Assembly (NCBI GenBank): GCA_964387505.1 | Contig: CAYLWF010000021.1 | Coordinates: 12-64,011, forward strand | DNA from: an uncultured Candidatus Saccharibacteria bacterium | GTDB taxonomy: Bacteria; Patescibacteriota; Saccharimonadia; Saccharimonadales; UBA4665 | DNA: 64,000 nt | Direction of reading: 5' to 3' | Part shown: piece after piece, positions 1-64,000 of the stretch | Position numbering within the stretch: the stretch's first letter is position 1 | Layout of the letters: every line of letters starts with the position of its first letter | Made by a program: the position numbers and the translations under genes | The notes under the pieces: generated by a model | Told to the model about the DNA's origin: nothing | Seen by the model: only the letters and a program-made list of their open reading frames with translations | Database searches by the model: none

Positions 1-1220
1 GGTGCCGACGGCCGGGTCAAGGATTTGGACGCGATGGGTCTGTACTGTCTTGGTCAGCCGGTCTTTGCGCTCGCCCGGCATACGCCACGGTTGGGTTTCA
101 ACCTCGCGTTCACATGTTTCTGCGCTGGCAATGCCGTCGGCTATGCCGAAATCTTCCTTTAGTATGCGGTCAACTTCGCGGATGATGAACTTAACCACTG
201 GCGTGGGTGTGTAGTACGCTCCCATGCTTTTGCGGAGCGCGGGGTCATATTCTTTCAAGAAATCTTCATAAAAGTGTATGAGCGGGTCGCGGTCGTTTTC
301 GACTTCAAAGAGGCGCAAATGTTTCTGAATGAGCGTATGGACATCGCTTACCGCAAAAACGGCACAGAGCTCGTCGACTATGTAGGCAAGGCGTTGGTCG
401 AACTCTATACCAGCAATGTGGTCAAAGAAGTGGCGCAAGAACGGGTTGCTGCGGGGAATGTTCGCCTGCGCCTCCTGACGAGTAAAATCGTCAAGTGAGG
501 TGTCGTTGTAGCGCCCCACGAACAACCCATACACTAGGGTTTGGGCATACATATCGGCAAATTTTTCTGGCGTGAGGTCATGGACGAGCAGCTGCTTCAT
601 TTTGGCGTACACGCCATCAAGCGAAGCGTTTTTATCTGTTTCGAGCGCTAGGAATTTGTCTATGCTATCTCGGACGCGCCTGGCGTAGCCGCCCATAATG
701 ACCGCTAGCCGCTTGCCAGAACGAATTTGCTCAGGCCGGCGCTCTAGAAACGCAGCGAGTTCGCGGTAGAGCTCTGAACCATTTTCCGGAGTTAGTTGCA
801 ACGAGTCATTTTTGATGGTACCGAGCGAGACGGTAGTAGTTTTCTCGCCATTACGAAAAAAGCGGAATTCCAGATAGTCGGTAAGAAACAGATTGTCGTA
901 CCCGCTGTAGCGTTCCATTTGGTTGGATTTCTCGACTTTGTCCAGGTTGATGGTGAGGTCTTTTGCCTCGGCGTAGCCTTGGAATATTCGCGGGTTCGAT
1001 TTTTTCAAAAATACAAAGTCAGGCGCGCCATGTTCACTGCGCTTAGGATCGTTTATGGCGTTGATACCGGAGAATGACTCAATTAACCTTTCGAGCGCGC
1101 CCCGGTACGCATGCTCTCTCGCTTGCCCCGAAGCAAACTTATCCTGAATTATGGTTAGGTACTCACTCACTGCATCCTGCATGTGTATAAGTATACGCTG
1201 AAACGGAGCATTTGCTGCCA
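1..1220 (-). CDS. Type IIG/IIL restriction-modification enzyme (MmeI/Eco57I-like), N-terminal part. The CDS runs off the left edge of the window.
   Basis: Absent from the ORF track because it has no stop in the window. The reverse frame from ATG (1220..1218) is open to position 1 (~406 codons). The translation MAANAPFQRILIHMQDAV... has a PD-(D/E)xK-like motif (GAPDFVF...GYAEAKD). N6-adenine methyltransferase motifs follow (HFYEDFLKEYDPALRKSMGAYYTP; VQILDPAVGT at the edge). Confidence 0.75.
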
Positions 1221-1664
1221 TGCTAATAATTTGTTACTAAAAAGTGTTTTCAAGCACCCCATCCTTCAGCATTGTTATAGTTTCTTTAAGTGGATTAGCA
1301 TGGTTGTTGTGAATAATCCGCGGTGAAAGGTACAGATGGAGATTTGCTGTCCCGGGTGAAAATGCGGAATTCTGTAATCTAGCTCTCAGACAAACATAAG
1401 GGTTATGGTGTATGGTAGGGGCAATGCGTTTGACTGACTTGCCGAAACGCTTCAAAAAACTAACATCGTGGAAAGGAACTCTCGCCCTATGAAACGATTA
1501 CCAACCATAAAGTCACTAAAACGTCTGCCGGTGCTCAACCGCCCCATTCGCGTAGCCGATGTGCAAAAGGAAATTGACACTGACGCCTACGCCGACACTT
1601 GGCTGCTGCATGCCGAGAAGCTCGAAACCAAACGCCTCCGCCGCTTCCGCCAACAACTCGCCAG

Positions 1665-2444
1665 CTAAAAAAGCTCCATTTGTAGATGGCCGTTCGTATT
1701 TTCAATGATTCCGAGCGAGCCAAGGAACTGCTCCATACTCAAGTCATACTTTTTGGTAAATTCCTGGCGATGCGCTAGTTTCGCTAGATTGAACTTGGCT
1801 GTATTTTCTAAAGATACAGCCAGACGATTCGGTAGAACATAGCCCAGTACTATTAAACACTCTCCCACTGCTTGACTAATTGGTATAGCTTGCTCAAGGT
1901 CTGTCATGGTGGGTGGACCACTCAACTGGTACGTGCCAAGTGACTTGTGAAGTCTGTCGAAGCATCGCTGGAAAACATAGAACGGATTGAGGTTTAGTGT
2001 CGTTGAGCCGCCTGCCTTATTTACTACGCCGAAAACATCTGCCACTTCTAGAGCAATCGATTCAATATCCTCTACCGTCCCTATGTGTTGCTCGGTACTA
2101 ATTTTGTGGTTCGACAATGCTTCTCTAACAGACGAAGTCAAGGTTGTTCCATTTCGGTTACTGATATCGGCTAGGAACCACAGCAGGTCCCCTGCTTCGT
2201 CGGCGGCTTTCAACTTTGCGTCATGCTTTGGTTGAAGGCTTGTTAACCCAGGGCTGGGCGGAAGCAGCGCTAGGGCAATATCACCGTGCTGGCAAAGAAA
2301 TTCAAGATGCTCATCAGCAACCAGTGGGCCGTACGTAGATTCCCAGCCATCTTGTTGTAAGGTTAGACCTCGACGGTATGCACAGACTGCTCCTTGAAAC
2401 TCCGTGAGATTCAGCTTTGTCTCAGGCAGATGTTCATAGTACAT
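1665..2444 (-). CDS. Tandem MazG-like (all-alpha NTP pyrophosphohydrolase-like) protein
   Basis: 259-aa ORF. It has two MazG-type helix pairs: KLKAADEAGDLLWFLADISNRNGTTL and AVGECLIVLGYV...NLAKLAHRQ. Confidence 0.5.
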   Translation of the reverse strand: MYYEHLPETKLNLTEFQGAVCAYRRGLTLQQDGWESTYGPLVADEHLEFLCQHGDIALALLPPSPGLTSLQPKHDAKLKAADEAGDLLWFLADISNRNGTTLTSSVREALSNHKISTEQHIGTVEDIESIALEVADVFGVVNKAGGSTTLNLNPFYVFQRCFDRLHKSLGTYQLSGPPTMTDLEQAIPISQAVGECLIVLGYVLPNRLAVSLENTAKFNLAKLAHRQEFTKKYDLSMEQFLGSLGIIENTNGHLQMELF

Positions 2445-2490
2445 TTAGCCATTGTAAAACATTTATGCAAAAATAAATAGTTTATATTCT

Positions 2491-3120
2491 TTAGTGTAAA
2501 ACGTCGATGACGAGGGGGGTGGAAAGGTTCCACTGGGTGTCTATGTAGAGCAGCGGCCGAGAAAGGTGCTTTTTTACTGCAAAGCTAATCTGTCCGCTCG
2601 CAGACTGCCCTGGCCTCAGGTCTGTTGCGCCTAGTGGATTTTTAATATGCGAACTTGCATGCATGGGTGCATAGTCTCCTTCATCACTTCGAACGTACAA
2701 CTGGGTCGAAGGGAATAGCTGTTGTGTTTGCTCTGTTCTGTTTGTGATGGCGATATCCATGATGAGCATTGTTTCGTTTTCAGCCAAGGGAAATGCGTGG
2801 TCAACAGCAGTATTTTCCCCGACATTGCTGACTCGGGCTTGCACGGCAAAGTTACGAGCTGTCTGAAGTGATGTACCGGTTTTTACAGAAACAACGGTGG
2901 CTGTATCTTGTTGGTCTTTTTTGTAACGATGGTTGGTGAACTGTACCCAAAACAATGTATTGACCACAAGGAGCGCAACAATTGCAGCGACAAAAACGCC
3001 CAGAAGCAAACTATTTTCATCACGGAATTTTTCAAACCGCTTGTACTCACGCTTTAGCTCTTTTGCTTGGTCTTCGACAACCTCCTCAAGCTTTTGAATT
3101 GGTGTCTCTCGTTTTTTCAT
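2491..3120 (-). CDS. Membrane-anchored DUF4352-like (Ig-fold) protein
   Basis: 209 aa. The charged N-terminus is followed by one TM helix (LLLGVFVAAIVALLVVNTLFWV). The beta-rich ectodomain has the DUF4352-like pattern (MDIAITNRT...LRPGQSASGQISFAV). It is a paralogue of 5657..6250. Confidence 0.6.
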   Translation of the reverse strand: MKKRETPIQKLEEVVEDQAKELKREYKRFEKFRDENSLLLGVFVAAIVALLVVNTLFWVQFTNHRYKKDQQDTATVVSVKTGTSLQTARNFAVQARVSNVGENTAVDHAFPLAENETMLIMDIAITNRTEQTQQLFPSTQLYVRSDEGDYAPMHASSHIKNPLGATDLRPGQSASGQISFAVKKHLSRPLLYIDTQWNLSTPLVIDVLH

Positions 3121-3153
3121 GTGCGCCTCCTACTCATCTAATTAACTCCTTTG

Positions 3154-5667
3154 TTATGGTTTCGCAGGATCGTAATAACCCAATTGGTATGCATTCATGC
3201 GATAATCAGTGTTTGTCAGAGTTGTTGATTTATGCACTCGGGTTCCCGAGACTCCTGGTATGCTTGAGCCATTTATGTATGCCGCAAAGTTTTTTGCTCC
3301 GCAAAGGGTGCTCACGGCACTCGACCCGGGCAGCAGGTCTACCCCCCTAACGCCGACATGATAGCTTCTGTTGAAGGTGGTTATGTTGTAGACGATCCTA
3401 TTGCTCGAGTCGGTGGTAGAAACGTTATACCCCCAACAATCTGCTGCGGTCGCGTGTGCGCTTAACTGGCTAGGACCGTAACACGGTGTCTTGCCGCCAC
3501 AGTAGACGGCTGCGTTCACGGTCACAGAAACCGTGTTGCTTGCGGTTGTGCCGCCCGCGTTTGTACAAGAAAGGGTAAATGTGTATGTCCCTGCTGTACC
3601 AAGTGTCACTGCCTGAGAGCCACCGCCAGTGGTTTTACTGCCGCTCCATCCGCTGCCGCCTGCTGTGCATGAGGTAGGGCTATTACTGGTCGTCCAGGTG
3701 ACTGTGGTGGTTCCGCCGCTCGTTATAGTGTTGGGCGCTATCGAAAGATTGACTGTAGGTGTTGCGATGGCAGTCACTGTAGTAGATTTTGTGTTGCTTC
3801 CTGCGCTGTTAGAACACAGTAGAGTAAAGGTTTTCGTGCCTGCTGACGTTGCCGTCACAACCTGGCTGCCACTTGCGCTCTTCGCTCCGCTCCAGTCGCC
3901 GCTAGCGGTGCATGAGGTAGGGCTATTCGCGGCGCTCCAACTGACAGTTACCCCACTCCCAACACCAACTGTCGTCGGTGTGGCGGATATGGAAACGACT
4001 GGTGCACTGACAGTGACGCCACTTGTAACGCTTACAGAGGTTTGTCCGGTCCCCGTACCACCGGCATTTGTGCAGTCAAGATAGTAGGTATATGTCTTTA
4101 CTGTCGTGAGAGCTCCAGTTGAAGCTGTTCCACCGGTTGTGAGTTTTGAACCACTCCAGTCGCCACGTGCAGTACATGACGAGGGATTGTTTGTCACTGT
4201 CCAGCTAAGGTTTGAGCTAGCTCCTGCTTTTATCGAGATGGGGTTGGAAGTGAGTGTAACAACGGGCTTTTGTGGATTAGCGACAGTAAGCATGACATTG
4301 TTTGCAGAGCCTGTACCACCGGCATTTGTGCAACTCAGGCTATACGGGTATGTTCCAGCGCTCATGATCCCGGTACTGACGGCGCCGCTGCTCCCACGAG
4401 ATCCATTCCAGCTGCCACTTGCTGTGCAGCTTGTTGGGTTGTTTGTAGCTGACCATGAAATGGTTGCTGATTGACCAGTAAGTATACTAACAGGGTTAAC
4501 CGTAAGTGATACGTTTGGAGCTTTTGGAATAACCTGTACAGTGACTCTGTCGGTCGTACCTCCAGCACTATTTGAGCATACTAGGTTAAATTGATAGGTT
4601 TTTATGCTCGTCATGTTGCTCATTGTTTGCGAACCGGCAGCCGGTCGGCTCCCAGACCAGTCACCACTCGCCGTACAACTCGTTGGACTATTTGTGGCGC
4701 TCCATTTGATGGTGGTTCCACCGCCCGGCTCGATAGGTCCAGCTGGGGTTGCGTCTATGGTAACGAGCGGGACATCTGGTGGTAGCGCCTGAACAGTTAG
4801 AAAGGCGCTCTTTGGGTCGGAAGAGCCACTTCCGTTTCGACAGATAATCGTGTATGTGTATTGTTTTGTAGTGGTCAGTGTTGCGGTACGTTCACTGCCA
4901 GACCCTGCCTTTGTGCCGGTCCAGCTACCGCTTGCCTCGCAAGAAGTCGGATTGTTGGTGGCCTCCCATCTAATTGTACTTGTTGTACCAGCGTAGATGA
5001 GTGCAGGGACAGCTGCGATTGTTACTACAGGCTTGCCCGTGCTGACTGCCGTAGGGCTATTGTTTGTTGTGGCTGTTTGAGTTGTTGAGGAATCGCCGGT
5101 GCTTATATCAGATGGTGTAGTGACACTGACGGGTACAGTTGCGAAACCAGTGCCGGTGTCTGTTTTGCAGGTTAAGGTAAAGAGGTAGTTCTGTAATTTT
5201 GTGAGAGTTTGAGTTGTCTCGTTACCGCCGGCAGTATCTTTGTTCCCACCCCAGTCATCACTTGCCACACAGCTATGAGGGTTATTTGTAACGGTCCACC
5301 GTAGAATTGCTGATTTCCCTTGGACTACGGTTGCCGGCTCTGCAGTAAGCGTAATGACGGGCGCGTCTGTTCCGGTTGTTCCTCCAATTCCAGTTGCAAG
5401 GTCTCCACCCGGAAGTGCAGATGGGTTTTTGCTAATACCAGTCGTTTGTGGAAGATTAGTATCGAGCCCATGTTTCTTACTGAACTCGGCATTATTGCTC
5501 TGTACGGTGAAAATAGCAAAGCTCACCATGCTGAGAATCATGATAGTCGACACAATGAAAATCATTATCTTTGTGCCGCGTGTACCAAATTTTGGCAATC
5601 GATCACGCCATCCACCCATTGGGGTCTGTGGAGTATTAAATTCAACAACGACTGGATTAAATTCCAT
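3154..5667 (-). CDS. Large surface protein: N-terminal TM anchor, 7 Ig-like repeats, C-terminal Cys-rich cytochrome-b5-like domain
   Basis: 837 aa. There are seven ~88-aa repeats, each with W..TNNPTSCTASG.WSG...Y.(F/L).C.N (two conserved Cys). The C-terminal 117 aa (VYCGGKTPCY...DCWGYN...VYNITTF...YH...VHK...LGYY) resemble a cytochrome b5-like fold but lack HPGG. Confidence 0.7.
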   Translation of the reverse strand: MEFNPVVVEFNTPQTPMGGWRDRLPKFGTRGTKIMIFIVSTIMILSMVSFAIFTVQSNNAEFSKKHGLDTNLPQTTGISKNPSALPGGDLATGIGGTTGTDAPVITLTAEPATVVQGKSAILRWTVTNNPHSCVASDDWGGNKDTAGGNETTQTLTKLQNYLFTLTCKTDTGTGFATVPVSVTTPSDISTGDSSTTQTATTNNSPTAVSTGKPVVTIAAVPALIYAGTTSTIRWEATNNPTSCEASGSWTGTKAGSGSERTATLTTTKQYTYTIICRNGSGSSDPKSAFLTVQALPPDVPLVTIDATPAGPIEPGGGTTIKWSATNSPTSCTASGDWSGSRPAAGSQTMSNMTSIKTYQFNLVCSNSAGGTTDRVTVQVIPKAPNVSLTVNPVSILTGQSATISWSATNNPTSCTASGSWNGSRGSSGAVSTGIMSAGTYPYSLSCTNAGGTGSANNVMLTVANPQKPVVTLTSNPISIKAGASSNLSWTVTNNPSSCTARGDWSGSKLTTGGTASTGALTTVKTYTYYLDCTNAGGTGTGQTSVSVTSGVTVSAPVVSISATPTTVGVGSGVTVSWSAANSPTSCTASGDWSGAKSASGSQVVTATSAGTKTFTLLCSNSAGSNTKSTTVTAIATPTVNLSIAPNTITSGGTTTVTWTTSNSPTSCTAGGSGWSGSKTTGGGSQAVTLGTAGTYTFTLSCTNAGGTTASNTVSVTVNAAVYCGGKTPCYGPSQLSAHATAADCWGYNVSTTDSSNRIVYNITTFNRSYHVGVRGVDLLPGSSAVSTLCGAKNFAAYINGSSIPGVSGTRVHKSTTLTNTDYRMNAYQLGYYDPAKP
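3508..5361 (-). repeat. Seven diverged tandem coding repeats (~264 bp each) encoding Ig-like modules
   Basis: The periodicity is seen directly in the translated protein (aa ~103-720 of the 837-aa ORF). The repeats are diverged at DNA level. Confidence 0.8.
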
Positions 5668-6250
5668 GTGTTATGTCTCGCTTATGGTTACGAACTGATT
5701 GTACCATGAATGGTATGATACCGCCGCTCCAACCTGCCTCTACGTAGAATTTATATGAACGTTGCTTTGGTACAAGATAGCTAAGCTCTCCCCGTGTCGA
5801 TTCTCCTGGAAGAATTAGGCCGCTATGAAACGGATTTGCGAGTTCGTACGGCGTAAGGTAACTTACCGTTCCGTCGACTGTTTTTACATATGTATCGGTG
5901 GTCGGAAACACATTGATGGGTTTTTCACTATTGTTTCTAACGTTGACGGTGAGAACAAGGTACTCATAACCGTCGGGTGCGAGAAATGAATGCGCCCCAG
6001 GTTTATACTGAATATTGTTGATTGTCACTGTAGAAACACCACTTGTTATTGGTTTTCCTGCTGCAATACCTGCAAAAGGTATGCGTGTACGCTCTGCGGC
6101 GATTGAGCGAGCCACGACCAGTATGGTCAACGACATAAGAAGTAACGCTATGCTAAAACCAAAGAGCCAACGCTCCCACGCTCGTGCAGGACTGGTTTTT
6201 TCATCTGAGTGTTTTACCTGGGATTGTTTTTTTCTTATCTCTTGATTCAT
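5657..6250 (-). CDS. Membrane-anchored DUF4352-like protein (paralogue of 2491..3120)
   Basis: The track ORF 5657..6298 overlaps the upstream gene by 32 nt. The internal ATG at 6250 (MNQEIRKKQS...) removes this overlap. It has one TM helix and an ectodomain with YLVLTVNVRNNSEKPINV...LPGESTRGELSYLVP. Confidence 0.6.
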   Translation of the reverse strand: MNQEIRKKQSQVKHSDEKTSPARAWERWLFGFSIALLLMSLTILVVARSIAAERTRIPFAGIAAGKPITSGVSTVTINNIQYKPGAHSFLAPDGYEYLVLTVNVRNNSEKPINVFPTTDTYVKTVDGTVSYLTPYELANPFHSGLILPGESTRGELSYLVPKQRSYKFYVEAGWSGGIIPFMVQSVRNHKRDITHGI

Positions 6251-6266
6251 ATTTCTCGATTCTTTT

Positions 6267-7076
6267 CTATGGTTTACTGCTGTCAAAATAGCCCACAAGG
6301 TACGGAATCATATTTCGGTCGGCATTGGCTTTAGTGGTTGCCTTGTGATCTTGTCCAGAGCCGCCAACTGCGACACTTCCCGAGAGTGAAGGCGCCAAGT
6401 CTTTACCGCAAACACCAGATACCTCAATACTTCCCCGTCCAGTTTTACTAAGATGATAGGCGGTATCAAACCCGGTGATGTTGATGACGCGGTCGCCATT
6501 CCATCCCCAGCAATCACCTGATCTTCCGTGAGCTGCGATCTCGCGGGGGCTATAACAAGGAGTTGCCCCCCCGCAATAGACAATGGCCGGTTTCGGTGCT
6601 GTCTGTGTCGGAGTAGTTGTTGTAGTTGGTGTTGTTGGGTTTGCTGTTTGCGCTGGTGCGGGTTTACTTGGAGATGGTGTGGCTATGGCTGGAGCGGGCC
6701 TGACGTTTACAGTTGCGATTGCTGGCTGACTCTTCCCTGCTTTGTTTTCGCACGTTAGAGAGTATGTCTTTGCGCCCTCAGAAGATAGTTTCCCGGTGCT
6801 TTCCCCTCCAAAAGGCGTCTTTTGACCGCCCCAGTCACCGCTTGCAGTGCAACTAGTGATGTTTCCGGTTGTTTCCCATCGAAGGGCGCTAAACATACCT
6901 ACCGTTGTTTCAGTAGGTTCGGCGGTCAACGTGACGGTCGGGGGCATAGCTGTTATCTGGCTTAACCCAAAGTCAGCCCTGCTCTTATCGGGTCCGAAAA
7001 ATCCCGCAAGTACTATAGCATTCATGCCAAGCAGGGTTATTAGCATACAAAGGCCAACGAGCTTTTTTAACCACAT
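6267..7076 (-). CDS. Secreted protein: signal/anchor, one Ig-like repeat, P/T-rich linker, cytochrome-b5-like Cys-rich domain
   Basis: 269 aa. It has the same repeat signature (LRWETTGNITSCTASGDWGG...YSLTCEN). A linker follows (PAPAQTANPTTPTTTTTPTQTAPKP). The C-terminal domain is homologous to that of the 837-aa protein (IVYCGGATPCYSP...GDCWGWNGDRVINITGF...YH...DHK...VGYF). Confidence 0.7.
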   Translation of the reverse strand: MWLKKLVGLCMLITLLGMNAIVLAGFFGPDKSRADFGLSQITAMPPTVTLTAEPTETTVGMFSALRWETTGNITSCTASGDWGGQKTPFGGESTGKLSSEGAKTYSLTCENKAGKSQPAIATVNVRPAPAIATPSPSKPAPAQTANPTTPTTTTTPTQTAPKPAIVYCGGATPCYSPREIAAHGRSGDCWGWNGDRVINITGFDTAYHLSKTGRGSIEVSGVCGKDLAPSLSGSVAVGGSGQDHKATTKANADRNMIPYLVGYFDSSKP

Positions 7077-7297
7077 TGCTGGCTCACTTTCGTTTTTGAA
7101 GGGAAGCTCTTCTCACTTCGGGTGCCCATGTGGCCTTGCTCATGAGTATCCCACGTCCACTCGGCCACTATGTGCGGTCGCCTGAGCTGTGCGCGGGTTT
7201 GCTTCGGAATTGCTGTCTGAAGGAAAGACAACATCAACGTGGTGCTCTGCCCTCTGTCTTCTGCTCTTGTCTCATAACTCATATCTCTTAACTCTCC

Positions 7298-8698
7298 TTA
7301 TGACATGCCGAATTCTTCACTGTGTATACTGGTGGCGGGTATACCTTTGGCGCGAAGCTGTTTGCGTAAACTTTGCATCATAGCTGGCGGCCCACAAAGA
7401 TAAAAATCTTTCCCATGTAAATCACCACTGTATGTTTCGATATAGTTTACGTCGAGATGTCCCGCCTGCCTATCACTGACGTGTGGAATAATACGAACAT
7501 TCTTGCGCGCATGTGCGTGTTCGGCGAGTTTATTTGGGTCGATAAACTCGCTTGCGGTCTTGACGGCATAATATAAATCAACAGAGCAGCCTTCAACCGG
7601 CAAATCTCTCAACATAGACATAAAAGGAGTGATGCCAATTCCGCCCGCAACCCAAATCTGGTTATTGTTACGGTAGTTCGTGTAACTAAAACGGCCATAT
7701 GCACCTTCGACATCGGCTGTTGCGCCCACCTGTAAGTTGACAAGATTGTCCGTATAATCCCCAAGGCCTTTTATGCTCAGCTCTAGTCCGGGATCTCTCG
7801 GGGAAGATGTGATGGAAAATGGGTGCCATTCGCGGCTAATATGCGGGCCGCCTTTCCGAAAACGGACGAACACAAATTGTCCCGGCTTATACTGAATAGG
7901 CGCAGCGAGCGGAGTAAGGAATATTTGTACGACATTCCTGGCCGTAACACGCATAGCGCTAACCTGGTAAGAGTATCTTCGTATAAATATGTTGCTCGCG
8001 AGTGTTTTATATATAAACGCTGCAATTCCTATTGCCACCATTGCAAGCATATAAATTTTCATAGCCATATCATTCGATGTGTCGCTACTAATGAAGAGGA
8101 TATGCAGACCGGCTATAAAGAACGCAACGCCAAGAAACTTATGGGTAAAGAGCCATAGACGATAAGGCAGTTTAATAAAAAACGTTACCAGCAAGAGACC
8201 CACCATCCCCCAGAACGCAATGCTGCCGAACATAGTCGCCCATTGCTGCAGGACAACTTCATGATATTCGTGCTTGGTGTCAAAGAGTGCCCCAAGTGGA
8301 ATGAGTCCATTTGGGACGAGCAGCAGTGCCGCCTGCTTTATGTTGGTTGTTACGAAACGAAGCGCCAAAAACAGCGGGTGGAACGAAAGCATGATGAGGG
8401 CCAGTCCGCCCAACAAATGGTGGGCGATATACACGCGGTTCAGTCCTCCAAACCAGTATTCCAGGAACTTTATACGGGTGGCATATACGAGGTTTAGCGC
8501 GTACATGACCGTTCCAACCAGCCCTGTTACACGACCAAGGTTCAGCATGGTTGGGATGAATCCGTCCACAGTATTCCATGGATGAATGCGCGCCCATAAC
8601 ACAACTGGCACAAGGCAAAGGGCTATGGTTACACCCCAACCAACCATATGTTCGGGGCGGAAACTTAGGACCACTTTTCGAGTGCCGTTTGGCTGCAC
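7298..8698 (-). CDS. NOX/ferric-reductase-like flavocytochrome (ferric reductase TM domain plus FAD/NAD(P)-binding domain)
   Basis: 466 aa with a GTG start. The N-terminal half is polytopic with TM histidines. The C-terminal half has FNR-type motifs: HPFSITS (FAD), GGIGITPF (NAD(P)H) and YLCGPP. Confidence 0.8.
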   Translation of the reverse strand: MQPNGTRKVVLSFRPEHMVGWGVTIALCLVPVVLWARIHPWNTVDGFIPTMLNLGRVTGLVGTVMYALNLVYATRIKFLEYWFGGLNRVYIAHHLLGGLALIMLSFHPLFLALRFVTTNIKQAALLLVPNGLIPLGALFDTKHEYHEVVLQQWATMFGSIAFWGMVGLLLVTFFIKLPYRLWLFTHKFLGVAFFIAGLHILFISSDTSNDMAMKIYMLAMVAIGIAAFIYKTLASNIFIRRYSYQVSAMRVTARNVVQIFLTPLAAPIQYKPGQFVFVRFRKGGPHISREWHPFSITSSPRDPGLELSIKGLGDYTDNLVNLQVGATADVEGAYGRFSYTNYRNNNQIWVAGGIGITPFMSMLRDLPVEGCSVDLYYAVKTASEFIDPNKLAEHAHARKNVRIIPHVSDRQAGHLDVNYIETYSGDLHGKDFYLCGPPAMMQSLRKQLRAKGIPATSIHSEEFGMS

Positions 8699-8794
8699 GT
8701 CGCTACTCCCTCAGGTGCTTATATATTCCTTACGTTTATTGTACACAATACGCACAGTAAACCAATAATATTCCTCCGTTGTATTCTTACGGAC

Positions 8795-8826
8795 TTTTTA
8801 GATTGTCCGGCCGGACAATCTAAAAA
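8795..8826. promoter_or_regulatory. 32-bp perfect palindrome in the divergent promoter region (candidate operator)
   Basis: TTTTTAGATTGTCCGGCCGGACAATCTAAAAA lies between the starts of the two ferric-reductase genes. Its core is repeated at 11884..11907. Confidence 0.55.
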
Positions 8827-8883
8827 GTAGTTTCCTTACCGTAGTGCGTGTTGCTCAGAAATTTTTCAGCCAGGCGGAGCACA

Positions 8884-10188
8884 ATGCTGAGCATGAAAGA
8901 ACATGTAAAACGAAGGGTGCTTGCCTGGTTGATTGTCGTATCTCTGTCTCCTATACCCTTCATGGTCAAGTCGCCAGAGTGGAGTATCGCGCACTCACTC
9001 TGGTTGTATAGTTCGGCTGTGGCGGGCTATACGGGCATTGTCTTGTTGTTATGGATGTATATATTAGGCACAAAGTCGGTGATGGGGCTGTATTTTCGCG
9101 ACTTAGCGCCAGTGCTGAGCATACACAAGTGGCTGGGCAAATACGGCACGCTGCTCATTTTTGTGCATCCGCTGGCAGTGGCTATTTCTTATGGTGTTGA
9201 AATAATCAACTATGTTATCGAGCCAAATGTTGGACTCAGTTTTGAACGAAGTGTCACCTGGGGGCGGTTTGCGCTGTACGCACTGGGACTTGTGTGGCTG
9301 ACATCGGCGCTTGTACGGGGGCGCATTGCGTTTCGGCCATGGAAATATATCCACTACCTTTCATATATTGCCCTGCCCTTGGCGCTTGTGCACATACCAA
9401 GCATCGGTACCTCGTACCGTTCGCTTGACCTGCCACGTGTGTATTTTATGAGTGTGTTATTTTTGCTAGCGCTCTTTAGCGTGCTGCGTCTTAGACACCT
9501 GTTTTCACTTGGACGCGCTCGGTTTACCGTGGTGTGTCATACTGAAATTTCACCTGGGGTGTGGCTGATTGCGCTCAAACCTGGAGGTAGAACAGTACAT
9601 GTGCGCCACGGCCAATACGTCTACTTGCAATGGTCGCTGCTGGGTGAGGAGCATCCGTTTACCCTCTTGCGGCACGATGAACAGACTGGCGAGCTAACTA
9701 TTGCGTACAAAGTACTCGGGGCTTGGACAAAAAAACTCTCAGCGCTGGAGGATGGTTCGACGGTGTATGTCGATGGCCCGTATGGGTCGTTCATGGAAGA
9801 AGCTACTGAAGCCAGCGAGCCGACGGTGTTTATAGCCGCGGGCATAGGTATTACGCCCTTTGTTGAACCTATTTTGCGCAGTGCCGCAGGGCATAACTGG
9901 CTGTTTTATGCGAACCGTACGACCGACTCGGCCGTCTTATCTTGTCAGCTGAAAACCAAGCTCGGCAACCATTATGTTTCTATTCTGAGTCGTGTCGACA
10001 CTTCGTCCTCTCTGTGTGACGAGCGCGGCCACATATGCAGCGAGATGCTTGCGAAATACCTGCCTGAGCCAAGCCGCTACCGCTACTATATCTGCGGTTC
10101 AGAAGCCTTCATGCAAACCGCCACCGCTTCCCTTGCCGCGCTCAAGGTTCCCGCTGCCCACATCCACACCGAAGCCTTCAGTTGGTAG
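8884..10188 (+). CDS. Second ferric-reductase/MsrQ-like TM plus FNR-like oxidoreductase
   Basis: The track ORF starts at GTG 8848. ATG 8884 (MLSMKEHV) follows GGCGGAG and is the more likely start. The TM domain has HKWLGKYG. The C-terminal half has HPFTLL, AAGIGITPF and YICGS. Confidence 0.75.
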   Translation: MLSMKEHVKRRVLAWLIVVSLSPIPFMVKSPEWSIAHSLWLYSSAVAGYTGIVLLLWMYILGTKSVMGLYFRDLAPVLSIHKWLGKYGTLLIFVHPLAVAISYGVEIINYVIEPNVGLSFERSVTWGRFALYALGLVWLTSALVRGRIAFRPWKYIHYLSYIALPLALVHIPSIGTSYRSLDLPRVYFMSVLFLLALFSVLRLRHLFSLGRARFTVVCHTEISPGVWLIALKPGGRTVHVRHGQYVYLQWSLLGEEHPFTLLRHDEQTGELTIAYKVLGAWTKKLSALEDGSTVYVDGPYGSFMEEATEASEPTVFIAAGIGITPFVEPILRSAAGHNWLFYANRTTDSAVLSCQLKTKLGNHYVSILSRVDTSSSLCDERGHICSEMLAKYLPEPSRYRYYICGSEAFMQTATASLAALKVPAAHIHTEAFSW

Positions 10189-10377
10189 GCTTGTAGCAGC
10201 TTCTGTGCCTATCCGTTGTCTGGTAGGGCTTTTGTCGTGGATTTTCGTTCATCTTTACGTGTAACTTTTTCTGCGGCTGGAATGTCGGACAAATGTTTAT
10301 GGCTCCGTCGTAGCTTGTTTTGGTAAAAGCCAGCGTGGTCGCCGCACTATTTTCGAAGTGCCAGTGATAACGGTAGA

Positions 10378-10989
10378 TTATTCATGGCACTGCTTTGTTG
10401 TCAGATTTTCACAAATAGCTTTTACGTAGAGCCGGTCTGCTACGTCGTGTCCTACGCCTGGTATTACGATCAGTTTGTTTTGCGCTAGTGTTTCATGCGC
10501 TAACTCTGCCTGAACTCGCATGATTGGAAATTTCTGAAACTCCTTTTCACCATAAAAGAGCAAGGTGGGACAGTCTATGTCTGCTGCGAGACCGCGAAAT
10601 GAAAGCTTCCGAAATTCATTTGTCCGCCGCAACCCATGATAACGAATCCACGATTTCTTCATGTATGGTGACGAATAATTCTCTGCAAAATACGGTGACA
10701 ATGAGAAGAGCCAGAGCTGCGCCGGGCAATGTTTGGCCGCTGCCATACACGCCGTAATGGCGCCAAACGAAAATCCTGCCAAAATTGTCATGTTTGGGTC
10801 ATGTCTAGCGTATACTTGCATTAGTTGATTTTGCCATTTCTGTGGCGTGGTGCGACTCCATGTTATTGGTACGAATTCGACATTGTAGCTTTTCGATTCA
10901 ATTGTGTTTAGTACTGATCTATAGTCTCTTGAGTTGATGTCTTCACCGCTGCCAGGTACAAAAAGAACAGTGTATTTTATATTTTGCAT
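10378..10989 (-). CDS. Alpha/beta hydrolase family protein
   Basis: 203 aa. It has a GxSxG nucleophile elbow (AGFSFGA) and a C-terminal GVGHD His motif. Confidence 0.6.
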   Translation of the reverse strand: MQNIKYTVLFVPGSGEDINSRDYRSVLNTIESKSYNVEFVPITWSRTTPQKWQNQLMQVYARHDPNMTILAGFSFGAITACMAAAKHCPAQLWLFSLSPYFAENYSSPYMKKSWIRYHGLRRTNEFRKLSFRGLAADIDCPTLLFYGEKEFQKFPIMRVQAELAHETLAQNKLIVIPGVGHDVADRLYVKAICENLTTKQCHE

Positions 10990-11110
10990 ATATACTCCTG
11001 GTGAGGGCTTTCGGGGTAGTTTACGGTGTCGAAAAGCACGAAGCTCTCGACACGTATACGGTAAAAGCGGTGCGGACGGTCAAGGTGTGCCATAAACTCT
11101 TTGACTTGCT

Positions 11111-11458
11111 TCAGGCTAAACACGCGGCCGACATAGTGTTTTGTAGCTTTGGGGCAATATCAGCGGGTTTTGTGAGAAGCTCGGCGGTACCCTCTAGCTG
11201 TAAACCGCGGGGTTTGTCGGCCGGCGTTTGCGGCAGACAGATCGCAGCGGCTACGTGCGGATTTTTCATGACTTCCTCTGAATGTCGCCTCGTTACTGAC
11301 GAAAACCAGTAAATATTAAGGTCTTTGTCGGCTGCAAACCAGACATTGCACGTCCAGGGTCGTCCGTCCCCTCCTACGGTTGCTAAGTGCATCATTTTAG
11401 CTTTCTCCAGGTAGTCAGTAATGAGCTTTTCTAGCCGTTTTTCCTCTGTTACTTGCAC
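11111..11458 (-). CDS. Pyridoxamine 5'-phosphate oxidase-like FMN-binding split-barrel protein
   Basis: 115 aa. The motif MHLATVGGDGRPWTCNVWFAADKDLNIYWFSSVTRRHSEEV is typical of the PNPOx-like family. Confidence 0.6.
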   Translation of the reverse strand: MQVTEEKRLEKLITDYLEKAKMMHLATVGGDGRPWTCNVWFAADKDLNIYWFSSVTRRHSEEVMKNPHVAAAICLPQTPADKPRGLQLEGTAELLTKPADIAPKLQNTMSAACLA

Positions 11459-11495
11459 TGCTTATAGCCCTTCTGTACTTGTTGTACAATCAAAA

Positions 11496-11840
11496 TCATA
11501 GTTTCACTCTTACGAATATAAACTCATTTTCTTGAGTGGTGGGGTTCGAGATTTTGTGGCGCACATTCGCCGGAAAGACGAAGATGTCGCCTGGCTCGTA
11601 TGGGTATTCGCCCTCTTCGTCGTGAACGAACCCTGTGCCTTTGATGCAGACCATTATTTCCTCTACGCCTGGGTGGTCGTGCCAATCATACATGCCACCA
11701 GCCGGCATAAAACCATGCGTCATCATCTCGAACGAGCTACTTTTTAGGTGGTCAGGAGAAGCATAGACTTTTCGTTTACCGCTCCCGCCATGCGCGTCTT
11801 CGAGCTGGATAGTATGTTTACTTCTCTTTATCACTTTCAT
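11496..11840 (-). CDS. Cupin domain protein
   Basis: 114 aa. Cupin motifs are WHDHPGVEEIMVCIKGTG ... GDIFVFPANVRHKISN. Confidence 0.65.
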   Translation of the reverse strand: MKVIKRSKHTIQLEDAHGGSGKRKVYASPDHLKSSSFEMMTHGFMPAGGMYDWHDHPGVEEIMVCIKGTGFVHDEEGEYPYEPGDIFVFPANVRHKISNPTTQENEFIFVRVKL

Positions 11841-11883
11841 ACGCCCATCCTATACCTATAACCGCAGGCACGCAATGTCAAAA

Positions 11884-11907
11884 TAGATTGTCCGGCCGGA
11901 CAATCTA
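11884..11907. promoter_or_regulatory. Second copy of the TAGATTGTCCGGCCGGACAATCTA palindrome
   Basis: This 24-bp perfect palindrome lies between the apbE stop (11921) and the cupin start (11840). It shares a 27-nt identical core with 8795..8826. Confidence 0.5.
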
Positions 11908-11920
11908 AAATAGACGTTTG

Positions 11921-12757
11921 CTAGGGTGAGAGTTGGTCGTGGCGGAGGAGGATAGTTTTGAGGCTGTACGCGTCGGTTAGTTTTGGTTCGAGATCGGGTG
12001 CTATGAGGAGGATGGTGGCGCAGGTGTCGGCGAGGAGTGCGGTTTCGGCTCGCACGTAGGTGCTGACGATGTCTGACTGGCTAGGTTTGCCAGTGCGCGG
12101 GTCAATGATGTGGTGGTGCGTTTTGCTTCCCTGTTTCCAACTTCGTTTCACGGTTGAGCTGACTGCAAGCGCGCCGCGCTGAATTTTTGTGCTGCCAATG
12201 CTTTTTGTCTGGTCGTACGGGTGTTCGAGTGCGAACTCTAGCGGTTCTGGCGCGTTCACGAATATATCGCCGCCGCCGTTTATGACATAGTAACTCACCC
12301 CTTTGCCTTCCAGCAGTTTGCCAAGTATGTCTATGAGCCAGCCTTTGCCGAACCCGCCAAAGTCGAGGCTTATTTCACTGGGGATGCATATTTCTTCAGG
12401 GGTGAGTTTTACGTCATTCCAAAAATCATGCGAGATTTTTCCCTGCGAGCTTGCCCTGCCATAGCCGAGCTCTTGTAGTTTTCCGCCAACCGAAATATTG
12501 AAGACTCCGTCACTGGCGCGGCACATATCCCTGGCATACTCAAGCATGGTGAGCATGTCAGTTGGCGGGTTTGAGAGGCGCTTGTGTTGGTTGAGCTGAC
12601 CCAGGAGTGAGCTGTCCGAAAAGCGAGTGTATGTTTGCTCAAAATCTTGGACGTAGTTTCGGATTCTTTCTTGCAGTTCGGTACTGAGCGCCTCTTCAAG
12701 TGACTCAATCCACCAGTGTGTTCCGAGGGCGTCAAATTCGAAGATTTGTTTTTTCAT
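11921..12757 (-). CDS. apbE: FAD:protein FMN transferase (ApbE family)
   Basis: 278 aa. It has the ApbE signature SLDFGGFGKGWLID and the overall ApbE length and pattern. Confidence 0.8.
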   Translation of the reverse strand: MKKQIFEFDALGTHWWIESLEEALSTELQERIRNYVQDFEQTYTRFSDSSLLGQLNQHKRLSNPPTDMLTMLEYARDMCRASDGVFNISVGGKLQELGYGRASSQGKISHDFWNDVKLTPEEICIPSEISLDFGGFGKGWLIDILGKLLEGKGVSYYVINGGGDIFVNAPEPLEFALEHPYDQTKSIGSTKIQRGALAVSSTVKRSWKQGSKTHHHIIDPRTGKPSQSDIVSTYVRAETALLADTCATILLIAPDLEPKLTDAYSLKTILLRHDQLSP

Positions 12758-12775
12758 ACTGCAAGATGTATGTTT

Positions 12776-13315
12776 TTACGCCTTTGCCTGGTTTGCAATG
12801 GTCGAGAGAGCGTCCTCAAAACCGTAGGTTGTCAGTGAGGCTCCGCCGACACGGCTGAGCGAAATATCGCCAAGCGATTTTCCTACGACCGCCGACTCAA
12901 TACGTGAATCAAATGAGTCTATGTACATACCAGACTCACGGTCGTTGTAGTTGTGAGAGGTTTTTACTGAGCTGACAACACCGTTCTTTACAGTGAGAGA
13001 TACCTGTATGCTGTTATTGCCTCGTGGTACCGAGTAGTTGCCGCTGGCCGAGTAGGTACCGTCTTTATAGCCGCTGGTGTTTGCAGCGGTTGCAGATGCA
13101 TTTGCGTTTGAACTTGTTGTAGCGGGCGTTGTGTTTACTGCGGTTTCTGTGGTTTGGCTGGTCGTTTCTTTGGTAGCTGTTTGACTTGATGCAGTTAATG
13201 CAAGCGACGTGCTAGTCGGGTTGCTTTGGGTGGCGACAAAGAGCGCTGCGCCAACGATGCTGGCGATTGCCAGTGCACCAACGATGACGGGAGTAGAGCT
13301 ATTGGTTGTTTTCAT
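12776..13315 (-). CDS. Membrane-anchored FMN-binding domain protein (likely ApbE substrate)
   Basis: 179 aa. It has an N-terminal TM/signal, an S/T-rich linker and an FMN_bind-like domain. A flavinylation-type motif (LSRVGGASLTT) lies near the C-terminus. Confidence 0.7.
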   Translation of the reverse strand: MKTTNSSTPVIVGALAIASIVGAALFVATQSNPTSTSLALTASSQTATKETTSQTTETAVNTTPATTSSNANASATAANTSGYKDGTYSASGNYSVPRGNNSIQVSLTVKNGVVSSVKTSHNYNDRESGMYIDSFDSRIESAVVGKSLGDISLSRVGGASLTTYGFEDALSTIANQAKA

Positions 13316-13400
13316 GGTATTTATTGTGCTTGCAGAATCTGAACTCTACCTGAGAGTCGGATATGTTTGTTTTATATCTGACCTGGCGTAGTATAGGTAC

Positions 13401-14690
13401 ATGAAGTTTGTGAGTTTGGGAAACCCGGAAGATGTTGTTTCCTTCGAAGAAGCGCTGCGACGCGGTATTCCGGCCGACGGTAGTTTGTACTTTCCGGTTG
13501 CAATTCCACGGTTGACCGATGAACAAATCGCTTCCTTACCTACGCTGGACACAAAAGCGATTGACCGGTTGATTTTATCTGCTTGGCTGGGGGATGAAAT
13601 CCCTGCCGAAGACCTAGCGCACATTGTCGATACGGCGGCATCATTTGAGACGCCCTGTGTGCCGGTTGCAGATAAGCATGTGCTTGAGATTTTTCATGGA
13701 CCAACCATGGCGTTTAAGGATGTAGCAGCGCGCTACCTTGCCGCGCTTATGGGGTATTTCAACGCCAAAACTGGCCGTACTTCTACCGTACTGGTTGCGA
13801 CCAGCGGTGATACGGGCGGGGCGATCGCGCATGGCTTTGGCGGCGTGGCTGGCACTCGCGTGGTGGTGCTCTATCCCAAAGGCCGAGTCAGCCAGCTCCA
13901 GCAGGAGCAGCTGCGCCGGGTGGCGGACAATGTGCACACGCTGGAAGTTGACGGTGATTTCGATGCCTGCCAGGCGCTGGTGAAGCAGGCTCTGGGCGAC
14001 AAAGAGCTTGTCGACGCTGTTGGTCTCACCTCGGCAAATTCTATTACGGTCGGGCGGCTTTTGCCGCAGACACTGTACTACGCAAGAGCGTTTGCCCAGC
14101 TGGGTGGTCGGAAAGATTTGCGCTTTGTGGTGCCTAGCGGCAACCTCGGTAACATTACGGGCGGTGTGCTTGCACAGCAGATGGGTATACCAATTGCATC
14201 GTTCTTTGCGGCAAACAACGCCAATAACGCCATAGACCGCTACGCCCGCGAAGGCAGCTTCACACCGTTTGAGGCCGTGCCAACCATGTCAAATGCCATG
14301 GACATTGGTGCGCCGAACAACCTACCCCGCCTCCAGCGAATTTTCGGCCAGGATATTTCAGCTTTTCGGGCAGACATTCAGACGGCCCAGGTCAGTGATG
14401 AAGACACGGTGGCAACTATCAAAAAAGTGTACGAAGCAACTGGCTACTTGCTCGACCCGCACACGGCCGTGGCGTGGTACGCGAGCGAAAATAACCCTGG
14501 TGAAGGTGTGCATGACGTCATTGTTTCCACGGCCGCACCGGAGAAATTTGCCGAGGAAATTACAGCCGCAACAGGCATAGCCGTCGATAACACCGCCGAG
14601 CTCTCTAAACTGCGTTCAATCACTGAACGCTACACCGAGATTTCAAATTCACTGGACGAACTGCGCTCATTCATAATTCATAATTCATAA
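13401..14690 (+). CDS. thrC: Threonine synthase
   Basis: 429 aa. It has the PLP-lysine motif FHGPTMAFKD and SGDTGGA, with an overall ThrC pattern. Confidence 0.9.
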   Translation: MKFVSLGNPEDVVSFEEALRRGIPADGSLYFPVAIPRLTDEQIASLPTLDTKAIDRLILSAWLGDEIPAEDLAHIVDTAASFETPCVPVADKHVLEIFHGPTMAFKDVAARYLAALMGYFNAKTGRTSTVLVATSGDTGGAIAHGFGGVAGTRVVVLYPKGRVSQLQQEQLRRVADNVHTLEVDGDFDACQALVKQALGDKELVDAVGLTSANSITVGRLLPQTLYYARAFAQLGGRKDLRFVVPSGNLGNITGGVLAQQMGIPIASFFAANNANNAIDRYAREGSFTPFEAVPTMSNAMDIGAPNNLPRLQRIFGQDISAFRADIQTAQVSDEDTVATIKKVYEATGYLLDPHTAVAWYASENNPGEGVHDVIVSTAAPEKFAEEITAATGIAVDNTAELSKLRSITERYTEISNSLDELRSFIIHNS

Positions 14691-14701
14691 TTCACTCCAT
14701 C

Positions 14702-15538
14702 ATGGACCACCCAATAAACCCTCGCCAACCCATTCGTATCGCCGTTATGGGCCTCAGTGGTGTAGGCAAGACAACCTTAGCGCGATGCTTGCCCGACAGT
14801 CGCTGGTTTCACTACAGTGTCGACTATCGTATATGGACACATTACCTTGGTGACGAGCTGAACGACTACCTGAAACAGCTCGCCATGTCCCATCCGCTCC
14901 TGCGCGACATGCTGAAACGCGATGCCATAACGATCGAACACCGTGTGCATTTTGATAACTTGCTCGCAACGTCACTCTATATGGGCATGCTCGGCAACCC
15001 GAAAAAGCACGGCTCTACCCTGCCCGATTTCACGGCTCGCATGGCGCGGCACGCTGAAAGCGAAATTGCGGCTATGCTCGACTTGCCAAAGTTTATTCAG
15101 CGTGCAGAAGATTTGTACGGCTACCCGAACTTTCTGGCCGATCTTTCCGGTAGCTTGTGTGAAGTCGTGGAGCCAAGTTCAGACAGAGACCCGGTGCTAC
15201 GCATGATGGACGAAACCGTGACGCTTATATACATTCGTGCTACTAAGGCACACGAGAAAGTGCTCATAGAACGCAACATTGCCGACCCGAAACCAATCTA
15301 CTACCGGCCGGATTTTGTTGCCGCGGAGCTGCCTGGGCTGCTCGAAAAATTTCACGCGGCTGATGTGACTGAAATAGACCCGCACAAAGTCGGTGCGTAC
15401 CTATATCCTCGCCTACTTGCGCACCGTGTCGAGCGCTATGAGGCCATTGCCGCCAAACACGCACTGACGCTCACCATGGAAGAGGCGGCTGCTATTCGCA
15501 GTGAAGCAGATTTGCTTGCGCGCTTGGCGCAGAGCTAG
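14702..15538 (+). CDS. P-loop NTPase/kinase-like protein of unknown function
   Basis: 278 aa. Walker A is MGLSGVGKTTLARCL. It starts 12 nt after the thrC stop. Confidence 0.5.
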   Translation: MDHPINPRQPIRIAVMGLSGVGKTTLARCLPDSRWFHYSVDYRIWTHYLGDELNDYLKQLAMSHPLLRDMLKRDAITIEHRVHFDNLLATSLYMGMLGNPKKHGSTLPDFTARMARHAESEIAAMLDLPKFIQRAEDLYGYPNFLADLSGSLCEVVEPSSDRDPVLRMMDETVTLIYIRATKAHEKVLIERNIADPKPIYYRPDFVAAELPGLLEKFHAADVTEIDPHKVGAYLYPRLLAHRVERYEAIAAKHALTLTMEEAAAIRSEADLLARLAQS

Positions 15539-16098
15539 TCTTTTGTTTGGGTTTGCAGGGTGATTTTGTAGATTGAGTAGAGCAAGAGCAGACTGCCAAT
15601 GACGCTAAACGTGGCGCCTATGTTGTGGACTGCAGTGAGCGATGTTGCGCCAAAGGTTGCGAGGAGCGGGCCGAGCAGCGATGTCCCGCAGGCCGCGCAG
15701 CCGCTACTCAGTATGCCAAGCGTGGCAGCAAGTCCGCTGGTACCGGTTGCTCGGGCAGACGCAGTTTTGCGCCGCAGTGAGTACACCAAAACGGCTAGGT
15801 TTATTCCGAACAAAAACGACAATGAGATGACGCTGACAGAGAGAAAACTGTCAAATGAGGTGAAAAGTGCTTCGTAGCCATAGCTAAAAAACCGTAGTTT
15901 TTGTGCCACTGACATGTCGGGATTCGTGATGATATAGCCTACTAGTTCATAGTTGAGTGACCAAATGATGATGGTCAGCATGAGGAACGCGCAGACAAGC
16001 GCAAAAAGCGCATAGAGCGGTTTTTTGAGCACAATTCTGGCAGTGTTTGTCGTAGCGAGCCTCAGCTTTGTTTTGAGCGGTAGCTTGAGGGAACTCAT
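15535..16098 (-). CDS. Polytopic membrane protein with an intramembrane CxxC (GCAACGTSLL). The family is not recognised.
   Basis: 187 aa with ~4-5 predicted TM helices. An ATGA overlap links it to the upstream DsbA-like gene. It is a clear paralogue of 57473..58153. Confidence 0.6.
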   Translation of the reverse strand: MSSLKLPLKTKLRLATTNTARIVLKKPLYALFALVCAFLMLTIIIWSLNYELVGYIITNPDMSVAQKLRFFSYGYEALFTSFDSFLSVSVISLSFLFGINLAVLVYSLRRKTASARATGTSGLAATLGILSSGCAACGTSLLGPLLATFGATSLTAVHNIGATFSVIGSLLLLYSIYKITLQTQTKD

Positions 16099-16793
16099 TG
16101 TACTTGCAGGAGTGCCTTATAGACATTGTATGGCTGCGGGCCGACAATCTTTTGGCCGCCGATGAGGAGTGTGGGTGTGCCCTGCACCGAATCTCCCGCA
16201 GCCTTGTCGACGGCTGCGTTGTACGCGTCTGCGTGCGTGCGGCCGGCTGCGCAGGTTGTGAAAGTCGTCCTATCAAGACCAGCCTCGCCCGCGAGTTCAC
16301 CGAGTTTTTCTGGGCTAAAGAGCTTCTGAGTTGTGGCGTCGAAATTACCCTTGCTGAAGTAGTTGCTCCACATAAAGCTGAACATTTTGTCGTGATAGGC
16401 AGTGAATTTGCTCTGTTCTGCAGCGCAAAACGATGCGTAGAGCGCGAGTCCGGAGTCTTCGCCAAACAGTGGGTATGGGCGGTAAACAATCTTTGCCTTG
16501 CCGGTGTCTACCCATTCGCGCCGAATGTCTTTGCCTGCTTTTTCATGAAACTCGTTACATTTTGGACATTTGTAGTCACCGTATTCGACAATGGTGATTG
16601 GCGCGCTTTCCTTGCCAATAACTAGTTCGGTCGGCATGCTGCTCTGGCTTGTGTCTTTTGCATGCGTCTCATTATCTTTGGCTTGTGTTTGGGCATTTTG
16701 TTTGGGTTTTTCGGTGTCATTTTTGCCAAATACAACAAACAGTCCGCCGCCTATAACGGTAAGTGCGAGAAAGAATATGGCAAATCGTTTCAT
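16095..16793 (-). CDS. DsbA-family thioredoxin-fold thiol:disulfide oxidoreductase (secreted/anchored)
   Basis: 232 aa. It has an N-terminal signal/TM, an active-site motif GDYKCPKCNEFH and a DsbA-like C-terminus (GTPTLLIGG). Confidence 0.8.
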   Translation of the reverse strand: MKRFAIFFLALTVIGGGLFVVFGKNDTEKPKQNAQTQAKDNETHAKDTSQSSMPTELVIGKESAPITIVEYGDYKCPKCNEFHEKAGKDIRREWVDTGKAKIVYRPYPLFGEDSGLALYASFCAAEQSKFTAYHDKMFSFMWSNYFSKGNFDATTQKLFSPEKLGELAGEAGLDRTTFTTCAAGRTHADAYNAAVDKAAGDSVQGTPTLLIGGQKIVGPQPYNVYKALLQVQ

Positions 16794-16869
16794 GTGTACA
16801 GTATAGCACTTACCCTAAAACACCTCAGTTGCCTGAGATGTTTTAGGATGCCTAGAGAGAGGAGAACGG

Positions 16870-17796
16870 CTAGTCGTTGTCGCTGCCGCCAGAGCCCGAA
16901 CCAGAGCCAGAGCCAGAGCCAGAGCTGCCTGACCCAGAGTCATCAGAGCCTGAACTTCCAGAGTCAGAATTGCTGCTGCCAGAGCCAGATCCGGAATCGT
17001 CACCACTGTCATTTGCGTCGCTGTCTGAGGAAGAGCTGTCGTCGGTTGCGTCGTTGCTGTCGCTCGACTGTGTCCGCGTTTCTTCCGCGCTTCGAACGCG
17101 TACAACGGAGCCGCTCGTGGCATTTACATCCACGCGCCCGCCGTCACTAAACCGTACGCTGTACACGACCACGTTGTTTTCGGTTTCGAGTTCGATTTTG
17201 GTAATTGTTTTGCCGGGTCGCTGGGCTTGAGCGATATCTCGTGCTTGTTGCACGGTAACACTTGCCACAAAGCCTGCTGGGACCGACTCGTCTTGTTCGT
17301 TTTCATCATCGGAAGGTTTCACTACCGCTAGGCCTGTCGTGGCGTTGTAGTAGCGGACAGTACCGTCGCTAAAGCGGACTTTGTAGACAAGCGTACCTTC
17401 CTCTTTTTCAAGCTCTATACCGGTGATTGTGCCGTTTGGTACGTCTTTGAGCGCAGCTTCACGAATGTCTGCTACCCCAAGTACGTTGGCGAGGTCAGTT
17501 GGGAGCGCAACTTTTTTCTCTGAGTTTACGCGCTGACGATTTGCCCCGACAAATGCTGACATGCCGCCCACCACGATGAGCACCGCCAGTACCGCCAGTC
17601 CGGTCGCGGTCGATAGTTGTTTGAAGGCTCCGCGAACAAAACCTATAAAAGATTGTTTCGTCTTCTGTTTTTTAGCCATAGTTTCTCCTTGCGTTACGCT
17701 AAATAATTGTTTTTTTAACTGTTTCTTAAAGTTTGTATCTATACGCAGCTGCCTGCTATCGACGCGGTGTCGCAAGTCTTTTGGCAACTTTGTCAT
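16870..17796 (-). CDS. Membrane protein with two PepSY domains and an acidic S/G/D low-complexity tail. It is a candidate anti-sigma partner.
   Basis: 308 aa. Its start overlaps the stop of the ECF sigma gene by 4 nt. It has one TM helix and two PepSY-like units (GTITGIELEKEEGTLVYKVRFSDG; KTITKIELETENNVVVYSVRFSDG). Confidence 0.65.
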   Translation of the reverse strand: MTKLPKDLRHRVDSRQLRIDTNFKKQLKKQLFSVTQGETMAKKQKTKQSFIGFVRGAFKQLSTATGLAVLAVLIVVGGMSAFVGANRQRVNSEKKVALPTDLANVLGVADIREAALKDVPNGTITGIELEKEEGTLVYKVRFSDGTVRYYNATTGLAVVKPSDDENEQDESVPAGFVASVTVQQARDIAQAQRPGKTITKIELETENNVVVYSVRFSDGGRVDVNATSGSVVRVRSAEETRTQSSDSNDATDDSSSSDSDANDSGDDSGSGSGSSNSDSGSSGSDDSGSGSSGSGSGSGSGSGGSDND

Positions 17797-18308
17797 ACGG
17801 TCTCCTTTCTTTCGGTGAGTGGGTTATCGAGTATATTGCGCAGCCGGCGCAGCGCTCTGGCGTAGGTGGTCTTTACATAGTTGGCGTCTTTGCCCAGTGT
17901 ATAGGCGGTGTCTTTGACGCTCATATTTTGAAACACGCGTAGCATCACGACGGTACGTTGTTTTTCGGGAAGGCTCTGTACGTAGGGCATCAGTCGCGTG
18001 ACTGGCTCTTCAGTTTGTTCAAACTCTTCTATAGTTTCGTCGGCATATGCCGCAAAATCCTCTATGTTCTCGACTCGCACCACCTGCTCTTGGTACTTTT
18101 CGCGCAAATGCGTTGTCCAGACGTTACGCATAATGCCGTACAAATATTTTTTATGGTCTTGGATGTCGGTGTCCTCTGCCTGGCGGATAAACGCGGTAAA
18201 GGTGTCTGCCGTCAGGTCTTCGGCAGTGTGCCGGTTTAAACATTTTATGTAGAAGAATTTGTAGACAGTGTCGACGTATGCATCATAGACTGCTTCGAGA
18301 TTCATCAT
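17793..18308 (-). CDS. ECF-type sigma-70 family RNA polymerase sigma factor
   Basis: 171 aa. It has a region 2-like segment (VYKFFYIKCLNRHTAEDLTADTF) and a region 4 HTH (MSVKDTAYTLGKDANYVKTTYARALRRLR). Confidence 0.8.
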   Translation of the reverse strand: MMNLEAVYDAYVDTVYKFFYIKCLNRHTAEDLTADTFTAFIRQAEDTDIQDHKKYLYGIMRNVWTTHLREKYQEQVVRVENIEDFAAYADETIEEFEQTEEPVTRLMPYVQSLPEKQRTVVMLRVFQNMSVKDTAYTLGKDANYVKTTYARALRRLRNILDNPLTERKETV

Positions 18309-18345
18309 TGCCCTCCACTATACATGTAGAAAGCGGTGTACATAA

Positions 18346-20124
18346 CTAATTTTGAGAAAGAAGGAGGGCGGCGTAGGGTGGAAGGTTGAGTGTGGCGAGC
18401 CGAGATTCGTCTACTATGACCTTTTCTATGTTGACCTGGTGAAAGTCGGGGCTGTAGCCTTTCCAGGTGCTGTTGAAGCTGACGTGCCACGCGCCGGGTA
18501 GTGGCAGACGTAACTGATAGCCGTCGTGTGCAGCCTCGCCAAAGTTTGCAATGATGAGGACATCATCGCCCGCACCGCCATTTTCCCAGCGGTGGTAGCC
18601 TATAACGCCGTTGTTATCGTCTTGGTGAAAGACAGCGGTGTGCTGCCCGAGGAGTCCTGCGGTATTGCCCTGGCGGTTCAGACGCAAGTCTATAAGATGT
18701 TTGTGGGCGAGAACCATGCCGCTGTACGTTTCGGCCTTGTCCCACTCTAGTTCTTGCCAGTCGTTGAAACTGCCCTCCTGTAAAAACTCTTGGCCCTGCA
18801 GGAGCATGGGTATACCTGGCGCCGTGAGCATGATGGCGTTTGCGAGGAGCGATTTTTCGCGGGCGTTTTTGTCGGCAGCGTCACCTTTGCTGGCGGCTTC
18901 GTTTAGCCGCACGGATCCATTTGCTGCGGTGTCGTGCGAGTCACTGAAGACTACTTTTTCAAATGCATTGCCGTTATAGCTGCGCTCGAGTTCATAACGT
19001 ACTCCGGCTAACGTGCGGCCTCCGCGCAGCCCCAGTCCATCGCGAAGCGCGTGTGGAAAGCCAAGCTCCCACTGCGCATCAAAGGCGCAGCCGCTTTCGC
19101 TTCGGGGCTTTGTAAGGTAAGCGCTGTTCGCACAATCTTCCGCTATCATGATTGCCCCAGGTTTGATTTTATGCGCCAGTTCCACGATGTCCTGCAGTAA
19201 GTACCACGCGTGTGAAATATCGTGTGCTGGGTCATTGTCACGCCCTTCGGTGTTGCGCATGTAAATGGTACTATCGACGCGCAGCCCGTCGAGGTGGTAT
19301 TCGGTGAGCCACATAGCGACATTGTCGAGTATGAACTGGCGTACTTCCGGCCGCCCGTAGTCGGGCCGACCGCCCCAGGGCGTGTCGCCGCGCACGTCGT
19401 TGTAAAAATATATGCCGCCGCGGCCGTTTTCACTCCATCCGTCAAATTGCCAGAGGTCAGTTTCACCCGAGAAGTGGTTGTAGACGACGTCTAAAATGAC
19501 CGCAACGCCTTTTTTATGACATTCGCGTACAAACGTGAGAAGGCCGTGCCGCCCGCCGTAGGAGTTTTCAACAGAGTATATATGGTTTGGCGCGTAACCC
19601 CAGCCAAAACTATGTGCCATAGAGGTAATGGGCATTAGTTCTATGACGTTCACACCAAGGTCAATGAGGTAATCGAGCTTTTCGAGCGCATCGTCAAAGG
19701 TGCCGATGGTAGCGGCATCTGGCCGGTTGAATGTGCCAAGGTGCAGTTCGTATATAACCTGTTTTTCGAGGGGTATAGGGGTGAAGTTGTCTTCCTGCCA
19801 GTCAAATTCTGGGTCTATAATAACCGAAGCGCCGTTGTCAGACGTGGTGAGCTGCTGAGCACGCGGGTCGTTACGCGTGAGCACGGTGCCGTCTGCTGTG
19901 CTTATGAGATAGACATAGTTTTGTCCAGGTTCGATGCCTTTCAAACTCACTGACCAATAGCCGTCGCCTTCGTTTTCCATAGCAACTTGTTTGTCGCTGG
20001 TGACGGTACCGGTCAACGCAACACTGGCAGCAAATGGCGCCCACACGCGAAACTCTGTGTTTTCGCCGTGACGTGTCACGCCCAAGTTTTTCTTTATCTG
20101 ATGCTGCACCCTACCAGTATGCAA
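18346..20124 (-). CDS. GH13 alpha-glucan branching-enzyme-like glycoside hydrolase
   Basis: 592 aa. GH13 conserved regions are present: AVILDVVYNHF, LDGLRVDSTIYM, MIAEDC and FSDSHD. The N-terminal E-set motif is FRVWAP. Confidence 0.7.
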   Translation of the reverse strand: MHTGRVQHQIKKNLGVTRHGENTEFRVWAPFAASVALTGTVTSDKQVAMENEGDGYWSVSLKGIEPGQNYVYLISTADGTVLTRNDPRAQQLTTSDNGASVIIDPEFDWQEDNFTPIPLEKQVIYELHLGTFNRPDAATIGTFDDALEKLDYLIDLGVNVIELMPITSMAHSFGWGYAPNHIYSVENSYGGRHGLLTFVRECHKKGVAVILDVVYNHFSGETDLWQFDGWSENGRGGIYFYNDVRGDTPWGGRPDYGRPEVRQFILDNVAMWLTEYHLDGLRVDSTIYMRNTEGRDNDPAHDISHAWYLLQDIVELAHKIKPGAIMIAEDCANSAYLTKPRSESGCAFDAQWELGFPHALRDGLGLRGGRTLAGVRYELERSYNGNAFEKVVFSDSHDTAANGSVRLNEAASKGDAADKNAREKSLLANAIMLTAPGIPMLLQGQEFLQEGSFNDWQELEWDKAETYSGMVLAHKHLIDLRLNRQGNTAGLLGQHTAVFHQDDNNGVIGYHRWENGGAGDDVLIIANFGEAAHDGYQLRLPLPGAWHVSFNSTWKGYSPDFHQVNIEKVIVDESRLATLNLPPYAALLLSQN

Positions 20125-20170
20125 GCATAAGCTTATTTATGCAACAGAGATAGGATTTTAATATATGTCA

Positions 20171-20192
20171 AAAGCACCCCGAAGAGTGCTTT
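20171..20192 (-). terminator. Possible intrinsic terminator after the DUF3800 gene
   Basis: Hairpin AAAGCAC-n8-GTGCTTT. On the minus strand a TTTT run formed by the 3' arm and one flanking T ends the hairpin. Confidence 0.35.
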
Positions 20193-20282
20193 ATCGTTGC
20201 GCGCGTATCGGCGAAAAATCGCAAACAACGCTCGGCTTACACGTCAGCAGTATACACTATATTGTCAATAATTGCAATACCA

Positions 20283-20921
20283 CTATTTGCCAAACTTGCC
20301 AATCGGGAATTCAATTACTGTTTCAATCCTAGGTTGGACTATATTATAGAGATGAACGTGTTGATTCTTATACTTCCGGTAAGTTATATGTGCTATTACA
20401 TCAGCAGCCTGCAGGTTGTACATTGTGTGCGACTCTCTTCTAAGTACCGTAAGATTGTGCTTAAACCCCCAGTCCATTTTGGCCTTAATACCCAGGTAGT
20501 CTGCCGTAGATGTCAGTGAAGTTGCCTTAACATCTCTGGAGTCAAATGTAATTCGTACGTCGTCATTGTATTTCTTAAGAATCTGTTTGATAAGTATGCC
20601 GCTAAGGTGCATATAATTTAAATTATTATCGAGATCTGGTTTATGATGTTTCTTCTCGACAACCAAAAGAAATATCTCATTATCTGGCCTAAGGGCAATC
20701 TTAGTAAGGATGCTTTGGAGTTTTACAAAATCATGTTCACTCCCCTTTATCTCCTTTAGCGGAGAATCAGGTGCTCCATATTTTAAGCATGCTTTCTTGA
20801 AAATGCGCTTTAATCTTTCCTTCGAATGGTTATCCTGACATACTACAGCAGCAATAATGAAATACTTTCCTGCAGTACCTAAATTTCCAGACTCATCGAT
20901 AAATACCTCAATCATATGCAT
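20283..20921 (-). CDS. DUF3800 domain protein
   Basis: 212 aa. The N-terminal IEVFIDESGNLG motif is typical of DUF3800. The gene is AT-rich relative to its neighbours. Confidence 0.65.
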   Translation of the reverse strand: MHMIEVFIDESGNLGTAGKYFIIAAVVCQDNHSKERLKRIFKKACLKYGAPDSPLKEIKGSEHDFVKLQSILTKIALRPDNEIFLLVVEKKHHKPDLDNNLNYMHLSGILIKQILKKYNDDVRITFDSRDVKATSLTSTADYLGIKAKMDWGFKHNLTVLRRESHTMYNLQAADVIAHITYRKYKNQHVHLYNIVQPRIETVIEFPIGKFGK

Positions 20922-20968
20922 ATTATACCATTAAATACCAGCTTTCACGTTCGGTATAGCACCGGTTT

Positions 20969-22600
20969 TTAGTGGCCGAAGAAGCCGCGGCCGAGTTTAT
21001 CGGGGAGCATGGCTACCGAGACGTTTTTGTCAGTGAGTACTTCGACAACCTCAGGGTCTTTCACGGAACCAGATGAGGTCAAAATAGCGGTGATGCCGGC
21101 ATCCGCCAGTACGAGGGGGCCATCAGGAAACGGGAAGAAACTGTCGCTGTAGGCGGCTGCACCCTGTACGTCGTGATCGCGACTGGTGGCGCGCGACACG
21201 GCAAGCTTGGCTGCGCCTACCCTGTCCTGCTGGCCGACGCCGTTCCCGAGGAGCTGACAGTCTTTCACGATGGTGATGGTATTGCTATTGCTGGTAGAGC
21301 CAACCGCCCACGCGAGCACGAGGTCTTTTTTGGCTTGCTCGCTGAGCTCACCGTGCTGCTCCATATAGTCAGCGGCAAAGTCGAGTACAAATGTGTAGTT
21401 TGGCTGCACGAGCATACCGCCGCGTACGTTACGGTAAATGGGTGCTGTTTCTAGTGTGTCTTTCGTGAGTCCGGCGAGCGCTGGGTTGGTGACGATGCGC
21501 AGCTTGGCGCGGCCAAGGATCTCCATGGCTTCTGGCGTGACGCTACTCCCCACGACGCCATCGAGCAAACGGTTTTGCCCCTCCGGCATGTGGTGGGTCA
21601 TGAGTGCCGTAGCGACTTCGGCATCTATCGGTCCGTTGATTATGACGACACCACCAAAGATAGCGATTTCGTCGCCTTCCAGCATCCGCTTCACGGCCTC
21701 GACTGCTGTTTTGCCGGTGCCAGCACCACAGGCGTTGCCATGCTTCACGCCCACGGCTATCGCAGGGACTTTGCCGAAGTTGGTTTCGTAGCCAGCGGCA
21801 ATGTGCGTGACGGTCATAAGCAAGCGGTGCATGTCGGTTTCGTTTATGTAGCTCAGTTCCCAGCCTTTTTGGTGCGTGAACTGGTCAAGCCCGAGTGGGT
21901 CTGTAGCGACGCGGTTATCGGCGTAGAGTCCGGCCGGTGTTTGCCAGGGGTTTTCGCCGTACTTCGTGGGGGCTACGCGTCTGCCTATCCACCCGGCTAC
22001 GTTTTCCCCGCCGTGGTAACGAGCACTGATCATGATGTATCGGGCGCACTCGTACTCGGCTACGGCGCACAATTTGTCGCGGAATGATTTTTCATCTTGT
22101 TTTCCATCTGTTAGCCACTGCAGCACTTCACTTCGTTGGTCGGCACGAGAGAGCACAATTCGTCGGGCTTTTGCACCCGCTCTCAGCATGGTTGGGCCAC
22201 CGATGTCGGTTTTTTCTATCACGCTTTGCAGAGTGGCTTGCCCGCTCGCGATCTCTTCTTCGAGTGGATACATATCTACTGCGACGAGATCGATAAATGG
22301 AATGCCTCGGTCTTTCAACTCTTGCAAATCCTCTAGCTTATCCGCATCCGCCAGGAGGCCGCTATGAATTTCGCGAGAAAGTGTTACGACCCGGTGGCCG
22401 AGTATGGCCTCGCCGCCAACGAGTTCTGCGACGTCCGTAACGGGTACGCCGGCTTCTGCTACGACCTTGGCTGTGCCGCCAGATGAAATGATGTTCCAAC
22501 CCAGCTTATGTAGGCCCTTCGCAAACTCGGCAATACCTGTTTTGTCGTAAACCGAAAGCAACGCGTTGTTTTGAGTTTTTAGTAAGTGGTCGATGGACAT
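20969..22600 (-). CDS. purH: Bifunctional AICAR transformylase / IMP cyclohydrolase
   Basis: 543 aa. It has an N-terminal MGS-like domain (ALLSVYDKTGI) and a C-terminal AICARFT domain (GVKHGNACG, SDSFFPF). Confidence 0.9.
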   Translation of the reverse strand: MSIDHLLKTQNNALLSVYDKTGIAEFAKGLHKLGWNIISSGGTAKVVAEAGVPVTDVAELVGGEAILGHRVVTLSREIHSGLLADADKLEDLQELKDRGIPFIDLVAVDMYPLEEEIASGQATLQSVIEKTDIGGPTMLRAGAKARRIVLSRADQRSEVLQWLTDGKQDEKSFRDKLCAVAEYECARYIMISARYHGGENVAGWIGRRVAPTKYGENPWQTPAGLYADNRVATDPLGLDQFTHQKGWELSYINETDMHRLLMTVTHIAAGYETNFGKVPAIAVGVKHGNACGAGTGKTAVEAVKRMLEGDEIAIFGGVVIINGPIDAEVATALMTHHMPEGQNRLLDGVVGSSVTPEAMEILGRAKLRIVTNPALAGLTKDTLETAPIYRNVRGGMLVQPNYTFVLDFAADYMEQHGELSEQAKKDLVLAWAVGSTSNSNTITIVKDCQLLGNGVGQQDRVGAAKLAVSRATSRDHDVQGAAAYSDSFFPFPDGPLVLADAGITAILTSSGSVKDPEVVEVLTDKNVSVAMLPDKLGRGFFGH

Positions 22601-22633
22601 TTATGCTCCTTTCATTGAATCATGTGGCATGAA

Positions 22634-23035
22634 TCATGAATTATGTAATTTAGTGTGCTGTTTGGTGGATTTAAGTAAACCGGTCAGTAATTTATGGGTA
22701 ATGACAGATTGTTCGGCAAGATTTTCAAAATTATCACAAGATATATAGCCGACATCCCTGCTTACAAGAAGTTGATTTTGAACTTCTGTCAATGAACCGT
22801 GTGCCATAGTGAAAAAATGCGCCTTGTCGGCGTAAGATAATCTCGAAAAACCCTCGGCAATATTCGAAGTTATTGAAACAGCCGCACGTCTAATTTGACT
22901 CGTCAATCCAAACTGCTCATCACTCGGAAAAGTTTTCGTTATTCGATATATGCTAACGACTAACTTGTGCCCTTCCTTCCATGTATCTAAATCGGTAAAG
23001 CTTCGTATGCTTTTTTTACCAGATTCATGATTCAT
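22634..23035 (-). CDS. Four-helix-bundle protein (23S rRNA intervening-sequence protein family)
   Basis: 133 aa. It has family-typical motifs: [39 protein letters not shown] and [10 protein letters not shown]. It is AT-rich and sits between purL and purH. Confidence 0.75.
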
Positions 23036-26000
23036 GATTCATGATTCCTTTCAACTGTCCAATTGTACGCATTACTAAACATCTGGAGCCAGGGGGAGTC
23101 GGCAGGCCAGTCAGCAGGGTGCCAGCTAAGTTGGCGGGTCATGAAGCCGCGCTCTGGGTGCGGCATCATGATGGTGGCGCGGCCGTCTGGCGTGGTAAGT
23201 GCGGTGATGCCCTCTGGTGAGCCATTTGGGTTGGCTGGATAACTTTCGGTTGGCGCATGATTTCCGTTCACGAACTGAGCGGCAATGAGGCCGGATTTCA
23301 CCGCGGATTGTTTTTCTGCCTCTGATGCAAACGCCGCGTAACCCTCGCCATGCGCAACGGGTATCGGCAGTACAGATCCTTCCATGCCAGTGAAAAAGAT
23401 AGACGGTGTTTTATTGAGACGTACCTGCGGTAGGCGTGCTTCAAAGCGTTCGCTCTTGTTCTGGAGGAACTGTGGCCACGTCTCTGCGCCAGGGATAAGC
23501 TCTTTTAGCTGCGATAGCATTTGACAGCCGTTGCAGACGCCGAGGCTGAACGTATCGGGCCGTTCAAAAAAGGCTTTGAACTGCGCCCGAAGCTTTTTGT
23601 CGAGCAAAACTGTTTTTGCCCAGCCGCCGCCAGCCCCTAGCACGTCCCCGTAACTGAAGCCGCCGCAGGCGACGAGGCCGCTGAAGTCTTCGAGTTTCGC
23701 AGTGCCTTGCAACAGGTCGTTCAGGTGTACATCTATAGCAGTGAAGCCTGCGCGTGTGAAGCCTGCGGCCATCTCTATCTGGCCATTGACACCCTGCTCT
23801 CGTAGTATGGCAATTTTGGGCTTGTCTTTAGCAGCTCCATCTTCTCTAAGAGGGGCTCGCCCCTCTTGAGGTGCTTTCGTTGCTTCGCTCGAAAGCAGCC
23901 TCCACTCCCCCGCTCGCTGTTCGCTCGCGCTCGCGCTGTGCGCTCGTTCGGCCGCTTGCGCGGCCTCAATACGGTAAGATTGTGGAAGCTTGGGGGTCAG
24001 GCCGGGGTCGGCGTCGTCAAGAATCAGCGCGTATTCTTGGTCGGCGCAGGCGGGGTTATCGCGGAGTTTTTGTATGCGGTAGCTTGTTTCGGCCCACCAT
24101 TGTTCAAGCTGGCCGCGGGTATTTTGGTAGACGGTTTTACCGTTTTCTTTGAATGTAATCGTCTGTTTTGCCGCTGGTTCACCGAGGGCATATACATTGT
24201 CGCCAATCACCTGGGATACATATTTTTCATCTGATGATTTCACTTGGATGATGACGCCGAGTTCTTCGTTGAAGAGTTTTGCGAGGGTCACGGCACTGTC
24301 ATTCCGAGCTTGTCGAGGAATCCTGTTGGTGGCTGTCTGACGGGATCTTTCGACTTCGCCTGCGGCTTCGCTCAAGATGACAGATGTGGGAAGTTCTGTA
24401 AGGTCGATGTCGAGGCCACAGCGACTCGCGAAGGCTATTTCGCATAGAGCGGTAAAGAGGCCGCCGTCTGAACGGTCGTGATAGGCCATGATCTTCCCCT
24501 CTGACTTGAGCTTTGTAAATGCAGTAAAGAACGATTGCAAGATATCTGGGTCAGCGTCTGGCGTGTCTCCACCGGTCTTGCTGTACACTTGCGACAGTGC
24601 GGAACCGCCGAGGCGAGTATGTCCGTCAGAAAGGTCGACGAAGAGTAGTACAGAATCGACTGACATGTCGAGCTGTGGCGTGAGTGTTTTTGAGACGTCG
24701 CCGACTGGGCTGAAGCCGGTGATGATAAGGCTGAGCGGCGAGGTAACAGACTTGGCTTCTCCGCCATCTTGCCAGGTTGAGCGCATACTGAGCGAATCTT
24801 TGCCGACGGGTATGGTGAGACCGAGGGCTGGGCAAAACTCTTCACCCACGGTGTGCACGGTGTCGTAGAGCGCTTGGTCTTCGGTACCGACTCCGGCGGC
24901 GGCCATCCAGTTGGCGGAAAGCTTTATGTCGCTGAGTTTTTTGATGTCCGCGGCCAGCATGTTCGTGACGGCTTCGGCTATTGCCATTCGACCTGAGGCA
25001 GGTGCGTTTGTAACGGCCAGCGGCGTACGTTCGCCCATGGCCATGGCTTCGCCCGCCTCGGTGTCGAACGCAGCGGCAGTCACGGCGACATCACTCACAG
25101 GCACCTGCCACGGGCCGACCATTTGGTCGCGGGTGACGAGGCCAGTTATGCTGCGATCGCCAATAGTGATGAGGAATTTCTTGCTCCCCACAGATGGCAC
25201 GTGCAGAACACGTTTAACCGCTTCCTCGATATCAATCCCCGAGGCGTCAAAGGCTGTATCTTTCGCTGCTGCCCTGCTGAACTCTCGGGTTATTTTGGGC
25301 GGCTTGCCAAAAAGCGTGCTCATGGGGAGATCGACGGTGTTATTGCCAAGTAAACTGTCGTGTACGACCAGACGATCTTCGGCCGTAGCTGTGCCGATAA
25401 CACTATATGGGCAGCGTTCTCTTTCGCACATAGTGGCGAATTGCTCGACATCTGCCTCGCGGAGGCCGATCACATAGCGTTCCTGGGCTTCATTACACCA
25501 GATTTCCATAGGTGACATACCGAGGTCAGCGTTTATGATGTCTCGTAGCTCGACAGTTGCGCCGAGTCCGGCATCGTGTACGAGCTCTGGCACGGCATTG
25601 CAGTAGCCGCCTGCCCCGATATCGTGGATCATGACGATCGGATTATCGTCTCCGCTCGCCCAGCACGCATCGATGACTTCTTGGCAGCGGCGCTCCATCT
25701 CTGCATTGCCGCGCTGTACTGATGCGAAGTCCAGGTCGGCGTGGCTTGCCCCGCTCTGCATACTACTGGCGGCACCACCACCGAGGCCGATCAGCATGGC
25801 TGGGCCGCCGAGGATGATAATTTTATCGCCAGGCTGGAGTTTGCCTTTCTGAACATGCTGGTCGCGGATGTTGCCAAGGCCGCCTGCGATCATAATCGGT
25901 TTGTGGTAGCCGCGAACATGTTCACCGTCGTGTTGTTCATATGTACGGAAATAGCCGGTGAGATTTGGACGGCCGAACTCATTTGCGAAAGCCGCACCCC

Positions 26001-27093
26001 CGAGTGGGGCGTCTATCATGATGTCGAGTGGCGAGGTGATCCGGTCTGGTTTGCCGTATGGCTTTTCCCAGGGCTGTGGCGCGTCAGGCAAGTTGAGGTT
26101 TGAGACGCTGAAGCCGGCTAGTCCCATCTTGGGCTTGGCGCCTCGGCCTGTTGCTCCCTCGTCACGAATCTCGCCGCCTGTGCCAGTGGCTGCGCCAGGG
26201 AATGGTGCGATGGCTGTAGGGTGATTGTGCGTCTCGACCTTTATGACGCTATGGATGGGCTCGCGGTGAAAGTCGTATCTGTGGGTGGTGGGGTCCGGGA
26301 AGAAACGGCCAGCTTCTGGCCCGCGTAGCACGGCCGCATTGTCGCTGTACGCGCTCAGCACATCTTCGCCACTCAATTCAAACGTGTTGCGAATCATTTT
26401 GAATAAACTTTTTGGCTGCTTCTGGCCGTCTACCACCCAATCTGCGTTGAAGATTTTGTGCCGGCAGTGTTCGCTATTTACCTGGCCAAACATCATGAGC
26501 TCCGCATCAGAGGGGTTGCGACCCAAGCCTGTATATGCGTCTACGAGATAATCAATTTCATCTGCGCTGAGCGCGAGCCCTTGCGTGCTATTGGCCTTTT
26601 CGAGTGCCACTTTGCCGCCTTTGAGTACATCAACGATGACGAGCGGTTTTGGCTCGGGATGGCTAAAGAGTACTTCTGCCGCTTTGATCGAGTCGAGTAC
26701 ACTCTCGGTCATGCGATCATGTAGTAGCGGTGCAATGTCTTTCCACTTGTTCGAGTCAATATAATACGCGATACCACGTTCGATGCGCACAATGCTCGTG
26801 AGGCCTGCATTGTGAGCGATATCTGTTGCCTTCGATGACCATGGTGATATGGTGCCCGGGCGCGGCACGACCAAATATAACTCGCCCGTTCGCTGACTTA
26901 GGTATGGTGTGTCGTATTTTAGTAGCGTCGTGAGCTTTGTAGTATCTGTGCTAGAAAGCGGCTTTTTTGTATCAACAAAGTGAACAAATTCTGCGCTGAC
27001 GTTGTTTATTGACCCATCGACTGACTGCAATTTTTTGAGCAAATTTTTTGCCCGAGAGTCGGACAGTGCATTTATCCCGTCATAGATTTTCAC
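23032..27093 (-). CDS. purL: Phosphoribosylformylglycinamidine synthase, large single-chain form
   Basis: 1353 aa. It has the full FGAM-synthetase body and a C-terminal glutaminase domain ([21 protein letters not shown]). It carries two extra in-frame segments (see findings). Confidence 0.92.
24296..24383. mobile_element. MITE-like palindromic element inserted in frame within purL
   Basis: Terminal inverted repeats are CTGTCAT...ATGACAG, with an internal ATTCC(n11)GGAAT hairpin. It encodes ...[31 protein letters not shown]... . A related element lies at 50211..50287. Confidence 0.6.
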
Positions 27094-28199
27094 TACCGTA
27101 CCTCCAAAGTCTCTGCGGTAAATGTCAGGTTTTTCGGTTTTATGACAACTTGTTTTTCGCCTCGTTTGACGGTTCCGCCCCTGATAGCTTTCACTCCATT
27201 TTTATTTGCAAGCTCGATCACTTTGGTTGCCCCTGACTCCGGTACAAACAGCGCAAAGCCCACGCCCATGTTAAAGTTTCCGTACATCTCTGCGTCGTCG
27301 ACGCCCGATTCTTGTTGCATGAGTGCAAATTCTGGTTGTGGTTCGAGAATTGTGTCAATCTCGTAAGTGAATGCTGCATTTGCCCGCATGAGTTTTCGCC
27401 AGCCGTGACCGGTTACATTTACCATGTAGTGCGGCACGATCCCTGCCTCTAGCACGTCACGTACGAGTGAGACGTACAGGTGAGTTGGTGTTAAAATGGC
27501 CTCACCAAATAGTCGACCATTTGGTAATTTTATCTCATATAATTCCGTGTTTTTCTCGTACAAATGCCGTACAAAGGAAATGCCATTTGCGTGTATGCCA
27601 CTACTTTCTACCAGTATGATCGCATCGCCTTCAGTAAGCTTATCTCCCAGTACCAGTCGCTCTTTTGGGTTGATGATACCGACTGCCGATCCGCCGAGAT
27701 CAATTGTGTCTGGGTTGATGATGCCTTTGAGCGCTGGCGTTTCGCCGCCACCCCAGGTTGCACCGATAGTCTGGCAGGCCTGCGCCCAGCCGTTTACAAG
27801 ATCTGTTGCCCTCTCGCGGTCATTCATCCACGCACCGTCACCGAGCGCAAAGTAAGCATTGACGACTTGCGGAAGCGCTCCGACGACGATGAGATCGTTC
27901 ACGATCATGGCGACCGTATCTTGTGCGAGCGAGTCATAGTACGTCTTGCCGGTGACTGTTCGCATGGCATCGGCAACGAGATTTTTTGTGCCGAGTCCCT
28001 CTACGACGAGCGCGCGGTAAGCATCGGCTTCCTCCCAGACGTACGCAGATTCGCCCCGGCTTGCACTCAGTTCGCTCGCCCCGAAATAGTTCAAATTCGG
28101 TGCAGTTGATATTGCAGCCTTCTGTGCGAGGACTTTCACCGGATCCATCGCACTATAATCAACGCCCGTTTGCGCGTAGGTCGGTGTGGCTTTGCTCAT
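27093..28199 (-). CDS. purM: Phosphoribosylformylglycinamidine cyclo-ligase (AIR synthase)
   Basis: 368 aa with an AIRS N/C domain pattern. It lies between purE and purL, and its stop overlaps the purL start by 1 nt. Confidence 0.8.
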
Positions 28200-28717
28200 G
28201 AGGTTTTCTCCTGTAAGTATGTTTCCCAGCCTTGGGCGTGGAGTTTAGTGTCGGCGGTAAGGACAGCGTCGTGCTGGCGGGTGCGGAAGGCCGCGTACTT
28301 TTGTGTGAGTTCTGGGTTTAGGAGCGAGAGGATTTCTATGGCCAGAAGTGCGCCGTTGCGGGCGCCATTTTCGGGCATGGTTGCGAGTGGTACACCGGGC
28401 GGCATTTTTATATTGCTCCAAAAGGCTTCGTGGCCGTGGTGGTCGCGCTTGATGGGTATGGCTATAACGGGCAGTACCGTGCTGCTAGCTGTCATGCCAG
28501 GCAAATGCGCTGAACCGCCTGCCCCGGCGATGATAACCTTGAGCCCCCTCTCGGTTGCGGTTCGTGCGTACTCCTCCATGACATCTGGCGTGCGATGTGC
28601 TGAAATGACCCTCGTTTCGTAGGCCACGCCAAACTCGTCGAGCACTTTTGCAGCTTCGCTCATAACATCGAGATCGCTATCTGACCCCATTATTATTCCT
28701 ACTAACGGATTACTCAT
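28196..28717 (-). CDS. purE: N5-carboxyaminoimidazole ribonucleotide mutase
   Basis: 173 aa. Motifs are VGIIMGSDSDL and AGGSAHLPGM. Confidence 0.9.
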   Translation of the reverse strand: MSNPLVGIIMGSDSDLDVMSEAAKVLDEFGVAYETRVISAHRTPDVMEEYARTATERGLKVIIAGAGGSAHLPGMTASSTVLPVIAIPIKRDHHGHEAFWSNIKMPPGVPLATMPENGARNGALLAIEILSLLNPELTQKYAAFRTRQHDAVLTADTKLHAQGWETYLQEKTS

Positions 28718-29382
28718 GCCAGCTCCTCCAGTATGGTTAAAACTTGTTTTAAAGACGAAATAAGATGGTCGGGCTTGGTGGCAACGAGTCGGGTTCGCGA
28801 GCTAAAGCCCCCAGTTATTGCAATGGTGTGCAGACCAAGGCTGCTGCCGATAGACACTTCTTCGGCAGTGTCGCCAACGATTACTACCTCGTGTGGGGAA
28901 TAGTCACTGTCCTGCAAAAACGCCTCTAGCCGGTGTTTTTTGCCACTGTGATGTACTTGCTCTTTGTCACCATTGGCGAGTACTTCATCAAATAACTCGC
29001 TTATGTTCAATCGGCCAAGTTGGAGGTAAATGCCTTCTAAGGTGTGGTTGCTCAAAATAATAGACGATATGCCAGACTCCTTTAGGGATACAAGGAGTTT
29101 TTGCGCTCCTTCTCGTAGATGCGCATGTGCTGCAAGCGGCTCATAATGGCTGTGAAATGCATGGCTTATCTGTTCGCTTTTTTCCAGAAACTCTTCTTTA
29201 CTGACGCCCATGTTTATGTAGTTGTTGACGATAGGCACTTCAAAGACTTCACGGTATTCATCAAGGCTGACAGGGCTAAGATTTAGTAGAGGTAAAACAG
29301 CTGTATTTACGGCGTCGACGGTGATTTGAGCGTCGTCAAGCAGGGTGCCGTTCCAGTCCCAGACAACGAGCTTAATGCTCAT
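28714..29382 (-). CDS. HAD-superfamily hydrolase
   Basis: 222 aa. Motif I is VVWDWNGTLLDD (the second Asp is replaced by Asn). Motif II is ILSN and motif IV is VGDTAEE. It has 4-nt overlaps with both purK and purE. Confidence 0.7.
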   Translation of the reverse strand: MSIKLVVWDWNGTLLDDAQITVDAVNTAVLPLLNLSPVSLDEYREVFEVPIVNNYINMGVSKEEFLEKSEQISHAFHSHYEPLAAHAHLREGAQKLLVSLKESGISSIILSNHTLEGIYLQLGRLNISELFDEVLANGDKEQVHHSGKKHRLEAFLQDSDYSPHEVVIVGDTAEEVSIGSSLGLHTIAITGGFSSRTRLVATKPDHLISSLKQVLTILEELA

Positions 29383-30545
29383 ATGTCGAGGGCCTTTCGG
29401 GCGCGGCGAGCGAGTTTTTGGGCTTCTTCGACGCTGTCTGCGGTGACCGTTATATGGCCCATTTTACGGTCTACTTTGGTCGGGCTTTTGCCGTACAGGT
29501 GCAGACTTGCACCCGGGATGGCCAAAACATCAGAGGTGCCTTTTACTTTGGTTGGGCCATCGCGCTCGCCAAGAATGTTTATCATGACGGCAGCGGGTAC
29601 AACGAGACTTGTGTCTCCTAGGGGTAAACTGGCTATAGCGCGAATATGTTGTTCAAACTGACCCACTCGGCAGGCCTCAGTGGTGTAGTGACCGCTATTG
29701 TGGACGCGTGGAGCGATTTCATTCACCAGAACGTCGCCAGACTTTGTCAGGAATAGTTCTATGCCAAAGGTGCCGGCGCCGCTCAGAAGTTCAGCGACCT
29801 GCTGGGCGACGGTTTCGGCCTTTTGGATTATTTCGGCGGAAACGGGTGCTGGCACGAGCACCTCGGTGCAAATATTACGTTCGTGGACTGTCTGGACAAT
29901 GGGGTATAGAGCAACATTGCCTTGCATGTCGCGTGCGACCATAACGGCGAGCTCCCGCTCGAAATCTATGAGACCTTCAGCATAGAGTGCCTTACCGTCA
30001 AACTTTTGGAGGGCATCTGCCAGCTCCTTTTCGCTACGTACAACCATATTGCCGCGACCGTCGTAGGCGCCATGCCGTGTCTTTACTATCATCCGTCCGC
30101 CAAAATGCTGGAGGGCATCCCGGGCGGAACTCTCCCCTGTTATTTCGGCAAATGGGGCTAAGGGTACACCCCTTTCATGCAAAAATTGTTTCTGGGCGAA
30201 CTTGTCCTGAATGAGGCGGATGGTGGCTGGAGATGGGTTGATGACTGCCCCGCTCTGCTCTAGTTTGCCGAGGGCTTCGGCGTCGAGGTGTTCAATCTCT
30301 ACGGTTATGTAGTCTGCTTCTGCGGCGAGTTGTTTGAGGGCTCCTTCGTCATAAAGGTTTGCGACTATTTGGCGGGCGCCGACTTGTTCGGCTGGGCAGT
30401 GTTCGCCGGGGTCAATGACGGTGACGTTGAAGCCGAGGGGTTTGGCGGCGAGGGTGAGCATGCGGCCGAGCTGGCCGCCGCCGACAATACCAATCACAGG
30501 TGTCTTCGCCTCTCCCTGTTGCATACGTGTAATTGTACCGTACAT
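29379..30545 (-). CDS. purK: N5-carboxyaminoimidazole ribonucleotide synthase (ATP-grasp)
   Basis: 388 aa. It has IGIVGGGQLGRM and an ATP-grasp body (NEIAPRVHNSGH). Confidence 0.88.
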   Translation of the reverse strand: MYGTITRMQQGEAKTPVIGIVGGGQLGRMLTLAAKPLGFNVTVIDPGEHCPAEQVGARQIVANLYDEGALKQLAAEADYITVEIEHLDAEALGKLEQSGAVINPSPATIRLIQDKFAQKQFLHERGVPLAPFAEITGESSARDALQHFGGRMIVKTRHGAYDGRGNMVVRSEKELADALQKFDGKALYAEGLIDFERELAVMVARDMQGNVALYPIVQTVHERNICTEVLVPAPVSAEIIQKAETVAQQVAELLSGAGTFGIELFLTKSGDVLVNEIAPRVHNSGHYTTEACRVGQFEQHIRAIASLPLGDTSLVVPAAVMINILGERDGPTKVKGTSDVLAIPGASLHLYGKSPTKVDRKMGHITVTADSVEEAQKLARRARKALDI

Positions 30546-30702
30546 ATGTCCAAATTCCCATAGTATTCCATGCGTATCGCATGTTAAGCAAAAGACAAAT
30601 TGTACCTTATTAAGGACAGTGAAACCCTCGTTGAAAGCATTGTCTTAAGAGCGAGTGGCAAAAACCCTTAACTCTTGTTACGCAACTCTGTATACTGAGG
30701 GT

Positions 30703-31662
30703 ATGAGTGGAAAAATTCTTGAGGGAACGGATTTTGTGTTGCCTGATCAGCAGGCGGTGTATCACGGTAAGGTGCGCGACGTGTATGACTTTAGTGACAG
30801 GCTTGCGCTTGTTGCGAGCGACCGCTATAGCGCGTTTGACCGCATATTGGCAACGATACCAAACAAAGGAGCGTTGCTGACGGCGCTGAGTCGCTGGTGG
30901 TTTGAGCAGACGGCGTCAATCGTGCCAAACCATATCATTTCCTATCCCGACCCAAATGTCATGTTATGTCGCAAGCTGGAGCGCGTGCCCCTGGAGATGG
31001 TGGTGCGGGGGTACATAACAGGCGTGACAAACACGTCGCTGTGGCACACCTATAGTGAAGGTCAGCGCAACTACGGCACGTTTACCCTGCCCGAAGGACT
31101 GAAAAAGAACGACAAGTTGCCCGAACCAGTCCTTACCCCAACCACGAAGTTTGAAAAACATGACCGCAACCTCACCCCAGACGAAGCCGTAGCCGAAGGC
31201 CTGCTTGCCCGCGAAACGTGGGAGCAAGTGAGCAACATTGCGCTCGAACTCTTTCGTTTTGGCCAAAAAACTGCCGAAGCAAAGGGGTTGTTGCTGGTCG
31301 ACACGAAGTACGAGTTTGGGGTAGATAGCGATGGAACCATTATCCTGATAGATGAAATTCACACCCAAGATTCGTCTCGTTACTGGTTTGGTGAAACGTA
31401 TGCCGAGCGGATTGCCGCGGGTGAAGAACCGGAAAATTATGACAAAGAGTTTTTGCGCCTCTGGTACAAAGAACGCTTTGACCCGTACGCAGAAGATAGC
31501 GCCGCTCCGCCTGTGCCGGCCGAGGTGATTGCCGAGCTTGAGCGCCGCTACCGCTACGTGTACGAAACACTGAGTGGCCAGACGTTTGTGCCACTAGATA
31601 ATGGAGACATTGCGGGCAGGATTGAGAAGAATGTGTCCGAAGTTCTGAAGGAGCCAAAGTGA
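30703..31662 (+). CDS. purC: SAICAR synthase (long form)
   Basis: The track ORF starts at GTG 30655. ATG 30703 follows a GAGGG RBS. SAICAR synthase motifs are YHGKVRDVY, SDRYSAFD and LVDTKYEFG. Confidence 0.88.
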   Translation: MSGKILEGTDFVLPDQQAVYHGKVRDVYDFSDRLALVASDRYSAFDRILATIPNKGALLTALSRWWFEQTASIVPNHIISYPDPNVMLCRKLERVPLEMVVRGYITGVTNTSLWHTYSEGQRNYGTFTLPEGLKKNDKLPEPVLTPTTKFEKHDRNLTPDEAVAEGLLARETWEQVSNIALELFRFGQKTAEAKGLLLVDTKYEFGVDSDGTIILIDEIHTQDSSRYWFGETYAERIAAGEEPENYDKEFLRLWYKERFDPYAEDSAAPPVPAEVIAELERRYRYVYETLSGQTFVPLDNGDIAGRIEKNVSEVLKEPK

Positions 31663-31667
31663 GACCA

Positions 31668-31766
31668 GCTAGTGTGCAAGGTCAGACCTCGCACAAAGAA
31701 ATTATGATTTTTGCAAATCTCAAGATTTATAAAACCTTTGTGCGAGGTCTGACCTTGCACACTAGC
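31668..31766. repeat. 31-bp perfect inverted repeat with a 37-nt AT-rich spacer between purC and purB
   Basis: The arms are 31668..31698 (GCTAGTGTGCAAGGTCAGACCTCGCACAAAG) and 31736..31766 (its exact reverse complement). Confidence 0.9.
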
Positions 31767-31789
31767 ACCCCGCTGAAAGGAGTCACTCA

Positions 31790-33175
31790 ATGAGCTTGCA
31801 GCCACTTAATCTACCGGAACCAACAGAAGATAACCGCTTCAACAGTATTGACCCGCTCGACGGGCGCTACTATGACCCGGAAATTGCGCGGTACCTTTCG
31901 GAGCGCACGCGCATACTGACGCAGGCGCATGTGGAGGCAGCGCTTGCCTACGGCCTGGCAGAGTTTGGGCTGTGCAGTCAGGAAGTTGCCCAGCAGATTG
32001 ATGCGGCCAGTCGAAAAATCCGCGTCGAAGATGTGGCAGAAGAGGAGAAAACTACTCGCCACGATGTCAAAGCTATCGTGAACACCATTAAAAAAGAACT
32101 GCCCGAAACCGCCCAGCCGTATGTGCATTTTGGCGCCACGTCGTATGACATTGTGTCGACGGCCATGAGCCTGCAGCTGCGCCAGGCGGTGCGCGAGCTA
32201 GTGCTGCCCCGTCTGCAAATGCTCCAAAAAACCCTTGTTGAGCTAGCTGAACGCTACGCCGAAACAGTGCAGATTGGCCGCACGCATGGCCAGCACGCCG
32301 TACCAATCACGTTTGGCTACATGTTGGCAACGTATGTGCAGCGTCTCGGCGACAGTATGCAGCATCTCGACACGCTGGCTGGCGAACTGAAGGGCAAGTT
32401 TTCGGGTGCGGTTGGGACGTACAATGCTATTTCGGTGTTTGTGGATGACCCGCTGGCGTTCGAGAAAACAGTGCTTGGGTACGTGGGGCTCGAGCCCGCA
32501 CCTGCGGCGACGCAAATTGTCCCGGCCGAAGGCTACATACGCCTGCTCGACGAGCTGGCTATCACGGCGGGCGTCATGGCAAACCTCTCGCACGACATGC
32601 GCAACCTCCAGCGTAGCGAAATAGGCGAAGTGCGCGAACGCTTTGAACCCGGTCAGACTGGTTCCAGTACCATGGCGCACAAACGAAACCCCTGGAACTT
32701 CGAAAACATCATCGGCATGTGGAAGCAAGTGACAGCTCAAGTGGTAAATGCAAATCTGAACATATCCAGCGAGCACCAGCGCGACCTCACCGACTCTTCT
32801 TCCGCCCGTTTTTACACCATCCCCTTTGCGTCCGTCGCTGCTATGGCAAAACGCCTGAATGATGTTATGAGCAAAATAGAAGTTGACGAAGAAGCCATGC
32901 AGCGCAACTTGTACCTCACGAAAGGCGCCATTGCCGCCGAACCGCTATACCTCCTGCTCGAAAAATACGGGCACACCACCGCGCACGAAGCCTCAAAGGC
33001 ACTGGCGCACGAGGCAATGGAACGAAACGTACCCCTGTACGAAGTGGCATCCCAGGCGGAAGCCATCGCCACCTACTGGGCAAAATTCACCGACCACGAA
33101 AAAGAACTCATTCGCTCACCCGAAACCACCTACACCGGCCTCGCCGCCAAGAAAACGCGTACCATAGTGCAGTAA
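31790..33175 (+). CDS. purB: Adenylosuccinate lyase
   Basis: 461 aa. It has the fumarate-lyase signature GSSTMAHKRNP, and an AAAGGAG RBS lies upstream. Confidence 0.92.
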   Translation: MSLQPLNLPEPTEDNRFNSIDPLDGRYYDPEIARYLSERTRILTQAHVEAALAYGLAEFGLCSQEVAQQIDAASRKIRVEDVAEEEKTTRHDVKAIVNTIKKELPETAQPYVHFGATSYDIVSTAMSLQLRQAVRELVLPRLQMLQKTLVELAERYAETVQIGRTHGQHAVPITFGYMLATYVQRLGDSMQHLDTLAGELKGKFSGAVGTYNAISVFVDDPLAFEKTVLGYVGLEPAPAATQIVPAEGYIRLLDELAITAGVMANLSHDMRNLQRSEIGEVRERFEPGQTGSSTMAHKRNPWNFENIIGMWKQVTAQVVNANLNISSEHQRDLTDSSSARFYTIPFASVAAMAKRLNDVMSKIEVDEEAMQRNLYLTKGAIAAEPLYLLLEKYGHTTAHEASKALAHEAMERNVPLYEVASQAEAIATYWAKFTDHEKELIRSPETTYTGLAAKKTRTIVQ

Positions 33176-33185
33176 CGTTTAACTT

Positions 33186-34097
33186 TCAATCCTTTCGCTC
33201 TTTCGTGTCTCTCGTGATTCCATAGGTAGTTATTAGGAGTGTGAGGGCGCCGAGGGCTTGGGTGGGGGTGAGGCCTTGGTGGAGGAAGATCCAGCCGATC
33301 ACCACAGCGCTGAGTGGCCAGGCGAGTTCCAGGATGGCGGCGCGACTGGCGGCGACTCGCTGGAGGCCGTAGTAGTAAATGAGCAGTGCGACGAGCCCAG
33401 TGCTAAAGGTTATTGCGAGGAGATAGAAAAATTGCGTTTGGCTTAGCTGAGATACTGCGGCGGCAGAGCCAGAACCAAGTACGAAAAACAGCGAAATGAC
33501 TGCTGTGAGGCCAAACCGTGCAGCGGTGACATGTGGGTAAGATGTGCCTTTGAGGGCATATTTGGAAAAGGCGGTGCCCACACCCCAACTAGCAGCAGCA
33601 CCAGCAGCGTACAGGGCGGTGACCAGTGTGCCCTTCCCTGTGTCGAGATTCACGGTCATGTCGGGAAAACTAACGAGGTATGCGCCCGCAAGTGCCACGG
33701 CGCTCAGGCCCAAAAAGCGCGGACTTAGTTTTTCACGCAGCAGAACGGCCGCGGTCGCGATAGCAAAGATCGGGTTTAGCTGTTGCAAAAGTACAACAAC
33801 TGAAAAGTTTATGAAGTTAATCTGCCCCAGTGCGGCAGTATAGAGGATGGTACCGAGCGCGCCAGATAGCAGTGCCACGAGCGCCATAGCCCACCATTGT
33901 TTGCGCGTGAGCTCGCGAAACTTCGAGCGTGTAGACCACAGAAATGGCACTAGAAACACGAGTCCCAGCATGTGCTCCCAAAAAACGATTACGGATGGCG
34001 GAAGACTGTATAGGTTGCGCCGCAGCAGCCCGTCCACGCTCCATAGTAAAGCCGCGATGACTACAGCCAAAGCCCCCGCATGCGCGATTTTTTTCAT
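33186..34097 (-). CDS. EamA/DMT-family transporter
   Basis: 303 aa with ~10 TM helices and two EamA-like halves. Confidence 0.7.
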   Translation of the reverse strand: MKKIAHAGALAVVIAALLWSVDGLLRRNLYSLPPSVIVFWEHMLGLVFLVPFLWSTRSKFRELTRKQWWAMALVALLSGALGTILYTAALGQINFINFSVVVLLQQLNPIFAIATAAVLLREKLSPRFLGLSAVALAGAYLVSFPDMTVNLDTGKGTLVTALYAAGAAASWGVGTAFSKYALKGTSYPHVTAARFGLTAVISLFFVLGSGSAAAVSQLSQTQFFYLLAITFSTGLVALLIYYYGLQRVAASRAAILELAWPLSAVVIGWIFLHQGLTPTQALGALTLLITTYGITRDTKERKD

Positions 34098-34341
34098 AGA
34101 TTTCCCTTTCTACTGCCACTGGCAGTAACTCGATTGCTCGAGCTCCCGACTATACGGTCGGTGCATGAGTTTCACATGCTCATCCCGCTGGCTAGCGAGT
34201 CGACGACTATCACGTCCGATTGGCGAATTTCACGCCACCCTGGTTAGTTTGTTTACCTCTATATACTACCATATTCTGCCTGACGGCTCCGCCAGAGGGT
34301 TTATTGTAAAAAATACAAATTCTGCTATACTATTGCAAATA

Positions 34342-35508
34342 ATGCAAGCGGAGCAAATGGAACAGGTCTGTAGGCCAGAAACGGCACCCTTAGCAGAGGT
34401 GTTTCATGAGTTTTATGACCCAAACGCGTATTTTCATGGTAATGAAACTGCGCTCTTGGGCTGGCTGTACGAAAGAAGACATGATAAGCCAGTTGTCGTG
34501 CAATCGGCTGAAGGTGAACGAAGCTTGAGGGTGCGCGAGCAGTTGGCTGTCGAGCTTGGACATATGTGCTTGCTTCGTGAAGATAATCTAGGCGAATGGA
34601 CCGGACTTGGGCTTCGTGAAGAAGAGCTTCAAGCTACTCTCAGGATTGCAGAGTTTGGAGTTGCGTCTACGGTCAAAAGTGTGCTGCTGGCAGCCGCAAA
34701 CATTAAAAGGCTAAGGGGTATTAATTCTCGCATTCGAGAGCTACAAGAGCAAAAAGAGGCTGATGGTGTAGACATTATTCTGGCTGGTGCTGTTGTGGCA
34801 GCAAATGCACACAAGGATCAAAAAAGGCTGAACGGCGCCTCATTCTACACACACCCTGTTTCGGTGGCCACACTAGTGTCGATTGCCACTAGGGACGCCC
34901 CCGGCTGGAAGAAAAAAATAGGGGTTCTCAAAACGAGGCTACGGCAATACGGTGCGCTGACGCATGACGCAACGGAAGATCTGATTCCGGATGAGTTTGA
35001 AAACTGTGGTACTTCGTTTTTGCAGACGCCAAACTTGCTCGCAACACCCTTGCTGCATAAACGACTACTACAGTCCTACAGGGCATCAGAAGACGATGCT
35101 AACAATGCTGCTCGGGTAGCATATGTATTGACAAAACCTGCGGGTATAGATGGTAGGATGGAAAATACGCGGTACATGGCCCGCTTCGTAGGTGAAATTG
35201 ATGCTATTCTCATTAAACTTGCAGACATTACACATAACCTAACAATAGATCCTAAAGAAATGCCAATTGGAGATTATGACAAAATACAGATTTGGCGAAA
35301 CAAACGGAAGACGTACGAAAATAACATCACATATCTCAAGAAGCTGGTTGTGGAGGATGAGGACTCAACAAAACAAGACGTATATATTGCGTGTCAGGTT
35401 ACGGAAATACCTAAAAGAAGGCTAATATCTGTACGTTTGCGAAGAATACTAAGCCAAGTGACGAGCGAAATCGCGGTTGCTGCGTACGAAAAAGCACTCG
35501 CTGCCTAG
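34342..35508 (+). CDS. HD-domain protein with a RelA/SpoT-type (p)ppGpp-hydrolase-like domain and an unknown N-terminal region
   Basis: The track ORF starts at 34165. The AT-rich stretch 34260..34340 looks like a promoter, so ATG 34342 (MQAEQMEQV) is the likelier start. HD motifs are FYTHPVSVA, ALTHDATED and ILIKLADITHNL. No synthetase domain is present. Confidence 0.6.
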   Translation: MQAEQMEQVCRPETAPLAEVFHEFYDPNAYFHGNETALLGWLYERRHDKPVVVQSAEGERSLRVREQLAVELGHMCLLREDNLGEWTGLGLREEELQATLRIAEFGVASTVKSVLLAAANIKRLRGINSRIRELQEQKEADGVDIILAGAVVAANAHKDQKRLNGASFYTHPVSVATLVSIATRDAPGWKKKIGVLKTRLRQYGALTHDATEDLIPDEFENCGTSFLQTPNLLATPLLHKRLLQSYRASEDDANNAARVAYVLTKPAGIDGRMENTRYMARFVGEIDAILIKLADITHNLTIDPKEMPIGDYDKIQIWRNKRKTYENNITYLKKLVVEDEDSTKQDVYIACQVTEIPKRRLISVRLRRILSQVTSEIAVAAYEKALAA

Positions 35509-35560
35509 AAATCCACATCCAATTGCTCTAGACTGTAGGGAGTAACTGGAGGGAGCCTGG

Positions 35561-36376
35561 GTGAACTTTATAGAGAAGCTTGAGGCGGCTGTGGCAAAGA
35601 GCGAGTCTTTGGTATGCGTGGGGCTGGATAGTGATGTGGCGAAACTACCGGCCGGTGTTGACCAGCTGGCGTTCAATAAGGCGATGGTCGACGCGACGCA
35701 TGACCTGGTCGCGGCGTACAAACCAAACACCGCGTTTTATGAAGCAGCGGGAGCTGAAGGTGTACAAGTGCTCAAAGATACGTGCGATTACATTCGCGCA
35801 AAGGCACCGGGCGTACTTATCATCTTAGACGCAAAGCGGGCAGACATAGGCAATACAAATAGCGGCTATGTACAGTTCGCGTACGACTACCTCGAGGCTG
35901 ATGCGATTACCTTACATCCGTACTTAGGCGGCGAGGCGCTGGAGCCGTTTCTGGCTCGTGAAGACAAGGGTGCTATCGTACTATGTCGCACATCAAATGA
36001 CGGTGCGGCAGAGTTTCAGGACCAAATAGTAGGTACGAAAAAAGTGTTCGAATATGTGGCCGAAACTGTGGCGCGTGACTGGAATAAGAATAAAAATTGT
36101 ATGCTAGTGGTCGGCGCGACCTACCCCGAAGAAGCCCAGGCAATCCGTGAAGCGGTGGGTGATGATATGTGGTTTTTGGTACCAGGCGTGGGAGCACAAG
36201 GCGGCGATGTTGCGAAACTCATGGCGGCGGCGCAGAATAGTCGCGGCACTGGCCTGCTGATAAACTCATCTCGTGGCGTCATTTTTGCGAGCAATGGCCC
36301 CGACTTTGCCGAAGATGCCCGCAAAGCAACCGAAACACTCCGAAGTGAAATTAACAGCTACAGAAAGGGCAAATGA
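35561..36376 (+). CDS. pyrF: Orotidine 5'-phosphate decarboxylase (type 2)
   Basis: 271 aa with a GTG start. Motifs are VCVGLDSD and ILDAKRADIGNT. Confidence 0.88.
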   Translation: MNFIEKLEAAVAKSESLVCVGLDSDVAKLPAGVDQLAFNKAMVDATHDLVAAYKPNTAFYEAAGAEGVQVLKDTCDYIRAKAPGVLIILDAKRADIGNTNSGYVQFAYDYLEADAITLHPYLGGEALEPFLAREDKGAIVLCRTSNDGAAEFQDQIVGTKKVFEYVAETVARDWNKNKNCMLVVGATYPEEAQAIREAVGDDMWFLVPGVGAQGGDVAKLMAAAQNSRGTGLLINSSRGVIFASNGPDFAEDARKATETLRSEINSYRKGK

Positions 36377-36377
36377 G

Positions 36378-37013
36378 GTGAATGTATTAGGTGAATTAGA
36401 GAAAATTGGTGCTGTTTTTACTGATAAACATTTCGTGTACACCAGCGGCAAACACGGTAGCGGCTATATAAACATGGATATGATGTTTCCGCACACTGCT
36501 CTTGTTGCAGAGCTGTGTAAAGAACTCGCTGCGCCTTTTGCAGGTGAATTTGACACGGTTGTGGCACCTGCCACGGGTGGTATTGTTCTTGCCGTGTTAA
36601 CTGCTCGTGAAACGGGTACAAAAGGAGTGTGGGCCGACAAAGGCGGTGAGAGTGGGTTTATATTTGAACGAGCAGGCTTTGTGCAGCAAATTGCTGGAAA
36701 GCGTGTACTGGTAGTGGAAGATTTGCTTACAACCGGCGGGTCGGTAGAAAAGGTTTGTCGAGAAGTTGAAAAAGTTGGCGGTATTGTAGTTGGTGCAAGT
36801 GTGGTCTGCAATCGCGGTGGTGTTTCGGCTGAAGGCCTCAAGGTGCCACGGCTTGAAGCCTTGGCATCAGTGTCATTCGCTGCATTTGATCCTAGTGAAT
36901 GTGAGTCTTGCAAAGCGGCAGTGCCAATAGTTGAAGACATGGGCCATGGTGACGATTACAAAAAGGAGCATCCGGACTACGCCGGAGGTTATGTAAAGCT
37001 GCAGGAGGCTTGA
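36378..37013 (+). CDS. pyrE: Orotate phosphoribosyltransferase
   Basis: The track ORF 36273.. overlaps pyrF. The in-frame GTG at 36378, just after the pyrF stop, gives VNVLGELEKIGAVF... . The PRPP-binding loop is VLVVEDLLTTGGS. Confidence 0.8.
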   Translation: MNVLGELEKIGAVFTDKHFVYTSGKHGSGYINMDMMFPHTALVAELCKELAAPFAGEFDTVVAPATGGIVLAVLTARETGTKGVWADKGGESGFIFERAGFVQQIAGKRVLVVEDLLTTGGSVEKVCREVEKVGGIVVGASVVCNRGGVSAEGLKVPRLEALASVSFAAFDPSECESCKAAVPIVEDMGHGDDYKKEHPDYAGGYVKLQEA

Positions 37014-37016
37014 AAG

Positions 37017-38081
37017 GTGCTGTACGATCCGAGTAAGACGTTTGCGGAAAATGTGGCGGAGGGGCCGTTCGGTATTGATCCAAAAGACTACCGCGACCCG
37101 AGCGCTGAGCCAAAGTATACGTTCCTCGGTTTTCCCATACAGTTCCCTTTTGGGATTGCCGCCGGTTCCCTGCCCACTTCGCGCCACACGAGTGCAGCGT
37201 TTCGACTCGGTTACGACGTGGTTGTCTATAAAACGCAGCGGGCGCACGAGTTTCCGTGCAACCCGTATCCAAACGTTTTGCCGCTACAGATTGAGGGAGA
37301 TTTAACACCCGAAAAGCTACAGGAGCCGCTGGTCGTGGCAAGCGAATACTCAAGTGACCTTTCAAAGCTGAACATCACAAATTCGTTTGGCGTTCCTTCT
37401 CCCGACCCTAGTGTTTGGACGGCGGATTTGCCTAGTGCAGTTGCCGGTGCTGGCAAGGGTCAGCTGCTCATCATGAGCGTGGTTGGGACTATACGGGAAG
37501 GGTCTGGGCCAGAAGAATACTATGACGATTTTGCAACGTCTGCTTGGCTTGCCAAAGGTGCCGGTGCGCAGGTAGTTGAGATAAACCTGTCTTGTCCAAA
37601 CGTGGCAAGCGAGGGCGTGATTTGCTACAGCCATGATGCCGTAGTCGAAATATGCAAACGTACGAAAGCGGCTTTAGGCGACACGCCGCTGGTTATAAAA
37701 ATAGGGTACTACACTCAGGATCAACAAACAACTCTCGAGGAAATCGTGGGTGATGTCGCACCCTATGTTGCGGCCATCAGTGCCATAAATACCTTGCAGG
37801 GCACCATTATTAACGAGAATGGTGAGCAAGCGCTACCCGGCAAAGGTCGGCTGAAAAGCGGTGTGTGCGGTGCGGGCATAAAATGGGCGGGGCTGGATAT
37901 GGTGCGGCGACTCGATGCTCTGCGTAAAAAAGAAGGCTACAACTACGAAATCATCGGCGTGGGCGGTGTGATGACGCCGAGTGACTTTGCCGAGTACCGT
38001 GCGGCTGGTGCGGACGTGGTGCAGGCTGTAACGGCACCGATGTGGAACGCGCTTTTAGCGCAGGAAATTAAACAAGCTTGA
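37017..38081 (+). CDS. pyrD: Dihydroorotate dehydrogenase-like flavoenzyme (class 1-type, active-site Cys)
   Basis: 354 aa with a GTG start. It has VEINLSCPNV and a C-terminal IIGVGGV FMN-binding motif. It lies in the pyrF-pyrE context. Confidence 0.7.
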   Translation: MLYDPSKTFAENVAEGPFGIDPKDYRDPSAEPKYTFLGFPIQFPFGIAAGSLPTSRHTSAAFRLGYDVVVYKTQRAHEFPCNPYPNVLPLQIEGDLTPEKLQEPLVVASEYSSDLSKLNITNSFGVPSPDPSVWTADLPSAVAGAGKGQLLIMSVVGTIREGSGPEEYYDDFATSAWLAKGAGAQVVEINLSCPNVASEGVICYSHDAVVEICKRTKAALGDTPLVIKIGYYTQDQQTTLEEIVGDVAPYVAAISAINTLQGTIINENGEQALPGKGRLKSGVCGAGIKWAGLDMVRRLDALRKKEGYNYEIIGVGGVMTPSDFAEYRAAGADVVQAVTAPMWNALLAQEIKQA

Positions 38082-38108
38082 TGGTGTCGGATTTCGCCCA
38101 ACAGGCGA

Positions 38109-38135
38109 CTTCCTTTTTTGCCAGAAAAAAGGAAG
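38109..38135 (+). terminator. Hairpin after pyrD (possible terminator)
   Basis: CTTCCTTTTTT-GCCAG-AAAAAAGGAAG is an 11-bp stem lying 28 nt after the pyrD stop. It has no separate U-tail, so the call is uncertain. Confidence 0.4.
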
Positions 38136-38414
38136 CGAAAAACCTCGGCCAAAGGCTCCAGCTCTTGGTGAAATGTTGCTCAGTTTTACAACCGTCTGGC
38201 ACAATCGTTTCGCTAAGTACCAGCCAACCCTATCGGGTGAGTCGTAAAAGCTGACAACATTTCAGCCACGAGCTTACGCATGGCCATTCAAGCTATATCG
38301 CTAACGCGATTGATTATTAGCGGCTGGCGGCCGCATTCGAACATCGAACATCAAATGTGTATTTCACCTGGGATGGTAGCGCAACAGAGGAAAGTTTTAC
38401 CTTATCTCCTAAAT

Positions 38415-39263
38415 TTATCGGAATTTGCGGAGGCGGGCGATGCGGGCTGCCGTGCTGGGATGGGTGGAAAAGAGACTGGAAAGTCCCTGCATGCTAAACA
38501 TGTTGGTGAACATGAGGTGGGCAGCGGCTTGGTCGTTGGGGCGCGGTTGCAGGCCAGCCATGTTTGGTTTGAAGTCCTCTAGTTTTTGTAGGGCACTGGC
38601 GAGGTCGTTGCCGTGGCCAATGAGATGCGCGCCGTGTTCGTCTGCACCAAACTCGCGGCTGCGAGACACTGCCATCTGGATAACCATTGCCGCAAAGGGC
38701 GCGAGTATGAGCATGGCGATGCCACCTATGGGATTGTTGCCGTCTTCGTCATTGCCACCAAAAAGTGAGCCGCCCCAGAAAGCCATTTCGGCCAATATGG
38801 ATATAGCGCCACCGACTGCCGCGGCAATGGTGGAAACGAGCATGTCGTAGTTTTTGACGTGCCCAAGTTCATGGGCGAGAACAGCGCGTAGCTCTCGCTC
38901 GTTGAGGATTTCCGTTATCCCGCGAGTTACCGCTACAACAGCGTTTTTGTGATTGCGGCCTGTGGCGAAGGCATTGGGAATGGGTGTGTCCACAAAATAG
39001 AGCTTTGGCATGGGCAAATTGTCTTTGGTGGTGAGTTCACGGACGGCTTTTTCAACGTGCGGATATTCTTTGGTGTCGAGCGGCATGGCGCGCTGCATTT
39101 TTAGTACCATGCTGCCGCTGAACCAGTACATGCCAAAGTTCATGACTGTCGCCATGAGCAGCGCGACGATTGCCCCGCCCCGCCCGCCAAGCATATAGCC
39201 GATTGCCAAGAATAGTCCGGTCAGTGCACCCAGTAGTAACGTTGTCTTTGCGAATGACTTCAT
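38415..39263 (-). CDS. htpX: M48-family zinc metalloprotease HtpX
   Basis: 282 aa. It has the HELGHVKN zinc motif, 4 TM helices and an HtpX-like C-terminus (HPSTAARI). Confidence 0.88.
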   Translation of the reverse strand: MKSFAKTTLLLGALTGLFLAIGYMLGGRGGAIVALLMATVMNFGMYWFSGSMVLKMQRAMPLDTKEYPHVEKAVRELTTKDNLPMPKLYFVDTPIPNAFATGRNHKNAVVAVTRGITEILNERELRAVLAHELGHVKNYDMLVSTIAAAVGGAISILAEMAFWGGSLFGGNDEDGNNPIGGIAMLILAPFAAMVIQMAVSRSREFGADEHGAHLIGHGNDLASALQKLEDFKPNMAGLQPRPNDQAAAHLMFTNMFSMQGLSSLFSTHPSTAARIARLRKFR

Positions 39264-39367
39264 AGTGTATTCCTCCTTACGGCCGTAGCGGGTATTACCT
39301 TATATTTTCTCACAGGTTGGTTGAAACTTCCAGAATTGAAATCCACAAGGTAGTCCTGTACCATACC

Positions 39368-40663
39368 ATGGTGAAAATAATCGGTGTATTTGGGCAGCAG
39401 CGTGGCGACGAGGGCAAGGGCCGCGTGGTTGATATGCTCGCAGAATCCTGTCAGTTAGTTGCCCGTTTCAATGGCGGTAGCAATGCTGGCCATACAGTTG
39501 TCTTGCCCGATGGCCGCGAACTCGCACTGCACATTGTGCCGTCTGGGATTGCACACGAAGGTGTTGTCAATGTGGTTGGCAATGGTGCCATCATGGACCC
39601 GATCCGGTTTGCCGAGGAGATTGCCGATATCGAAAAGCTTGGTATAGCCGTGACGCCAGAAAACCTAAAAGTTAGTTCTTCTGCTCATTTGGTGCTGCCT
39701 CACTACAAACAGCTCGAGGAAATTCGCGAGCTTGGGCGCGGGTCACAGGGCACCACGAAGGCCGGTATAGCCGACACTTATGCTTCGAAGGCGGCGCGTA
39801 CGGGCGTGCGCGTAGAGCGTGTACTTGGGAGCCATGATTCGCTCTTGCAGGTAGTACGTGAGGGTCTTGAGGCTGTGCAAATGGAGCGAAAAAAGCACGA
39901 CTTGCCATCTGTAGATGTAGAAAATGAAGTAAAACTGTATGCAGAGGCTATGAAAAAACTGCAACCGTTTGTGACTGACACGTCTGTGTATATGAACGAG
40001 CGGCTGGCGGCTGGCGATGCTATGCTTGCCGAAGGCGCACAGGCCTTTTTGCTGGACATTGACCACGGTATGTACCCGTACGTAACGTCTTCAAATACGA
40101 CCGCAGGTGGTGTGGCGACCGGGCTTGGGATTGCGCCCGTGACGCTTGAGCGCTCGATTGGCATTGTGAAAGCCGTGCAGTCTCATGTGGGTGGCGGGCC
40201 GTTCGTCACAGAGATTCACGATGAAAAGGTGCTTTCAGTGCTTCACGGTGACATGTCCACTATAGATGCCGAAAAAGGCACAACCACCGGGCGAGTGCGT
40301 CGGCTTGGTTACTTGGACATCACTGGCATACGCCGGGCGAACATGGTCAATGGTACGACAGAGCTTGCTATCACTAAGCTGGACTGGGTTCCTCGCTATG
40401 GCCGCAGTATTAAAGTCTGCACTTCCTACGAATATCGCGGCGAAACGCTTACTATGGCGCCAGATTCGGCTTGGGCGCTTGAGAAATGCGAACCAGTGTA
40501 CGAAGAGCTTTCAGCTTGGGACGAAGATATTACAGAGGTGCGTTCCTTCGCGGATCTACCGCAGGCCGCCCAAGACTACATAACAGCCATAGAAACCTGG
40601 ACAGGCCTACCGGTCACGTACATAGGCGTTGGTCCTCGCCGCGACCAAGTCATTGTCCGCTAA
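39368..40663 (+). CDS. purA: Adenylosuccinate synthase
   Basis: The track ORF starts at 39317 (TTG). ATG 39368 gives MVKIIGVFGQQRGDEGKGRVVD (P-loop GDEGKG). Further motifs are GTTKAGI and TTGR. Confidence 0.88.
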   Translation: MVKIIGVFGQQRGDEGKGRVVDMLAESCQLVARFNGGSNAGHTVVLPDGRELALHIVPSGIAHEGVVNVVGNGAIMDPIRFAEEIADIEKLGIAVTPENLKVSSSAHLVLPHYKQLEEIRELGRGSQGTTKAGIADTYASKAARTGVRVERVLGSHDSLLQVVREGLEAVQMERKKHDLPSVDVENEVKLYAEAMKKLQPFVTDTSVYMNERLAAGDAMLAEGAQAFLLDIDHGMYPYVTSSNTTAGGVATGLGIAPVTLERSIGIVKAVQSHVGGGPFVTEIHDEKVLSVLHGDMSTIDAEKGTTTGRVRRLGYLDITGIRRANMVNGTTELAITKLDWVPRYGRSIKVCTSYEYRGETLTMAPDSAWALEKCEPVYEELSAWDEDITEVRSFADLPQAAQDYITAIETWTGLPVTYIGVGPRRDQVIVR

Positions 40664-40666
40664 TTG

Positions 40667-43600
40667 CTATATACCAAGTACTTTTGCGAGTGCCGGTCCG
40701 CCGAACTGTTTTGCGACTGTCATTGCATCTGATGGAGCAACGCCATCTGCAAGTTGGTGAGTGAAACGGACTTCCCTTTTTTCATTTTTCTCGGTTTTGA
40801 AGTGTCTGAACGATATCTCTACTGTCGTACGAGCATCATTTTTTGCTTCTTCTAGTCTTTTGACGGCACCATGGTGGTGGGTAGCGAGAACGACACGGTG
40901 CCCGCGCTTGGCAAGCCATTCAAGCGATGCAAGGAGAAAAGCCTCCTGGTAGTAGGATGGGATTGTGGAAAATGGTTCGTCCACGACGACAAGTGATGGT
41001 GCGGCATAACGTAGTTTTTCGGTGATGGTTTTCCAGTACTCCATTTCCATACCGAATGACCCAAGACCTTTGCTAGTATCGTGCTTAGGACGGTCTGCGA
41101 AGATAATGTGCTGATATAGTGGCGAAGACATGGAACTGCTTGGAGAGAAGCCTGTTGCTTGAATAAGCGCGTGGTTGGCAAAAAGTGTCCGAAGTAGCGT
41201 TGTCTTGCCGCTCATATTTGCACCGGATAATACGTCTATGCCGCCCTGTTGATATGTGACGTTGTTTGCAGTGTGATTGCGGTGACTTACATTGCGTGTT
41301 TGTGTGATTGTAGTATAATCTGCTTCTTCCCATGGAGCGTACGCATGCTCTTTCATGAAGGTAGCTATATCAAGCAGCCTCATGAGTAATATTGCTTCTG
41401 AGTAGGGTGTAACGGGTAGTTTGCCTGCAAAATCCCACCTATTACGAGACACATTTCCGATAGGGAGATTTGGGTAGTCTTCCTGCGTCTGTAGTTGTTG
41501 GGAAACCCACTTGCCATACAAACTGCCACTTGCTTTGCTGGCAAAAAATAGCCGAGTATTCGTATCGTAATAGTGAGCTAAGTCTTGGGCGATTGTACCG
41601 TCTATAGCCTCGAGATGGGTTATGATGGCGTCGATAGGCTTGTGGTCATCTGCAACAAAACGTAGGATCGATAGCGTACGAACGACGGGAGTTTTTCCAC
41701 CGGCTTGTTCTACAGTCACCGCTGCGCGATAGAGTGCATCAATTTCACTCACAAAGTTTGGCAGGCCGTTAAGCTGCAGGCCTGATTTTTTAATGATTTT
41801 TTGTAGTTTTTCTGGCACGCCTTTGTGGTGAGGCATAAAAAGATCGTGCAGTCGATAGATAGAGGTATAGGTAAGTTGAGTGCTTTCATGCCTTATCAAT
41901 TCGTTATTCTCCGGGTCGTATGAAGTGGGATAGAAAATATCATCTAACTTCTCCAAAAAGTTTTTTTGACTCCAACCATCTTTCTTAAAATGTGCTTTGC
42001 CAAACGCGTATAGCTTATCGCGGAGTTCAATATCGACAGGCTGTCGGTGGGCAACGCGTTTTTCGTATGCATTATCGCTCGTACTATATTCAAGCCATGC
42101 TTTCAGGGGACGGTACATATTCTGAATTTCTTCAAGAAGACTGATGTAATCTGCGATAAACGTTTGAGGTTTCTCGTCTGTGGGGTTGAGCATGGCTTGA
42201 ATTGTTCTCAGCAGCTGAAGTGCGTAGGCGTCTTTTGTATCAAGCAAGTGAGAGAACTCCTCTTCTGTCATGCTATGATACGGGTCAATTTCAACTTCTA
42301 TTTTCTTGAGCAGTGTTGTAAACGTTTGTGCTACGTTGGCGAGCGGGTTGTATAGTTCCGGCTCAAGCGGGTCTTCGCCGAAGCGGTATCGGTCTCGTGA
42401 GAGGGCAAAAACAAGACGCCGGAAATCATCAAGGTCTGTTCGAAGGTCATCCTTTTGGCCGTACTCGGTAATACGCACGAAAAAGTCCTGACGTGCCCGT
42501 AAGACATCTATTGAGGATGTGCTTCCCTCTTGCAGTAATGTATGTAGTACTGAAAGGGGGTATTCATAGTGGTTGAAGATACTATCGCTACCAAGAATGA
42601 GTGCGGCATTGTACATCGGGGCTGCTTTCGGTACCGTGCCATCACGGGCTTTAGTGATTCTCGTGTAGTTGTAGTCATCATCCATTTGGCTTGGGCATGC
42701 GGGTTTTGTGTTCCCAAACCACATAAAGCCAGCTGGCCCACCTTGCGACTTGAACCATGCGATCGGATCCTCGGGGTTAAGTTGTCGCGTCTCTGTCTCT
42801 GTCAGGTCAAGTGGGGCACCTTTTGCAATTGCTTCAGCGCGGGCAAGTACCTCTTCTGCAAACTGACAGTTACGCGCCTCAGTAAAAGCATCGCTATGTG
42901 CGATGCCAGGCTCAAGTAAGTGTTCACCTTTATCCTTCGACGCTCTGTATGCGACCACTGCGCCCGCTTCTACTGGGGCAGACATGTCGTCATGTGTTGT
43001 GACGAGAGCCATGATGCCAAGACGACGCAGACCGTCTAGGTAGCGTATAAGGAGCTCTTGTCTTTCGTCTGGGTCAGTACCTGAAAATGGCTCGTCACCG
43101 ATGTAGAGAGTGATTGCGTCTGGGTTTTGTGCGAGCAGTGTTTCGACAGTCGTTACCAGTTTACCAAGCTTAACAACTTCTTCACCAAAGGCACTGAGTT
43201 CGCCACCACTCTCTGGTCGTGCAACCTCCTGTAGTAAGCGCACAGGAGGTACTACTGCACTTTCGGCTGCTACATGCCCAGTCGAAAGGCCATTCCTTAT
43301 GGCCGCTGCAATAGCTTCAGTTGCAAAGGTCTTTCCCGATCCTGGACTGCCGGTGATAATGACTGGCCTGTCACTGATTGTTATGGAATGGCGAGACTGA
43401 GCGGCAGGATTGAAACGTGGGTGGAAAAAATTATCGAGTGTAATCTCGCGGGCGCCTGAAACGTGTGCGGGCTTGGCGGGCAGCGTAGAGACAAACGAAG
43501 CGAGAGCCAGTGTGTTGGTAGTATGCCGATACATTTTGGCTGAATCATCGAGTACTCGTTGCTGAGCACTATTTAGCTCTTTGCCGCTATTCTGGATGTA

Positions 43601-44221
43601 TACTGAGACACAGAGAGATCTGGATGCTTTAGTTTTGGTATACGATCCTTGCTGCTCTGCAAGACGTGCAAGGTGGGGGTAGTCTTGAGCGTAATGATTA
43701 TTGAATGCTGCAGCCGCCTTTCTTTCTCCATGGAGTTTAGTGGGTAGCTGCCATACCGGAAAGTCATCTGGCCTGTACTGGACCTGCTCAGAATCGGACG
43801 CTTTACGAGAGGCACTATCGCGTCTGTACTGTTCTATGCGGGGGGTGTATATGGGCTGTTCTTTTGTGCTGAGTTTCGGGTCAAACACGCTGCTAGTGAG
43901 CCAATCGTGCAACTCGCCGGCTGCAAAACAGTCTCGAAATAGTCCATGAGCAGTCTCATCGGCTGCGAGCTTTTGCAGTTCGCTAAGGATTTGCTGTCTT
44001 TGCTTCACGGCGTCAGGGTCACTACTCGCTTCGTTGAGTATGTAATCTAGTGGATTGAAACCATAAAATGTCTTGGGTTCTCCCATGAGGGCTGGGTTGA
44101 GCGGAAGGCTGCCTTTTTTCAGTGGTCTGCGCAAGGAGCTTGGATCTATACTATTCGCAATAAGCGGCGCCGGATTGCAAAAAACAGCACCAAGGACTCC
44201 TTGCTCTACAACAGAATTCAT
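40667..44221 (-). CDS. Tandem MutS-type (domain V-like) ABC ATPase protein. No mismatch-binding or nuclease domain was recognised.
   Basis: 1184 aa. Half 1 has VIITGSPGSGKT, LYIGDEPFSGTDPDE and LVTTHDD. Half 2 has VLSGANMSGKTTLLRTL, LVVVDEPFS and VLATHHHG. Confidence 0.6.
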   Translation of the reverse strand: MNSVVEQGVLGAVFCNPAPLIANSIDPSSLRRPLKKGSLPLNPALMGEPKTFYGFNPLDYILNEASSDPDAVKQRQQILSELQKLAADETAHGLFRDCFAAGELHDWLTSSVFDPKLSTKEQPIYTPRIEQYRRDSASRKASDSEQVQYRPDDFPVWQLPTKLHGERKAAAAFNNHYAQDYPHLARLAEQQGSYTKTKASRSLCVSVYIQNSGKELNSAQQRVLDDSAKMYRHTTNTLALASFVSTLPAKPAHVSGAREITLDNFFHPRFNPAAQSRHSITISDRPVIITGSPGSGKTFATEAIAAAIRNGLSTGHVAAESAVVPPVRLLQEVARPESGGELSAFGEEVVKLGKLVTTVETLLAQNPDAITLYIGDEPFSGTDPDERQELLIRYLDGLRRLGIMALVTTHDDMSAPVEAGAVVAYRASKDKGEHLLEPGIAHSDAFTEARNCQFAEEVLARAEAIAKGAPLDLTETETRQLNPEDPIAWFKSQGGPAGFMWFGNTKPACPSQMDDDYNYTRITKARDGTVPKAAPMYNAALILGSDSIFNHYEYPLSVLHTLLQEGSTSSIDVLRARQDFFVRITEYGQKDDLRTDLDDFRRLVFALSRDRYRFGEDPLEPELYNPLANVAQTFTTLLKKIEVEIDPYHSMTEEEFSHLLDTKDAYALQLLRTIQAMLNPTDEKPQTFIADYISLLEEIQNMYRPLKAWLEYSTSDNAYEKRVAHRQPVDIELRDKLYAFGKAHFKKDGWSQKNFLEKLDDIFYPTSYDPENNELIRHESTQLTYTSIYRLHDLFMPHHKGVPEKLQKIIKKSGLQLNGLPNFVSEIDALYRAAVTVEQAGGKTPVVRTLSILRFVADDHKPIDAIITHLEAIDGTIAQDLAHYYDTNTRLFFASKASGSLYGKWVSQQLQTQEDYPNLPIGNVSRNRWDFAGKLPVTPYSEAILLMRLLDIATFMKEHAYAPWEEADYTTITQTRNVSHRNHTANNVTYQQGGIDVLSGANMSGKTTLLRTLFANHALIQATGFSPSSSMSSPLYQHIIFADRPKHDTSKGLGSFGMEMEYWKTITEKLRYAAPSLVVVDEPFSTIPSYYQEAFLLASLEWLAKRGHRVVLATHHHGAVKRLEEAKNDARTTVEISFRHFKTEKNEKREVRFTHQLADGVAPSDAMTVAKQFGGPALAKVLGI

Positions 44222-44317
44222 TTGAATATACTATAGTATTTATTTATAAAATATACAAATAAATTTCGCTTCAGTCTTTCAGCTTTTCAAGCTATAACTT
44301 GGCCGTCTGCTCTACGA

Positions 44318-45124
44318 TTAGTAGGTGTTGTTGAACGTCTTCATGAGCGTATGCAAAACATCTGGATATGACTCATAGCTATGGGTATTCACAGAGTGGA
44401 TGGGGAGGATTTTGGCGGAGGTGCTGGTGAGGAAGGCGGCGTCGTAGTCGGCGAGTGAGCTGAGTGGGATTGGTTGTTCTAACACTGCAAACCTCTGCTC
44501 TTTCGCAAGTTTTAGGACATGGTCGCGGGTGACGCCGAGGAGAATGTCTGATTCTGGTGGTGAGAAAATAGTCTTGCCTTTGAGCGTGAAAAAGTTACTA
44601 CGCGTACCTTCGGTGATTTCGCCGCGGTGGTTTATGAGGAGCGCGTCGTGTGCTCCAGCTTTTTGCGCTTCGCGGTATGCAATGTAACTTGGCAGCATAT
44701 TGAGTGTTTTTGCATGCGGGTACATGCGTTCGTACCCGTAGGTAGTGCAGTGGCAGCCGGTTTTGTAGAGTTTGCGGTCGACAAAATACGGTGCGAGACA
44801 GATGATGTATAGGTCAACATCTTCTGCAGTTTTCCCGCCTATGAGTAGGACTTTCACGTTGCACGTTTCAACTTCATTTGCTTTCACTAACTCTGTTATA
44901 TGCTGTCCAATTTCACTTGGTTTGTAGGAGTGCTCAAGCCCAATGGTGCTGGCTGAGGTTTGCAAACGCATGCAGTGTTCTTCGAGAAATCGTACTTTCC
45001 CGCCAGAAACACGGATAGTTTCATAGACGCCAAAGCCGTAGCTGTACTCGATGCTCGCGAGCGACACAACCGCTTGTTCGACTGGAAGTACTTCGCCGTT
45101 TTGTGAAAAGTACGAAAATATCAT
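44318..45124 (-). CDS. Class IV (D-amino-acid/branched-chain) aminotransferase
   Basis: The Arg-rich N-terminus of the track ORF (to 45325) overlaps dapF. ATG 45124 (MIFSYFSQNG) gives an ATGA overlap with the dapF stop. Motifs are YPHAKTLNML (PLP Lys) and EGTRSNFF. Confidence 0.75.
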   Translation of the reverse strand: MIFSYFSQNGEVLPVEQAVVSLASIEYSYGFGVYETIRVSGGKVRFLEEHCMRLQTSASTIGLEHSYKPSEIGQHITELVKANEVETCNVKVLLIGGKTAEDVDLYIICLAPYFVDRKLYKTGCHCTTYGYERMYPHAKTLNMLPSYIAYREAQKAGAHDALLINHRGEITEGTRSNFFTLKGKTIFSPPESDILLGVTRDHVLKLAKEQRFAVLEQPIPLSSLADYDAAFLTSTSAKILPIHSVNTHSYESYPDVLHTLMKTFNNTY

Positions 45125-45894
45125 ATGTCTACCATTCCTTTCTGAGTTGTTTCGACGGGAGCAAGCAAGCGGGCGTAACCGGCGCCATCTAACCAGACGC
45201 GCGCTTCCCCGCCCGGCACGGTAACGGTGGCGGGCAGCTGCGTTTCTTTGCGCTGCGCGGCAGTGATGGCGGTGGCGACCATGCCGGTGCCGCAGGCTTG
45301 GGTTTCGCCGACGCCGCGTTCCCATATGCGCAGCCGAATGTGCGTTGGGCTGACGATTTCGGCGAATTCCACGTTTGTTTTGTGTGGAAAATGAGGATCG
45401 TGCTCTATGAGTGGGCCGAGCGTCGTGACGGGAGCTTTAGTAACGTCTTTGACAAATGTGATAGCGTGCGGATTGCCGACGGAAGCGGTGTAGAAATCCT
45501 TACCATCCAGCACTAGCGGCTTAGGGTCGACCTTGACTGTGCCAATCTGGGCTTCAATGGGGCTGGAAGTGTCCTCTGGGCAGATAACTTCGAGCGAACC
45601 GACGGGGGTTTCGACGGTAAAATTACCAGCCCTAACCATGCTGTTTTCGACGGCAAAACGCGCTGTGCAGCGCAAGCCGTTGCCGCACATTTCGGCCGCC
45701 GAACCATCTGCGTTCCAGTACTGAATACGCACACGGTTATCTGGCAACGGGCTGACGATAAGTACGCCGTCTGCGCCAAGTCCAGTACGGCGGTCGCAGA
45801 GCGATGCGATGGTTTGGGCATGTAAAGCCAGCGGCCCGGAAAAGACAATAAAGTCGTTGCCGAGGCCATTCATATGAGTGTAGGGGACGCGCAT
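45121..45894 (-). CDS. dapF: Diaminopimelate epimerase
   Basis: 257 aa. Motifs are MNGLGNDFIVF, CGNGLRC and ACGTG (the two catalytic Cys motifs). Confidence 0.9.
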   Translation of the reverse strand: MRVPYTHMNGLGNDFIVFSGPLALHAQTIASLCDRRTGLGADGVLIVSPLPDNRVRIQYWNADGSAAEMCGNGLRCTARFAVENSMVRAGNFTVETPVGSLEVICPEDTSSPIEAQIGTVKVDPKPLVLDGKDFYTASVGNPHAITFVKDVTKAPVTTLGPLIEHDPHFPHKTNVEFAEIVSPTHIRLRIWERGVGETQACGTGMVATAITAAQRKETQLPATVTVPGGEARVWLDGAGYARLLAPVETTQKGMVDI

Positions 45895-45926
45895 GTAGAT
45901 ATGATACCAGAGGAGCGCCTAGGAGA

Positions 45927-46175
45927 TTACCTGCGGCGTGTTTTGAGGCGGAGGTTGGAGAGGTATTGTTCGGGTGTGACGGTGGGGTGAGCGCAGAGGT
46001 AGGCAATATGCTTGTCGACGAAAGAGATGCTGTGGTCTCCGCTGGCTTCTGCGAGCGGACTGTAGGACGCTGTGGTGGTGTAGGCTTCATCGTGTAGCAT
46101 AGCTTGAAGTTTTTCGCGGAACGCCTGGCCTTCGCTGGTTGCAAGAAATGCGCTGGGAGTAATGTGTTTTGCCAT
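45927..46175 (-). CDS. Small hypothetical protein (82 aa)
   Basis: The internal ATG at 46175 is preceded by a GAGGA RBS. The longer track ORF would overlap the helicase 3' end. No motif was recognised. Confidence 0.4.
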   Translation of the reverse strand: MAKHITPSAFLATSEGQAFREKLQAMLHDEAYTTTASYSPLAEASGDHSISFVDKHIAYLCAHPTVTPEQYLSNLRLKTRRR

Positions 46176-46206
46176 GATAATCCTCGTTATGGGTGATGAT
46201 ATGCAA

Positions 46207-47403
46207 CTATTTTTCGACGAACGTGTAGGCGTAGCCGACGCGCCCTGCCCTGCCTGCTCGACCGATACGGTGAATGTAATCGTCGTAGCTCTGGGGTTGG
46301 GCGTAGTTGATGACGTGGGTGATGTCACGCACATCGAGGCCGCGAGCGGCAATGTCTGTGGCTACCAAAATATTCACCGTGTTTTCTTTGAAACTATTGA
46401 GTGCACGTGTGCGTTGGGCTTGGCTCTTGCCGCCGTGTATACTCGCGACCGTGAAACCGCGGACGACGAGGGCTTCTTCCAGCCGCTCGACACTACGCTG
46501 CGTGGTTTCAAAAATGATGGCTTTCGACGTGTCGCTATGAATGAGTAAGTCGTGAAGTTTTTCCTGTTTGTCCGACTTGCCGCTGTAGTACACCACGTCT
46601 TGGTGGACGTTGTCGCTCGTGTCGCTCGCCTTCACTGTAACGAGTTCTGCCTCTGGCGAGAAGGTGCGGATGAGTGCACTGACGCGTGCGTCCATGGTTG
46701 CAGAAAAGTAGTACGACTGTCGGTCTTCGGCAAGTTTGCCGAGGAGCAACCGCACGTCATTTACGAAGCCCATGTCGAGCATGCGGTCAACTTCGTCGAG
46801 TACGACGATGTTGAAACTATCGAGCCGCAACGCACCTTGTTCTATGTGGTCTTTTATACGCCCGGGTGTGCCGATGACGAGCCGCGGCTTGCTGCGCAGG
46901 TCGCGAAGCTGCGGCCCGTAGGACATACCGCCGAGCAGTAGCGCTCCGGTAAAACCGCCGCCCTTGCCCATGGCGCGGCACTCTGACTCTATTTGCTGAG
47001 CAAGTTCGCGGGTGGGTGCAACAACGAGGGCCTTACTGTGTTGCTCTGACATTAGGCGGTGCAAAATGGGCAACGCGAACGCAGCCGTTTTGCCCGTACC
47101 AGTGCTAGCAATGCCGATAACGTCTTTACCGGCCATGCCGAGTGCGATGGTCTTATCCTGTATGGGCGTGGGTGTCACAAAGCCTTTGGCGGCAATGTTT
47201 GCGTACAGTCGCGCGTCAAATGCAAAGTCTGCAAAGACGTGGTGTGCTTCGTAGGTTTCGATAGCGACGGGTGAGGCTACTTTGATAAAACGTTCGGGGT
47301 TGATGTACTGACCAGCTCCACGCGGTTTGCGTTGGGGTTTTGGTTTTGCGTAGGGCGAACGACTGCTTTTGTAGGCGTAGCCGCGCCGGGTTGGTGTGGA
47401 CAT
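46207..47403 (-). CDS. DEAD-box ATP-dependent RNA helicase (DEVD variant) with a basic N-terminal extension
   Basis: The start is taken at ATG 47403 (MSTPTRRGYAYKS). Motifs are Q-motif/GFVTPTPIQ, ASTGTGKT, DEVD, SAT, ARGLD and HRIGRAGRAG. Confidence 0.85.
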   Translation of the reverse strand: MSTPTRRGYAYKSSRSPYAKPKPQRKPRGAGQYINPERFIKVASPVAIETYEAHHVFADFAFDARLYANIAAKGFVTPTPIQDKTIALGMAGKDVIGIASTGTGKTAAFALPILHRLMSEQHSKALVVAPTRELAQQIESECRAMGKGGGFTGALLLGGMSYGPQLRDLRSKPRLVIGTPGRIKDHIEQGALRLDSFNIVVLDEVDRMLDMGFVNDVRLLLGKLAEDRQSYYFSATMDARVSALIRTFSPEAELVTVKASDTSDNVHQDVVYYSGKSDKQEKLHDLLIHSDTSKAIIFETTQRSVERLEEALVVRGFTVASIHGGKSQAQRTRALNSFKENTVNILVATDIAARGLDVRDITHVINYAQPQSYDDYIHRIGRAGRAGRVGYAYTFVEK

Positions 47404-47650
47404 GGGTGTGGTTCCTTTCGAGGAAATAATTGGTGTTGCATGTACGCAAATAAACAGACACGTACAAGATTGCCTGCATGACACCGAAGTAACAACCTTC
47501 CAACTCTGGAATCACAAAAACAATTACTCTTATTCTATCATTGATACGGCGTTTTTCCTAGCCTACCGGGCCGTAACTGATCCTGTAAGATTTTTTACTC
47601 AAGGTAAATGCACCGTTTGGTATGATACGTGTATAAAATAGGAGGTTCTT

Positions 47651-48289
47651 ATGAAATTTAAAGTAGCTGCACTGGTTATTTCGCTTGCTGTTGTCGGCGG
47701 AGGATTTTATCTTGCCACAAAGAATAAAGACGATACAAAAACTTCACAGACAAACACGACGACAGCGACATCAGAAAAAAGAGCGGCCGCACCAGATGCG
47801 CCGAAGCTGTTGGCACAGACGGTTGGCAAGGATGCTGATTGCTCGATGTATACGTTTGCTGATCTTACGAAAGTGTGGGGCGTGCCTTTTGTCGACACAG
47901 ACATTAACAAGGTTTCAGAGCTTTCTACCGCTGGCGGCAAGCAGTATTCGTGTGGATATAATCAAACTGATTCTGGGTTGGGCGTAACAGTTACTATCGA
48001 ATACCGAGAGCACCCCGATGTGGCAAGTGCGAAACAAAGCATGAATGACACGCGTAGTACTGAAAAATACGGCGACACTGTGTACTATCTGAAGCAAGAT
48101 GTCACTGATGTGGGCGACGAAGCATTTTTGTGGTCGAAAAATCGGACAGCTGGCTCCAAAGAGCTCAATCAGCAACTGTATGTTCGTAACGGCAGCGTGG
48201 TGTTTCTGCTTTCTAGCGTCAACTTGGATGGTGTGGATGAAAGCTATAAAGATAAACTTGTCGCAACCTATAAACTTCATTTCGAGTAG
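47651..48289 (+). CDS. Secreted/anchored hypothetical protein
   Basis: 212 aa with a strong RBS (AGGAGG). It has an N-terminal TM/signal (VAALVISLAVVGGGFYL). No known motif was recognised. Confidence 0.5.
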   Translation: MKFKVAALVISLAVVGGGFYLATKNKDDTKTSQTNTTTATSEKRAAAPDAPKLLAQTVGKDADCSMYTFADLTKVWGVPFVDTDINKVSELSTAGGKQYSCGYNQTDSGLGVTVTIEYREHPDVASAKQSMNDTRSTEKYGDTVYYLKQDVTDVGDEAFLWSKNRTAGSKELNQQLYVRNGSVVFLLSSVNLDGVDESYKDKLVATYKLHFE

Positions 48290-48300
48290 GAGGACGCACT

Positions 48301-48714
48301 ATGGCTGAACTAAAGACAAAAACGACAGATGTGAGTCCAGCAGATTTTGTGAACAGCGTAGCAAATACCACGCGTCGAGCCGATGGTGAACGCCTACTAC
48401 AAATTTTCGATGAAGAAACGGGCGTGAAACCACTGATGTGGGGTGGAAGTATGGTTGGCTACGGTAGCTATCACTACAAAGGTAAGTCATGTGAGGGAGA
48501 TTGGTTTCGGGTGGGGTTCTCGCCCCGCTCCACTGCTCTTGTGCTGTATGGCCTGGTTTTTTACGACGAAAATGAAGCGAATAATAAACTCTTGAGCAAG
48601 CTCGGGGAACATACGCGCGGAAAAGGCTGTTTGTACGTAAAGTCACTCGCGGACATAGACGAGACAGTGCTCCGCCAGATGATACGAAACGCCTACACTC
48701 ATGACAGTCGATAA
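48301..48714 (+). CDS. DUF1801 (YdhG-like) domain protein
   Basis: 137 aa with an RBS AGGAGG. The pattern PADFVNSV...RRADGERLLQIF...PLMWGGSMVGYGSYHYK is typical of DUF1801. Confidence 0.6.
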   Translation: MAELKTKTTDVSPADFVNSVANTTRRADGERLLQIFDEETGVKPLMWGGSMVGYGSYHYKGKSCEGDWFRVGFSPRSTALVLYGLVFYDENEANNKLLSKLGEHTRGKGCLYVKSLADIDETVLRQMIRNAYTHDSR

Positions 48715-48921
48715 GTATATCTCCTAGCTTCCCAGATGAAAGTTATACAGTGCTATAAGGCTATCGTAAAACGCACGATTTGCATCAGGTTTAGAAGAAG
48801 CCCATTACGGCTACTTTGCAGTTGGCGGTTGCTTCTGGCGCGAGTTTTTCTAGCTGCCGCGTTCGTCATGTCCGAAACGCTGGCGAGTAGCCCTCTATTT
48901 GCCCTGGCTTAGCATGCGTCA

Positions 48922-50070
48922 TTAGCTCTTCTCTATTTCAGTTTTCGCAATGACAAGTTTCTTTGGTTCCATGTGGCCTTTTCGCTCTATCAACTCTAGC
49001 AAACGGTAGTTTACATAGTAAATATGTCTGCCCTTACGCGAGCTTTTCAGGAGTCCTGCCGTTTCCAGTTTTTTCAGGTACTTACTGGTTGTGACATAGT
49101 GCAGACCAGTGTCTTTTGCGAGCCGAACGGGTGTTTGAACGGGCCTGGCAAAAAGCGCATTGAGTAGTTCGTGGCTGTATATATTTGGCAGACTGCCTTT
49201 AACTTCGTCTTTGAACTCACGCTGCAAATCTTGTATGCGTTGCAGTAGTGCGAAGCTATGATTTGCTTGCGTCGTGAAAGCCTTTAGCATAAAACGTATA
49301 AAATCCTCAAGCTTACCGGCCGAGGTTACCTCGCGCAGCAACCGATAGTAGCGTGATTTGTTGACATTTATGTACTGGCTTATGTGTACGACGGGAATAT
49401 CGAGCAAGCCCGCATGTATGAGCTGCAGATTTATGAGCATTCTGCCAGTGCGGCCATTGCCGTCCTCAAATGGGTGTATGGCCTCAAACTGATAGTGGGC
49501 GGCTGCTGTTACGATGAGCGGGTCGACATCATTTTTGGCGTTGACTAGTTTTTCCCAGTCACTGATAAGCATAGGAATATTGGCAGCATTTGGAGGAGTG
49601 TAGTGTATTTTACCCCTGCCATCACCTATTACTACTGGGAGACGGCGATACCCTTCTGCTCCAGTCGGAATCAAACGGTGCTGAATGCCTGTGATGAGAC
49701 GTGAAATCAGTCCGTACTGCCCGACATGGTTAAACCCCCATAGCGAAGCTACCGTGTAGTTTATGACCAGTTGGCTGCTTGATTTACTGTCGGCATCTGG
49801 AGCGACCTGGCGCTGCATAACCTCTAGAAGCGTGGTGTTGATATTTTCGATTTCTGAACTCTCAACCGCTTCTTTGACAAAAATAGGATTCATGAGCGAC
49901 ACGCCGCTTTGTGGCAGCCCTCGCAAGTAGCCCTTTATCTGCGCCAGTGCAATGTTTGCCTCAGTGAGTTCGCGCGACAAACTTGCTTCAGCTGCCTGCA
50001 GCTGGGCAGTGGTGATAGGGGGTACTATGTAGGGTTTTTTTGCGTCAAAACTCATGCCAGTAGTATACAC
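48922..50070 (-). CDS. Fic-family protein (AMPylase-type) with an intrinsic inhibitory motif and a C-terminal wHTH-like region
   Basis: 382 aa. The Fic active site is HPFEDGNGRTGR. The N-terminal SSEIEN fits the (S/T)xxxE(G/N) inhibitory helix. Confidence 0.85.
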   Translation of the reverse strand: MYTTGMSFDAKKPYIVPPITTAQLQAAEASLSRELTEANIALAQIKGYLRGLPQSGVSLMNPIFVKEAVESSEIENINTTLLEVMQRQVAPDADSKSSSQLVINYTVASLWGFNHVGQYGLISRLITGIQHRLIPTGAEGYRRLPVVIGDGRGKIHYTPPNAANIPMLISDWEKLVNAKNDVDPLIVTAAAHYQFEAIHPFEDGNGRTGRMLINLQLIHAGLLDIPVVHISQYINVNKSRYYRLLREVTSAGKLEDFIRFMLKAFTTQANHSFALLQRIQDLQREFKDEVKGSLPNIYSHELLNALFARPVQTPVRLAKDTGLHYVTTSKYLKKLETAGLLKSSRKGRHIYYVNYRLLELIERKGHMEPKKLVIAKTEIEKS

Positions 50071-50210
50071 CCATATATTAACAAATGAAAGAAATGTTTA
50101 TATATTGTACGAGATATGTGAATGGCATTTATATGTAGAGACGTATGTGTCAATAAAACAGCATGTAAGTGCTCATAGCTTGGGGTATTTACCAAACAGA
50201 CTCACCTCTG

Positions 50211-50287
50211 CTGTCATTCCCGCGAAGGCGGGAATCCAGTCAATAAGAAATCTCAATTCTGGATCCCAGTCTTCGCTGGGATAACAG
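50211..50287. mobile_element. Intergenic MITE-like palindromic element
   Basis: It reads CTGTCATTCCCGCGAAGGCGGGAATCC...CCCAGTCTTCGCTGGGATAACAG. It has terminal inverted repeats and two internal hairpins. The architecture matches the purL insert. Confidence 0.6.
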
Positions 50288-50583
50288 GGGTAGATGGAGA
50301 GTTTTACCCCAGGTTGTGAGCAGACACAACAGCGTTACGTTCATAGGAGAGTGCTGTTGAATGGCGAAATGAATATCAAAAAGACGTACTATCTCTGGAG
50401 CACTCTCTGCGGCTTGCTGAGCTGGTACTCCAACTCGCTCCAAATTGCACAGGAGGGTATACCGCTGGTTATCACGGCTATTATGTCAGGCTCATGTATT
50501 CCGACTTAGGCTAGAAGTAACAGATCGGAGGTCGTTGCCAGCAGAGGTTTGCTTCTGTCTGCAGGGCAAGGGATAATGAGCCC

Positions 50584-51168
50584 ATGGACATAAAACAACT
50601 GCTCGCTGGGGTTGCAGCCGTACTAGCGCTGCTGGTGTATATGCCTTACCTACACGCGCTTATCAAGAAAAAGATTCAACCTCACCCCTACACCTGGCTG
50701 CTTTGGTCAATCGTGACCGGCACAACACTGGCTGGCCAACTGGTGAGCGGCGCGGGTGTGGGAATGCTGCCAACGGTTGTGTCGGAGATGATGACGGTGT
50801 GTATTTTTGTGTTTGCGCTGCGGTTTGGGTTTCGGCACATTGTGAAGGTGGACAACTACTACCTGGCGGCTGCTCTGCTCGGGCTTATCCCGTGGGCGAT
50901 TACGCGTAATCCGACTATATCGGTTATCATCGCGGTAGGGATTGACCTCGTGGCGTTTGCGCCGACCGTTCGCAAAACCTGGCACAACCCGAAGTCAGAG
51001 GCGGCCACGCTCTACGCTGCAAATACCATCAAACATATCTTCGGGCTGCTGGCGCTCCAGTCGTACAATATCGCGACGGCGCTTCATCCTGCAGCAATGA
51101 TTCTGAGCAATGCTCCAATGGCTCTGATGATTTTGTTCAAAAAACCACCCCCCCAAGAAACCAGCTAA
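50584..51168 (+). CDS. Polytopic membrane protein, unknown function (weak PQ-loop/SWEET-like look)
   Basis: 194 aa with ~6 TM helices. The N-terminal helix followed by YMPYLHALIKKK resembles a PQ-loop motif with the Q replaced. Confidence 0.4.
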   Translation: MDIKQLLAGVAAVLALLVYMPYLHALIKKKIQPHPYTWLLWSIVTGTTLAGQLVSGAGVGMLPTVVSEMMTVCIFVFALRFGFRHIVKVDNYYLAAALLGLIPWAITRNPTISVIIAVGIDLVAFAPTVRKTWHNPKSEAATLYAANTIKHIFGLLALQSYNIATALHPAAMILSNAPMALMILFKKPPPQETS

Positions 51169-51419
51169 ACCCTGAGTGTTCGTCGGGCTAGCTTCTTTGC
51201 CTTATTCCAGGCCTACGATACTCCGGCCGTCAGTTCGGGAATGCAAGTCCCTCCGGAGTCGGCTCGCTCCAGAATATAGCTTTCCTCTACCAGAACCTTA
51301 GTTCGGACAGTATCACCGTAGAAGCTATATCTCTACTGGCTGTCTCGTAGGACTGCGCAGCATGGTGGGGAGCTTGTTTGGGCGGATGAAAACTCGTGCA
51401 GTCTTGTATAATCGTAGCT

Positions 51420-51725
51420 ATGGTCAAAATGGACATTTTAGGTGGGACAGTACATGAACTACCAGCCGATGTAAAGGAAATGTTGACAGCAAACCAAGCA
51501 GTGCTGGCGGCATGGCAGGATATCACGCCGTTAGCGAGAAATGAGTTCATATGCTGGGTGCTGGAGGCGAAAAAGCCCGAAACTCGCGCAAAGCGGATTT
51601 TGGTCGCCAAAGACAAACTCTCCCGCGGCGAACGCCGCCCCTGCTGCTGGATTGGCTGCATACACCGCCCCGACAAACCCCTGAGCCCGTCCGTCAAAGG
51701 CATCCTCGAAAAGCGTCGCAAATAA
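51420..51725 (+). CDS. YdeI/OmpD-associated family protein
   Basis: The pattern AWQDITPLARNEFICWVLEAKKPETRAKRI is typical of the YdeI family. The start is uncertain (GTG 51396, ATG 51420 or 51429). Confidence 0.6.
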   Translation: MVKMDILGGTVHELPADVKEMLTANQAVLAAWQDITPLARNEFICWVLEAKKPETRAKRILVAKDKLSRGERRPCCWIGCIHRPDKPLSPSVKGILEKRRK

Positions 51726-51800
51726 TTAATTTATACTTGCTCTTCACCTGGGGATAGAAATTAACAGAGAGTAGTTTCACTTGGTTTTTGCAAGAAGGCT

Positions 51801-52802
51801 TTACGCTTTTGGTTGCGGGGCTGGTGGATGAGGGTTTTTCAGCCACAACGAAGCGGCAATCCCGGCCGCGAGCAAGCCAAAAAGTATACCCAAACTGACC
51901 GCAATCGGTGGGTGGTAGCCGAGCGGCGCAGCAATCATCTTGAGCCCTATCCAGAGCAATATGCCTGCGAGCGCCCAGTTGATAGCCCAAAACTTGCCTG
52001 AAACTGCATCGTACACAAAGTAGAGTGAACGTAGCCCGAGGATGGCAAAGACATTGCTGGCGTAGGCAATGTAGGTGTCGGAGGTGACAGCCAGTACCGC
52101 CGGTACACTGTCGATGGCAAACATAATGTCGGTAAGTTCTATCATGAGTATGACGGCTGCCATCATGGTCAGCATGCGTTTGCCGTTGACGACGGTGGTG
52201 AGTTTGTTGCCGTCGAACTTGTGGTGAATGGGCAGCAGTCTGTCCAGCACTTTCCAGGTGCGGGTTTTCAGAATGTCGTCTGGGCTGGGGTGCTTGGCGC
52301 CGCGCGCGTGCTCAAACGCGTGCATGGCAGCCCTGAGCAGTATGAGCCCGAAAATAATGCTGACCCAGGAAAAACGCTGCAAAAGCTCTAAGCCTGCGAC
52401 AATAAACAGCAGTCGGAAAAAAATCGCGCCCACGATACCATAGTTCAAAATACGGCGGCGATACTTTTGTTCAACATGAAATGCTGCGAAGATGATGCCG
52501 AACACAAACAGATTGTCTAGGCTCAAAGACTTTTCGACCGCCCAAGCTGCGAGGTATTCGGCAGCAGCGCGTTGCTCAACAAAAAAGTAGATCGGTATGG
52601 CGAACAGTAGTGAAATAGATATGTAGAATACCGACCAGCGAACAGCTTCTTTGAAGCTCACGACGTGATCGCGGCGGCCATGAATGTACTCGATAATGGC
52701 GTACAGAACCAGCGCCGCACCTATCACAGCGTACATAAACCACGGCACATTGTAGGTGACCATTTCCTTCGCGGACGAGGCCGCAGCAAATAGATTTGTC
52801 AT
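51801..52802 (-). CDS. TerC-family integral membrane protein (Alx/MntP-like exporter family)
   Basis: 333 aa, polytopic. It has the TerC signature EKSLSLDNLFVF and a second-half repeat (ELTDIMFAIDSVPAV). Confidence 0.8.
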   Translation of the reverse strand: MTNLFAAASSAKEMVTYNVPWFMYAVIGAALVLYAIIEYIHGRRDHVVSFKEAVRWSVFYISISLLFAIPIYFFVEQRAAAEYLAAWAVEKSLSLDNLFVFGIIFAAFHVEQKYRRRILNYGIVGAIFFRLLFIVAGLELLQRFSWVSIIFGLILLRAAMHAFEHARGAKHPSPDDILKTRTWKVLDRLLPIHHKFDGNKLTTVVNGKRMLTMMAAVILMIELTDIMFAIDSVPAVLAVTSDTYIAYASNVFAILGLRSLYFVYDAVSGKFWAINWALAGILLWIGLKMIAAPLGYHPPIAVSLGILFGLLAAGIAASLWLKNPHPPAPQPKA

Positions 52803-52892
52803 TCACTCTATACTACCAGATTACTTGCCGATTCCGATGGCGTAATGCCTGAATATCAAGCAATGGGTTTACATAAGCGCTATACTGTAGCT

Positions 52893-53691
52893 ATGAAAGT
52901 ACAGAACAAAACAATTGTGGTGACGGGAGCTGGTGGGGGTATAGGTAGTGCGTTGGTGCGAGAACTGTTGCGCCGCGGAGCGCGGGTCGCAGCCGTCGAC
53001 TTACGTGAAGAAGGCTTACGAGCACTGAAAAAGCAGTCTTTCAGATGCCGAAAAACTGAGTCTGCATGCGCTGGATATTACTGACCGCGAAGCAGTTGCG
53101 GCGTTGCCGGCACAGGTTATTGCAGCACATCGGCAGGTGGACGGGCTTATCAACTGCGCGGGCATTATTCAGCCGTTTGTGAAGGCGCAAGACCTAGATT
53201 TTGTCGCTATAGAGCGGGTGATGAATATAAATTTTTACGGCACGCTCACTATGACTAAGGCGTTTTTGCCAGAACTGCTGAAGCGGCCAGAAGCGCACCT
53301 AGTGAATGTTTCAAGTATGGGCGGCTTTCTGCCAGTGCCAGGCCAGAGCGTGTATGGGGCGAGTAAGGCGGCCGTGAAGCTACTAAGTGAGGCGCTTTAT
53401 GCCGAGTTGCTGGCTACACCCGTTCACGTGAGCGTCGTGTTCCCGGGTGCCACGCAAACTGACATTACAAAAAATTCGGGTGTGAAAGCACCGGTTGCAC
53501 CCGGAGACATGAAAAACTATAAATCCCTCACTGCGGATGCCGCTGCGCGACTGATGTTGGACGGTGTAGAGCGCAACAAAGTGCAGATTTACACCGGCAG
53601 TGACTCGAAATTTATGCACCAGCTCTACCGCTTTGCACCGGTTTTTGCCACCCGCTTCATTGCCAAAAAAATGAAAAAACTCCTGCAATAG
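52893..53691 (+). pseudogene. Short-chain dehydrogenase/reductase, frameshifted copy of 62357..63154
   Basis: ORFs 52845..53084 and 53104..53691 together align with the intact paralogue. Removing one A from the A5 run at 53038..53042 restores ...ALKSSLSDAEKLSLHALDITD... in frame. Confidence 0.7.
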
Positions 53692-53693
53692 GT

Positions 53694-55037
53694 TTATATT
53701 TCTGACGCTGCTCGTTTGCCTGAAAGATACGCTCCGTGCGTAGTAGACGGATATGTGCTGTGCGTATGCTCGCCTGCAAAGTGAATATGCCCGTATGGTT
53801 TTGCAATGTCATCATACATGCTGAGTGATGCGCCCGGCGGAACGTAAGAGTAGCTGCCGAGGGTAAACGGGTCGGCGTACCATTTGCTAGTGACAGTAGT
53901 TATGGGCGGTTTTGCCTGCGGGTAAGCGCTTTTCAGTACTTCATATGCTCGCTGGCCAATGGCTGCCTCGCTGAGTCCCTCAAGGCTTGTCGCATCTGTA
54001 CCACCATGGAGGGCGAGCAGAGTTGGTTTGCCGGTTGCTGGCATGAGATTTATGAACTCACCCCATTTTGTACCGTTGCTGCGCATAATACCAATAGTTG
54101 TTACATTGTCCCAAAACGGTGTGTCGAAAGTAAGGAACGTTTTGTGAAGATTGCCCATTTTTAGGTGTTGCACAGCCTGCTGTTTGGCTGTGGGTAAAGT
54201 CGGCTCAAACGTTATACTGCCCTTTTGTAGCACCCCAAGCGGTACGGTTACGATAACGTCATCGCCGACAAATGTTTTGCCATCTTTGCAGGTAACAATT
54301 ACGTTTTTGCCAGTATCCTGTATGCTGCTAACTATATGGCTGAGACGAATGTCTAGGCCAGCGGCAAGGTTTTTTATGACACTGCTATAGTCTCCTGTTA
54401 CTAGGTAATCGCCGCCTTTGAGTTCTCCCTCCTCCCAATATTGCTGAGTAGAAATGTTTGCCAAGTCAGTGCCTATCTCTGTTTGGTTGTCGATCTGCAG
54501 ACGGTAGAGTAATTCGTTTGCCTTGGGCGAGCGAGAGGCTTTGTATGATTGCCAGGTTGTGAGCAACGATTGGTCTTTTGCGAGTCTGTCTTTTTGCGTT
54601 TCCACGAAGCTGAAAAATGGATCTAGATCGTCATTAATCTCTGTCTGTTTGCCGTCTTTATACACAACGATATCATCAAAATCAACCTTCGCTAGAATAA
54701 CACCTTCACTTTCCAGGATGCTTGCCACCGGATTTTGCTGGTTGCCATGTATGAAGGAAGCGCCGAGTTCATATCGCTGGCCGCCGACCTGAGTTGACTG
54801 AATCCGCCCACCTATAACATCTTTCGCTTCCAGCACGGTTGCCTGGTGACCTTTGTCGTGTAAGTCACGCGCTGCAGACAGCCCAGATATACCTGCCCCA
54901 ACGACAATTACTTTTTTTGGTGCGGGCCGCGTGTACGACAAGGTCATAGTAAGTCCTCCTATAAGCAGCGCTCCGAGTGCAATAACTTGTACGCCACGAC
55001 GGGCTGTATATGTGTGATAAGGTAATTTCTGACGCAT
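53694..55037 (-). CDS. Flavin-containing amine oxidase family protein with an N-terminal membrane anchor/signal
   Basis: 447 aa. It has a dinucleotide fold (VIVVGAGISGLSAARDL) and a C-terminal amine-oxidase motif (HFAGEHT). Confidence 0.75.
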   Translation of the reverse strand: MRQKLPYHTYTARRGVQVIALGALLIGGLTMTLSYTRPAPKKVIVVGAGISGLSAARDLHDKGHQATVLEAKDVIGGRIQSTQVGGQRYELGASFIHGNQQNPVASILESEGVILAKVDFDDIVVYKDGKQTEINDDLDPFFSFVETQKDRLAKDQSLLTTWQSYKASRSPKANELLYRLQIDNQTEIGTDLANISTQQYWEEGELKGGDYLVTGDYSSVIKNLAAGLDIRLSHIVSSIQDTGKNVIVTCKDGKTFVGDDVIVTVPLGVLQKGSITFEPTLPTAKQQAVQHLKMGNLHKTFLTFDTPFWDNVTTIGIMRSNGTKWGEFINLMPATGKPTLLALHGGTDATSLEGLSEAAIGQRAYEVLKSAYPQAKPPITTVTSKWYADPFTLGSYSYVPPGASLSMYDDIAKPYGHIHFAGEHTHSTYPSTTHGAYLSGKRAASEI

Positions 55038-55182
55038 AGATTGTTCTGCGGTTATTGTGCGCCAAAATCAGGTGTCTGTCTATGGGGTTTGTCATATGTT
55101 GACTGCGTACATGTTCTATCACTTATTTTTGAAATATTTTTGAAGCGAACGTTGTAGTACATAGGTAAAAGGAGAACAACGT

Positions 55183-55848
55183 ATGAATCTAAAAAAACTT
55201 CAAACCCACTGGAAAGTACTTTTGCTAGTACTTTTAGTTGTCGCGCTGAGCGGTACAACGGTGTGGGCGCTTCAGGAAAAGAACCGAGCCAACGAACTGA
55301 GTCAGCAACGGAGCGGTCAGGGGCAAAACTGGTCGAACAGCCAGGCAACCGACACGACTGCTCATTTGGAGGAGCATGGTATTACGCCGCAAAACGCGGA
55401 GGAAGCAAGCAACAGTGCCGCTACGGCTGATGAACTCACCTATCTTATTGAGGAAGAAAAATTAGCGCACGATGTCTACCAAGCAATGTATGACAAATGG
55501 GGCGCGCGGGTGTTTGGCAACATCAAAAACAGTGAAACCATGCACCAAAACATGGTGTGGGCGGTGATGGAAAGCCGCGGCCTTGCCGACTCTCGAACTG
55601 CAACCGCCGGCACTTTTAAAAACGCAGATTTGCAGGCGCTGTACGACAGGCTGATTGCGCAGGGCAACCAAAGTGTGCAGGAGGCCTACAAAGTCGGTGT
55701 AGTTGTCGAAGAAACCGACATTGCCGACCTGAAAAAGACGCTTGCAAACCTTGACCCGAAAGATGCGGACGTAAAAGCGGTTTTGGAAAATCTGCTGCAC
55801 GCGTCTGAGAATCATCTTCGGGCATTTAGCCGCCAGGCGAATAGATAG
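55183..55848 (+). CDS. DUF2202 (ferritin-like) domain protein, secreted/anchored
   Basis: 221 aa. It has an N-terminal TM helix, and LTYLIEEEKLAHDVYQAMYDKWGARVFGNIKNSETMHQ is typical of DUF2202. Confidence 0.65.
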   Translation: MNLKKLQTHWKVLLLVLLVVALSGTTVWALQEKNRANELSQQRSGQGQNWSNSQATDTTAHLEEHGITPQNAEEASNSAATADELTYLIEEEKLAHDVYQAMYDKWGARVFGNIKNSETMHQNMVWAVMESRGLADSRTATAGTFKNADLQALYDRLIAQGNQSVQEAYKVGVVVEETDIADLKKTLANLDPKDADVKAVLENLLHASENHLRAFSRQANR

Positions 55849-55864
55849 CATATACTATCTTTAC

Positions 55865-56434
55865 ATGACAACTCAGTCCGATGAGCCAGATGAAGCAATT
55901 GTCGCGCGTGTTACGGGCGGTGATAGCGACGCCTATGCCGAACTCATGGCGCGGTACGAACCGAAACTGCACCGCTACGCAACCTACCTCATTCATGACC
56001 CAGCGGCTGCGCACGATGTGATGCAGGAAACATTCATCAAGGCGTACCAACACTTGCAGAGCTATAAGCCGACGTACAAGTTTTCATCGTGGTTGTACCG
56101 CATAGCTCACAACGAGGCGATGAACGCGGTGAAAAAACGTGGGTCTACAGCCGCGGAAGATATTGAAACCCTACCAGAGCTTGGCTACGAGCCGCACCTT
56201 GACGAACAGCTCGACGCTGAGATGACAAAAGTGCAGGTGCACCGCTGTCTCGCAAAACTAGAACCCAAATATCGCGAGGTCGTGCAGCTGACGTACTTTG
56301 AGCACATGCAGTATGACGAAGTGAGCGATGTGCTCCGTGTTCCAACCTCGACCGTTGGCGTCTGGCTCATGCGGGCAAAAAAGCAGCTCCGGGCAATTTG
56401 TGAACGTGCGCAGCAGAAAGGAGGCAGACAATGA
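55865..56434 (+). CDS. ECF-type sigma-70 family sigma factor
   Basis: 189 aa. It has region 2 (FSSWLYRIAHNEAMN) and a region 4 HTH (MQYDEVSDVLRVPTSTVGVWLMRAKKQLR). Confidence 0.82.
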   Translation: MTTQSDEPDEAIVARVTGGDSDAYAELMARYEPKLHRYATYLIHDPAAAHDVMQETFIKAYQHLQSYKPTYKFSSWLYRIAHNEAMNAVKKRGSTAAEDIETLPELGYEPHLDEQLDAEMTKVQVHRCLAKLEPKYREVVQLTYFEHMQYDEVSDVLRVPTSTVGVWLMRAKKQLRAICERAQQKGGRQ

Positions 56435-56907
56435 AACAAAAACATTCTGTCAGCAACACTGTTATGGCGCAAATCAAAACCGGCCAGCTACAGATGAAAC
56501 CGAGGCGCTACTACACGCTACTCACACTTGTTTCGGTTATGTCCGTGGGCCTTGCATCTCTCGTGAGCGCATATCTGTTTAGTATGCTGTTTTACTGGGT
56601 ACGCATACACACTGCCGACACGCCGGCGTGGGGCGCGCGGGCGCGCCTGAGTGAATCACTTGCGTCATTTCCGTGGTGGGCGCTTGGTCTCGCGCTGCTA
56701 CTCGTAAGTTTTACGGTCTGGCTGGTACGCCGCCACGGCCGGATGTATCGCCACCGTACTGTGACGCTCGGACTCGCCATGCTCGCTCTTTCTCTGCTCT
56801 TTGGTTTTGTGCTGTCTTACCTCAACATTGGCCGGCCGCACACGCCGCTTCGTCAGAATCAGTCTGTTCAGCACGATCGGCCAAACGCAGGCTGGCACCG
56901 CTATTAG
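56431..56907 (+). CDS. Polytopic membrane protein, candidate anti-sigma factor
   Basis: 158 aa. Its start overlaps the stop of the sigma gene by 4 nt. It has ~4 TM helices and no recognised motif. Confidence 0.45.
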   Translation: MKQKHSVSNTVMAQIKTGQLQMKPRRYYTLLTLVSVMSVGLASLVSAYLFSMLFYWVRIHTADTPAWGARARLSESLASFPWWALGLALLLVSFTVWLVRRHGRMYRHRTVTLGLAMLALSLLFGFVLSYLNIGRPHTPLRQNQSVQHDRPNAGWHRY

Positions 56908-57064
56908 ACCGCTTCCCAAATAAATCCTCTGCCCATAACGTGCCATTTTTGCCCCAAACAAACTTTTTGCTTCGCATTGTAACAACGTTACAACTTGTCA
57001 CAAAAAGTCTCTTTGGAACAGAAATCATCACGTTCAGGGCTGGAGGATTTATTTGGGAAGAGGT

Positions 57065-57457
57065 CTATTGAACGAGTTTGCCGCCTATGGACTTGACGCG
57101 GGCAAGGCCGCCGAGATCAGTGACATTTGTGTAACCGGCGTTTTTGAGCAGTCCGGCGGCTTGCGAGGAGCGGCTGCCGCTTTCACAGTAGAGGTAGATT
57201 TTTGCATCTTTTGCGGTGTCTGGTAGTTTCCCAGCTGTTATGTCTTGCAGCGGCCAGTTGATGGCGTTTTCGTAGTGGCCGAGCTTGAATTCTTCTGGTG
57301 TGCGTACATCGTACAGTTTGCCGCCTGCGGCGACATCTTTTTGCACTGTGGCAAATGTCAGTGAGGGCGCGCTGGTTTTTTCGCCCTGCTTACTAAAAAC
57401 CAGCCAGCCAAACATGACCACTAGTACTGCGACGAGCACTGCAAACCCTTTATTCAT
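57065..57457 (-). CDS. Rhodanese-domain sulfurtransferase with an N-terminal anchor
   Basis: The start is taken at ATG 57457 (MNKGFAVLVAVL..., GGAGGG RBS). The active-site loop is YCESGSRS. The longer track ORF (to 57754) is unsupported. Confidence 0.75.
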   Translation of the reverse strand: MNKGFAVLVAVLVVMFGWLVFSKQGEKTSAPSLTFATVQKDVAAGGKLYDVRTPEEFKLGHYENAINWPLQDITAGKLPDTAKDAKIYLYCESGSRSSQAAGLLKNAGYTNVTDLGGLARVKSIGGKLVQ

Positions 57458-57472
57458 ATTCCCTCCACTTGT

Positions 57473-58153
57473 GTGCGTTATTTGCTGCGTTACCTTATAA
57501 TTATACACGTGGTAAAAAGTCAGCGCTGGAATTTTCTGGTCGCAAAACTGAAGGTCTCTGCAAATGCACTTGTATGGCTCTTTAGTCACCTGCGCTACAC
57601 AGTTGCAGCCGTGCTGGCGGCGCTGTTCTTTTTTGAGTTGGTCTACTGGATGCTGAAACTGCCGGTTTTTTGGACACTCATGACTAGCCCGCATCTTTCG
57701 CTGGCAGACAAACTGCATCAGTTCGTCGGGCCGTTTACGTACCTTACTGCGCAAAACGGCTATTTCATCGCGAGCCCCATGGTCTTACTTGCCGTCATAC
57801 AGGGCGTTTCACTTACGGCGGTGGTGTATGCGGTGCGGCACCAGCCCAAACTAGACGAATCGCTGCTAGGCGAAAGTGCTGTTATAAGTTTCATTGCGCT
57901 CATAGGTTTGGGTTGTCCGGCCTGCGGCACCTCGCTCATAACGCCCATTGTCGCCCTCTTTGTGTCCGGCTCGGCGGTTGCCGTCTCGCAGGTGATTGCC
58001 CGCATACTCCTACCGCTGGCCGTCCTCATCGGTCTCTATGGTCTGTACGTCGTGGGCTTACGCGTCGCAAGCATCCGTGCCCACCACGGCCCCACCCACC
58101 TCCGCACCCACCCCCTCTCCTCCCGTTTCAAACGAACAAAAAAGAGCCGCTAA
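57473..58153 (+). CDS. Paralogue of the CxxC membrane protein 15535..16098 (GCPACGTSLI)
   Basis: It aligns with 15535..16098 at three segments: TSPHLSLADKL/TNPDMSVAQKL, GVSLTAVVYAVRHQ/GINLAVLVYSLRRK and GLGCPACGTSLITP/SSGCAACGTSLLGP. The start codon is uncertain. Confidence 0.55.
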   Translation: MRYLLRYLIIIHVVKSQRWNFLVAKLKVSANALVWLFSHLRYTVAAVLAALFFFELVYWMLKLPVFWTLMTSPHLSLADKLHQFVGPFTYLTAQNGYFIASPMVLLAVIQGVSLTAVVYAVRHQPKLDESLLGESAVISFIALIGLGCPACGTSLITPIVALFVSGSAVAVSQVIARILLPLAVLIGLYGLYVVGLRVASIRAHHGPTHLRTHPLSSRFKRTKKSR

Positions 58154-58337
58154 GGCGTGGTTTCACTTGGGATGTAATGTTTTTCCCTGTTGTTTTTACT
58201 TGGTTTCTAAAAATATTTGTCGAGTAGCAGAAAGGCTATGGGGATAATGAACTACCTCTAGTGACTTGGAAGATTTGTTGCATTCATTCAACTAGCGATG
58301 TATTGAAAAGCAAAGTTTCGTAGTCTATGTAGTACTG

Positions 58338-61175
58338 TTACTTCTTTTGCATATACTCCAGTAGCTGTCTTGAGTTAAGTTTTGAATTACCAGATTCTAA
58401 TCGTATATAAAAATCATCTGCATAGTATATAGCTTTGGTTGACTTCATGACCTCTATCACTAATAAAGTCTTTTGTAGATACTTTTCAATTTTGACAGTA
58501 AAGTATCCTGAATACTGGGCGCCTACTTTTGATTTGAAGAGGTTGTCAATCTCTTTTTTGATAGTGTCAATGCGCTGTGCTTCATTTTTATTATCGTGAA
58601 TAAGGTAATCACTTTGTTCTAGCCCGGATATCTCGTGGTTATCTTGAACACCTATTATAATATGGCCGCCCTCTGTATTCATTAATGCCGAAATAGTTTC
58701 GATGATTTTTTCTGAGATACTTTTATCCTTCGCTTTAGTCTTAAGATTGTACGACCAGCTTGCTTTCAGTTCGGTTCTTTTGTTCTCACCCACATTTATC
58801 ATGTCGGCCACATATTGAGTAAAACCCAGCTCGTTCTCCTCTTGAAAATCTGAAATAGAAACATTGGTCGTGGTTTCTGTAACCATACTAAGGTAGTATG
58901 TCTTCAGAAGACGAAATGTATCTGGGACCGTAATCAGGTTTACGTTGTATAACTTTAGTATAGCAGCAGGGGTTGAGTTTGTGTCTGCCAGCACATTTTC
59001 GTCCACTTTGTCACCAAGGATATAACTAAGGCCGGCAGATAGCTCACGTAAGTGAACTCGCGCGGTGGATAGTTCAGGTAATGTTGACATAAAATAGGAC
59101 TCGTCGGCATCGATATACGTATAACCGTACGCTTTTCGTATTTCTTCCCTTAGTAACGGTATTTGATGGGGTTCATTGTCGGTTGTCTCAGCATGAGTGA
59201 GGATTTTGAGCCAGCTTAGATATACTCTAAAACGTGCTGAGTTTCTTTTAGATGACGAACCGACAAGACGATAATTTTGTACGATTAGCTCAGTAATCTC
59301 CAGTTTGTCGCTAAGGGTAGTAGCTAGGTTTAGTCCATGTATGAGAGATTTTGCAGCATTTAAAGCTAAAGTTTTTCTTGCAGCCCAGGTAAAGTTGCGC
59401 TCGTCTGCAAACGATATGTACTCATGGGATATCGACTCTTGCTCATCGTAATTATCCCAAAAAGCCTTTAGGGAGGATGAGCTAATAGTTTTCCACATAA
59501 GATATTCAGTATAGTCCTCGTAGTATTTTTCGTTTGGTTTACCTCCATTGCTTCGTTTGGCCGATTTTGCAAGCTGCAAATTCAGAGCCGCCTTATCTTT
59601 GCTCGTAGTCAGCGGACTTCGAATTTTTTGAATGATGTATCTGTGCAAAAGGTATTCTTGACGTGATTTGGATATATGTAGATTCTTTCTTGCTAGAAAG
59701 TACTCTAAGCTCTCGTCTTCGAAAGTATGACCTTCGAGCATAAGTAGTAATATTGCCTCTTCAATCGCGGCATAATAATCATACTGGTTAAGTCGGCGGT
59801 TGAGTTTGCCTTTTTTCCGTAGATGCTCTTGTATATCTTTAACACGGGTCATGTATCTCGTTGGCCACTGGGACATGATGGAGCTTGCCATGTATCCACT
59901 CAACCGCTGAGAATAATAAGGTTTTAGTCCGTCTAGGCGATTTTTCTGCAAATGCAAATTGGTTTTCGTAAGGATAATTTCATAATCTTTTTCAGTCGAA
60001 GTTAATGATGCAGAGTAAAGCTCCATGGCCTCATGGTAGTGGCGTAACTTAAATGCGGCTTTTGCTTGGTGTGTGAGGAGTTTAGATTGAACGATATTAG
60101 TCCGTGGATCATTGCTTGCTTTTAAACGCTCGTACTCCGCCTGTAGCCTTTTTTCAATGTCATTCGGGTTGTCGAATGGTTTATTGTTGATGCGTTCCAA
60201 GAAGTTTGCTTCGATGTTTTTGCGAATAAGTTTATCTTTGACTAGTTTTGATAGCAGGGTTTTGAGAATAGTCTGGCTAGGCCGGATTTTGATGCTGGAT
60301 TTATTTTCTGCTTCAACAAATATTTCAAAAAGAACGTTCCATCTGTCAACAATATCCATTGAGTCGATTTGAGTAATAGTGTATTTGTCGAAGATTGTTT
60401 GAACATTGTTTTCTGTAACCTTTTGTACATAATCGAACGTTCGAAGACCGGCGGTGAGAGCGCCTGATTCTGCAAGTTCATAAAGTGCGTCGTCCCACCA
60501 ATCTCCTGCCAGTATTTTTCCCATTTCGGAAGCCACTCTTTCTTCTGGTAGGATGTAAAGATTGTTTATGTTTTCTTTTATCGCTTCAAGTGTTTCGGGC
60601 TCTATGTTGAACCCGAGTTGACTTACAAACCTGTATGCTCGAATGATTCTAAGTGGGTCTTCTCTAAATTTGATGTTTGCGTCACCGACTATTCTGATAA
60701 TTTTTGACCGTAAATCTTTAGTTCCTTCGTATGGATCAACGAATTCATCTCTAGATAAAGCCATGGCATTTATTGTGAAGTCACGCCTTGAGAGGTCACC
60801 GTCTATGTCGGCTACGGCCTGAACCTTTGGCTTTCTTGAGCCAGAACTATAACTTTCTGATCGGTAACTTGTAATCTGTATGTCATATGCGCCTATTTTT
60901 GCAGCAATCGTCCCGAACTTTTTTCCTATCGTAAGAGGTTTGATGTTGTTCTCTGAAAGTTTTTTTTCGATTGACTCAACGTTTTCAGGGGTAGCAAAAT
61001 CAAAGTCGATAGTTTTTATGCCGAGAAGGGCGTTGCGTACCGCGCCGCCGACAAGGTAAACTTCGTCAAAAAGAGTGTCGATCAGAAGGAGCACGGGCTT
61101 CTCTTTGGAGATATCACTTAGCCTTGAGATACTTCTGTGTATCGTATTTGAGCTAGTATTTTTGTCCCCGATCAC
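58338..61175 (-). CDS. Fusion protein: CCA-adding/poly(A)-polymerase-type nucleotidyltransferase, ~550-aa helical region, C-terminal AlbA_2/Schlafen-type domain
   Basis: 945 aa with a GTG start after an AAAGGAG RBS. N-terminal motifs are VGGAVRNALLG, IDFDFAT, RRDFTINAMA and EDPLRIIRAYRF. The C-terminus has RTELKASW...ALMNTEGGHIIIGVQDN. It is strongly AT-rich. Confidence 0.7.
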   Translation of the reverse strand: MIGDKNTSSNTIHRSISRLSDISKEKPVLLLIDTLFDEVYLVGGAVRNALLGIKTIDFDFATPENVESIEKKLSENNIKPLTIGKKFGTIAAKIGAYDIQITSYRSESYSSGSRKPKVQAVADIDGDLSRRDFTINAMALSRDEFVDPYEGTKDLRSKIIRIVGDANIKFREDPLRIIRAYRFVSQLGFNIEPETLEAIKENINNLYILPEERVASEMGKILAGDWWDDALYELAESGALTAGLRTFDYVQKVTENNVQTIFDKYTITQIDSMDIVDRWNVLFEIFVEAENKSSIKIRPSQTILKTLLSKLVKDKLIRKNIEANFLERINNKPFDNPNDIEKRLQAEYERLKASNDPRTNIVQSKLLTHQAKAAFKLRHYHEAMELYSASLTSTEKDYEIILTKTNLHLQKNRLDGLKPYYSQRLSGYMASSIMSQWPTRYMTRVKDIQEHLRKKGKLNRRLNQYDYYAAIEEAILLLMLEGHTFEDESLEYFLARKNLHISKSRQEYLLHRYIIQKIRSPLTTSKDKAALNLQLAKSAKRSNGGKPNEKYYEDYTEYLMWKTISSSSLKAFWDNYDEQESISHEYISFADERNFTWAARKTLALNAAKSLIHGLNLATTLSDKLEITELIVQNYRLVGSSSKRNSARFRVYLSWLKILTHAETTDNEPHQIPLLREEIRKAYGYTYIDADESYFMSTLPELSTARVHLRELSAGLSYILGDKVDENVLADTNSTPAAILKLYNVNLITVPDTFRLLKTYYLSMVTETTTNVSISDFQEENELGFTQYVADMINVGENKRTELKASWSYNLKTKAKDKSISEKIIETISALMNTEGGHIIIGVQDNHEISGLEQSDYLIHDNKNEAQRIDTIKKEIDNLFKSKVGAQYSGYFTVKIEKYLQKTLLVIEVMKSTKAIYYADDFYIRLESGNSKLNSRQLLEYMQKK

Positions 61176-61179
61176 TCCT

Positions 61180-62265
61180 TTATCTCTCTTCTCGCCAGAT
61201 TATCGATCGGTTTTTCTGTGACGTATGTCTTGGCTCCATGCGTTTGAGGAGCTTGTCGAAGTCGCTTTCAAATACTCTGTCTTGGATGATTCGATAGCGT
61301 TCAAACTGGGTTTCGGCATGTAGTTTGGCCTGTTCGTGACTGATTTTTCCTGCACCCACGAGTATTTCACGGTCGTTGAATTCTATGAATGTATCGAGCC
61401 TGTTTGCCCAATCTTCCATGGTCATGGGTATGTTACGTTCGGCCTGAAGTTCTGCATAGTCGAGGTACATGCTGACGAGCCGGTTGAGAAAAGCAAGCTC
61501 CTCACTATTCAGATAATTCTTTGCGATGGCGACATCGTATTTTTGAATTTTCCCGTCCGGTGCCGCTTCCCATGTGGTGAGCCCCATATGTTCAATAGCC
61601 GAGCTTGCACGCTCGACGATGACTTCGGCAGCGGTATGACGATGAACCGCGTAGTGCAGCTTGTTTTGGACGGTTTTGAAAAAGTTGAGGGTGGCTGCTG
61701 CCGTTTTATCATAGTCGACACTGGTTGCATAAATGTCAGTTACCTTTTGGTAAAACACGCGCTCGCTTGCGCGGATTTCGCGGATTTTCTCAAGTTGCCG
61801 TTCAAAAAACTTCTTGTCAAACTGGTAGGCTTGTTTTAGTCGTGCGTCATCCATTGCCCAGCCCTGGATGGTATAATCTTTCACGATCTGCCGCGCCCAT
61901 GTTCGAAACTGGACAGCTCTAGCGTTTTCTACCTTGAAACCGACTGATATGACTACCTGAAGGTTGTAGTGGTCGACCAGTCGTTTGACTTCCCTCATAC
62001 CCTCTTTTTGAACTATTAAGTACTGCTTAATAGTTGCCTGATCTAGTTCGCCATCTTCGGTCAGTGACCGTATATGCTGGTTGATTGCCGAAACGCTTAC
62101 GCCGTACAGTTCGGCTATCATCTTCTGTGTCAACCAAATGTTCTCGTCCTGATAGCGCATCTCTACGCCCTCCGCACTATCTCCCGTGGCCGCTACAAAC
62201 GTCAAATATTGCGCCGCCGAAGACGGTGTTTTTTTACTGGCTTTGTTTGTGTGGGGCGTACTCAT
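61180..62265 (-). CDS. RhuM-family protein
   Basis: 361 aa. It has ENIWLTQKMIAELYGVSVSAINQHIRSL (HTH-like) and the RhuM signature HYNLQVVISVGFKVENARAVQFRTWARQIVKDY. Confidence 0.8.
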   Translation of the reverse strand: MSTPHTNKASKKTPSSAAQYLTFVAATGDSAEGVEMRYQDENIWLTQKMIAELYGVSVSAINQHIRSLTEDGELDQATIKQYLIVQKEGMREVKRLVDHYNLQVVISVGFKVENARAVQFRTWARQIVKDYTIQGWAMDDARLKQAYQFDKKFFERQLEKIREIRASERVFYQKVTDIYATSVDYDKTAAATLNFFKTVQNKLHYAVHRHTAAEVIVERASSAIEHMGLTTWEAAPDGKIQKYDVAIAKNYLNSEELAFLNRLVSMYLDYAELQAERNIPMTMEDWANRLDTFIEFNDREILVGAGKISHEQAKLHAETQFERYRIIQDRVFESDFDKLLKRMEPRHTSQKNRSIIWREER

Positions 62266-62356
62266 ATCTGTCAGTATACCACTCGGCTGATGAGGGGGTA
62301 AGGAGTGGTGGAGCTGTGGTAGTGGTGGTTTTTCTCGTAAGCGCTATACTAGAAGT

Positions 62357-63154
62357 ATGAACGTACAAAACAAAGTTATTGTGGTGACGGGAGCTGGTGG
62401 AGGGATAGGTGGTGAGTTGGTGCGAGAACTACTGCGGCGGGGCGCACAGGTGGCGGCGGTTGATTTGCGGCAAGAAGGTTTGGACGCGTTGCAAGGTGCG
62501 GTTGGCGCGTCAGAAAAACTAAGCGCGCATGCACTAGATATTACTGACCGCGAAGCGGTTGCGGCGTTGCCGGCGCAGGTTATTGCGGCACATGGGCAGG
62601 TGGATGGGCTCATCAACTGCGCAGGCATTATTCAGCCGTTTGTGAAGGCGCAAGACCTGGACTTTGCCGCCATAGAGCGGGTGATGAATATAAATTTCTA
62701 CGGCACGCTCACTATGACCAAGGCGTTTTTGCCGGAGCTGCTCCAGCGGCCAGAAGCGCATCTTGTGAATGTTTCGAGTATGGGCGGTTTCCTGCCCGTG
62801 CCCGGCCAGAGCATATACGGCGCCAGTAAAGCGGCCGTAAAACTCATGACCGAGGCGTTGTATGCGGAATTGCTGGACACGCCAGTGCGTGTGAGTGTGG
62901 TCTTCCCTGGCGGCACACAAACAGACATTACAAAAAACTCTGGGGTACAAGCACCACATGTAGATGCGGGTGCAAAAGGCTACAAAATGCTCTCTGCGGC
63001 CGAAGCGGCTCGCCTGATGGTGAATGGTATGGAAGCAAACAAACCGCAGATATTCACTGGCAGCGATTCGCGCACCATGAACAAACTCTATCGCCTCTCC
63101 CCCACTTTCGCCACTCGCCTCATCGCCAAAAAGATGAAATCCCTCCTCGGGTAA
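62357..63154 (+). CDS. Short-chain dehydrogenase/reductase (intact copy)
   Basis: 265 aa. Motifs are TGAGGGIG, NCAG, the S...YGASK catalytic triad and PG.T.T. Confidence 0.85.
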   Translation: MNVQNKVIVVTGAGGGIGGELVRELLRRGAQVAAVDLRQEGLDALQGAVGASEKLSAHALDITDREAVAALPAQVIAAHGQVDGLINCAGIIQPFVKAQDLDFAAIERVMNINFYGTLTMTKAFLPELLQRPEAHLVNVSSMGGFLPVPGQSIYGASKAAVKLMTEALYAELLDTPVRVSVVFPGGTQTDITKNSGVQAPHVDAGAKGYKMLSAAEAARLMVNGMEANKPQIFTGSDSRTMNKLYRLSPTFATRLIAKKMKSLLG

Positions 63155-63248
63155 TGTATTTGTAGACTATTCACCCGGGGTACAAGAAAAAACAGAGGTC
63201 GGTTTTACTTGGACGGACTTCATGGTCGAGCGTGATGGCGGCGTTCGG

Positions 63249-63998
63249 CTATTCGCGCTCCAACAGCCGTGCAAAAACCAAGGTGAGACCGACGCAGCAA
63301 GGTATACATAGAAATGGCAGGAGATAGAGCATGGAAGGCACGGGTGTCGACATGGCGAGCATGTTGCTGTACATGACGACCGCATTGTTGACACTGTGCG
63401 TGATGATGGCCGCCAGCAACGAGCCGGTTTTTACGTAGACGAGCGCAGCAATGATGGCCATAAAGCTGTAGCCGAGCATATATGTTGCCGAGGCGCCTTC
63501 TGTCTGGTGAATAGTGATGAACGCGTAGACCGAACTGACAAGTGCAATTCCTACTGCGTAGCGAATAAGCCACCGGGCGAACTTGGGGTATTTTGCTTGC
63601 ACAAACTGCTGTGCAATATTCGCTACTCCATCACGTATGCCGCGAAACAGCATGCCGCGAAACAGCAATTCTTCAAACAAAGGCGCGACAACGGTTGTCG
63701 TTATGATAAAAACAAGGGCTGTTTTGATGCCGGTGTTGAGCTTGAGAAGTTCGGCTGTTTCTTCGGGCGATACATGGGGGAACCCAAAAAGTGCTTCGTA
63801 CAGGTATACGACTGCAAGGTGCGCGAGTCCGCCGCCCAGTCCCCACAGCACGGTTGAGCGCAGGTTTTTCGTGCCGAGTGAAAAGTAGCGCAGCATATTT
63901 TTCTTTTTGAAAAGCGAAACAACGCCCATGAACCCAAGTGTCACTAGGCCGTAAACCATAGGCTGCAGAAGCGGACCAAAGGTATGACCAGTCCCCAT
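63249..63998 (-). CDS. CPBP-family intramembrane glutamic endopeptidase (CAAX protease-like)
   Basis: 249 aa and polytopic. Motifs are APLFEELLFRG and ITHSVNN. The start at 63998 is 2 nt from the window edge, so the true N-terminus may lie outside. Confidence 0.7.
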   Translation of the reverse strand: MGTGHTFGPLLQPMVYGLVTLGFMGVVSLFKKKNMLRYFSLGTKNLRSTVLWGLGGGLAHLAVVYLYEALFGFPHVSPEETAELLKLNTGIKTALVFIITTTVVAPLFEELLFRGMLFRGIRDGVANIAQQFVQAKYPKFARWLIRYAVGIALVSSVYAFITIHQTEGASATYMLGYSFMAIIAALVYVKTGSLLAAIITHSVNNAVVMYSNMLAMSTPVPSMLYLLPFLCIPCCVGLTLVFARLLERE

Positions 63999-64000
63999 GA

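What the first reader, a model, noticed from the sequence alone, without database searches (positions are those of the whole stretch)
40667..44221. Single-chain tandem MutS-type ATPase (intramolecular pseudo-dimer) with no recognisable mismatch-binding or nuclease domain
The 1184-aa protein contains two MutS domain-V-like ABC ATPase cassettes. The first has a non-MutS Walker A (GSPGSGKT) but a canonical MutS Walker B/signature region (IGDEPFSGTDPDE ... TTHD). The second has a MutS-like Walker A (GANMSGKTTLLR) but a degenerate post-Walker-B region (VDEPFSTIPS ... ATHH). MutS proteins act as dimers with asymmetric ATPase sites. A covalent fusion of two complementary, partly degenerate cassettes would hard-wire that asymmetry. 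I see no MutS-I mismatch domain, no Smr domain and no other endonuclease. The gene stands alone between purA and a convergent... rather, a same-strand aminotransferase gene. It has its own AT-rich upstream region (44222..44317) and looks somewhat lower in GC than its neighbours. Its function is open: it could be a clamp, a recombination suppressor or a defence NTPase.
Basis: partly seen in the sequence, partly recalled or inferred. Interest (0 to 1): 0.7.

Follow-up and report, generated by a model that had tools for sequence, protein, structure and literature searches.

The report
Single-chain double MutS-type ATPase
One 1184-residue protein of an uncultured Saccharibacterium carries two complete MutS-type ATP engines in a single chain, and it belongs to a widespread but unstudied family found mainly in ultra-small bacteria and archaea whose cellular job is unknown.

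Summary
The ORF 40667-44221 (-) is real, and the identical protein recurs in at least 9 independent contigs. Both halves contain a complete MutS domain-V ATPase. By profile comparison the halves are homologous over about 370 columns (E 1e-54), which extends about 150 residues upstream of each cassette. No MutS-I/II/IV, Smr or nuclease domain is present. The AT-rich upstream region and the lower GC are confirmed.

First, neither cassette is degenerate. In 130 tandem relatives the Walker A Lys, Walker B Asp-Glu, signature Ser and His are each kept in more than 92% of both cassettes, and "DE-x-FSTTSP" is the family consensus. Second, the protein is not an orphan. An exhaustive search finds 108 cluster representatives at E<=1e-30. 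Nearly all are about 1150-1600 aa with two cassettes. The named ones come from CPR phyla, Omnitrophota, Margulisiibacteriota/Saganbacteria and Nanoarchaeota. All are labelled "hypothetical" or auto-labelled "MutS".

A confident AlphaFold model (pLDDT 88, pTM 0.81) matches ATP-closed two-NBD exporters about twice as well as single-NBD or open ones, which points to an intramolecular ATP sandwich. The 400-residue middle domain has no PDB match. No gene partner is conserved. The substrate (DNA, ribosome or protein) is unresolved.

Verdict: a new, uncharacterised variant of the MutS family.

The parts
40667..44221 (-). CDS of the 1184-aa tandem MutS-type ATPase (stop codon 40667-40669)
   Evidence: The identical product is on at least 9 independent contigs. 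Full-length colinear homologues P0002-P0010.
43457..44221 (-). N-terminal all-helical domain (aa 1-255), the arm of module 1. It has no Pfam match and is homologous to the two ends of the middle domain.
   Evidence: no Pfam hit. (helical, pLDDT mostly 75-95). (aa 56-107 align with 557-609, and aa 144-255 with 841-935).
43967..44020 (-). First 'RQ' helix, DPDAVKQRQQILSELQKL (aa 68-85). It resembles the motif that opens MutS domain III.
   Evidence: R75 is invariant or nearly so. Weak but consistent hhalign matches to E. coli MutS 303-333 and to about 600-aa single-cassette MutS paralogues (E about 2e-3).
42812..43456 (-). ATPase cassette 1 (aa 256-470), a MutS domain-V fold including the C-terminal helix pair. 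Walker A is at 43328-43351, signature ELSAFGEE at 43178-43201, Walker B at 43073-43108, and His410 within 42989-43003.
   Evidence: MutS2 7vuf_B, 1.6e-12; E. coli MutS 546-794.
42602..42811 (-). Inter-module linker (aa 471-540), partly disordered in the model, with a conserved G498/W501/N504 patch in the close clade
   Evidence: pLDDT below 50 at 514-531. (invariant columns).
41417..42601 (-). Middle all-helical domain (aa 541-935), the arm of module 2. It contains the second RQ helix (42461-42514).
   Evidence: homology to the N-terminal domain. (model pLDDT 86, pTM 0.85). (no structural, PDB-sequence or Pfam match).
41702..42391 (-). Insert of about 230 aa (aa 611-840) in module 2. Module 1 has only about 36 aa (108-143) at the same position. 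It consists of long helices plus a small three-stranded sheet (aa 766-784), is net acidic, and varies in length between homologues.
   Evidence: alignment gap. (secondary structure). (net charge -9, and only R734 conserved). (indels).
40670..41416 (-). ATPase cassette 2 (aa 936-1184), Pfam MutS_V. Walker A is at 41201-41224, signature GLGSFGMEM at 41042-41068, Walker B at 40958-40993, and ATHHH within 40871-40888.
   Evidence: (Taq MutS 2e-10).
44222..44317 (-). AT-rich (GC 0.29) upstream intergenic region. It has TATAGT/TATATT-like elements just before the ATG and no obvious Shine-Dalgarno sequence, so it probably holds the gene's own promoter.
   Evidence: The consensus promoter scan found nothing on the minus strand. 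No Rfam family matched.

Best explanation
The gene encodes a member of an undescribed subfamily of MutS-family ATPases. Two modules, each a helical arm plus a complete MutS domain-V ATPase, are fused in one chain. They arose by an old internal duplication. Shown: both cassettes are MutS-type, both keep every catalytic motif, and the halves are homologous beyond the ATPase. Inferred from the model: the two cassettes close on each other head-to-tail within one molecule, like the two subunits of a MutS dimer or the two NBDs of a full-length ABC exporter. This would form two composite and probably both active ATP sites. Inferred: ATP binding and hydrolysis move the two unequal helical arms (about 250 aa and about 400 aa), so the protein works as a single-chain ATP-driven clamp or switch on a macromolecular substrate, in a housekeeping role. 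My best guess for the substrate is DNA, meaning recombination or uptake intermediates. I put this at about 0.35, stalled ribosomes at about 0.2, a protein client at about 0.15, defence at about 0.05, and something else for the rest. The confidence given below refers to the architecture and the intramolecular-dimer mechanism, not to the substrate.
For: MutS identity of both cassettes. Cassettes homologous to each other. Whole halves homologous (probability 100, E 1e-54, aa 80-461 with 780-1184, plus 56-107 with 557-609). Catalytic motifs conserved in both cassettes of 130 tandem proteins. Invariant K297, D376, E377, H410, K1006, E1082, H1115 in 40 relatives. In a neighbour-joining tree the c1 and c2 cassettes form a clade that excludes E. 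coli MutS and the roughly 600-aa single-cassette paralogues, and cassettes group by position (46/52 and 45/52 nearest neighbours). Confident whole-chain model (pLDDT 88, pTM 0.81). TMq is 0.22-0.25 to ATP-bound NBD-closed ABCB1/MRP/CFTR, 0.13 to inward-open MRP2 and 0.10-0.12 to single-NBD ABC proteins. Both cassettes keep the trans-acting signature Ser and the C-terminal helix pair that aligns with MutS 774-794. Housekeeping, vertically inherited locus (convergent with purA, next to the M48 peptidase and pyrD/E/F in three Saccharibacteria). DNA-related neighbours elsewhere (type IV pilus genes | tandem | recA ... recX, recJ, dnaG-rpoD). Saccharibacteria are reported to lack MutS and MutL (PMC8406219).
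Against: Model coordinates and PAE were not available, so the head-to-tail contact is inferred from TM-scores only. The test for trans-versus-cis covariation of Walker A and signature changes was inconclusive. The middle domain, modelled alone with confidence, has no match to MutS domains III/IV or to anything else in the PDB. The arms are net acidic, with only six conserved Lys/Arg outside the cassettes, which is not what a MutS-like DNA clamp would show. The nearest curated profile for both cassettes is KamC, an enzyme reactivase rather than a DNA protein. Neighbourhoods outside the closest clade share no partner gene, and some point to translation rescue instead (smpB, efp).
Confidence: 0.6

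Rival explanations
1. Ribosome-rescue factor working like MutS2/RqcU. The single-chain ATPase would recognise collided or stalled ribosomes and split them with ATP, without the Smr nuclease.
For: The best solved-structure matches of cassette 1 are MutS2 chains, including ribosome-bound B. subtilis MutS2 (7vuf, 9kce, 7qv3, 8qpp). smpB lies 50 nt downstream on the same strand in one Saccharibacterium, and efp lies 17 nt downstream in a Margulisiibacteriota genome. The acidic arms are unlike a DNA clamp.
Against: There is no KOW, coiled-coil or Smr region. The TIGR01069 mutS2 score is 45.9 against a cut-off of 400. The two translation-related neighbours are single cases, and other loci show recA/recX, recJ or dnaG instead. 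Cassette 2 resembles MutS1 and KamC more than MutS2.
Confidence: 0.2
2. ATP-driven protein remodeller of the KamC type (an enzyme or cofactor reactivase), acting on a protein client and not on nucleic acid.
For: KamC (NF052383) is the best NCBIfam profile for the whole protein (111.8 bits, 2 stretches), for each cassette on its own, and for distant relatives (160-170 bits). One clade (P0047, 7 members) fuses the tandem module to B12-binding, radical-SAM and methyltransferase domains. The arms are acidic.
Against: All scores fall far below the KamC cut-off of 300. There are no aminomutase or other B12-enzyme genes near the gene in the window or in 10 other loci. The KamC similarity of this protein covers only the ATPase core (profile positions 297-433).
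Confidence: 0.15
3. Stand-alone anti-phage defence NTPase.
For: PADLOC gives partial hits to mad8 of the MADS system (6.7e-14, 50 bits) and to HEC-02A (3e-7). The gene has lower GC3 than its neighbours. A giant relative sits beside a serine recombinase and an HTH gene. The window also holds Fic, RhuM and Schlafen-AlbA_2 genes 5-17 kb away.
Against: The hits cover ATPase motifs only. No effector (nuclease, TIR, protease and so on) is found in 40 relatives. The locus is syntenic and housekeeping in three Saccharibacteria, and other contexts are core genes. The GC3 dip is shared by homologues at the same locus, so it is not a sign of recent import. No copies are found on viral contigs.
Confidence: 0.05
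4. The two cassettes do not pair within one chain. Instead, chains associate so that each cassette pairs with a cassette of another molecule (a domain-swapped dimer or filament).
For: The linker of about 70 residues is partly disordered and would allow swapping. No coordinates were available to confirm the intramolecular contact. The covariation test was inconclusive.
Against: A pTM of 0.81 for a 1184-residue two-module chain implies a confidently placed inter-module arrangement. TMq to closed two-NBD exporters is about double that to single-NBD or open ones.
Confidence: 0.15

Closest known systems
MutS2 (RqcU; endonuclease MutS2, TIGR01069)
   Same: It lacks the mismatch-binding domains I and II and has a helical N-terminal part followed by a MutS domain-V ATPase. 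Cassette 1's best solved-structure matches are MutS2 chains.
   Different: MutS2 is a homodimer of single-cassette chains with coiled-coil, KOW and Smr nuclease domains. Here two cassettes share one chain and there is no KOW or Smr. The score is 45.9 bits against a cut-off of 400.
MutS1 / MSH heterodimers (mismatch repair; MSH2-MSH6, MSH4-MSH5)
   Same: The ATPase fold and motifs are the same, including the signature S-x-F, the His, and a C-terminal helix pair that aligns with E. coli MutS 774-794. The dimer has two composite ATP sites. Eukaryotic heterodimers show that two diverged MutS modules can divide labour (the heterodimer asymmetry is my own knowledge).
   Different: There is no domain I (Phe-x-Glu), II or IV. 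The helical arms show no recognisable MutS lever or clamp fold. The fusion is covalent. In the tandem family both sites are equally conserved.
KamC (NF052383, lysine 5,6-aminomutase reactivase ATPase) and the 'MutSac-only' paralogues MutS3/MutS4 of Lin, Nei and Ma 2007 (PMC2190696)
   Same: KamC is the best-scoring curated profile for both cassettes. These are MutS paralogues reduced to a helical part plus ATPase. MutS3 and MutS4 often occur as A/B pairs, with MutS4A/B as neighbouring genes, which suggests heterodimers and a plausible precursor state of a fusion.
   Different: They are single-cassette proteins of about 500-600 aa. The scores here are far below cut-off. The roughly 600-aa single-cassette paralogues have 'DE-x-x-RGTNS' after Walker B, whereas the tandem family has 'DE-x-FSTTSP', and they fall outside the c1+c2 clade. 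No aminomutase context is present.
Giant-virus MutS8 / MutS7
   Same: These are the top structural matches among viral models (E 6e-13 to 2.5e-10; TMt up to 0.48 for proteins of about 540 aa). MutS8 also lacks the mismatch domain (my own knowledge, Ogata et al. 2011).
   Different: They have a single cassette. MutS7 carries domain I and an HNH nuclease. No relative of the tandem family was found on viral contigs.
Single-chain two-NBD ABC proteins (ABCB1, CFTR, MRP; by analogy UvrA and ABC-F)
   Same: Two nucleotide-binding domains sit in one polypeptide and close into an ATP sandwich. The whole model superposes best on the ATP-bound closed states.
   Different: There are no transmembrane domains and no LSGGQ signature. 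ABC_tran scores below its threshold (20.3 against 25). The cassettes are of MutS type.

Membership tests
MutS family (defined by the domain-V ATPase, Pfam PF00488) | A domain-V ATPase recognised by MutS-specific profiles better than by generic ABC/AAA profiles | tested here: met
   Cassette 2: PF00488, 40.4 bits against 30.2. Cassette 1: MutS2 7vuf_B at 1.6e-12 with the family profile, while the best generic ABC chain scores 6e-3; hhalign to E. coli MutS gives probability 98.4. Relatives hit PF00488 twice, at 1e-27 to 1e-40, and 40 of 40 members hit it.
MutS family (defined by the domain-V ATPase, Pfam PF00488) | Walker A GxxxxGK[ST], signature S-x-F, Walker B D-E and the conserved His, in each cassette | tested here: met
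   This protein has two rare substitutions (N293P, S1054G), but all catalytic residues are present.
MutS family (defined by the domain-V ATPase, Pfam PF00488) | Core domain III preceding the ATPase | tested here: inconclusive
   An RQ-motif helix opens each arm. hhalign matches to MutS 303-333 are weak (E about 2e-3). Pfam MutS_III hits appear in 7 of 40 relatives, best 3e-6, mostly below threshold. Foldseek of the middle domain alone finds no MutS.
MutS family (defined by the domain-V ATPase, Pfam PF00488) | Clamp domain IV at the end of lever helices | tested here: not met
   No PF05190 hit in 40 members. The insert at 611-840 has no structural or sequence match and is acidic.
MutS1 (mismatch-repair MutS, TIGR01070 / NF003810) | Mismatch-binding domain I (Phe-x-Glu) and connector domain II, with a score above the equivalog cut-off | tested here: not met
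   No MutS_I or MutS_II hit. The score is 34-36 bits against cut-offs of 480-642.
MutS2 (TIGR01069) | C-terminal Smr nuclease domain (and KOW), with a score above cut-off | tested here: not met
   No Smr or KOW. The score is 45.9 bits against 400.
KamC reactivase (NF052383) | Score above the equivalog cut-off, and genomic association with lysine 5,6-aminomutase genes | tested here: not met
   The score is 111.8 bits against 300, covering the ATPase core only. No aminomutase or B12 enzyme lies near the gene in the window or in related loci.
ABC transporter-type tandem NBD proteins | ABC_tran domain with an LSGGQ signature | tested here: not met
   ABC_tran scores 20.3 bits against 25 and covers only the P-loop. 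The signature here is LSAFG/LGSFG.
MADS defence system, Mad8 | Full-length match to Mad8 and an operon with the other mad genes (methyltransferase and so on) | tested here: not met
   The match is partial, with the best stretch at 338-413 on profile positions 167-235 of 314. The neighbours are purA and an aminotransferase.
Proposed family: single-chain tandem MutS-V ATPases | Two MutS-V cassettes in one chain, about 450-900 residues apart, each with 'LS[AS]FG-E' and 'DE-x-FS[TS]T' motifs, and each preceded by a helical arm | tested here: met
   There are 130 tandem proteins among the 150 best representatives, and this protein is colinear over its full length with P0002-P0010.

The most novel reading that the evidence does not exclude
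This is a founding example of a new MutS subfamily: a monomeric, two-site ATP clamp with arms of novel fold. It would have been retained in the tiny genomes of CPR bacteria, DPANN archaea and Omnitrophota as their MutL-independent device for policing imported or recombining DNA. In effect it would be a single-chain replacement for the MutS dimer in lineages that, like Saccharibacteria, have lost MutS and MutL.
Probability: 0.15. Interest if true: 0.8.

Novelty: new variant of a known kind. Interest (0 to 1): 0.55.

Why it matters
All studied MutS proteins work as dimers of separate chains, and their two ATP sites behave asymmetrically. A natural single-chain version with two distinguishable, fully conserved sites would let each site be mutated independently without mixed dimers. 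That is a clean tool for studying how MutS-type ATPases couple nucleotide state to clamp movement. Biologically, a gene of 1200-1500 codons kept in roughly 1-Mb genomes of episymbiotic, ultra-small prokaryotes is probably important. Saccharibacteria are reported to lack MutS and MutL, so this protein is a candidate for an unrecognised genome-maintenance or ribosome-quality-control function. The two helical arms have no structural precedent, so the substrate-binding part is new.

Tried and rejected
1. Word-indexed homologue searches with the protein and with its alignment found only 4 clusters. The exhaustive profile search was needed to reveal the family.

2. I proposed that the extra 230 residues of module 2 are a MutS lever/clamp (domains III/IV). 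The middle domain was modelled alone (pLDDT 86), but Foldseek against the PDB gave nothing (best E 0.25). The profile against PDB sequences and Pfam also gave nothing. The idea is not supported.

3. I tested for trans-specific covariation between the Walker A of one cassette and the signature of the other, as evidence for head-to-tail pairing. Trans associations were weak (p 0.03-0.05), and one cis pair was stronger (p 2e-4). Events are not phylogenetically independent, so the test is inconclusive.

4. The metagenome scan with a broad-clade alignment used generic Walker A patterns. It returned 80 loci, 79 with ordinary single-cassette MutS paralogues of about 600 aa and one fragment of the tandem family; no ORF had two cassettes. 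It was useless for a neighbourhood census, although the loci served as an outgroup.

5. The genome scan with the 40-sequence alignment failed because no block was conserved enough. It was redone with 10 sequences.

6. The conserved-partner search found nothing shared outside the closest clade.

7. Recent horizontal transfer as the cause of the low GC is rejected. The locus is syntenic, and homologues show the same GC3 dip.

8. Phage origin is rejected, since no viral contig carries a relative.

9. An RNA element upstream was not found, as no Rfam family matched.

10. Literature searches for a described tandem MutS found nothing. The mad8 domain content could not be learned from the MADS preprint.

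Full report
**The observation**

The window has a 1184-codon ORF on the minus strand at 40667-44221, starting with ATG. The identical protein is encoded on at least nine contigs from independent samples, always after a class-IV aminotransferase gene and convergent with purA. It is therefore a real gene and not an assembly artefact.

**MutS-type or generic P-loop?**

- Pfam places MutS_V on cassette 2 only (aa 997-1176, 40.4 bits against a cut-off of 30.2). On cassette 1 it sees only P-loop fragments of many AAA families.
- More sensitive comparisons settle the question for cassette 1:
  - phmmer against the PDB matches aa 261-418 to the MutS2 ATPase domain (7vuf_B, 7e-6).
  - A profile of the four closest homologues raises this to 1.6e-12 over 260-456.
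  - The same profile matches cassette 2 to Taq MutS at 2e-10 and to human MSH2 at 7e-6, while the best generic ABC chain scores only 6e-3.
  - hhalign of the family alignment against E. coli MutS aligns both cassettes to residues about 540-793 (probabilities 98.9 and 98.4). This includes the C-terminal helix pair after the ATPase core.
- The two cassettes also align to each other directly (29% identity, E 6e-6).
- No MutS_I, II or IV, Smr, HNH or other nuclease domain is found in this protein or in 40 relatives.

**A large family**

The word-indexed search found only four clusters: the protein itself, relatives at 53%, 41% and 28% identity, one of them from a Candidatus Saccharibacteria MAG. 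An exhaustive HMM search of 1.84 billion representatives with that alignment found 304 proteins at E<=1e-10 and 108 at E<=1e-30.

I mapped my own region HMMs on the best 150:
- Ten proteins are colinear with the query over the full length.
- About 130 carry two MutS-V cassettes at roughly 300-500 and 950-1500. Most are 1100-1600 aa long, and a few are giants of 2-5.8 thousand residues.
- In these relatives Pfam itself scores MutS_V twice, at 1e-27 to 1e-40.

Named members come from Saccharibacteria, Roizmanbacteria, Gracilibacteria, Peregrinibacteria, Omnitrophota, Margulisiibacteriota, Saganbacteria and a Nanoarchaeota MAG. Every name is "hypothetical protein" or the automatic "DNA mismatch repair ATPase MutS". 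No curated NCBIfam model reaches its cut-off. The best is KamC at 111.8 bits against 300, followed by MutS2 and MutS1. I found no paper describing a tandem MutS.

**Anatomy**

hhalign of half 1 (aa 1-470) against half 2 (aa 471-1184) gives probability 100 and E 1e-54. It aligns aa 80-461 with 780-1184. A second segment aligns aa 56-107 with 557-609 (probability 89 when the arms are compared alone).

The protein is therefore an internal duplication of a whole module, a helical arm plus an ATPase. Module 2 carries about 230 residues (611-840) where module 1 has about 36.

Each arm opens with a helix, DPDAVKQRQQILSEL and SIDVLRARQDFFVRI, whose Arg (R75, R577) is invariant or nearly so across the family alignments. 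It resembles the motif that opens MutS domain III. The supporting signals are weak but consistent:
- hhalign E is about 2e-3 to E. coli MutS 303-333 and to the equivalent place in single-cassette paralogues of about 600 aa.
- Pfam MutS_III hits appear in 7 of 40 relatives.

I expected the insert to be the MutS lever and clamp, and this failed. The middle domain modelled alone is confident (pLDDT 86, pTM 0.85). Yet it has no structural match in the PDB (best E 0.25), no PDB sequence match and no Pfam match. The arms are also net acidic, with only six conserved basic residues outside the cassettes.

**Are the sites asymmetric by degeneracy?**

No. In 130 tandem proteins both cassettes keep the catalytic residues:

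| Residue | Cassette 1 | Cassette 2 |
|---|---|---|
| Walker A Lys | 128 | 130 |
| Walker B Asp-Glu | 129 | 129 |
| His | 128 | 128 |
| Signature Ser | 123 | 120 |

It is cassette 1 of the Saccharibacteria clade that has drifted, to DEPFSGTDP.
- The cassettes do differ in position-specific ways: GKS against GKT, and H-N-E/D against H-N-H.
- This particular protein has two rare changes, N293P in Walker A1 (2 of 130) and S1054G in signature 2 (8 of 130).
- In a head-to-tail dimer those two changes would lie in the same composite site. A family-wide covariation test could not confirm such coupling.

In a neighbour-joining tree the c1 and c2 cassettes form one clade that excludes E. coli MutS and the roughly 600-aa paralogues. 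Cassettes group by position. This fits a single old duplication.

**Do the halves pack like a MutS dimer?**

The full-length AlphaFold model is confident (pLDDT 88, pTM 0.81), which implies a defined arrangement between the modules.
- Single-NBD ABC proteins give TMq 0.10-0.12.
- An inward-open exporter with its NBDs apart gives 0.13.
- ATP-bound exporters with closed NBD dimers (ABCB1, MRP5, CFTR) give 0.22-0.25 and head the list together with MutS/MSH chains.

Both cassettes therefore superpose at once on a closed ATP sandwich. This is good indirect support for the intramolecular pseudo-dimer, but it is not proof.

**Context**

- The gene lies between purA (convergent, 3 nt apart) and a dapF-aminotransferase pair, inside a purine and pyrimidine biosynthesis region.
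- The arrangement with purA, the M48 peptidase and pyrD/E/F is kept in two other Saccharibacteria whose proteins are 53% and 41% identical.
- The gene's GC (0.484, GC3 0.449) is lower than that of its neighbours, and the 96-nt upstream spacer is extremely AT-rich. Homologues at the same locus show the same GC3 dip. This reflects the gene's own composition or weak codon bias, not recent import.
- Further away in the family there is no shared partner. The neighbours seen are type-IV-pilus genes followed by recA and recX, efp and recJ, smpB, dnaG-rpoD, pyrD/K/E/F, and a recombinase.
- None of the relatives is on a viral contig.
- Saccharibacteria are reported to lack MutS and MutL (PMC8406219).

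**Mechanism**

- Shown: two complete MutS-type ATPase modules in one chain, both sites conserved, and a housekeeping, vertically inherited gene.
- Inferred from the model: an intramolecular ATP sandwich.
- Inferred by analogy: ATP-driven movement of two unequal arms around a macromolecule.
- The substrate is open. DNA recombination or uptake intermediates are my first guess (about 0.35), stalled ribosomes second (about 0.2), a KamC-like protein client third (about 0.15), and defence unlikely (about 0.05).

**Verdict**

The pseudo-dimer idea is supported. The ideas of complementary degenerate cassettes and of a lone orphan are not. It is a new, uncharacterised variant of the MutS family, a member of a broad tandem subfamily with arms of novel fold.

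Noticed in passing
window 20969-40663: The window carries a near-complete set of de novo purine genes (purH, purL, purM, purK, purC, purB, purA) plus pyrF/E/D in what is evidently a Saccharibacteria genome. Host-associated Saccharibacteria are generally described as lacking de novo nucleotide synthesis (my own knowledge), so this lineage looks metabolically richer.
   Followed up: partly
window 58338-61175 (-), with 61180-62265 (-) and 48922-50070 (-): A 945-aa protein fuses a CCA-adding/poly(A) polymerase head domain to a C-terminal Schlafen AlbA_2 domain. Its GC is only 0.40. It lies directly next to a RhuM-family gene, and a Fic/DOC gene lies about 8 kb away. This may be a small mobile or defence islet.
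   Followed up: no
window 7298-8698 (-) and 8848-10188 (+): Two divergently transcribed paralogues have the ferric-reductase transmembrane plus FAD- and NAD-binding domain architecture, which is NOX/FRE-like. This is unexpected in a reduced CPR genome.
   Followed up: no
window 3154-5667 (-) and 34165-35508 (+): Two large ORFs (837 aa and 447 aa) have no Pfam match at E<=1e-5. The 447-aa one is conserved next to pyrF in a related Saccharibacterium (fam9).
   Followed up: no
P0047 cluster (3368-3410 aa, 7 members): One clade fuses B12-binding, radical-SAM and SAM-methyltransferase domains N-terminal to the tandem MutS module. Given that KamC (a B12-enzyme reactivase) is the nearest curated profile, this fusion could be a functional hint or a gene-calling chimera.
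   Followed up: partly
P0028 (5808 aa), P0059 (5414 aa), P0018 (3392 aa, Omnitrophota; locus L021): Giant proteins embed the tandem module with thousands of residues that have no Pfam match. P0018 sits beside a serine recombinase and an HTH gene.
   Followed up: partly
L016 1-13579 (groundwater CPR contig): The gene order is pilin, T2SSF, T2SSE/PilB, pilin, tandem MutS, recA, NUDIX, recX. This single locus puts the family between type-IV-pilus (possible DNA-uptake) genes and the recombinase genes.
   Followed up: partly
P0104, P0106, P0118, P0120, P0127, P0133, P0146-P0148: A second tandem subgroup has cassettes at about 450-650 and 980-1170. Both cassettes resemble the query's cassette 1, and for P0104, the one member scanned, the NCBIfam mutS2 score is nearly as high as the KamC score. 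Tandem fusion may have arisen more than once, or the family may have two deep branches.
   Followed up: no
window 44222-44317 and 44318-45325: The upstream spacer ends in TATAGTATATTCAA-ATG with no Shine-Dalgarno sequence, which suggests a very short or absent leader. The upstream aminotransferase ORF is 335 aa when read from its first ATG and then overlaps dapF by about 200 nt. Gene callers on sister contigs use a 268-aa start that overlaps dapF by 4 nt.
   Followed up: no
L023-L101 (metagenome loci): Single-cassette MutS paralogues of about 600 aa, with 'DE-x-x-RGTNS' after Walker B, are very abundant in soil and sediment metagenomes. They form a tight group nearer to E. coli MutS than to the tandem family and probably correspond to the poorly studied MutS3 type.
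   Followed up: partly

What the first reader, a model, noticed from the sequence alone, without database searches (positions are those of the whole stretch)
58338..62265. RhuM gene coupled to a CCA-type nucleotidyltransferase / Schlafen (AlbA_2) fusion: candidate tRNA-directed defence or toxin operon in an AT-rich islet
Seen in the sequence: a RhuM-family gene ends 4 nt before a 945-aa ORF, and that ORF's RBS (AAAGGAG) overlaps the 3' end and stop codon of the RhuM gene, so the two are almost certainly co-transcribed. The 945-aa protein begins with an apparently catalytically intact class II CCA-adding/poly(A) polymerase head (GGAVRN, DFD carboxylates, RRDFTINAMA, EDPLRIIRAYRF). About 550 aa of helical sequence follow, in which I recognise no motif. 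It ends in an AlbA_2/Schlafen-type domain (ELKASW...NTEGGHIIIGVQD). The 58.2-61.2 kb stretch is far more AT-rich than its flanks (my estimate is roughly one-third GC against about 55%), which suggests horizontal acquisition. Established knowledge: CCA-adding enzymes recognise tRNA acceptor ends. Several eukaryotic Schlafen proteins are tRNA/rRNA nucleases built on this fold. RhuM genes are recurrent passengers of R-M and defence islands. Inference: the fusion could target tRNA 3' ends, either damaging or tagging them on infection or repairing phage-inflicted damage. I do not know of a described system with this architecture.
Basis: partly seen in the sequence, partly recalled or inferred. Interest (0 to 1): 0.85.

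Follow-up and report, generated by a model that had tools for sequence, protein, structure and literature searches.

The report
CCA-enzyme fused to Schlafen tRNA nuclease
A Saccharibacteria genome carries a rare, horizontally moving gene that joins an apparently active tRNA CCA-adding enzyme to a Schlafen-type RNA nuclease, and it sits where restriction and other anti-phage genes sit, so it is most likely a new tRNA-directed variant of the recently described bacterial Schlafen defence proteins.

Summary
A 945-aa ORF (58338-61175, minus strand) follows a RhuM gene by 4 nt. It combines a class II CCA-adding-type nucleotidyltransferase, a ~450-aa TPR-like helical region and a C-terminal Schlafen/AlbA_2 domain.

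About 28 representatives in 1.84 billion proteins share this architecture. All keep the transferase motifs and the Schlafen Ex4ExK motif.

- **Accessory gene:** its GC is 4-11 points below the flanks in all 8 loci.
- **Defence context:** in 4 of 7 other lineages it abuts restriction-modification or GmrSD genes. In oral Saccharibacteria it fills a gap inside a split lepA gene that in sister genomes holds methylase/GmrSD/HEPN cargo.
- **Independent module:** the helical+Schlafen half also exists alone (~615 aa), inside a type I R-M operon or after a MazG-like gene and a Schlafen-group-3 helicase.
- **RhuM:** absent from all other contexts, so it is a neighbour and not an obligate partner.

Best reading: a new variant of prokaryotic Schlafen anti-phage tRNases, in which a catalytically conserved CCA-enzyme module docks on, and probably acts on, tRNA 3' ends. 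Bacterial Schlafen defence was published in 2025-26. I found no description of the CCA fusion, but that paper's supplementary tables were not readable. No biochemistry exists.

The parts
58338..61175 (-). 945-aa fusion ORF (GTG start at 61175; an alternative GTG at 61094 gives the 918-aa NCBI form)
60681..61064 (-). Class II nucleotidyltransferase head, residues 38-165. It holds motif A (GGAVRN, D57-F-D59 at 60999-61007), the flexible loop YRSESYSSGSRKP, motif B (RRDFTINA at 60765-60788) and motif C.
   Evidence: Pfam PolyA_pol E 9e-31. PDB profile hits to CCA-adding enzymes, E 3e-54. Motifs kept across the family. Most conserved segment, 56% mean pairwise identity.
60441..60680 (-). Neck, residues 166-245, with motif D (EDPLRIIRA at 60636-60662) and motif E (ERVASE)
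   Evidence: Pfam PolyA_pol_RNAbd; alignments
60171..60440 (-). Body-like helical segment, residues 246-335. It is the last part that superposes on CCA or A-adding enzymes. A canonical tail domain is not detected.
   Evidence: Foldseek aligns 300-400 columns to CCA enzymes, TM (target) 0.5-0.65. The profile reaches position ~318 on A-adding enzyme 4wby. A low-confidence linker lies at 331-336.
58806..60170 (-). TPR-like alpha-solenoid, residues 336-790. It is the most variable segment and the putative sensor or regulator.
   Evidence: All-helical AF2 models. Only weak TPR-type fold matches, E >= 5e-3. 27% mean pairwise identity. Shared with unfused ~615-aa proteins that begin at about residue 338.
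58341..58805 (-). Schlafen/AlbA_2 nuclease domain, residues 791-945. Ex4ExK = ENKRTELK at 58764-58787. NTEGG and GVQD (58641-58652) are also present.
   Evidence: Pfam SLFN_AlbA_2. The profile hits SLFN14/11/13/5/12 with the ExxxxExK columns aligned. E797, E802, K804 and D845 are invariant in the 14-sequence alignment.
61173..61182 (-). Junction TAA-AGGA-GTG: RhuM stop, 4-nt gap, fusion start
61180..62265 (-). RhuM-family gene with an N-terminal HTH. It is a neighbour and a candidate single-gene defence family (PADLOC PDC-S05). It is not a conserved partner.
   Evidence: absent from the other contexts
58154..62356 (.). Two-gene islet with lowered GC between a membrane-protein gene and an SDR gene. 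No tRNA, integrase or flanking repeat was found.

Best explanation
The 945-aa gene is an accessory, horizontally moving defence-island gene of a Candidatus Saccharibacteria genome. It is a prokaryotic Schlafen (pSlfn) effector with three modules:
1. An N-terminal class II CCA-adding-type nucleotidyltransferase. Head, neck and body are present. The usual tail is replaced.
2. A ~450-aa TPR-like solenoid.
3. A C-terminal Schlafen/AlbA_2 RNase carrying the Ex4ExK motif.

Modules 2 and 3 form an independent unit that also occurs alone. The variable solenoid is most likely the infection sensor or regulator, and Schlafen is the RNA-cutting effector.

The CCA-enzyme module is a lineage-specific add-on. 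Its catalytic head is the best-conserved part of the protein. It most likely captures tRNA acceptor 3' ends, which directs the nuclease to tRNA, and it itself adds C/A nucleotides to those ends.

The net effect on infection would be loss of usable tRNA and a translation shut-down.

Shown by computation: the architecture, motif conservation, sporadic distribution, GC shift, genomic contexts and the existence of the unfused module.

Inferred: RNase activity on tRNA (from experiments on other pSlfns and on SLFN11/13), tRNA 3'-end binding and nucleotide addition by the transferase, the sensor role of the solenoid, and anti-phage function.

RhuM is a co-transcribed neighbour of the same 'R-M hitchhiker' class. 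It is not a required partner.
For: **Domains and motifs**
-.
- The family has 14 clusters at 90% identity and about 28 full-length representatives at 50% identity in 1.84 billion proteins. All keep motifs A-E of the transferase and Ex4ExK.
- Conservation pattern: head 56%, Schlafen 36%, solenoid 27%. In pSlfn5 the nuclease is likewise conserved and the sensor variable (PMC13056530).

**Contexts of the fused gene**
- Directly after hsdM-hsdS-hsdR on a T4SS element.
- After a type I R-M locus with ThsB-TIR.
- After a type ISP/IIG R-M, near Zeta toxin and Mrr.
- Between a NucS-like gene and GmrSD-HNH plus a methylase.
- Inside a split lepA whose gap holds RE/methylase/GmrSD/HEPN cargo in sister genomes, with identical junctions.

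**Contexts of the unfused solenoid+Schlafen proteins**
- Between hsdS and hsdR.
- After MazG-like and SLFN-g3 helicase genes.

**Other**
- GC is 4-11 points below the flanks in 8 of 8 loci.
- The host is a Saccharibacteria. A Saccharibacteria MAG has a stand-alone CCA-like gene (HD domain by analogy), and 7 of 9 tRNA genes seen lack an encoded CCA. A housekeeping enzyme must therefore exist independently of this sporadic gene.
- Published: pSlfns are anti-phage tRNases with Ex4(E/D)xK, and 69.6% lie within 10 kb of defence genes.
Against: - No experiment exists on any family member.
- PADLOC has no model for the fusion.
- Three of eight lineage contexts are housekeeping-looking: RF|adk-ribosomal genes, metK|PAP2, and lepA.
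- In the window itself the only defence-type neighbour is RhuM, a candidate family.
- The third Schlafen acidic residue is ambiguous. The invariant D845 aligns to the second D of SLFN 'GVDD', whereas the catalytic SLFN11 D252 is the first (plus my counting of the published numbering).
- The protein has a single AlbA_2 domain, while eukaryotic nucleases have two lobes.
- Why a docking module would keep every catalytic residue is not explained by docking alone.
- Whether the same genome also holds a normal cca gene could not be checked. Only a 64-kb contig was available, with no second copy in it.
Confidence: 0.55

Rival explanations
1. Cut-and-rebuild or antidote-in-cis. The Schlafen domain trims tRNA 3' tails or acceptor ends, and the fused CCA transferase restores them. 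The protein would be a reversible, self-limiting tRNA switch, with repair dominating until the sensor unleashes the nuclease. This is a specific sub-mechanism of the defence reading.
For: Both active sites are conserved family-wide, and the transferase head is the most conserved part. tRNA-tail cleavage as an immune mechanism is published for Cas12a3. From my own knowledge, CCA-adding enzymes repair such ends.
Against: Characterised Schlafens cut the acceptor stem about 10 nt in (SLFN11/13, my knowledge) or the anticodon arm (RorSlfn5). CCA addition cannot repair those cuts. The unfused module works without any transferase.
Confidence: 0.15
2. The transferase is the toxic effector. It over-extends or tails tRNA or other RNA 3' ends (MenT-like blocking, CCACCA or poly(A/C) tagging). 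The AlbA_2 domain would only bind RNA or degrade the tagged RNA.
For: The canonical tail domain is missing. From my knowledge of Betat et al. 2004, the C-terminal region helps decide CCA versus poly(A) behaviour in class II enzymes. NCBI names a family member 'RNA-binding domain-containing protein'.
Against: Ex4ExK and the flanking acidic residue are invariant, which points to a working nuclease. The profile is closer to CCA enzymes (3e-54) than to PcnB (1.8e-33). The CCA-type flexible loop is kept.
Confidence: 0.1
3. tRNA repair or counter-defence cargo. Mobile elements or hosts carry it to rebuild tRNA 3' ends damaged by rival toxins or phage nucleases, and the Schlafen domain trims damaged ends before re-addition.
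For: It lies on a conjugative element next to an ADP-ribosylglycohydrolase-Macro gene. It has an intact CCA-type active site.
Against: No relative was found in 2.9 million viral contigs. The Schlafen-containing half occurs inside R-M operons. Experimentally tested pSlfns are defence effectors.
Confidence: 0.1
4. Housekeeping or quality-control CCA-adding enzyme with an extra RNA-binding tail. It would be the genome's own cca.
For: Three contexts lie next to translation or housekeeping genes. Most Saccharibacteria tRNA genes seen need CCA addition. A second cca could not be looked for outside the 64-kb contig.
Against: There are only about 28 representatives among 1.84 billion proteins, with no synteny between lineages. 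GC is lower than the flanks everywhere. Scores fall below the CCA equivalog cut-offs. A Saccharibacteria MAG has a normal CCA-like gene (HD by analogy). In oral TM7 the fusion cluster has 177 members, against more than 3000 for the flanking lepA half, so most close relatives lack it.
Confidence: 0.07
5. RhuM and the fusion form an obligate two-gene toxin/defence operon.
For: A 4-nt gap and the same strand. The same pair is found in all near-identical contigs. RhuM-like genes are known beside the tRNA nuclease PrrC in R-M loci (PMC3710099).
Against: RhuM is absent next to the fusion in all 7 other lineages and next to the unfused module. The GC of the two genes differs, 0.48 vs 0.40, which suggests separate histories.
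Confidence: 0.05

Closest known systems
Prokaryotic Schlafen (pSlfn) anti-phage tRNases (Perez Taboada et al., Nat Microbiol 2026, PMC13056530; also Cash, PMC13462974, and SLFN-pAgo)
   Same: AlbA_2/Schlafen domain with an invariant Ex4ExK motif. A single-polypeptide fusion of the nuclease to other modules. Defence-island and R-M neighbourhoods. A conserved nuclease beside a variable putative sensor.
   Different: The fused partner includes a complete, catalytically conserved CCA-adding-type nucleotidyltransferase head. That is a second RNA enzyme acting on the same class of substrate, and it is not a typical sensor. This fusion is not named in the readable text, and the list of 55 architectures was in supplements I could not read. 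No member has been tested.
Class II CCA-adding enzymes (G. stearothermophilus 1MIV, Planococcus 6IBP, human TRNT1) and relatives (A-adding enzyme, PcnB)
   Same: Motifs A-E, the flexible loop and the head-neck-body fold. Profile E 3e-54. Foldseek TM (target) 0.5-0.65 over 300-400 columns.
   Different: No detectable tail domain. About 610 extra residues. Below NCBIfam equivalog cut-offs (179 vs 290 bits). Sporadic and non-syntenic. The closest stand-alone enzymes (41-49% identity over the head) are CCA-HD proteins of 520-560 aa.
Eukaryotic group III Schlafens (SLFN11/13/14)
   Same: Nuclease motif and fold family. tRNA is the known target. Unfused bacterial sisters of this protein sit in an operon with a Schlafen-group-3-type helicase (PF09848).
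   Different: A single AlbA_2 domain in place of the two-lobed horseshoe. No helicase in cis. A CCA transferase takes the place of the partner.
R-M-linked tRNA nucleases with RhuM/Doc neighbours (PrrC/RloC loci; Anantharaman et al. 2013, PMC3710099)
   Same: A tRNA-directed nuclease hitch-hiking on type I R-M loci, with RhuM-like genes in the same neighbourhoods.
   Different: PrrC is an ABC-ATPase-HEPN anticodon nuclease and is unrelated in fold. Here the R-M genes are missing from the window.
MenT/AbiEii nucleotidyltransferase toxins
   Same: A nucleotidyltransferase acting on tRNA 3' ends in a conflict system. This resemblance holds only if the transferase is the effector.
   Different: A different family (DUF1814, not class II PolyA_pol). 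They are two-gene TA systems and have no nuclease.

Membership tests
Class II CCA-adding / poly(A) polymerase nucleotidyltransferases (PF01743) | Motif A: GGxVRD plus the DxD metal carboxylates | tested here: met
   GGAVRN and D57-F-D59. G43, G44, R47, D57 and D59 are invariant in 14 sequences, and the motif is present in about 28 representatives.
Class II CCA-adding / poly(A) polymerase nucleotidyltransferases (PF01743) | Motif B (RRDxxxNA), motif C, motif D ([ED]DxxR nucleotide template), motif E | tested here: met
   RRDFTINA, DPYEG, EDPLRIIRA and ERVASE, conserved family-wide
CCA-adding enzyme proper (housekeeping cca) | Flexible loop between motifs A and B, needed for A76 addition | tested here: met
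   YRSESYSSGSRKP aligns to FRTESSYSDNRRP of 6IBP. The functional meaning is inferred.
CCA-adding enzyme proper (housekeeping cca) | Body and tail domains that hold the tRNA elbow | tested here: inconclusive
   A body-like segment superposes to about residue 320-335. No tail is detected by sequence or fold, and the TPR-like region follows.
CCA-adding enzyme proper (housekeeping cca) | Score above curated equivalog cut-off | tested here: not met
   PRK13299 179 vs 290 bits. tRNA_CCA_actino 169 vs 439. PcnB 119 vs 306.
CCA-adding enzyme proper (housekeeping cca) | Conserved presence and synteny in relatives; sole cca of the genome | tested here: not met
   The gene is sporadic, with 8 different contexts and low GC. 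A stand-alone CCA-like gene occurs in a Saccharibacteria MAG. 'Sole cca of this genome' could not be tested, as only a 64-kb contig was available.
CCA-adding enzyme proper (housekeeping cca) | Adds C-C-A to tRNA 3' ends | not testable with these tools
   Needs an enzyme assay
Prokaryotic Schlafen (pSlfn) defence nucleases | SLFN_AlbA_2 domain above the Pfam gathering score | tested here: met
   62.7 bits vs 25.3. The profile hits SLFN14/11/13/5/12 and the bacterial AlbA_2 structure 2KYY.
Prokaryotic Schlafen (pSlfn) defence nucleases | Catalytic Ex4(E/D)xK motif | tested here: met
   E797-x4-E802-x-K804 is invariant and aligned to the SLFN motif. The definition comes from PMC13056530.
Prokaryotic Schlafen (pSlfn) defence nucleases | Third acidic residue (SLFN11 D252 / SLFN13 D248) | tested here: inconclusive
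   The invariant D845 in G-V-x-D aligns one position after the first D of SLFN 'GVDD'.
Prokaryotic Schlafen (pSlfn) defence nucleases | Neighbourhood of defence genes | tested here: met
   4 of the 7 other lineage contexts abut R-M or GmrSD genes. A fifth is a hotspot with R-M/GmrSD/HEPN cargo in sister genomes. In the window itself only RhuM (PDC-S05) is present.
Prokaryotic Schlafen (pSlfn) defence nucleases | tRNA cleavage and phage protection | not testable with these tools
   Needs experiments
RhuM-partnered two-gene system | Conserved co-occurrence of RhuM with the fusion | tested here: not met
   0 of 7 other lineages. No RhuM was listed in the 3 loci of the unfused module examined.
Eukaryote-type group III Schlafen | Two-lobed Slfn core plus a C-terminal SF1 helicase in one protein | tested here: not met
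   One AlbA_2 domain and no helicase. A PF09848 helicase is a separate upstream gene only in unfused sisters.

The most novel reading that the evidence does not exclude
The protein is a two-enzyme tRNA 3'-end device. The CCA-transferase module reads the state of tRNA ends, for example CCA-less tRNAs that flood the cell when a tRNA-carrying phage infects, or ends trimmed by the protein's own nuclease. It either triggers the Schlafen cut or rebuilds the end afterwards. That would be an immune effector carrying its own substrate sensor or its own antidote in cis. Neither has been described for Schlafens or for CCA-adding enzymes.
Probability: 0.25. Interest if true: 0.85.

Novelty: new variant of a known kind. 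Interest (0 to 1): 0.68.

Why it matters
Schlafen nucleases have just been recognised as a tRNA-cutting immune effector shared by bacteria and humans. How they are aimed at tRNA and kept harmless before infection is an open question.

A natural fusion to the one enzyme family that specifically recognises and rebuilds tRNA 3' ends, with both active sites conserved, gives a directly testable handle on targeting. It may also bear on reversibility of tRNA-based immunity.

It also extends known defence content in Saccharibacteria (CPR), which have tiny genomes and few recognised defence systems. It led to a candidate defence hotspot inside a split lepA gene in human oral Saccharibacteria.

Tried and rejected
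- **GTDB genome scan.** The scan with the full-length alignment picked generic CCA motifs. It returned 80 ordinary cca loci and no full-length member, so it gave no taxonomic census of the family. It did supply Saccharibacteria cca loci (L022).
- **Viral contigs.** No relatives found.
- **Metagenome scan.** It added only one new lineage (L096). The rest were AlbA_2-only proteins.
- **Fold search of the middle region.** Only non-significant TPR-type matches, so no function was assigned.
- **P0001 look-up.** Not on record.
- **Cluster look-ups of window proteins.** They gave no organism names. Taxonomy came from PurB homologues instead.
- **Presence/absence of the islet in near-identical contigs.** All contigs carry it or end inside it. 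No empty site was seen.
- **Islet boundaries.** No tRNA, integrase or direct repeat found.
- **Promoter/terminator scan.** At background level.
- **Supplementary tables of the pSlfn papers.** Not held, so I could not check whether a PolyA_pol fusion is among their 55 architectures.
- **Burroughs and Aravind 2016 (RNA repair systems).** Could not be retrieved.
- **Rejected readings.** A chance ORF or pseudogene is ruled out, because a conserved family exists. RhuM as a required partner is rejected.

Full report
**1. Observation**

The two ORFs exist as described. The 945-aa ORF runs 58338..61175 on the minus strand with a GTG start, and the 361-aa ORF runs 61180..62265 on the same strand. The junction reads TAA-AGGA-GTG.

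Pfam gives these hits for the long protein:
- PolyA_pol, residues 39-161, E 9e-31
- PolyA_pol_RNAbd, residues 188-241
- SLFN_AlbA_2, residues 797-933, E 6e-17, well above the gathering score

The short protein matches RhuM with E 5e-106 and has an N-terminal HTH. PADLOC recognises RhuM as candidate system PDC-S05 and has nothing for the long protein.

Two details need correcting:
- **GC.** The fusion has GC 0.401 and RhuM 0.479, against 0.511 for the rest of the window. The compositional shift is real but smaller than estimated, and it is mostly confined to the fusion gene.
- **Ribosome-binding site.** The AGGA(G) string touches the GTG, so it is not a normally spaced Shine-Dalgarno. NCBI's model starts at a second GTG, 27 codons in. 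Homologues carry a conserved N-terminal extension, so I favour the long form with termination-reinitiation coupling. The start remains uncertain.

**2. A real but very rare family**

A word-indexed search of 5.8 billion clusters found only 14 full-length clusters (918-967 aa, 28-38% identical) with the same three Pfam domains. Ordinary CCA/HD enzymes followed, matching only about 20-32% of the query.

An exhaustive HMM search of 1.84 billion representatives used a profile of the middle plus C-terminal parts. It found about 28 full-length representatives.

In the 14-sequence alignment the invariant columns include:
- G43, G44, R47, D57, D59
- R130-R131-D132-F133, N136-A137
- D173-P174, R176, R179
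- E797, E802, K804, W807, N833, G836-G837, D845

All about 28 representatives keep motifs A-E of class II nucleotidyltransferases, the flexible loop, and Ex4ExK.

Mean pairwise identity by segment is 56% in the head, 48% in the neck, 23% in the body-like segment, 27% in the helical middle and 36% in the Schlafen domain.

**3. Anatomy**

A family profile hits solved CCA-adding enzymes at E 3e-54 (6IBP, 1MIV). A-adding enzymes score about 1e-40 and E. coli poly(A) polymerase about 1e-33.

NCBIfam ranks CCA models first, but all fall far below the equivalog cut-offs.

The AlphaFold model has mean pLDDT 82. It superposes on CCA enzymes over 300-400 columns with TM (target) 0.5-0.65. Beyond that it gives only weak TPR-type matches.

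A second model of residues 245-945 gave no significant fold match for the helical region. The best E was 5e-3 and the hits were TPR proteins.

The C-terminal profile hits SLFN14, SLFN11, SLFN13, SLFN5 and SLFN12. The E-x4-E-x-K columns are aligned. The invariant Asp aligns one position after the catalytic Asp of the SLFN 'GVDD'. The third carboxylate is therefore plausible but unproven.

The layout is:
- CCA-type head-neck-body, about residues 28-335, with no canonical tail
- TPR-like solenoid, about residues 336-790
- Schlafen domain, residues 791-945

**4. Accessory and mobile**

The host is a Candidatus Saccharibacteria. PurB is 87-88% identical to NCBI Saccharibacteria proteins.

The window has no tRNA, no Rfam hit and no second CCA-like gene.

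In every locus examined, the gene's GC is 4-11 points below its flanks.

Contexts differ in every lineage:
- Directly after hsdM-hsdS-hsdR on a T4SS element, followed by DUF2779 and an ADP-ribosylglycohydrolase-Macro gene.
- After a type I R-M locus with an embedded ThsB-TIR gene.
- After a type ISP/IIG enzyme, near DUF4747, Zeta toxin and Mrr.
- Between a NucS-like gene and GmrSD-HNH plus a methylase.
- Between a release factor and adk/ribosomal genes in a 67%-GC organism.
- Between metK and PAP2/RmuC.
- In oral Saccharibacteria, inside lepA.

RhuM accompanies it only in the window lineage.

A Saccharibacteria MAG carries a normal stand-alone 548-aa CCA-like gene (L022). Similar-sized stand-alone hits carry an HD domain. 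Seven of the nine Saccharibacteria tRNA genes I could see lack an encoded CCA. CCA addition is therefore essential in the phylum, yet this gene is present in only a few lineages. That argues against a housekeeping role.

**5. The lepA site**

The LepA N-half ends at about LepA residue 279, and the C-half starts at about residue 281.

Homologues of the C-half show that lepA is split in thousands of oral Saccharibacteria sequences.

In genomes carrying P0319, including Nanosynbacter HMT-348, the gap between the halves holds about 6.3 kb. The cargo is an AlwI-type REase fragment, a C5 methylase, GmrSD_N, HEPN_MAE_28990 and unknown genes. In the P0011 genomes the same gap holds only the CCA-Schlafen gene.

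DNA homology between the two types ends just after the N-half stop codon and resumes at the C-half start.

The fusion is therefore interchangeable cargo at a variable site that otherwise carries restriction and defence genes. This is the strongest contextual evidence for a defence role.

**6. The helical+Schlafen half is an independent module**

The exhaustive search also found proteins of about 600-625 aa that begin at the equivalent of residue ~338 and lack any transferase.
- One sits between hsdS and hsdR of a type I R-M operon, with overlapping stop and start codons.
- Two others follow a MazG-like gene and a Schlafen-group-3-type helicase (PF09848).

That arrangement is a split-gene echo of eukaryotic SLFN11-type architecture. 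The CCA transferase is thus an add-on to a pre-existing sensor-plus-effector unit.

**7. Mechanism**

Published work shows that prokaryotic Schlafen domains with Ex4(E/D)xK are anti-phage tRNases. They are fused to diverse domains, 69.6% lie near defence genes, the nuclease is conserved and the sensor is variable (PMC13056530).

By that pattern, the variable solenoid is the likely sensor and Schlafen is the effector.

The transferase head is the most conserved part and keeps every catalytic residue. It is therefore more than a passive sensor. I infer that it binds tRNA acceptor 3' ends, which directs the nuclease to tRNA, and that it adds nucleotides there.

What that addition achieves cannot be decided computationally. 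It could be repair (antidote), tagging, or sensing of CCA-less tRNAs. I give the general tRNA-directed defence reading 0.55 and list the sub-mechanisms and alternatives as rivals.

**8. RhuM**

RhuM-like genes are known hitch-hikers of R-M loci, next to the tRNA nuclease PrrC, and have been proposed to be toxins (PMC3710099).

The window pair looks like two such hitch-hikers left without their R-M system. It does not look like a dedicated two-gene system. The two genes also differ in GC.

**9. Novelty**

I found no paper in the held library that describes a CCA-enzyme/Schlafen fusion. The supplementary architecture tables of the pSlfn study were not readable, so prior listing cannot be excluded.

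I rate it a new variant of a known kind, with interest 0.68.

Noticed in passing
L009:8836-13845 vs L180-L187:1-7963: In human oral Saccharibacteria the translation factor gene lepA is split at about residue 280 into two intact ORFs. The gap is a variable cargo site. It holds either the CCA-Schlafen gene alone or about 6.3 kb with an REase fragment, a C5 methylase, GmrSD, HEPN_MAE_28990 and unknown genes. A second variable slot follows the C-half (a 599-aa GmrSD_N protein vs a 241-aa unknown).
   Followed up: partly
L188:1663-6091, L190:142-4207: Three-gene operon: MazG-like, then a Schlafen-group-3-type helicase (PF09848), then a TPR-like+Schlafen nuclease. This is a split-gene counterpart of eukaryotic group III Schlafens.
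   Followed up: partly
L093:1747-8322, L094: The unfused TPR-like+Schlafen gene lies between hsdS and hsdR of a type I R-M operon. The same operon also holds a GIY-YIG/DUF4357 gene between hsdM and hsdS.
   Followed up: partly
window 52845-53691 and 62357-63154: Two SDR paralogues in direct orientation, 9.46 kb apart, 80-90% identical at the DNA level. They bracket the segment that contains the islet. The first copy is broken into two ORFs (52845-53084 and 53104-53691), so it is probably frameshifted.
   Followed up: partly
window 56905-56929 / 57043-57067: A 25-nt inverted repeat, 96% complementary, with arms 113 nt apart, between the putative anti-sigma gene and the rhodanese gene.
   Followed up: no
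window 40667-44221 and 3154-5667: A 1184-aa protein with only a C-terminal MutS domain V and a weak AAA_30 match, and an 837-aa ORF with no Pfam match at all.
   Followed up: no
L008:1012-9921: A type I R-M locus with a ThsB-type TIR gene and two unknown genes embedded between hsdM and a second hsdS. A YgjP-like metallopeptidase gene follows hsdR.
   Followed up: no
L001:12904-15746: Downstream of the fusion on the conjugative element, with overlapping stop and start codons, lie a DUF2779 protein and an ADP-ribosylglycohydrolase-Macro fusion. They are possibly co-operonic.
   Followed up: no
L009:8836-9894: The LepA N-half of oral Saccharibacteria carries an insertion of about 75 aa in the G domain (query residues 67-141) relative to Aquifex LepA.
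   Followed up: no
L022, L065 (tRNA genes): Seven of the nine Saccharibacteria tRNA genes inspected lack a genomically encoded 3' CCA. In L022 the stand-alone CCA-like gene lies among tRNA genes.
   Followed up: partly
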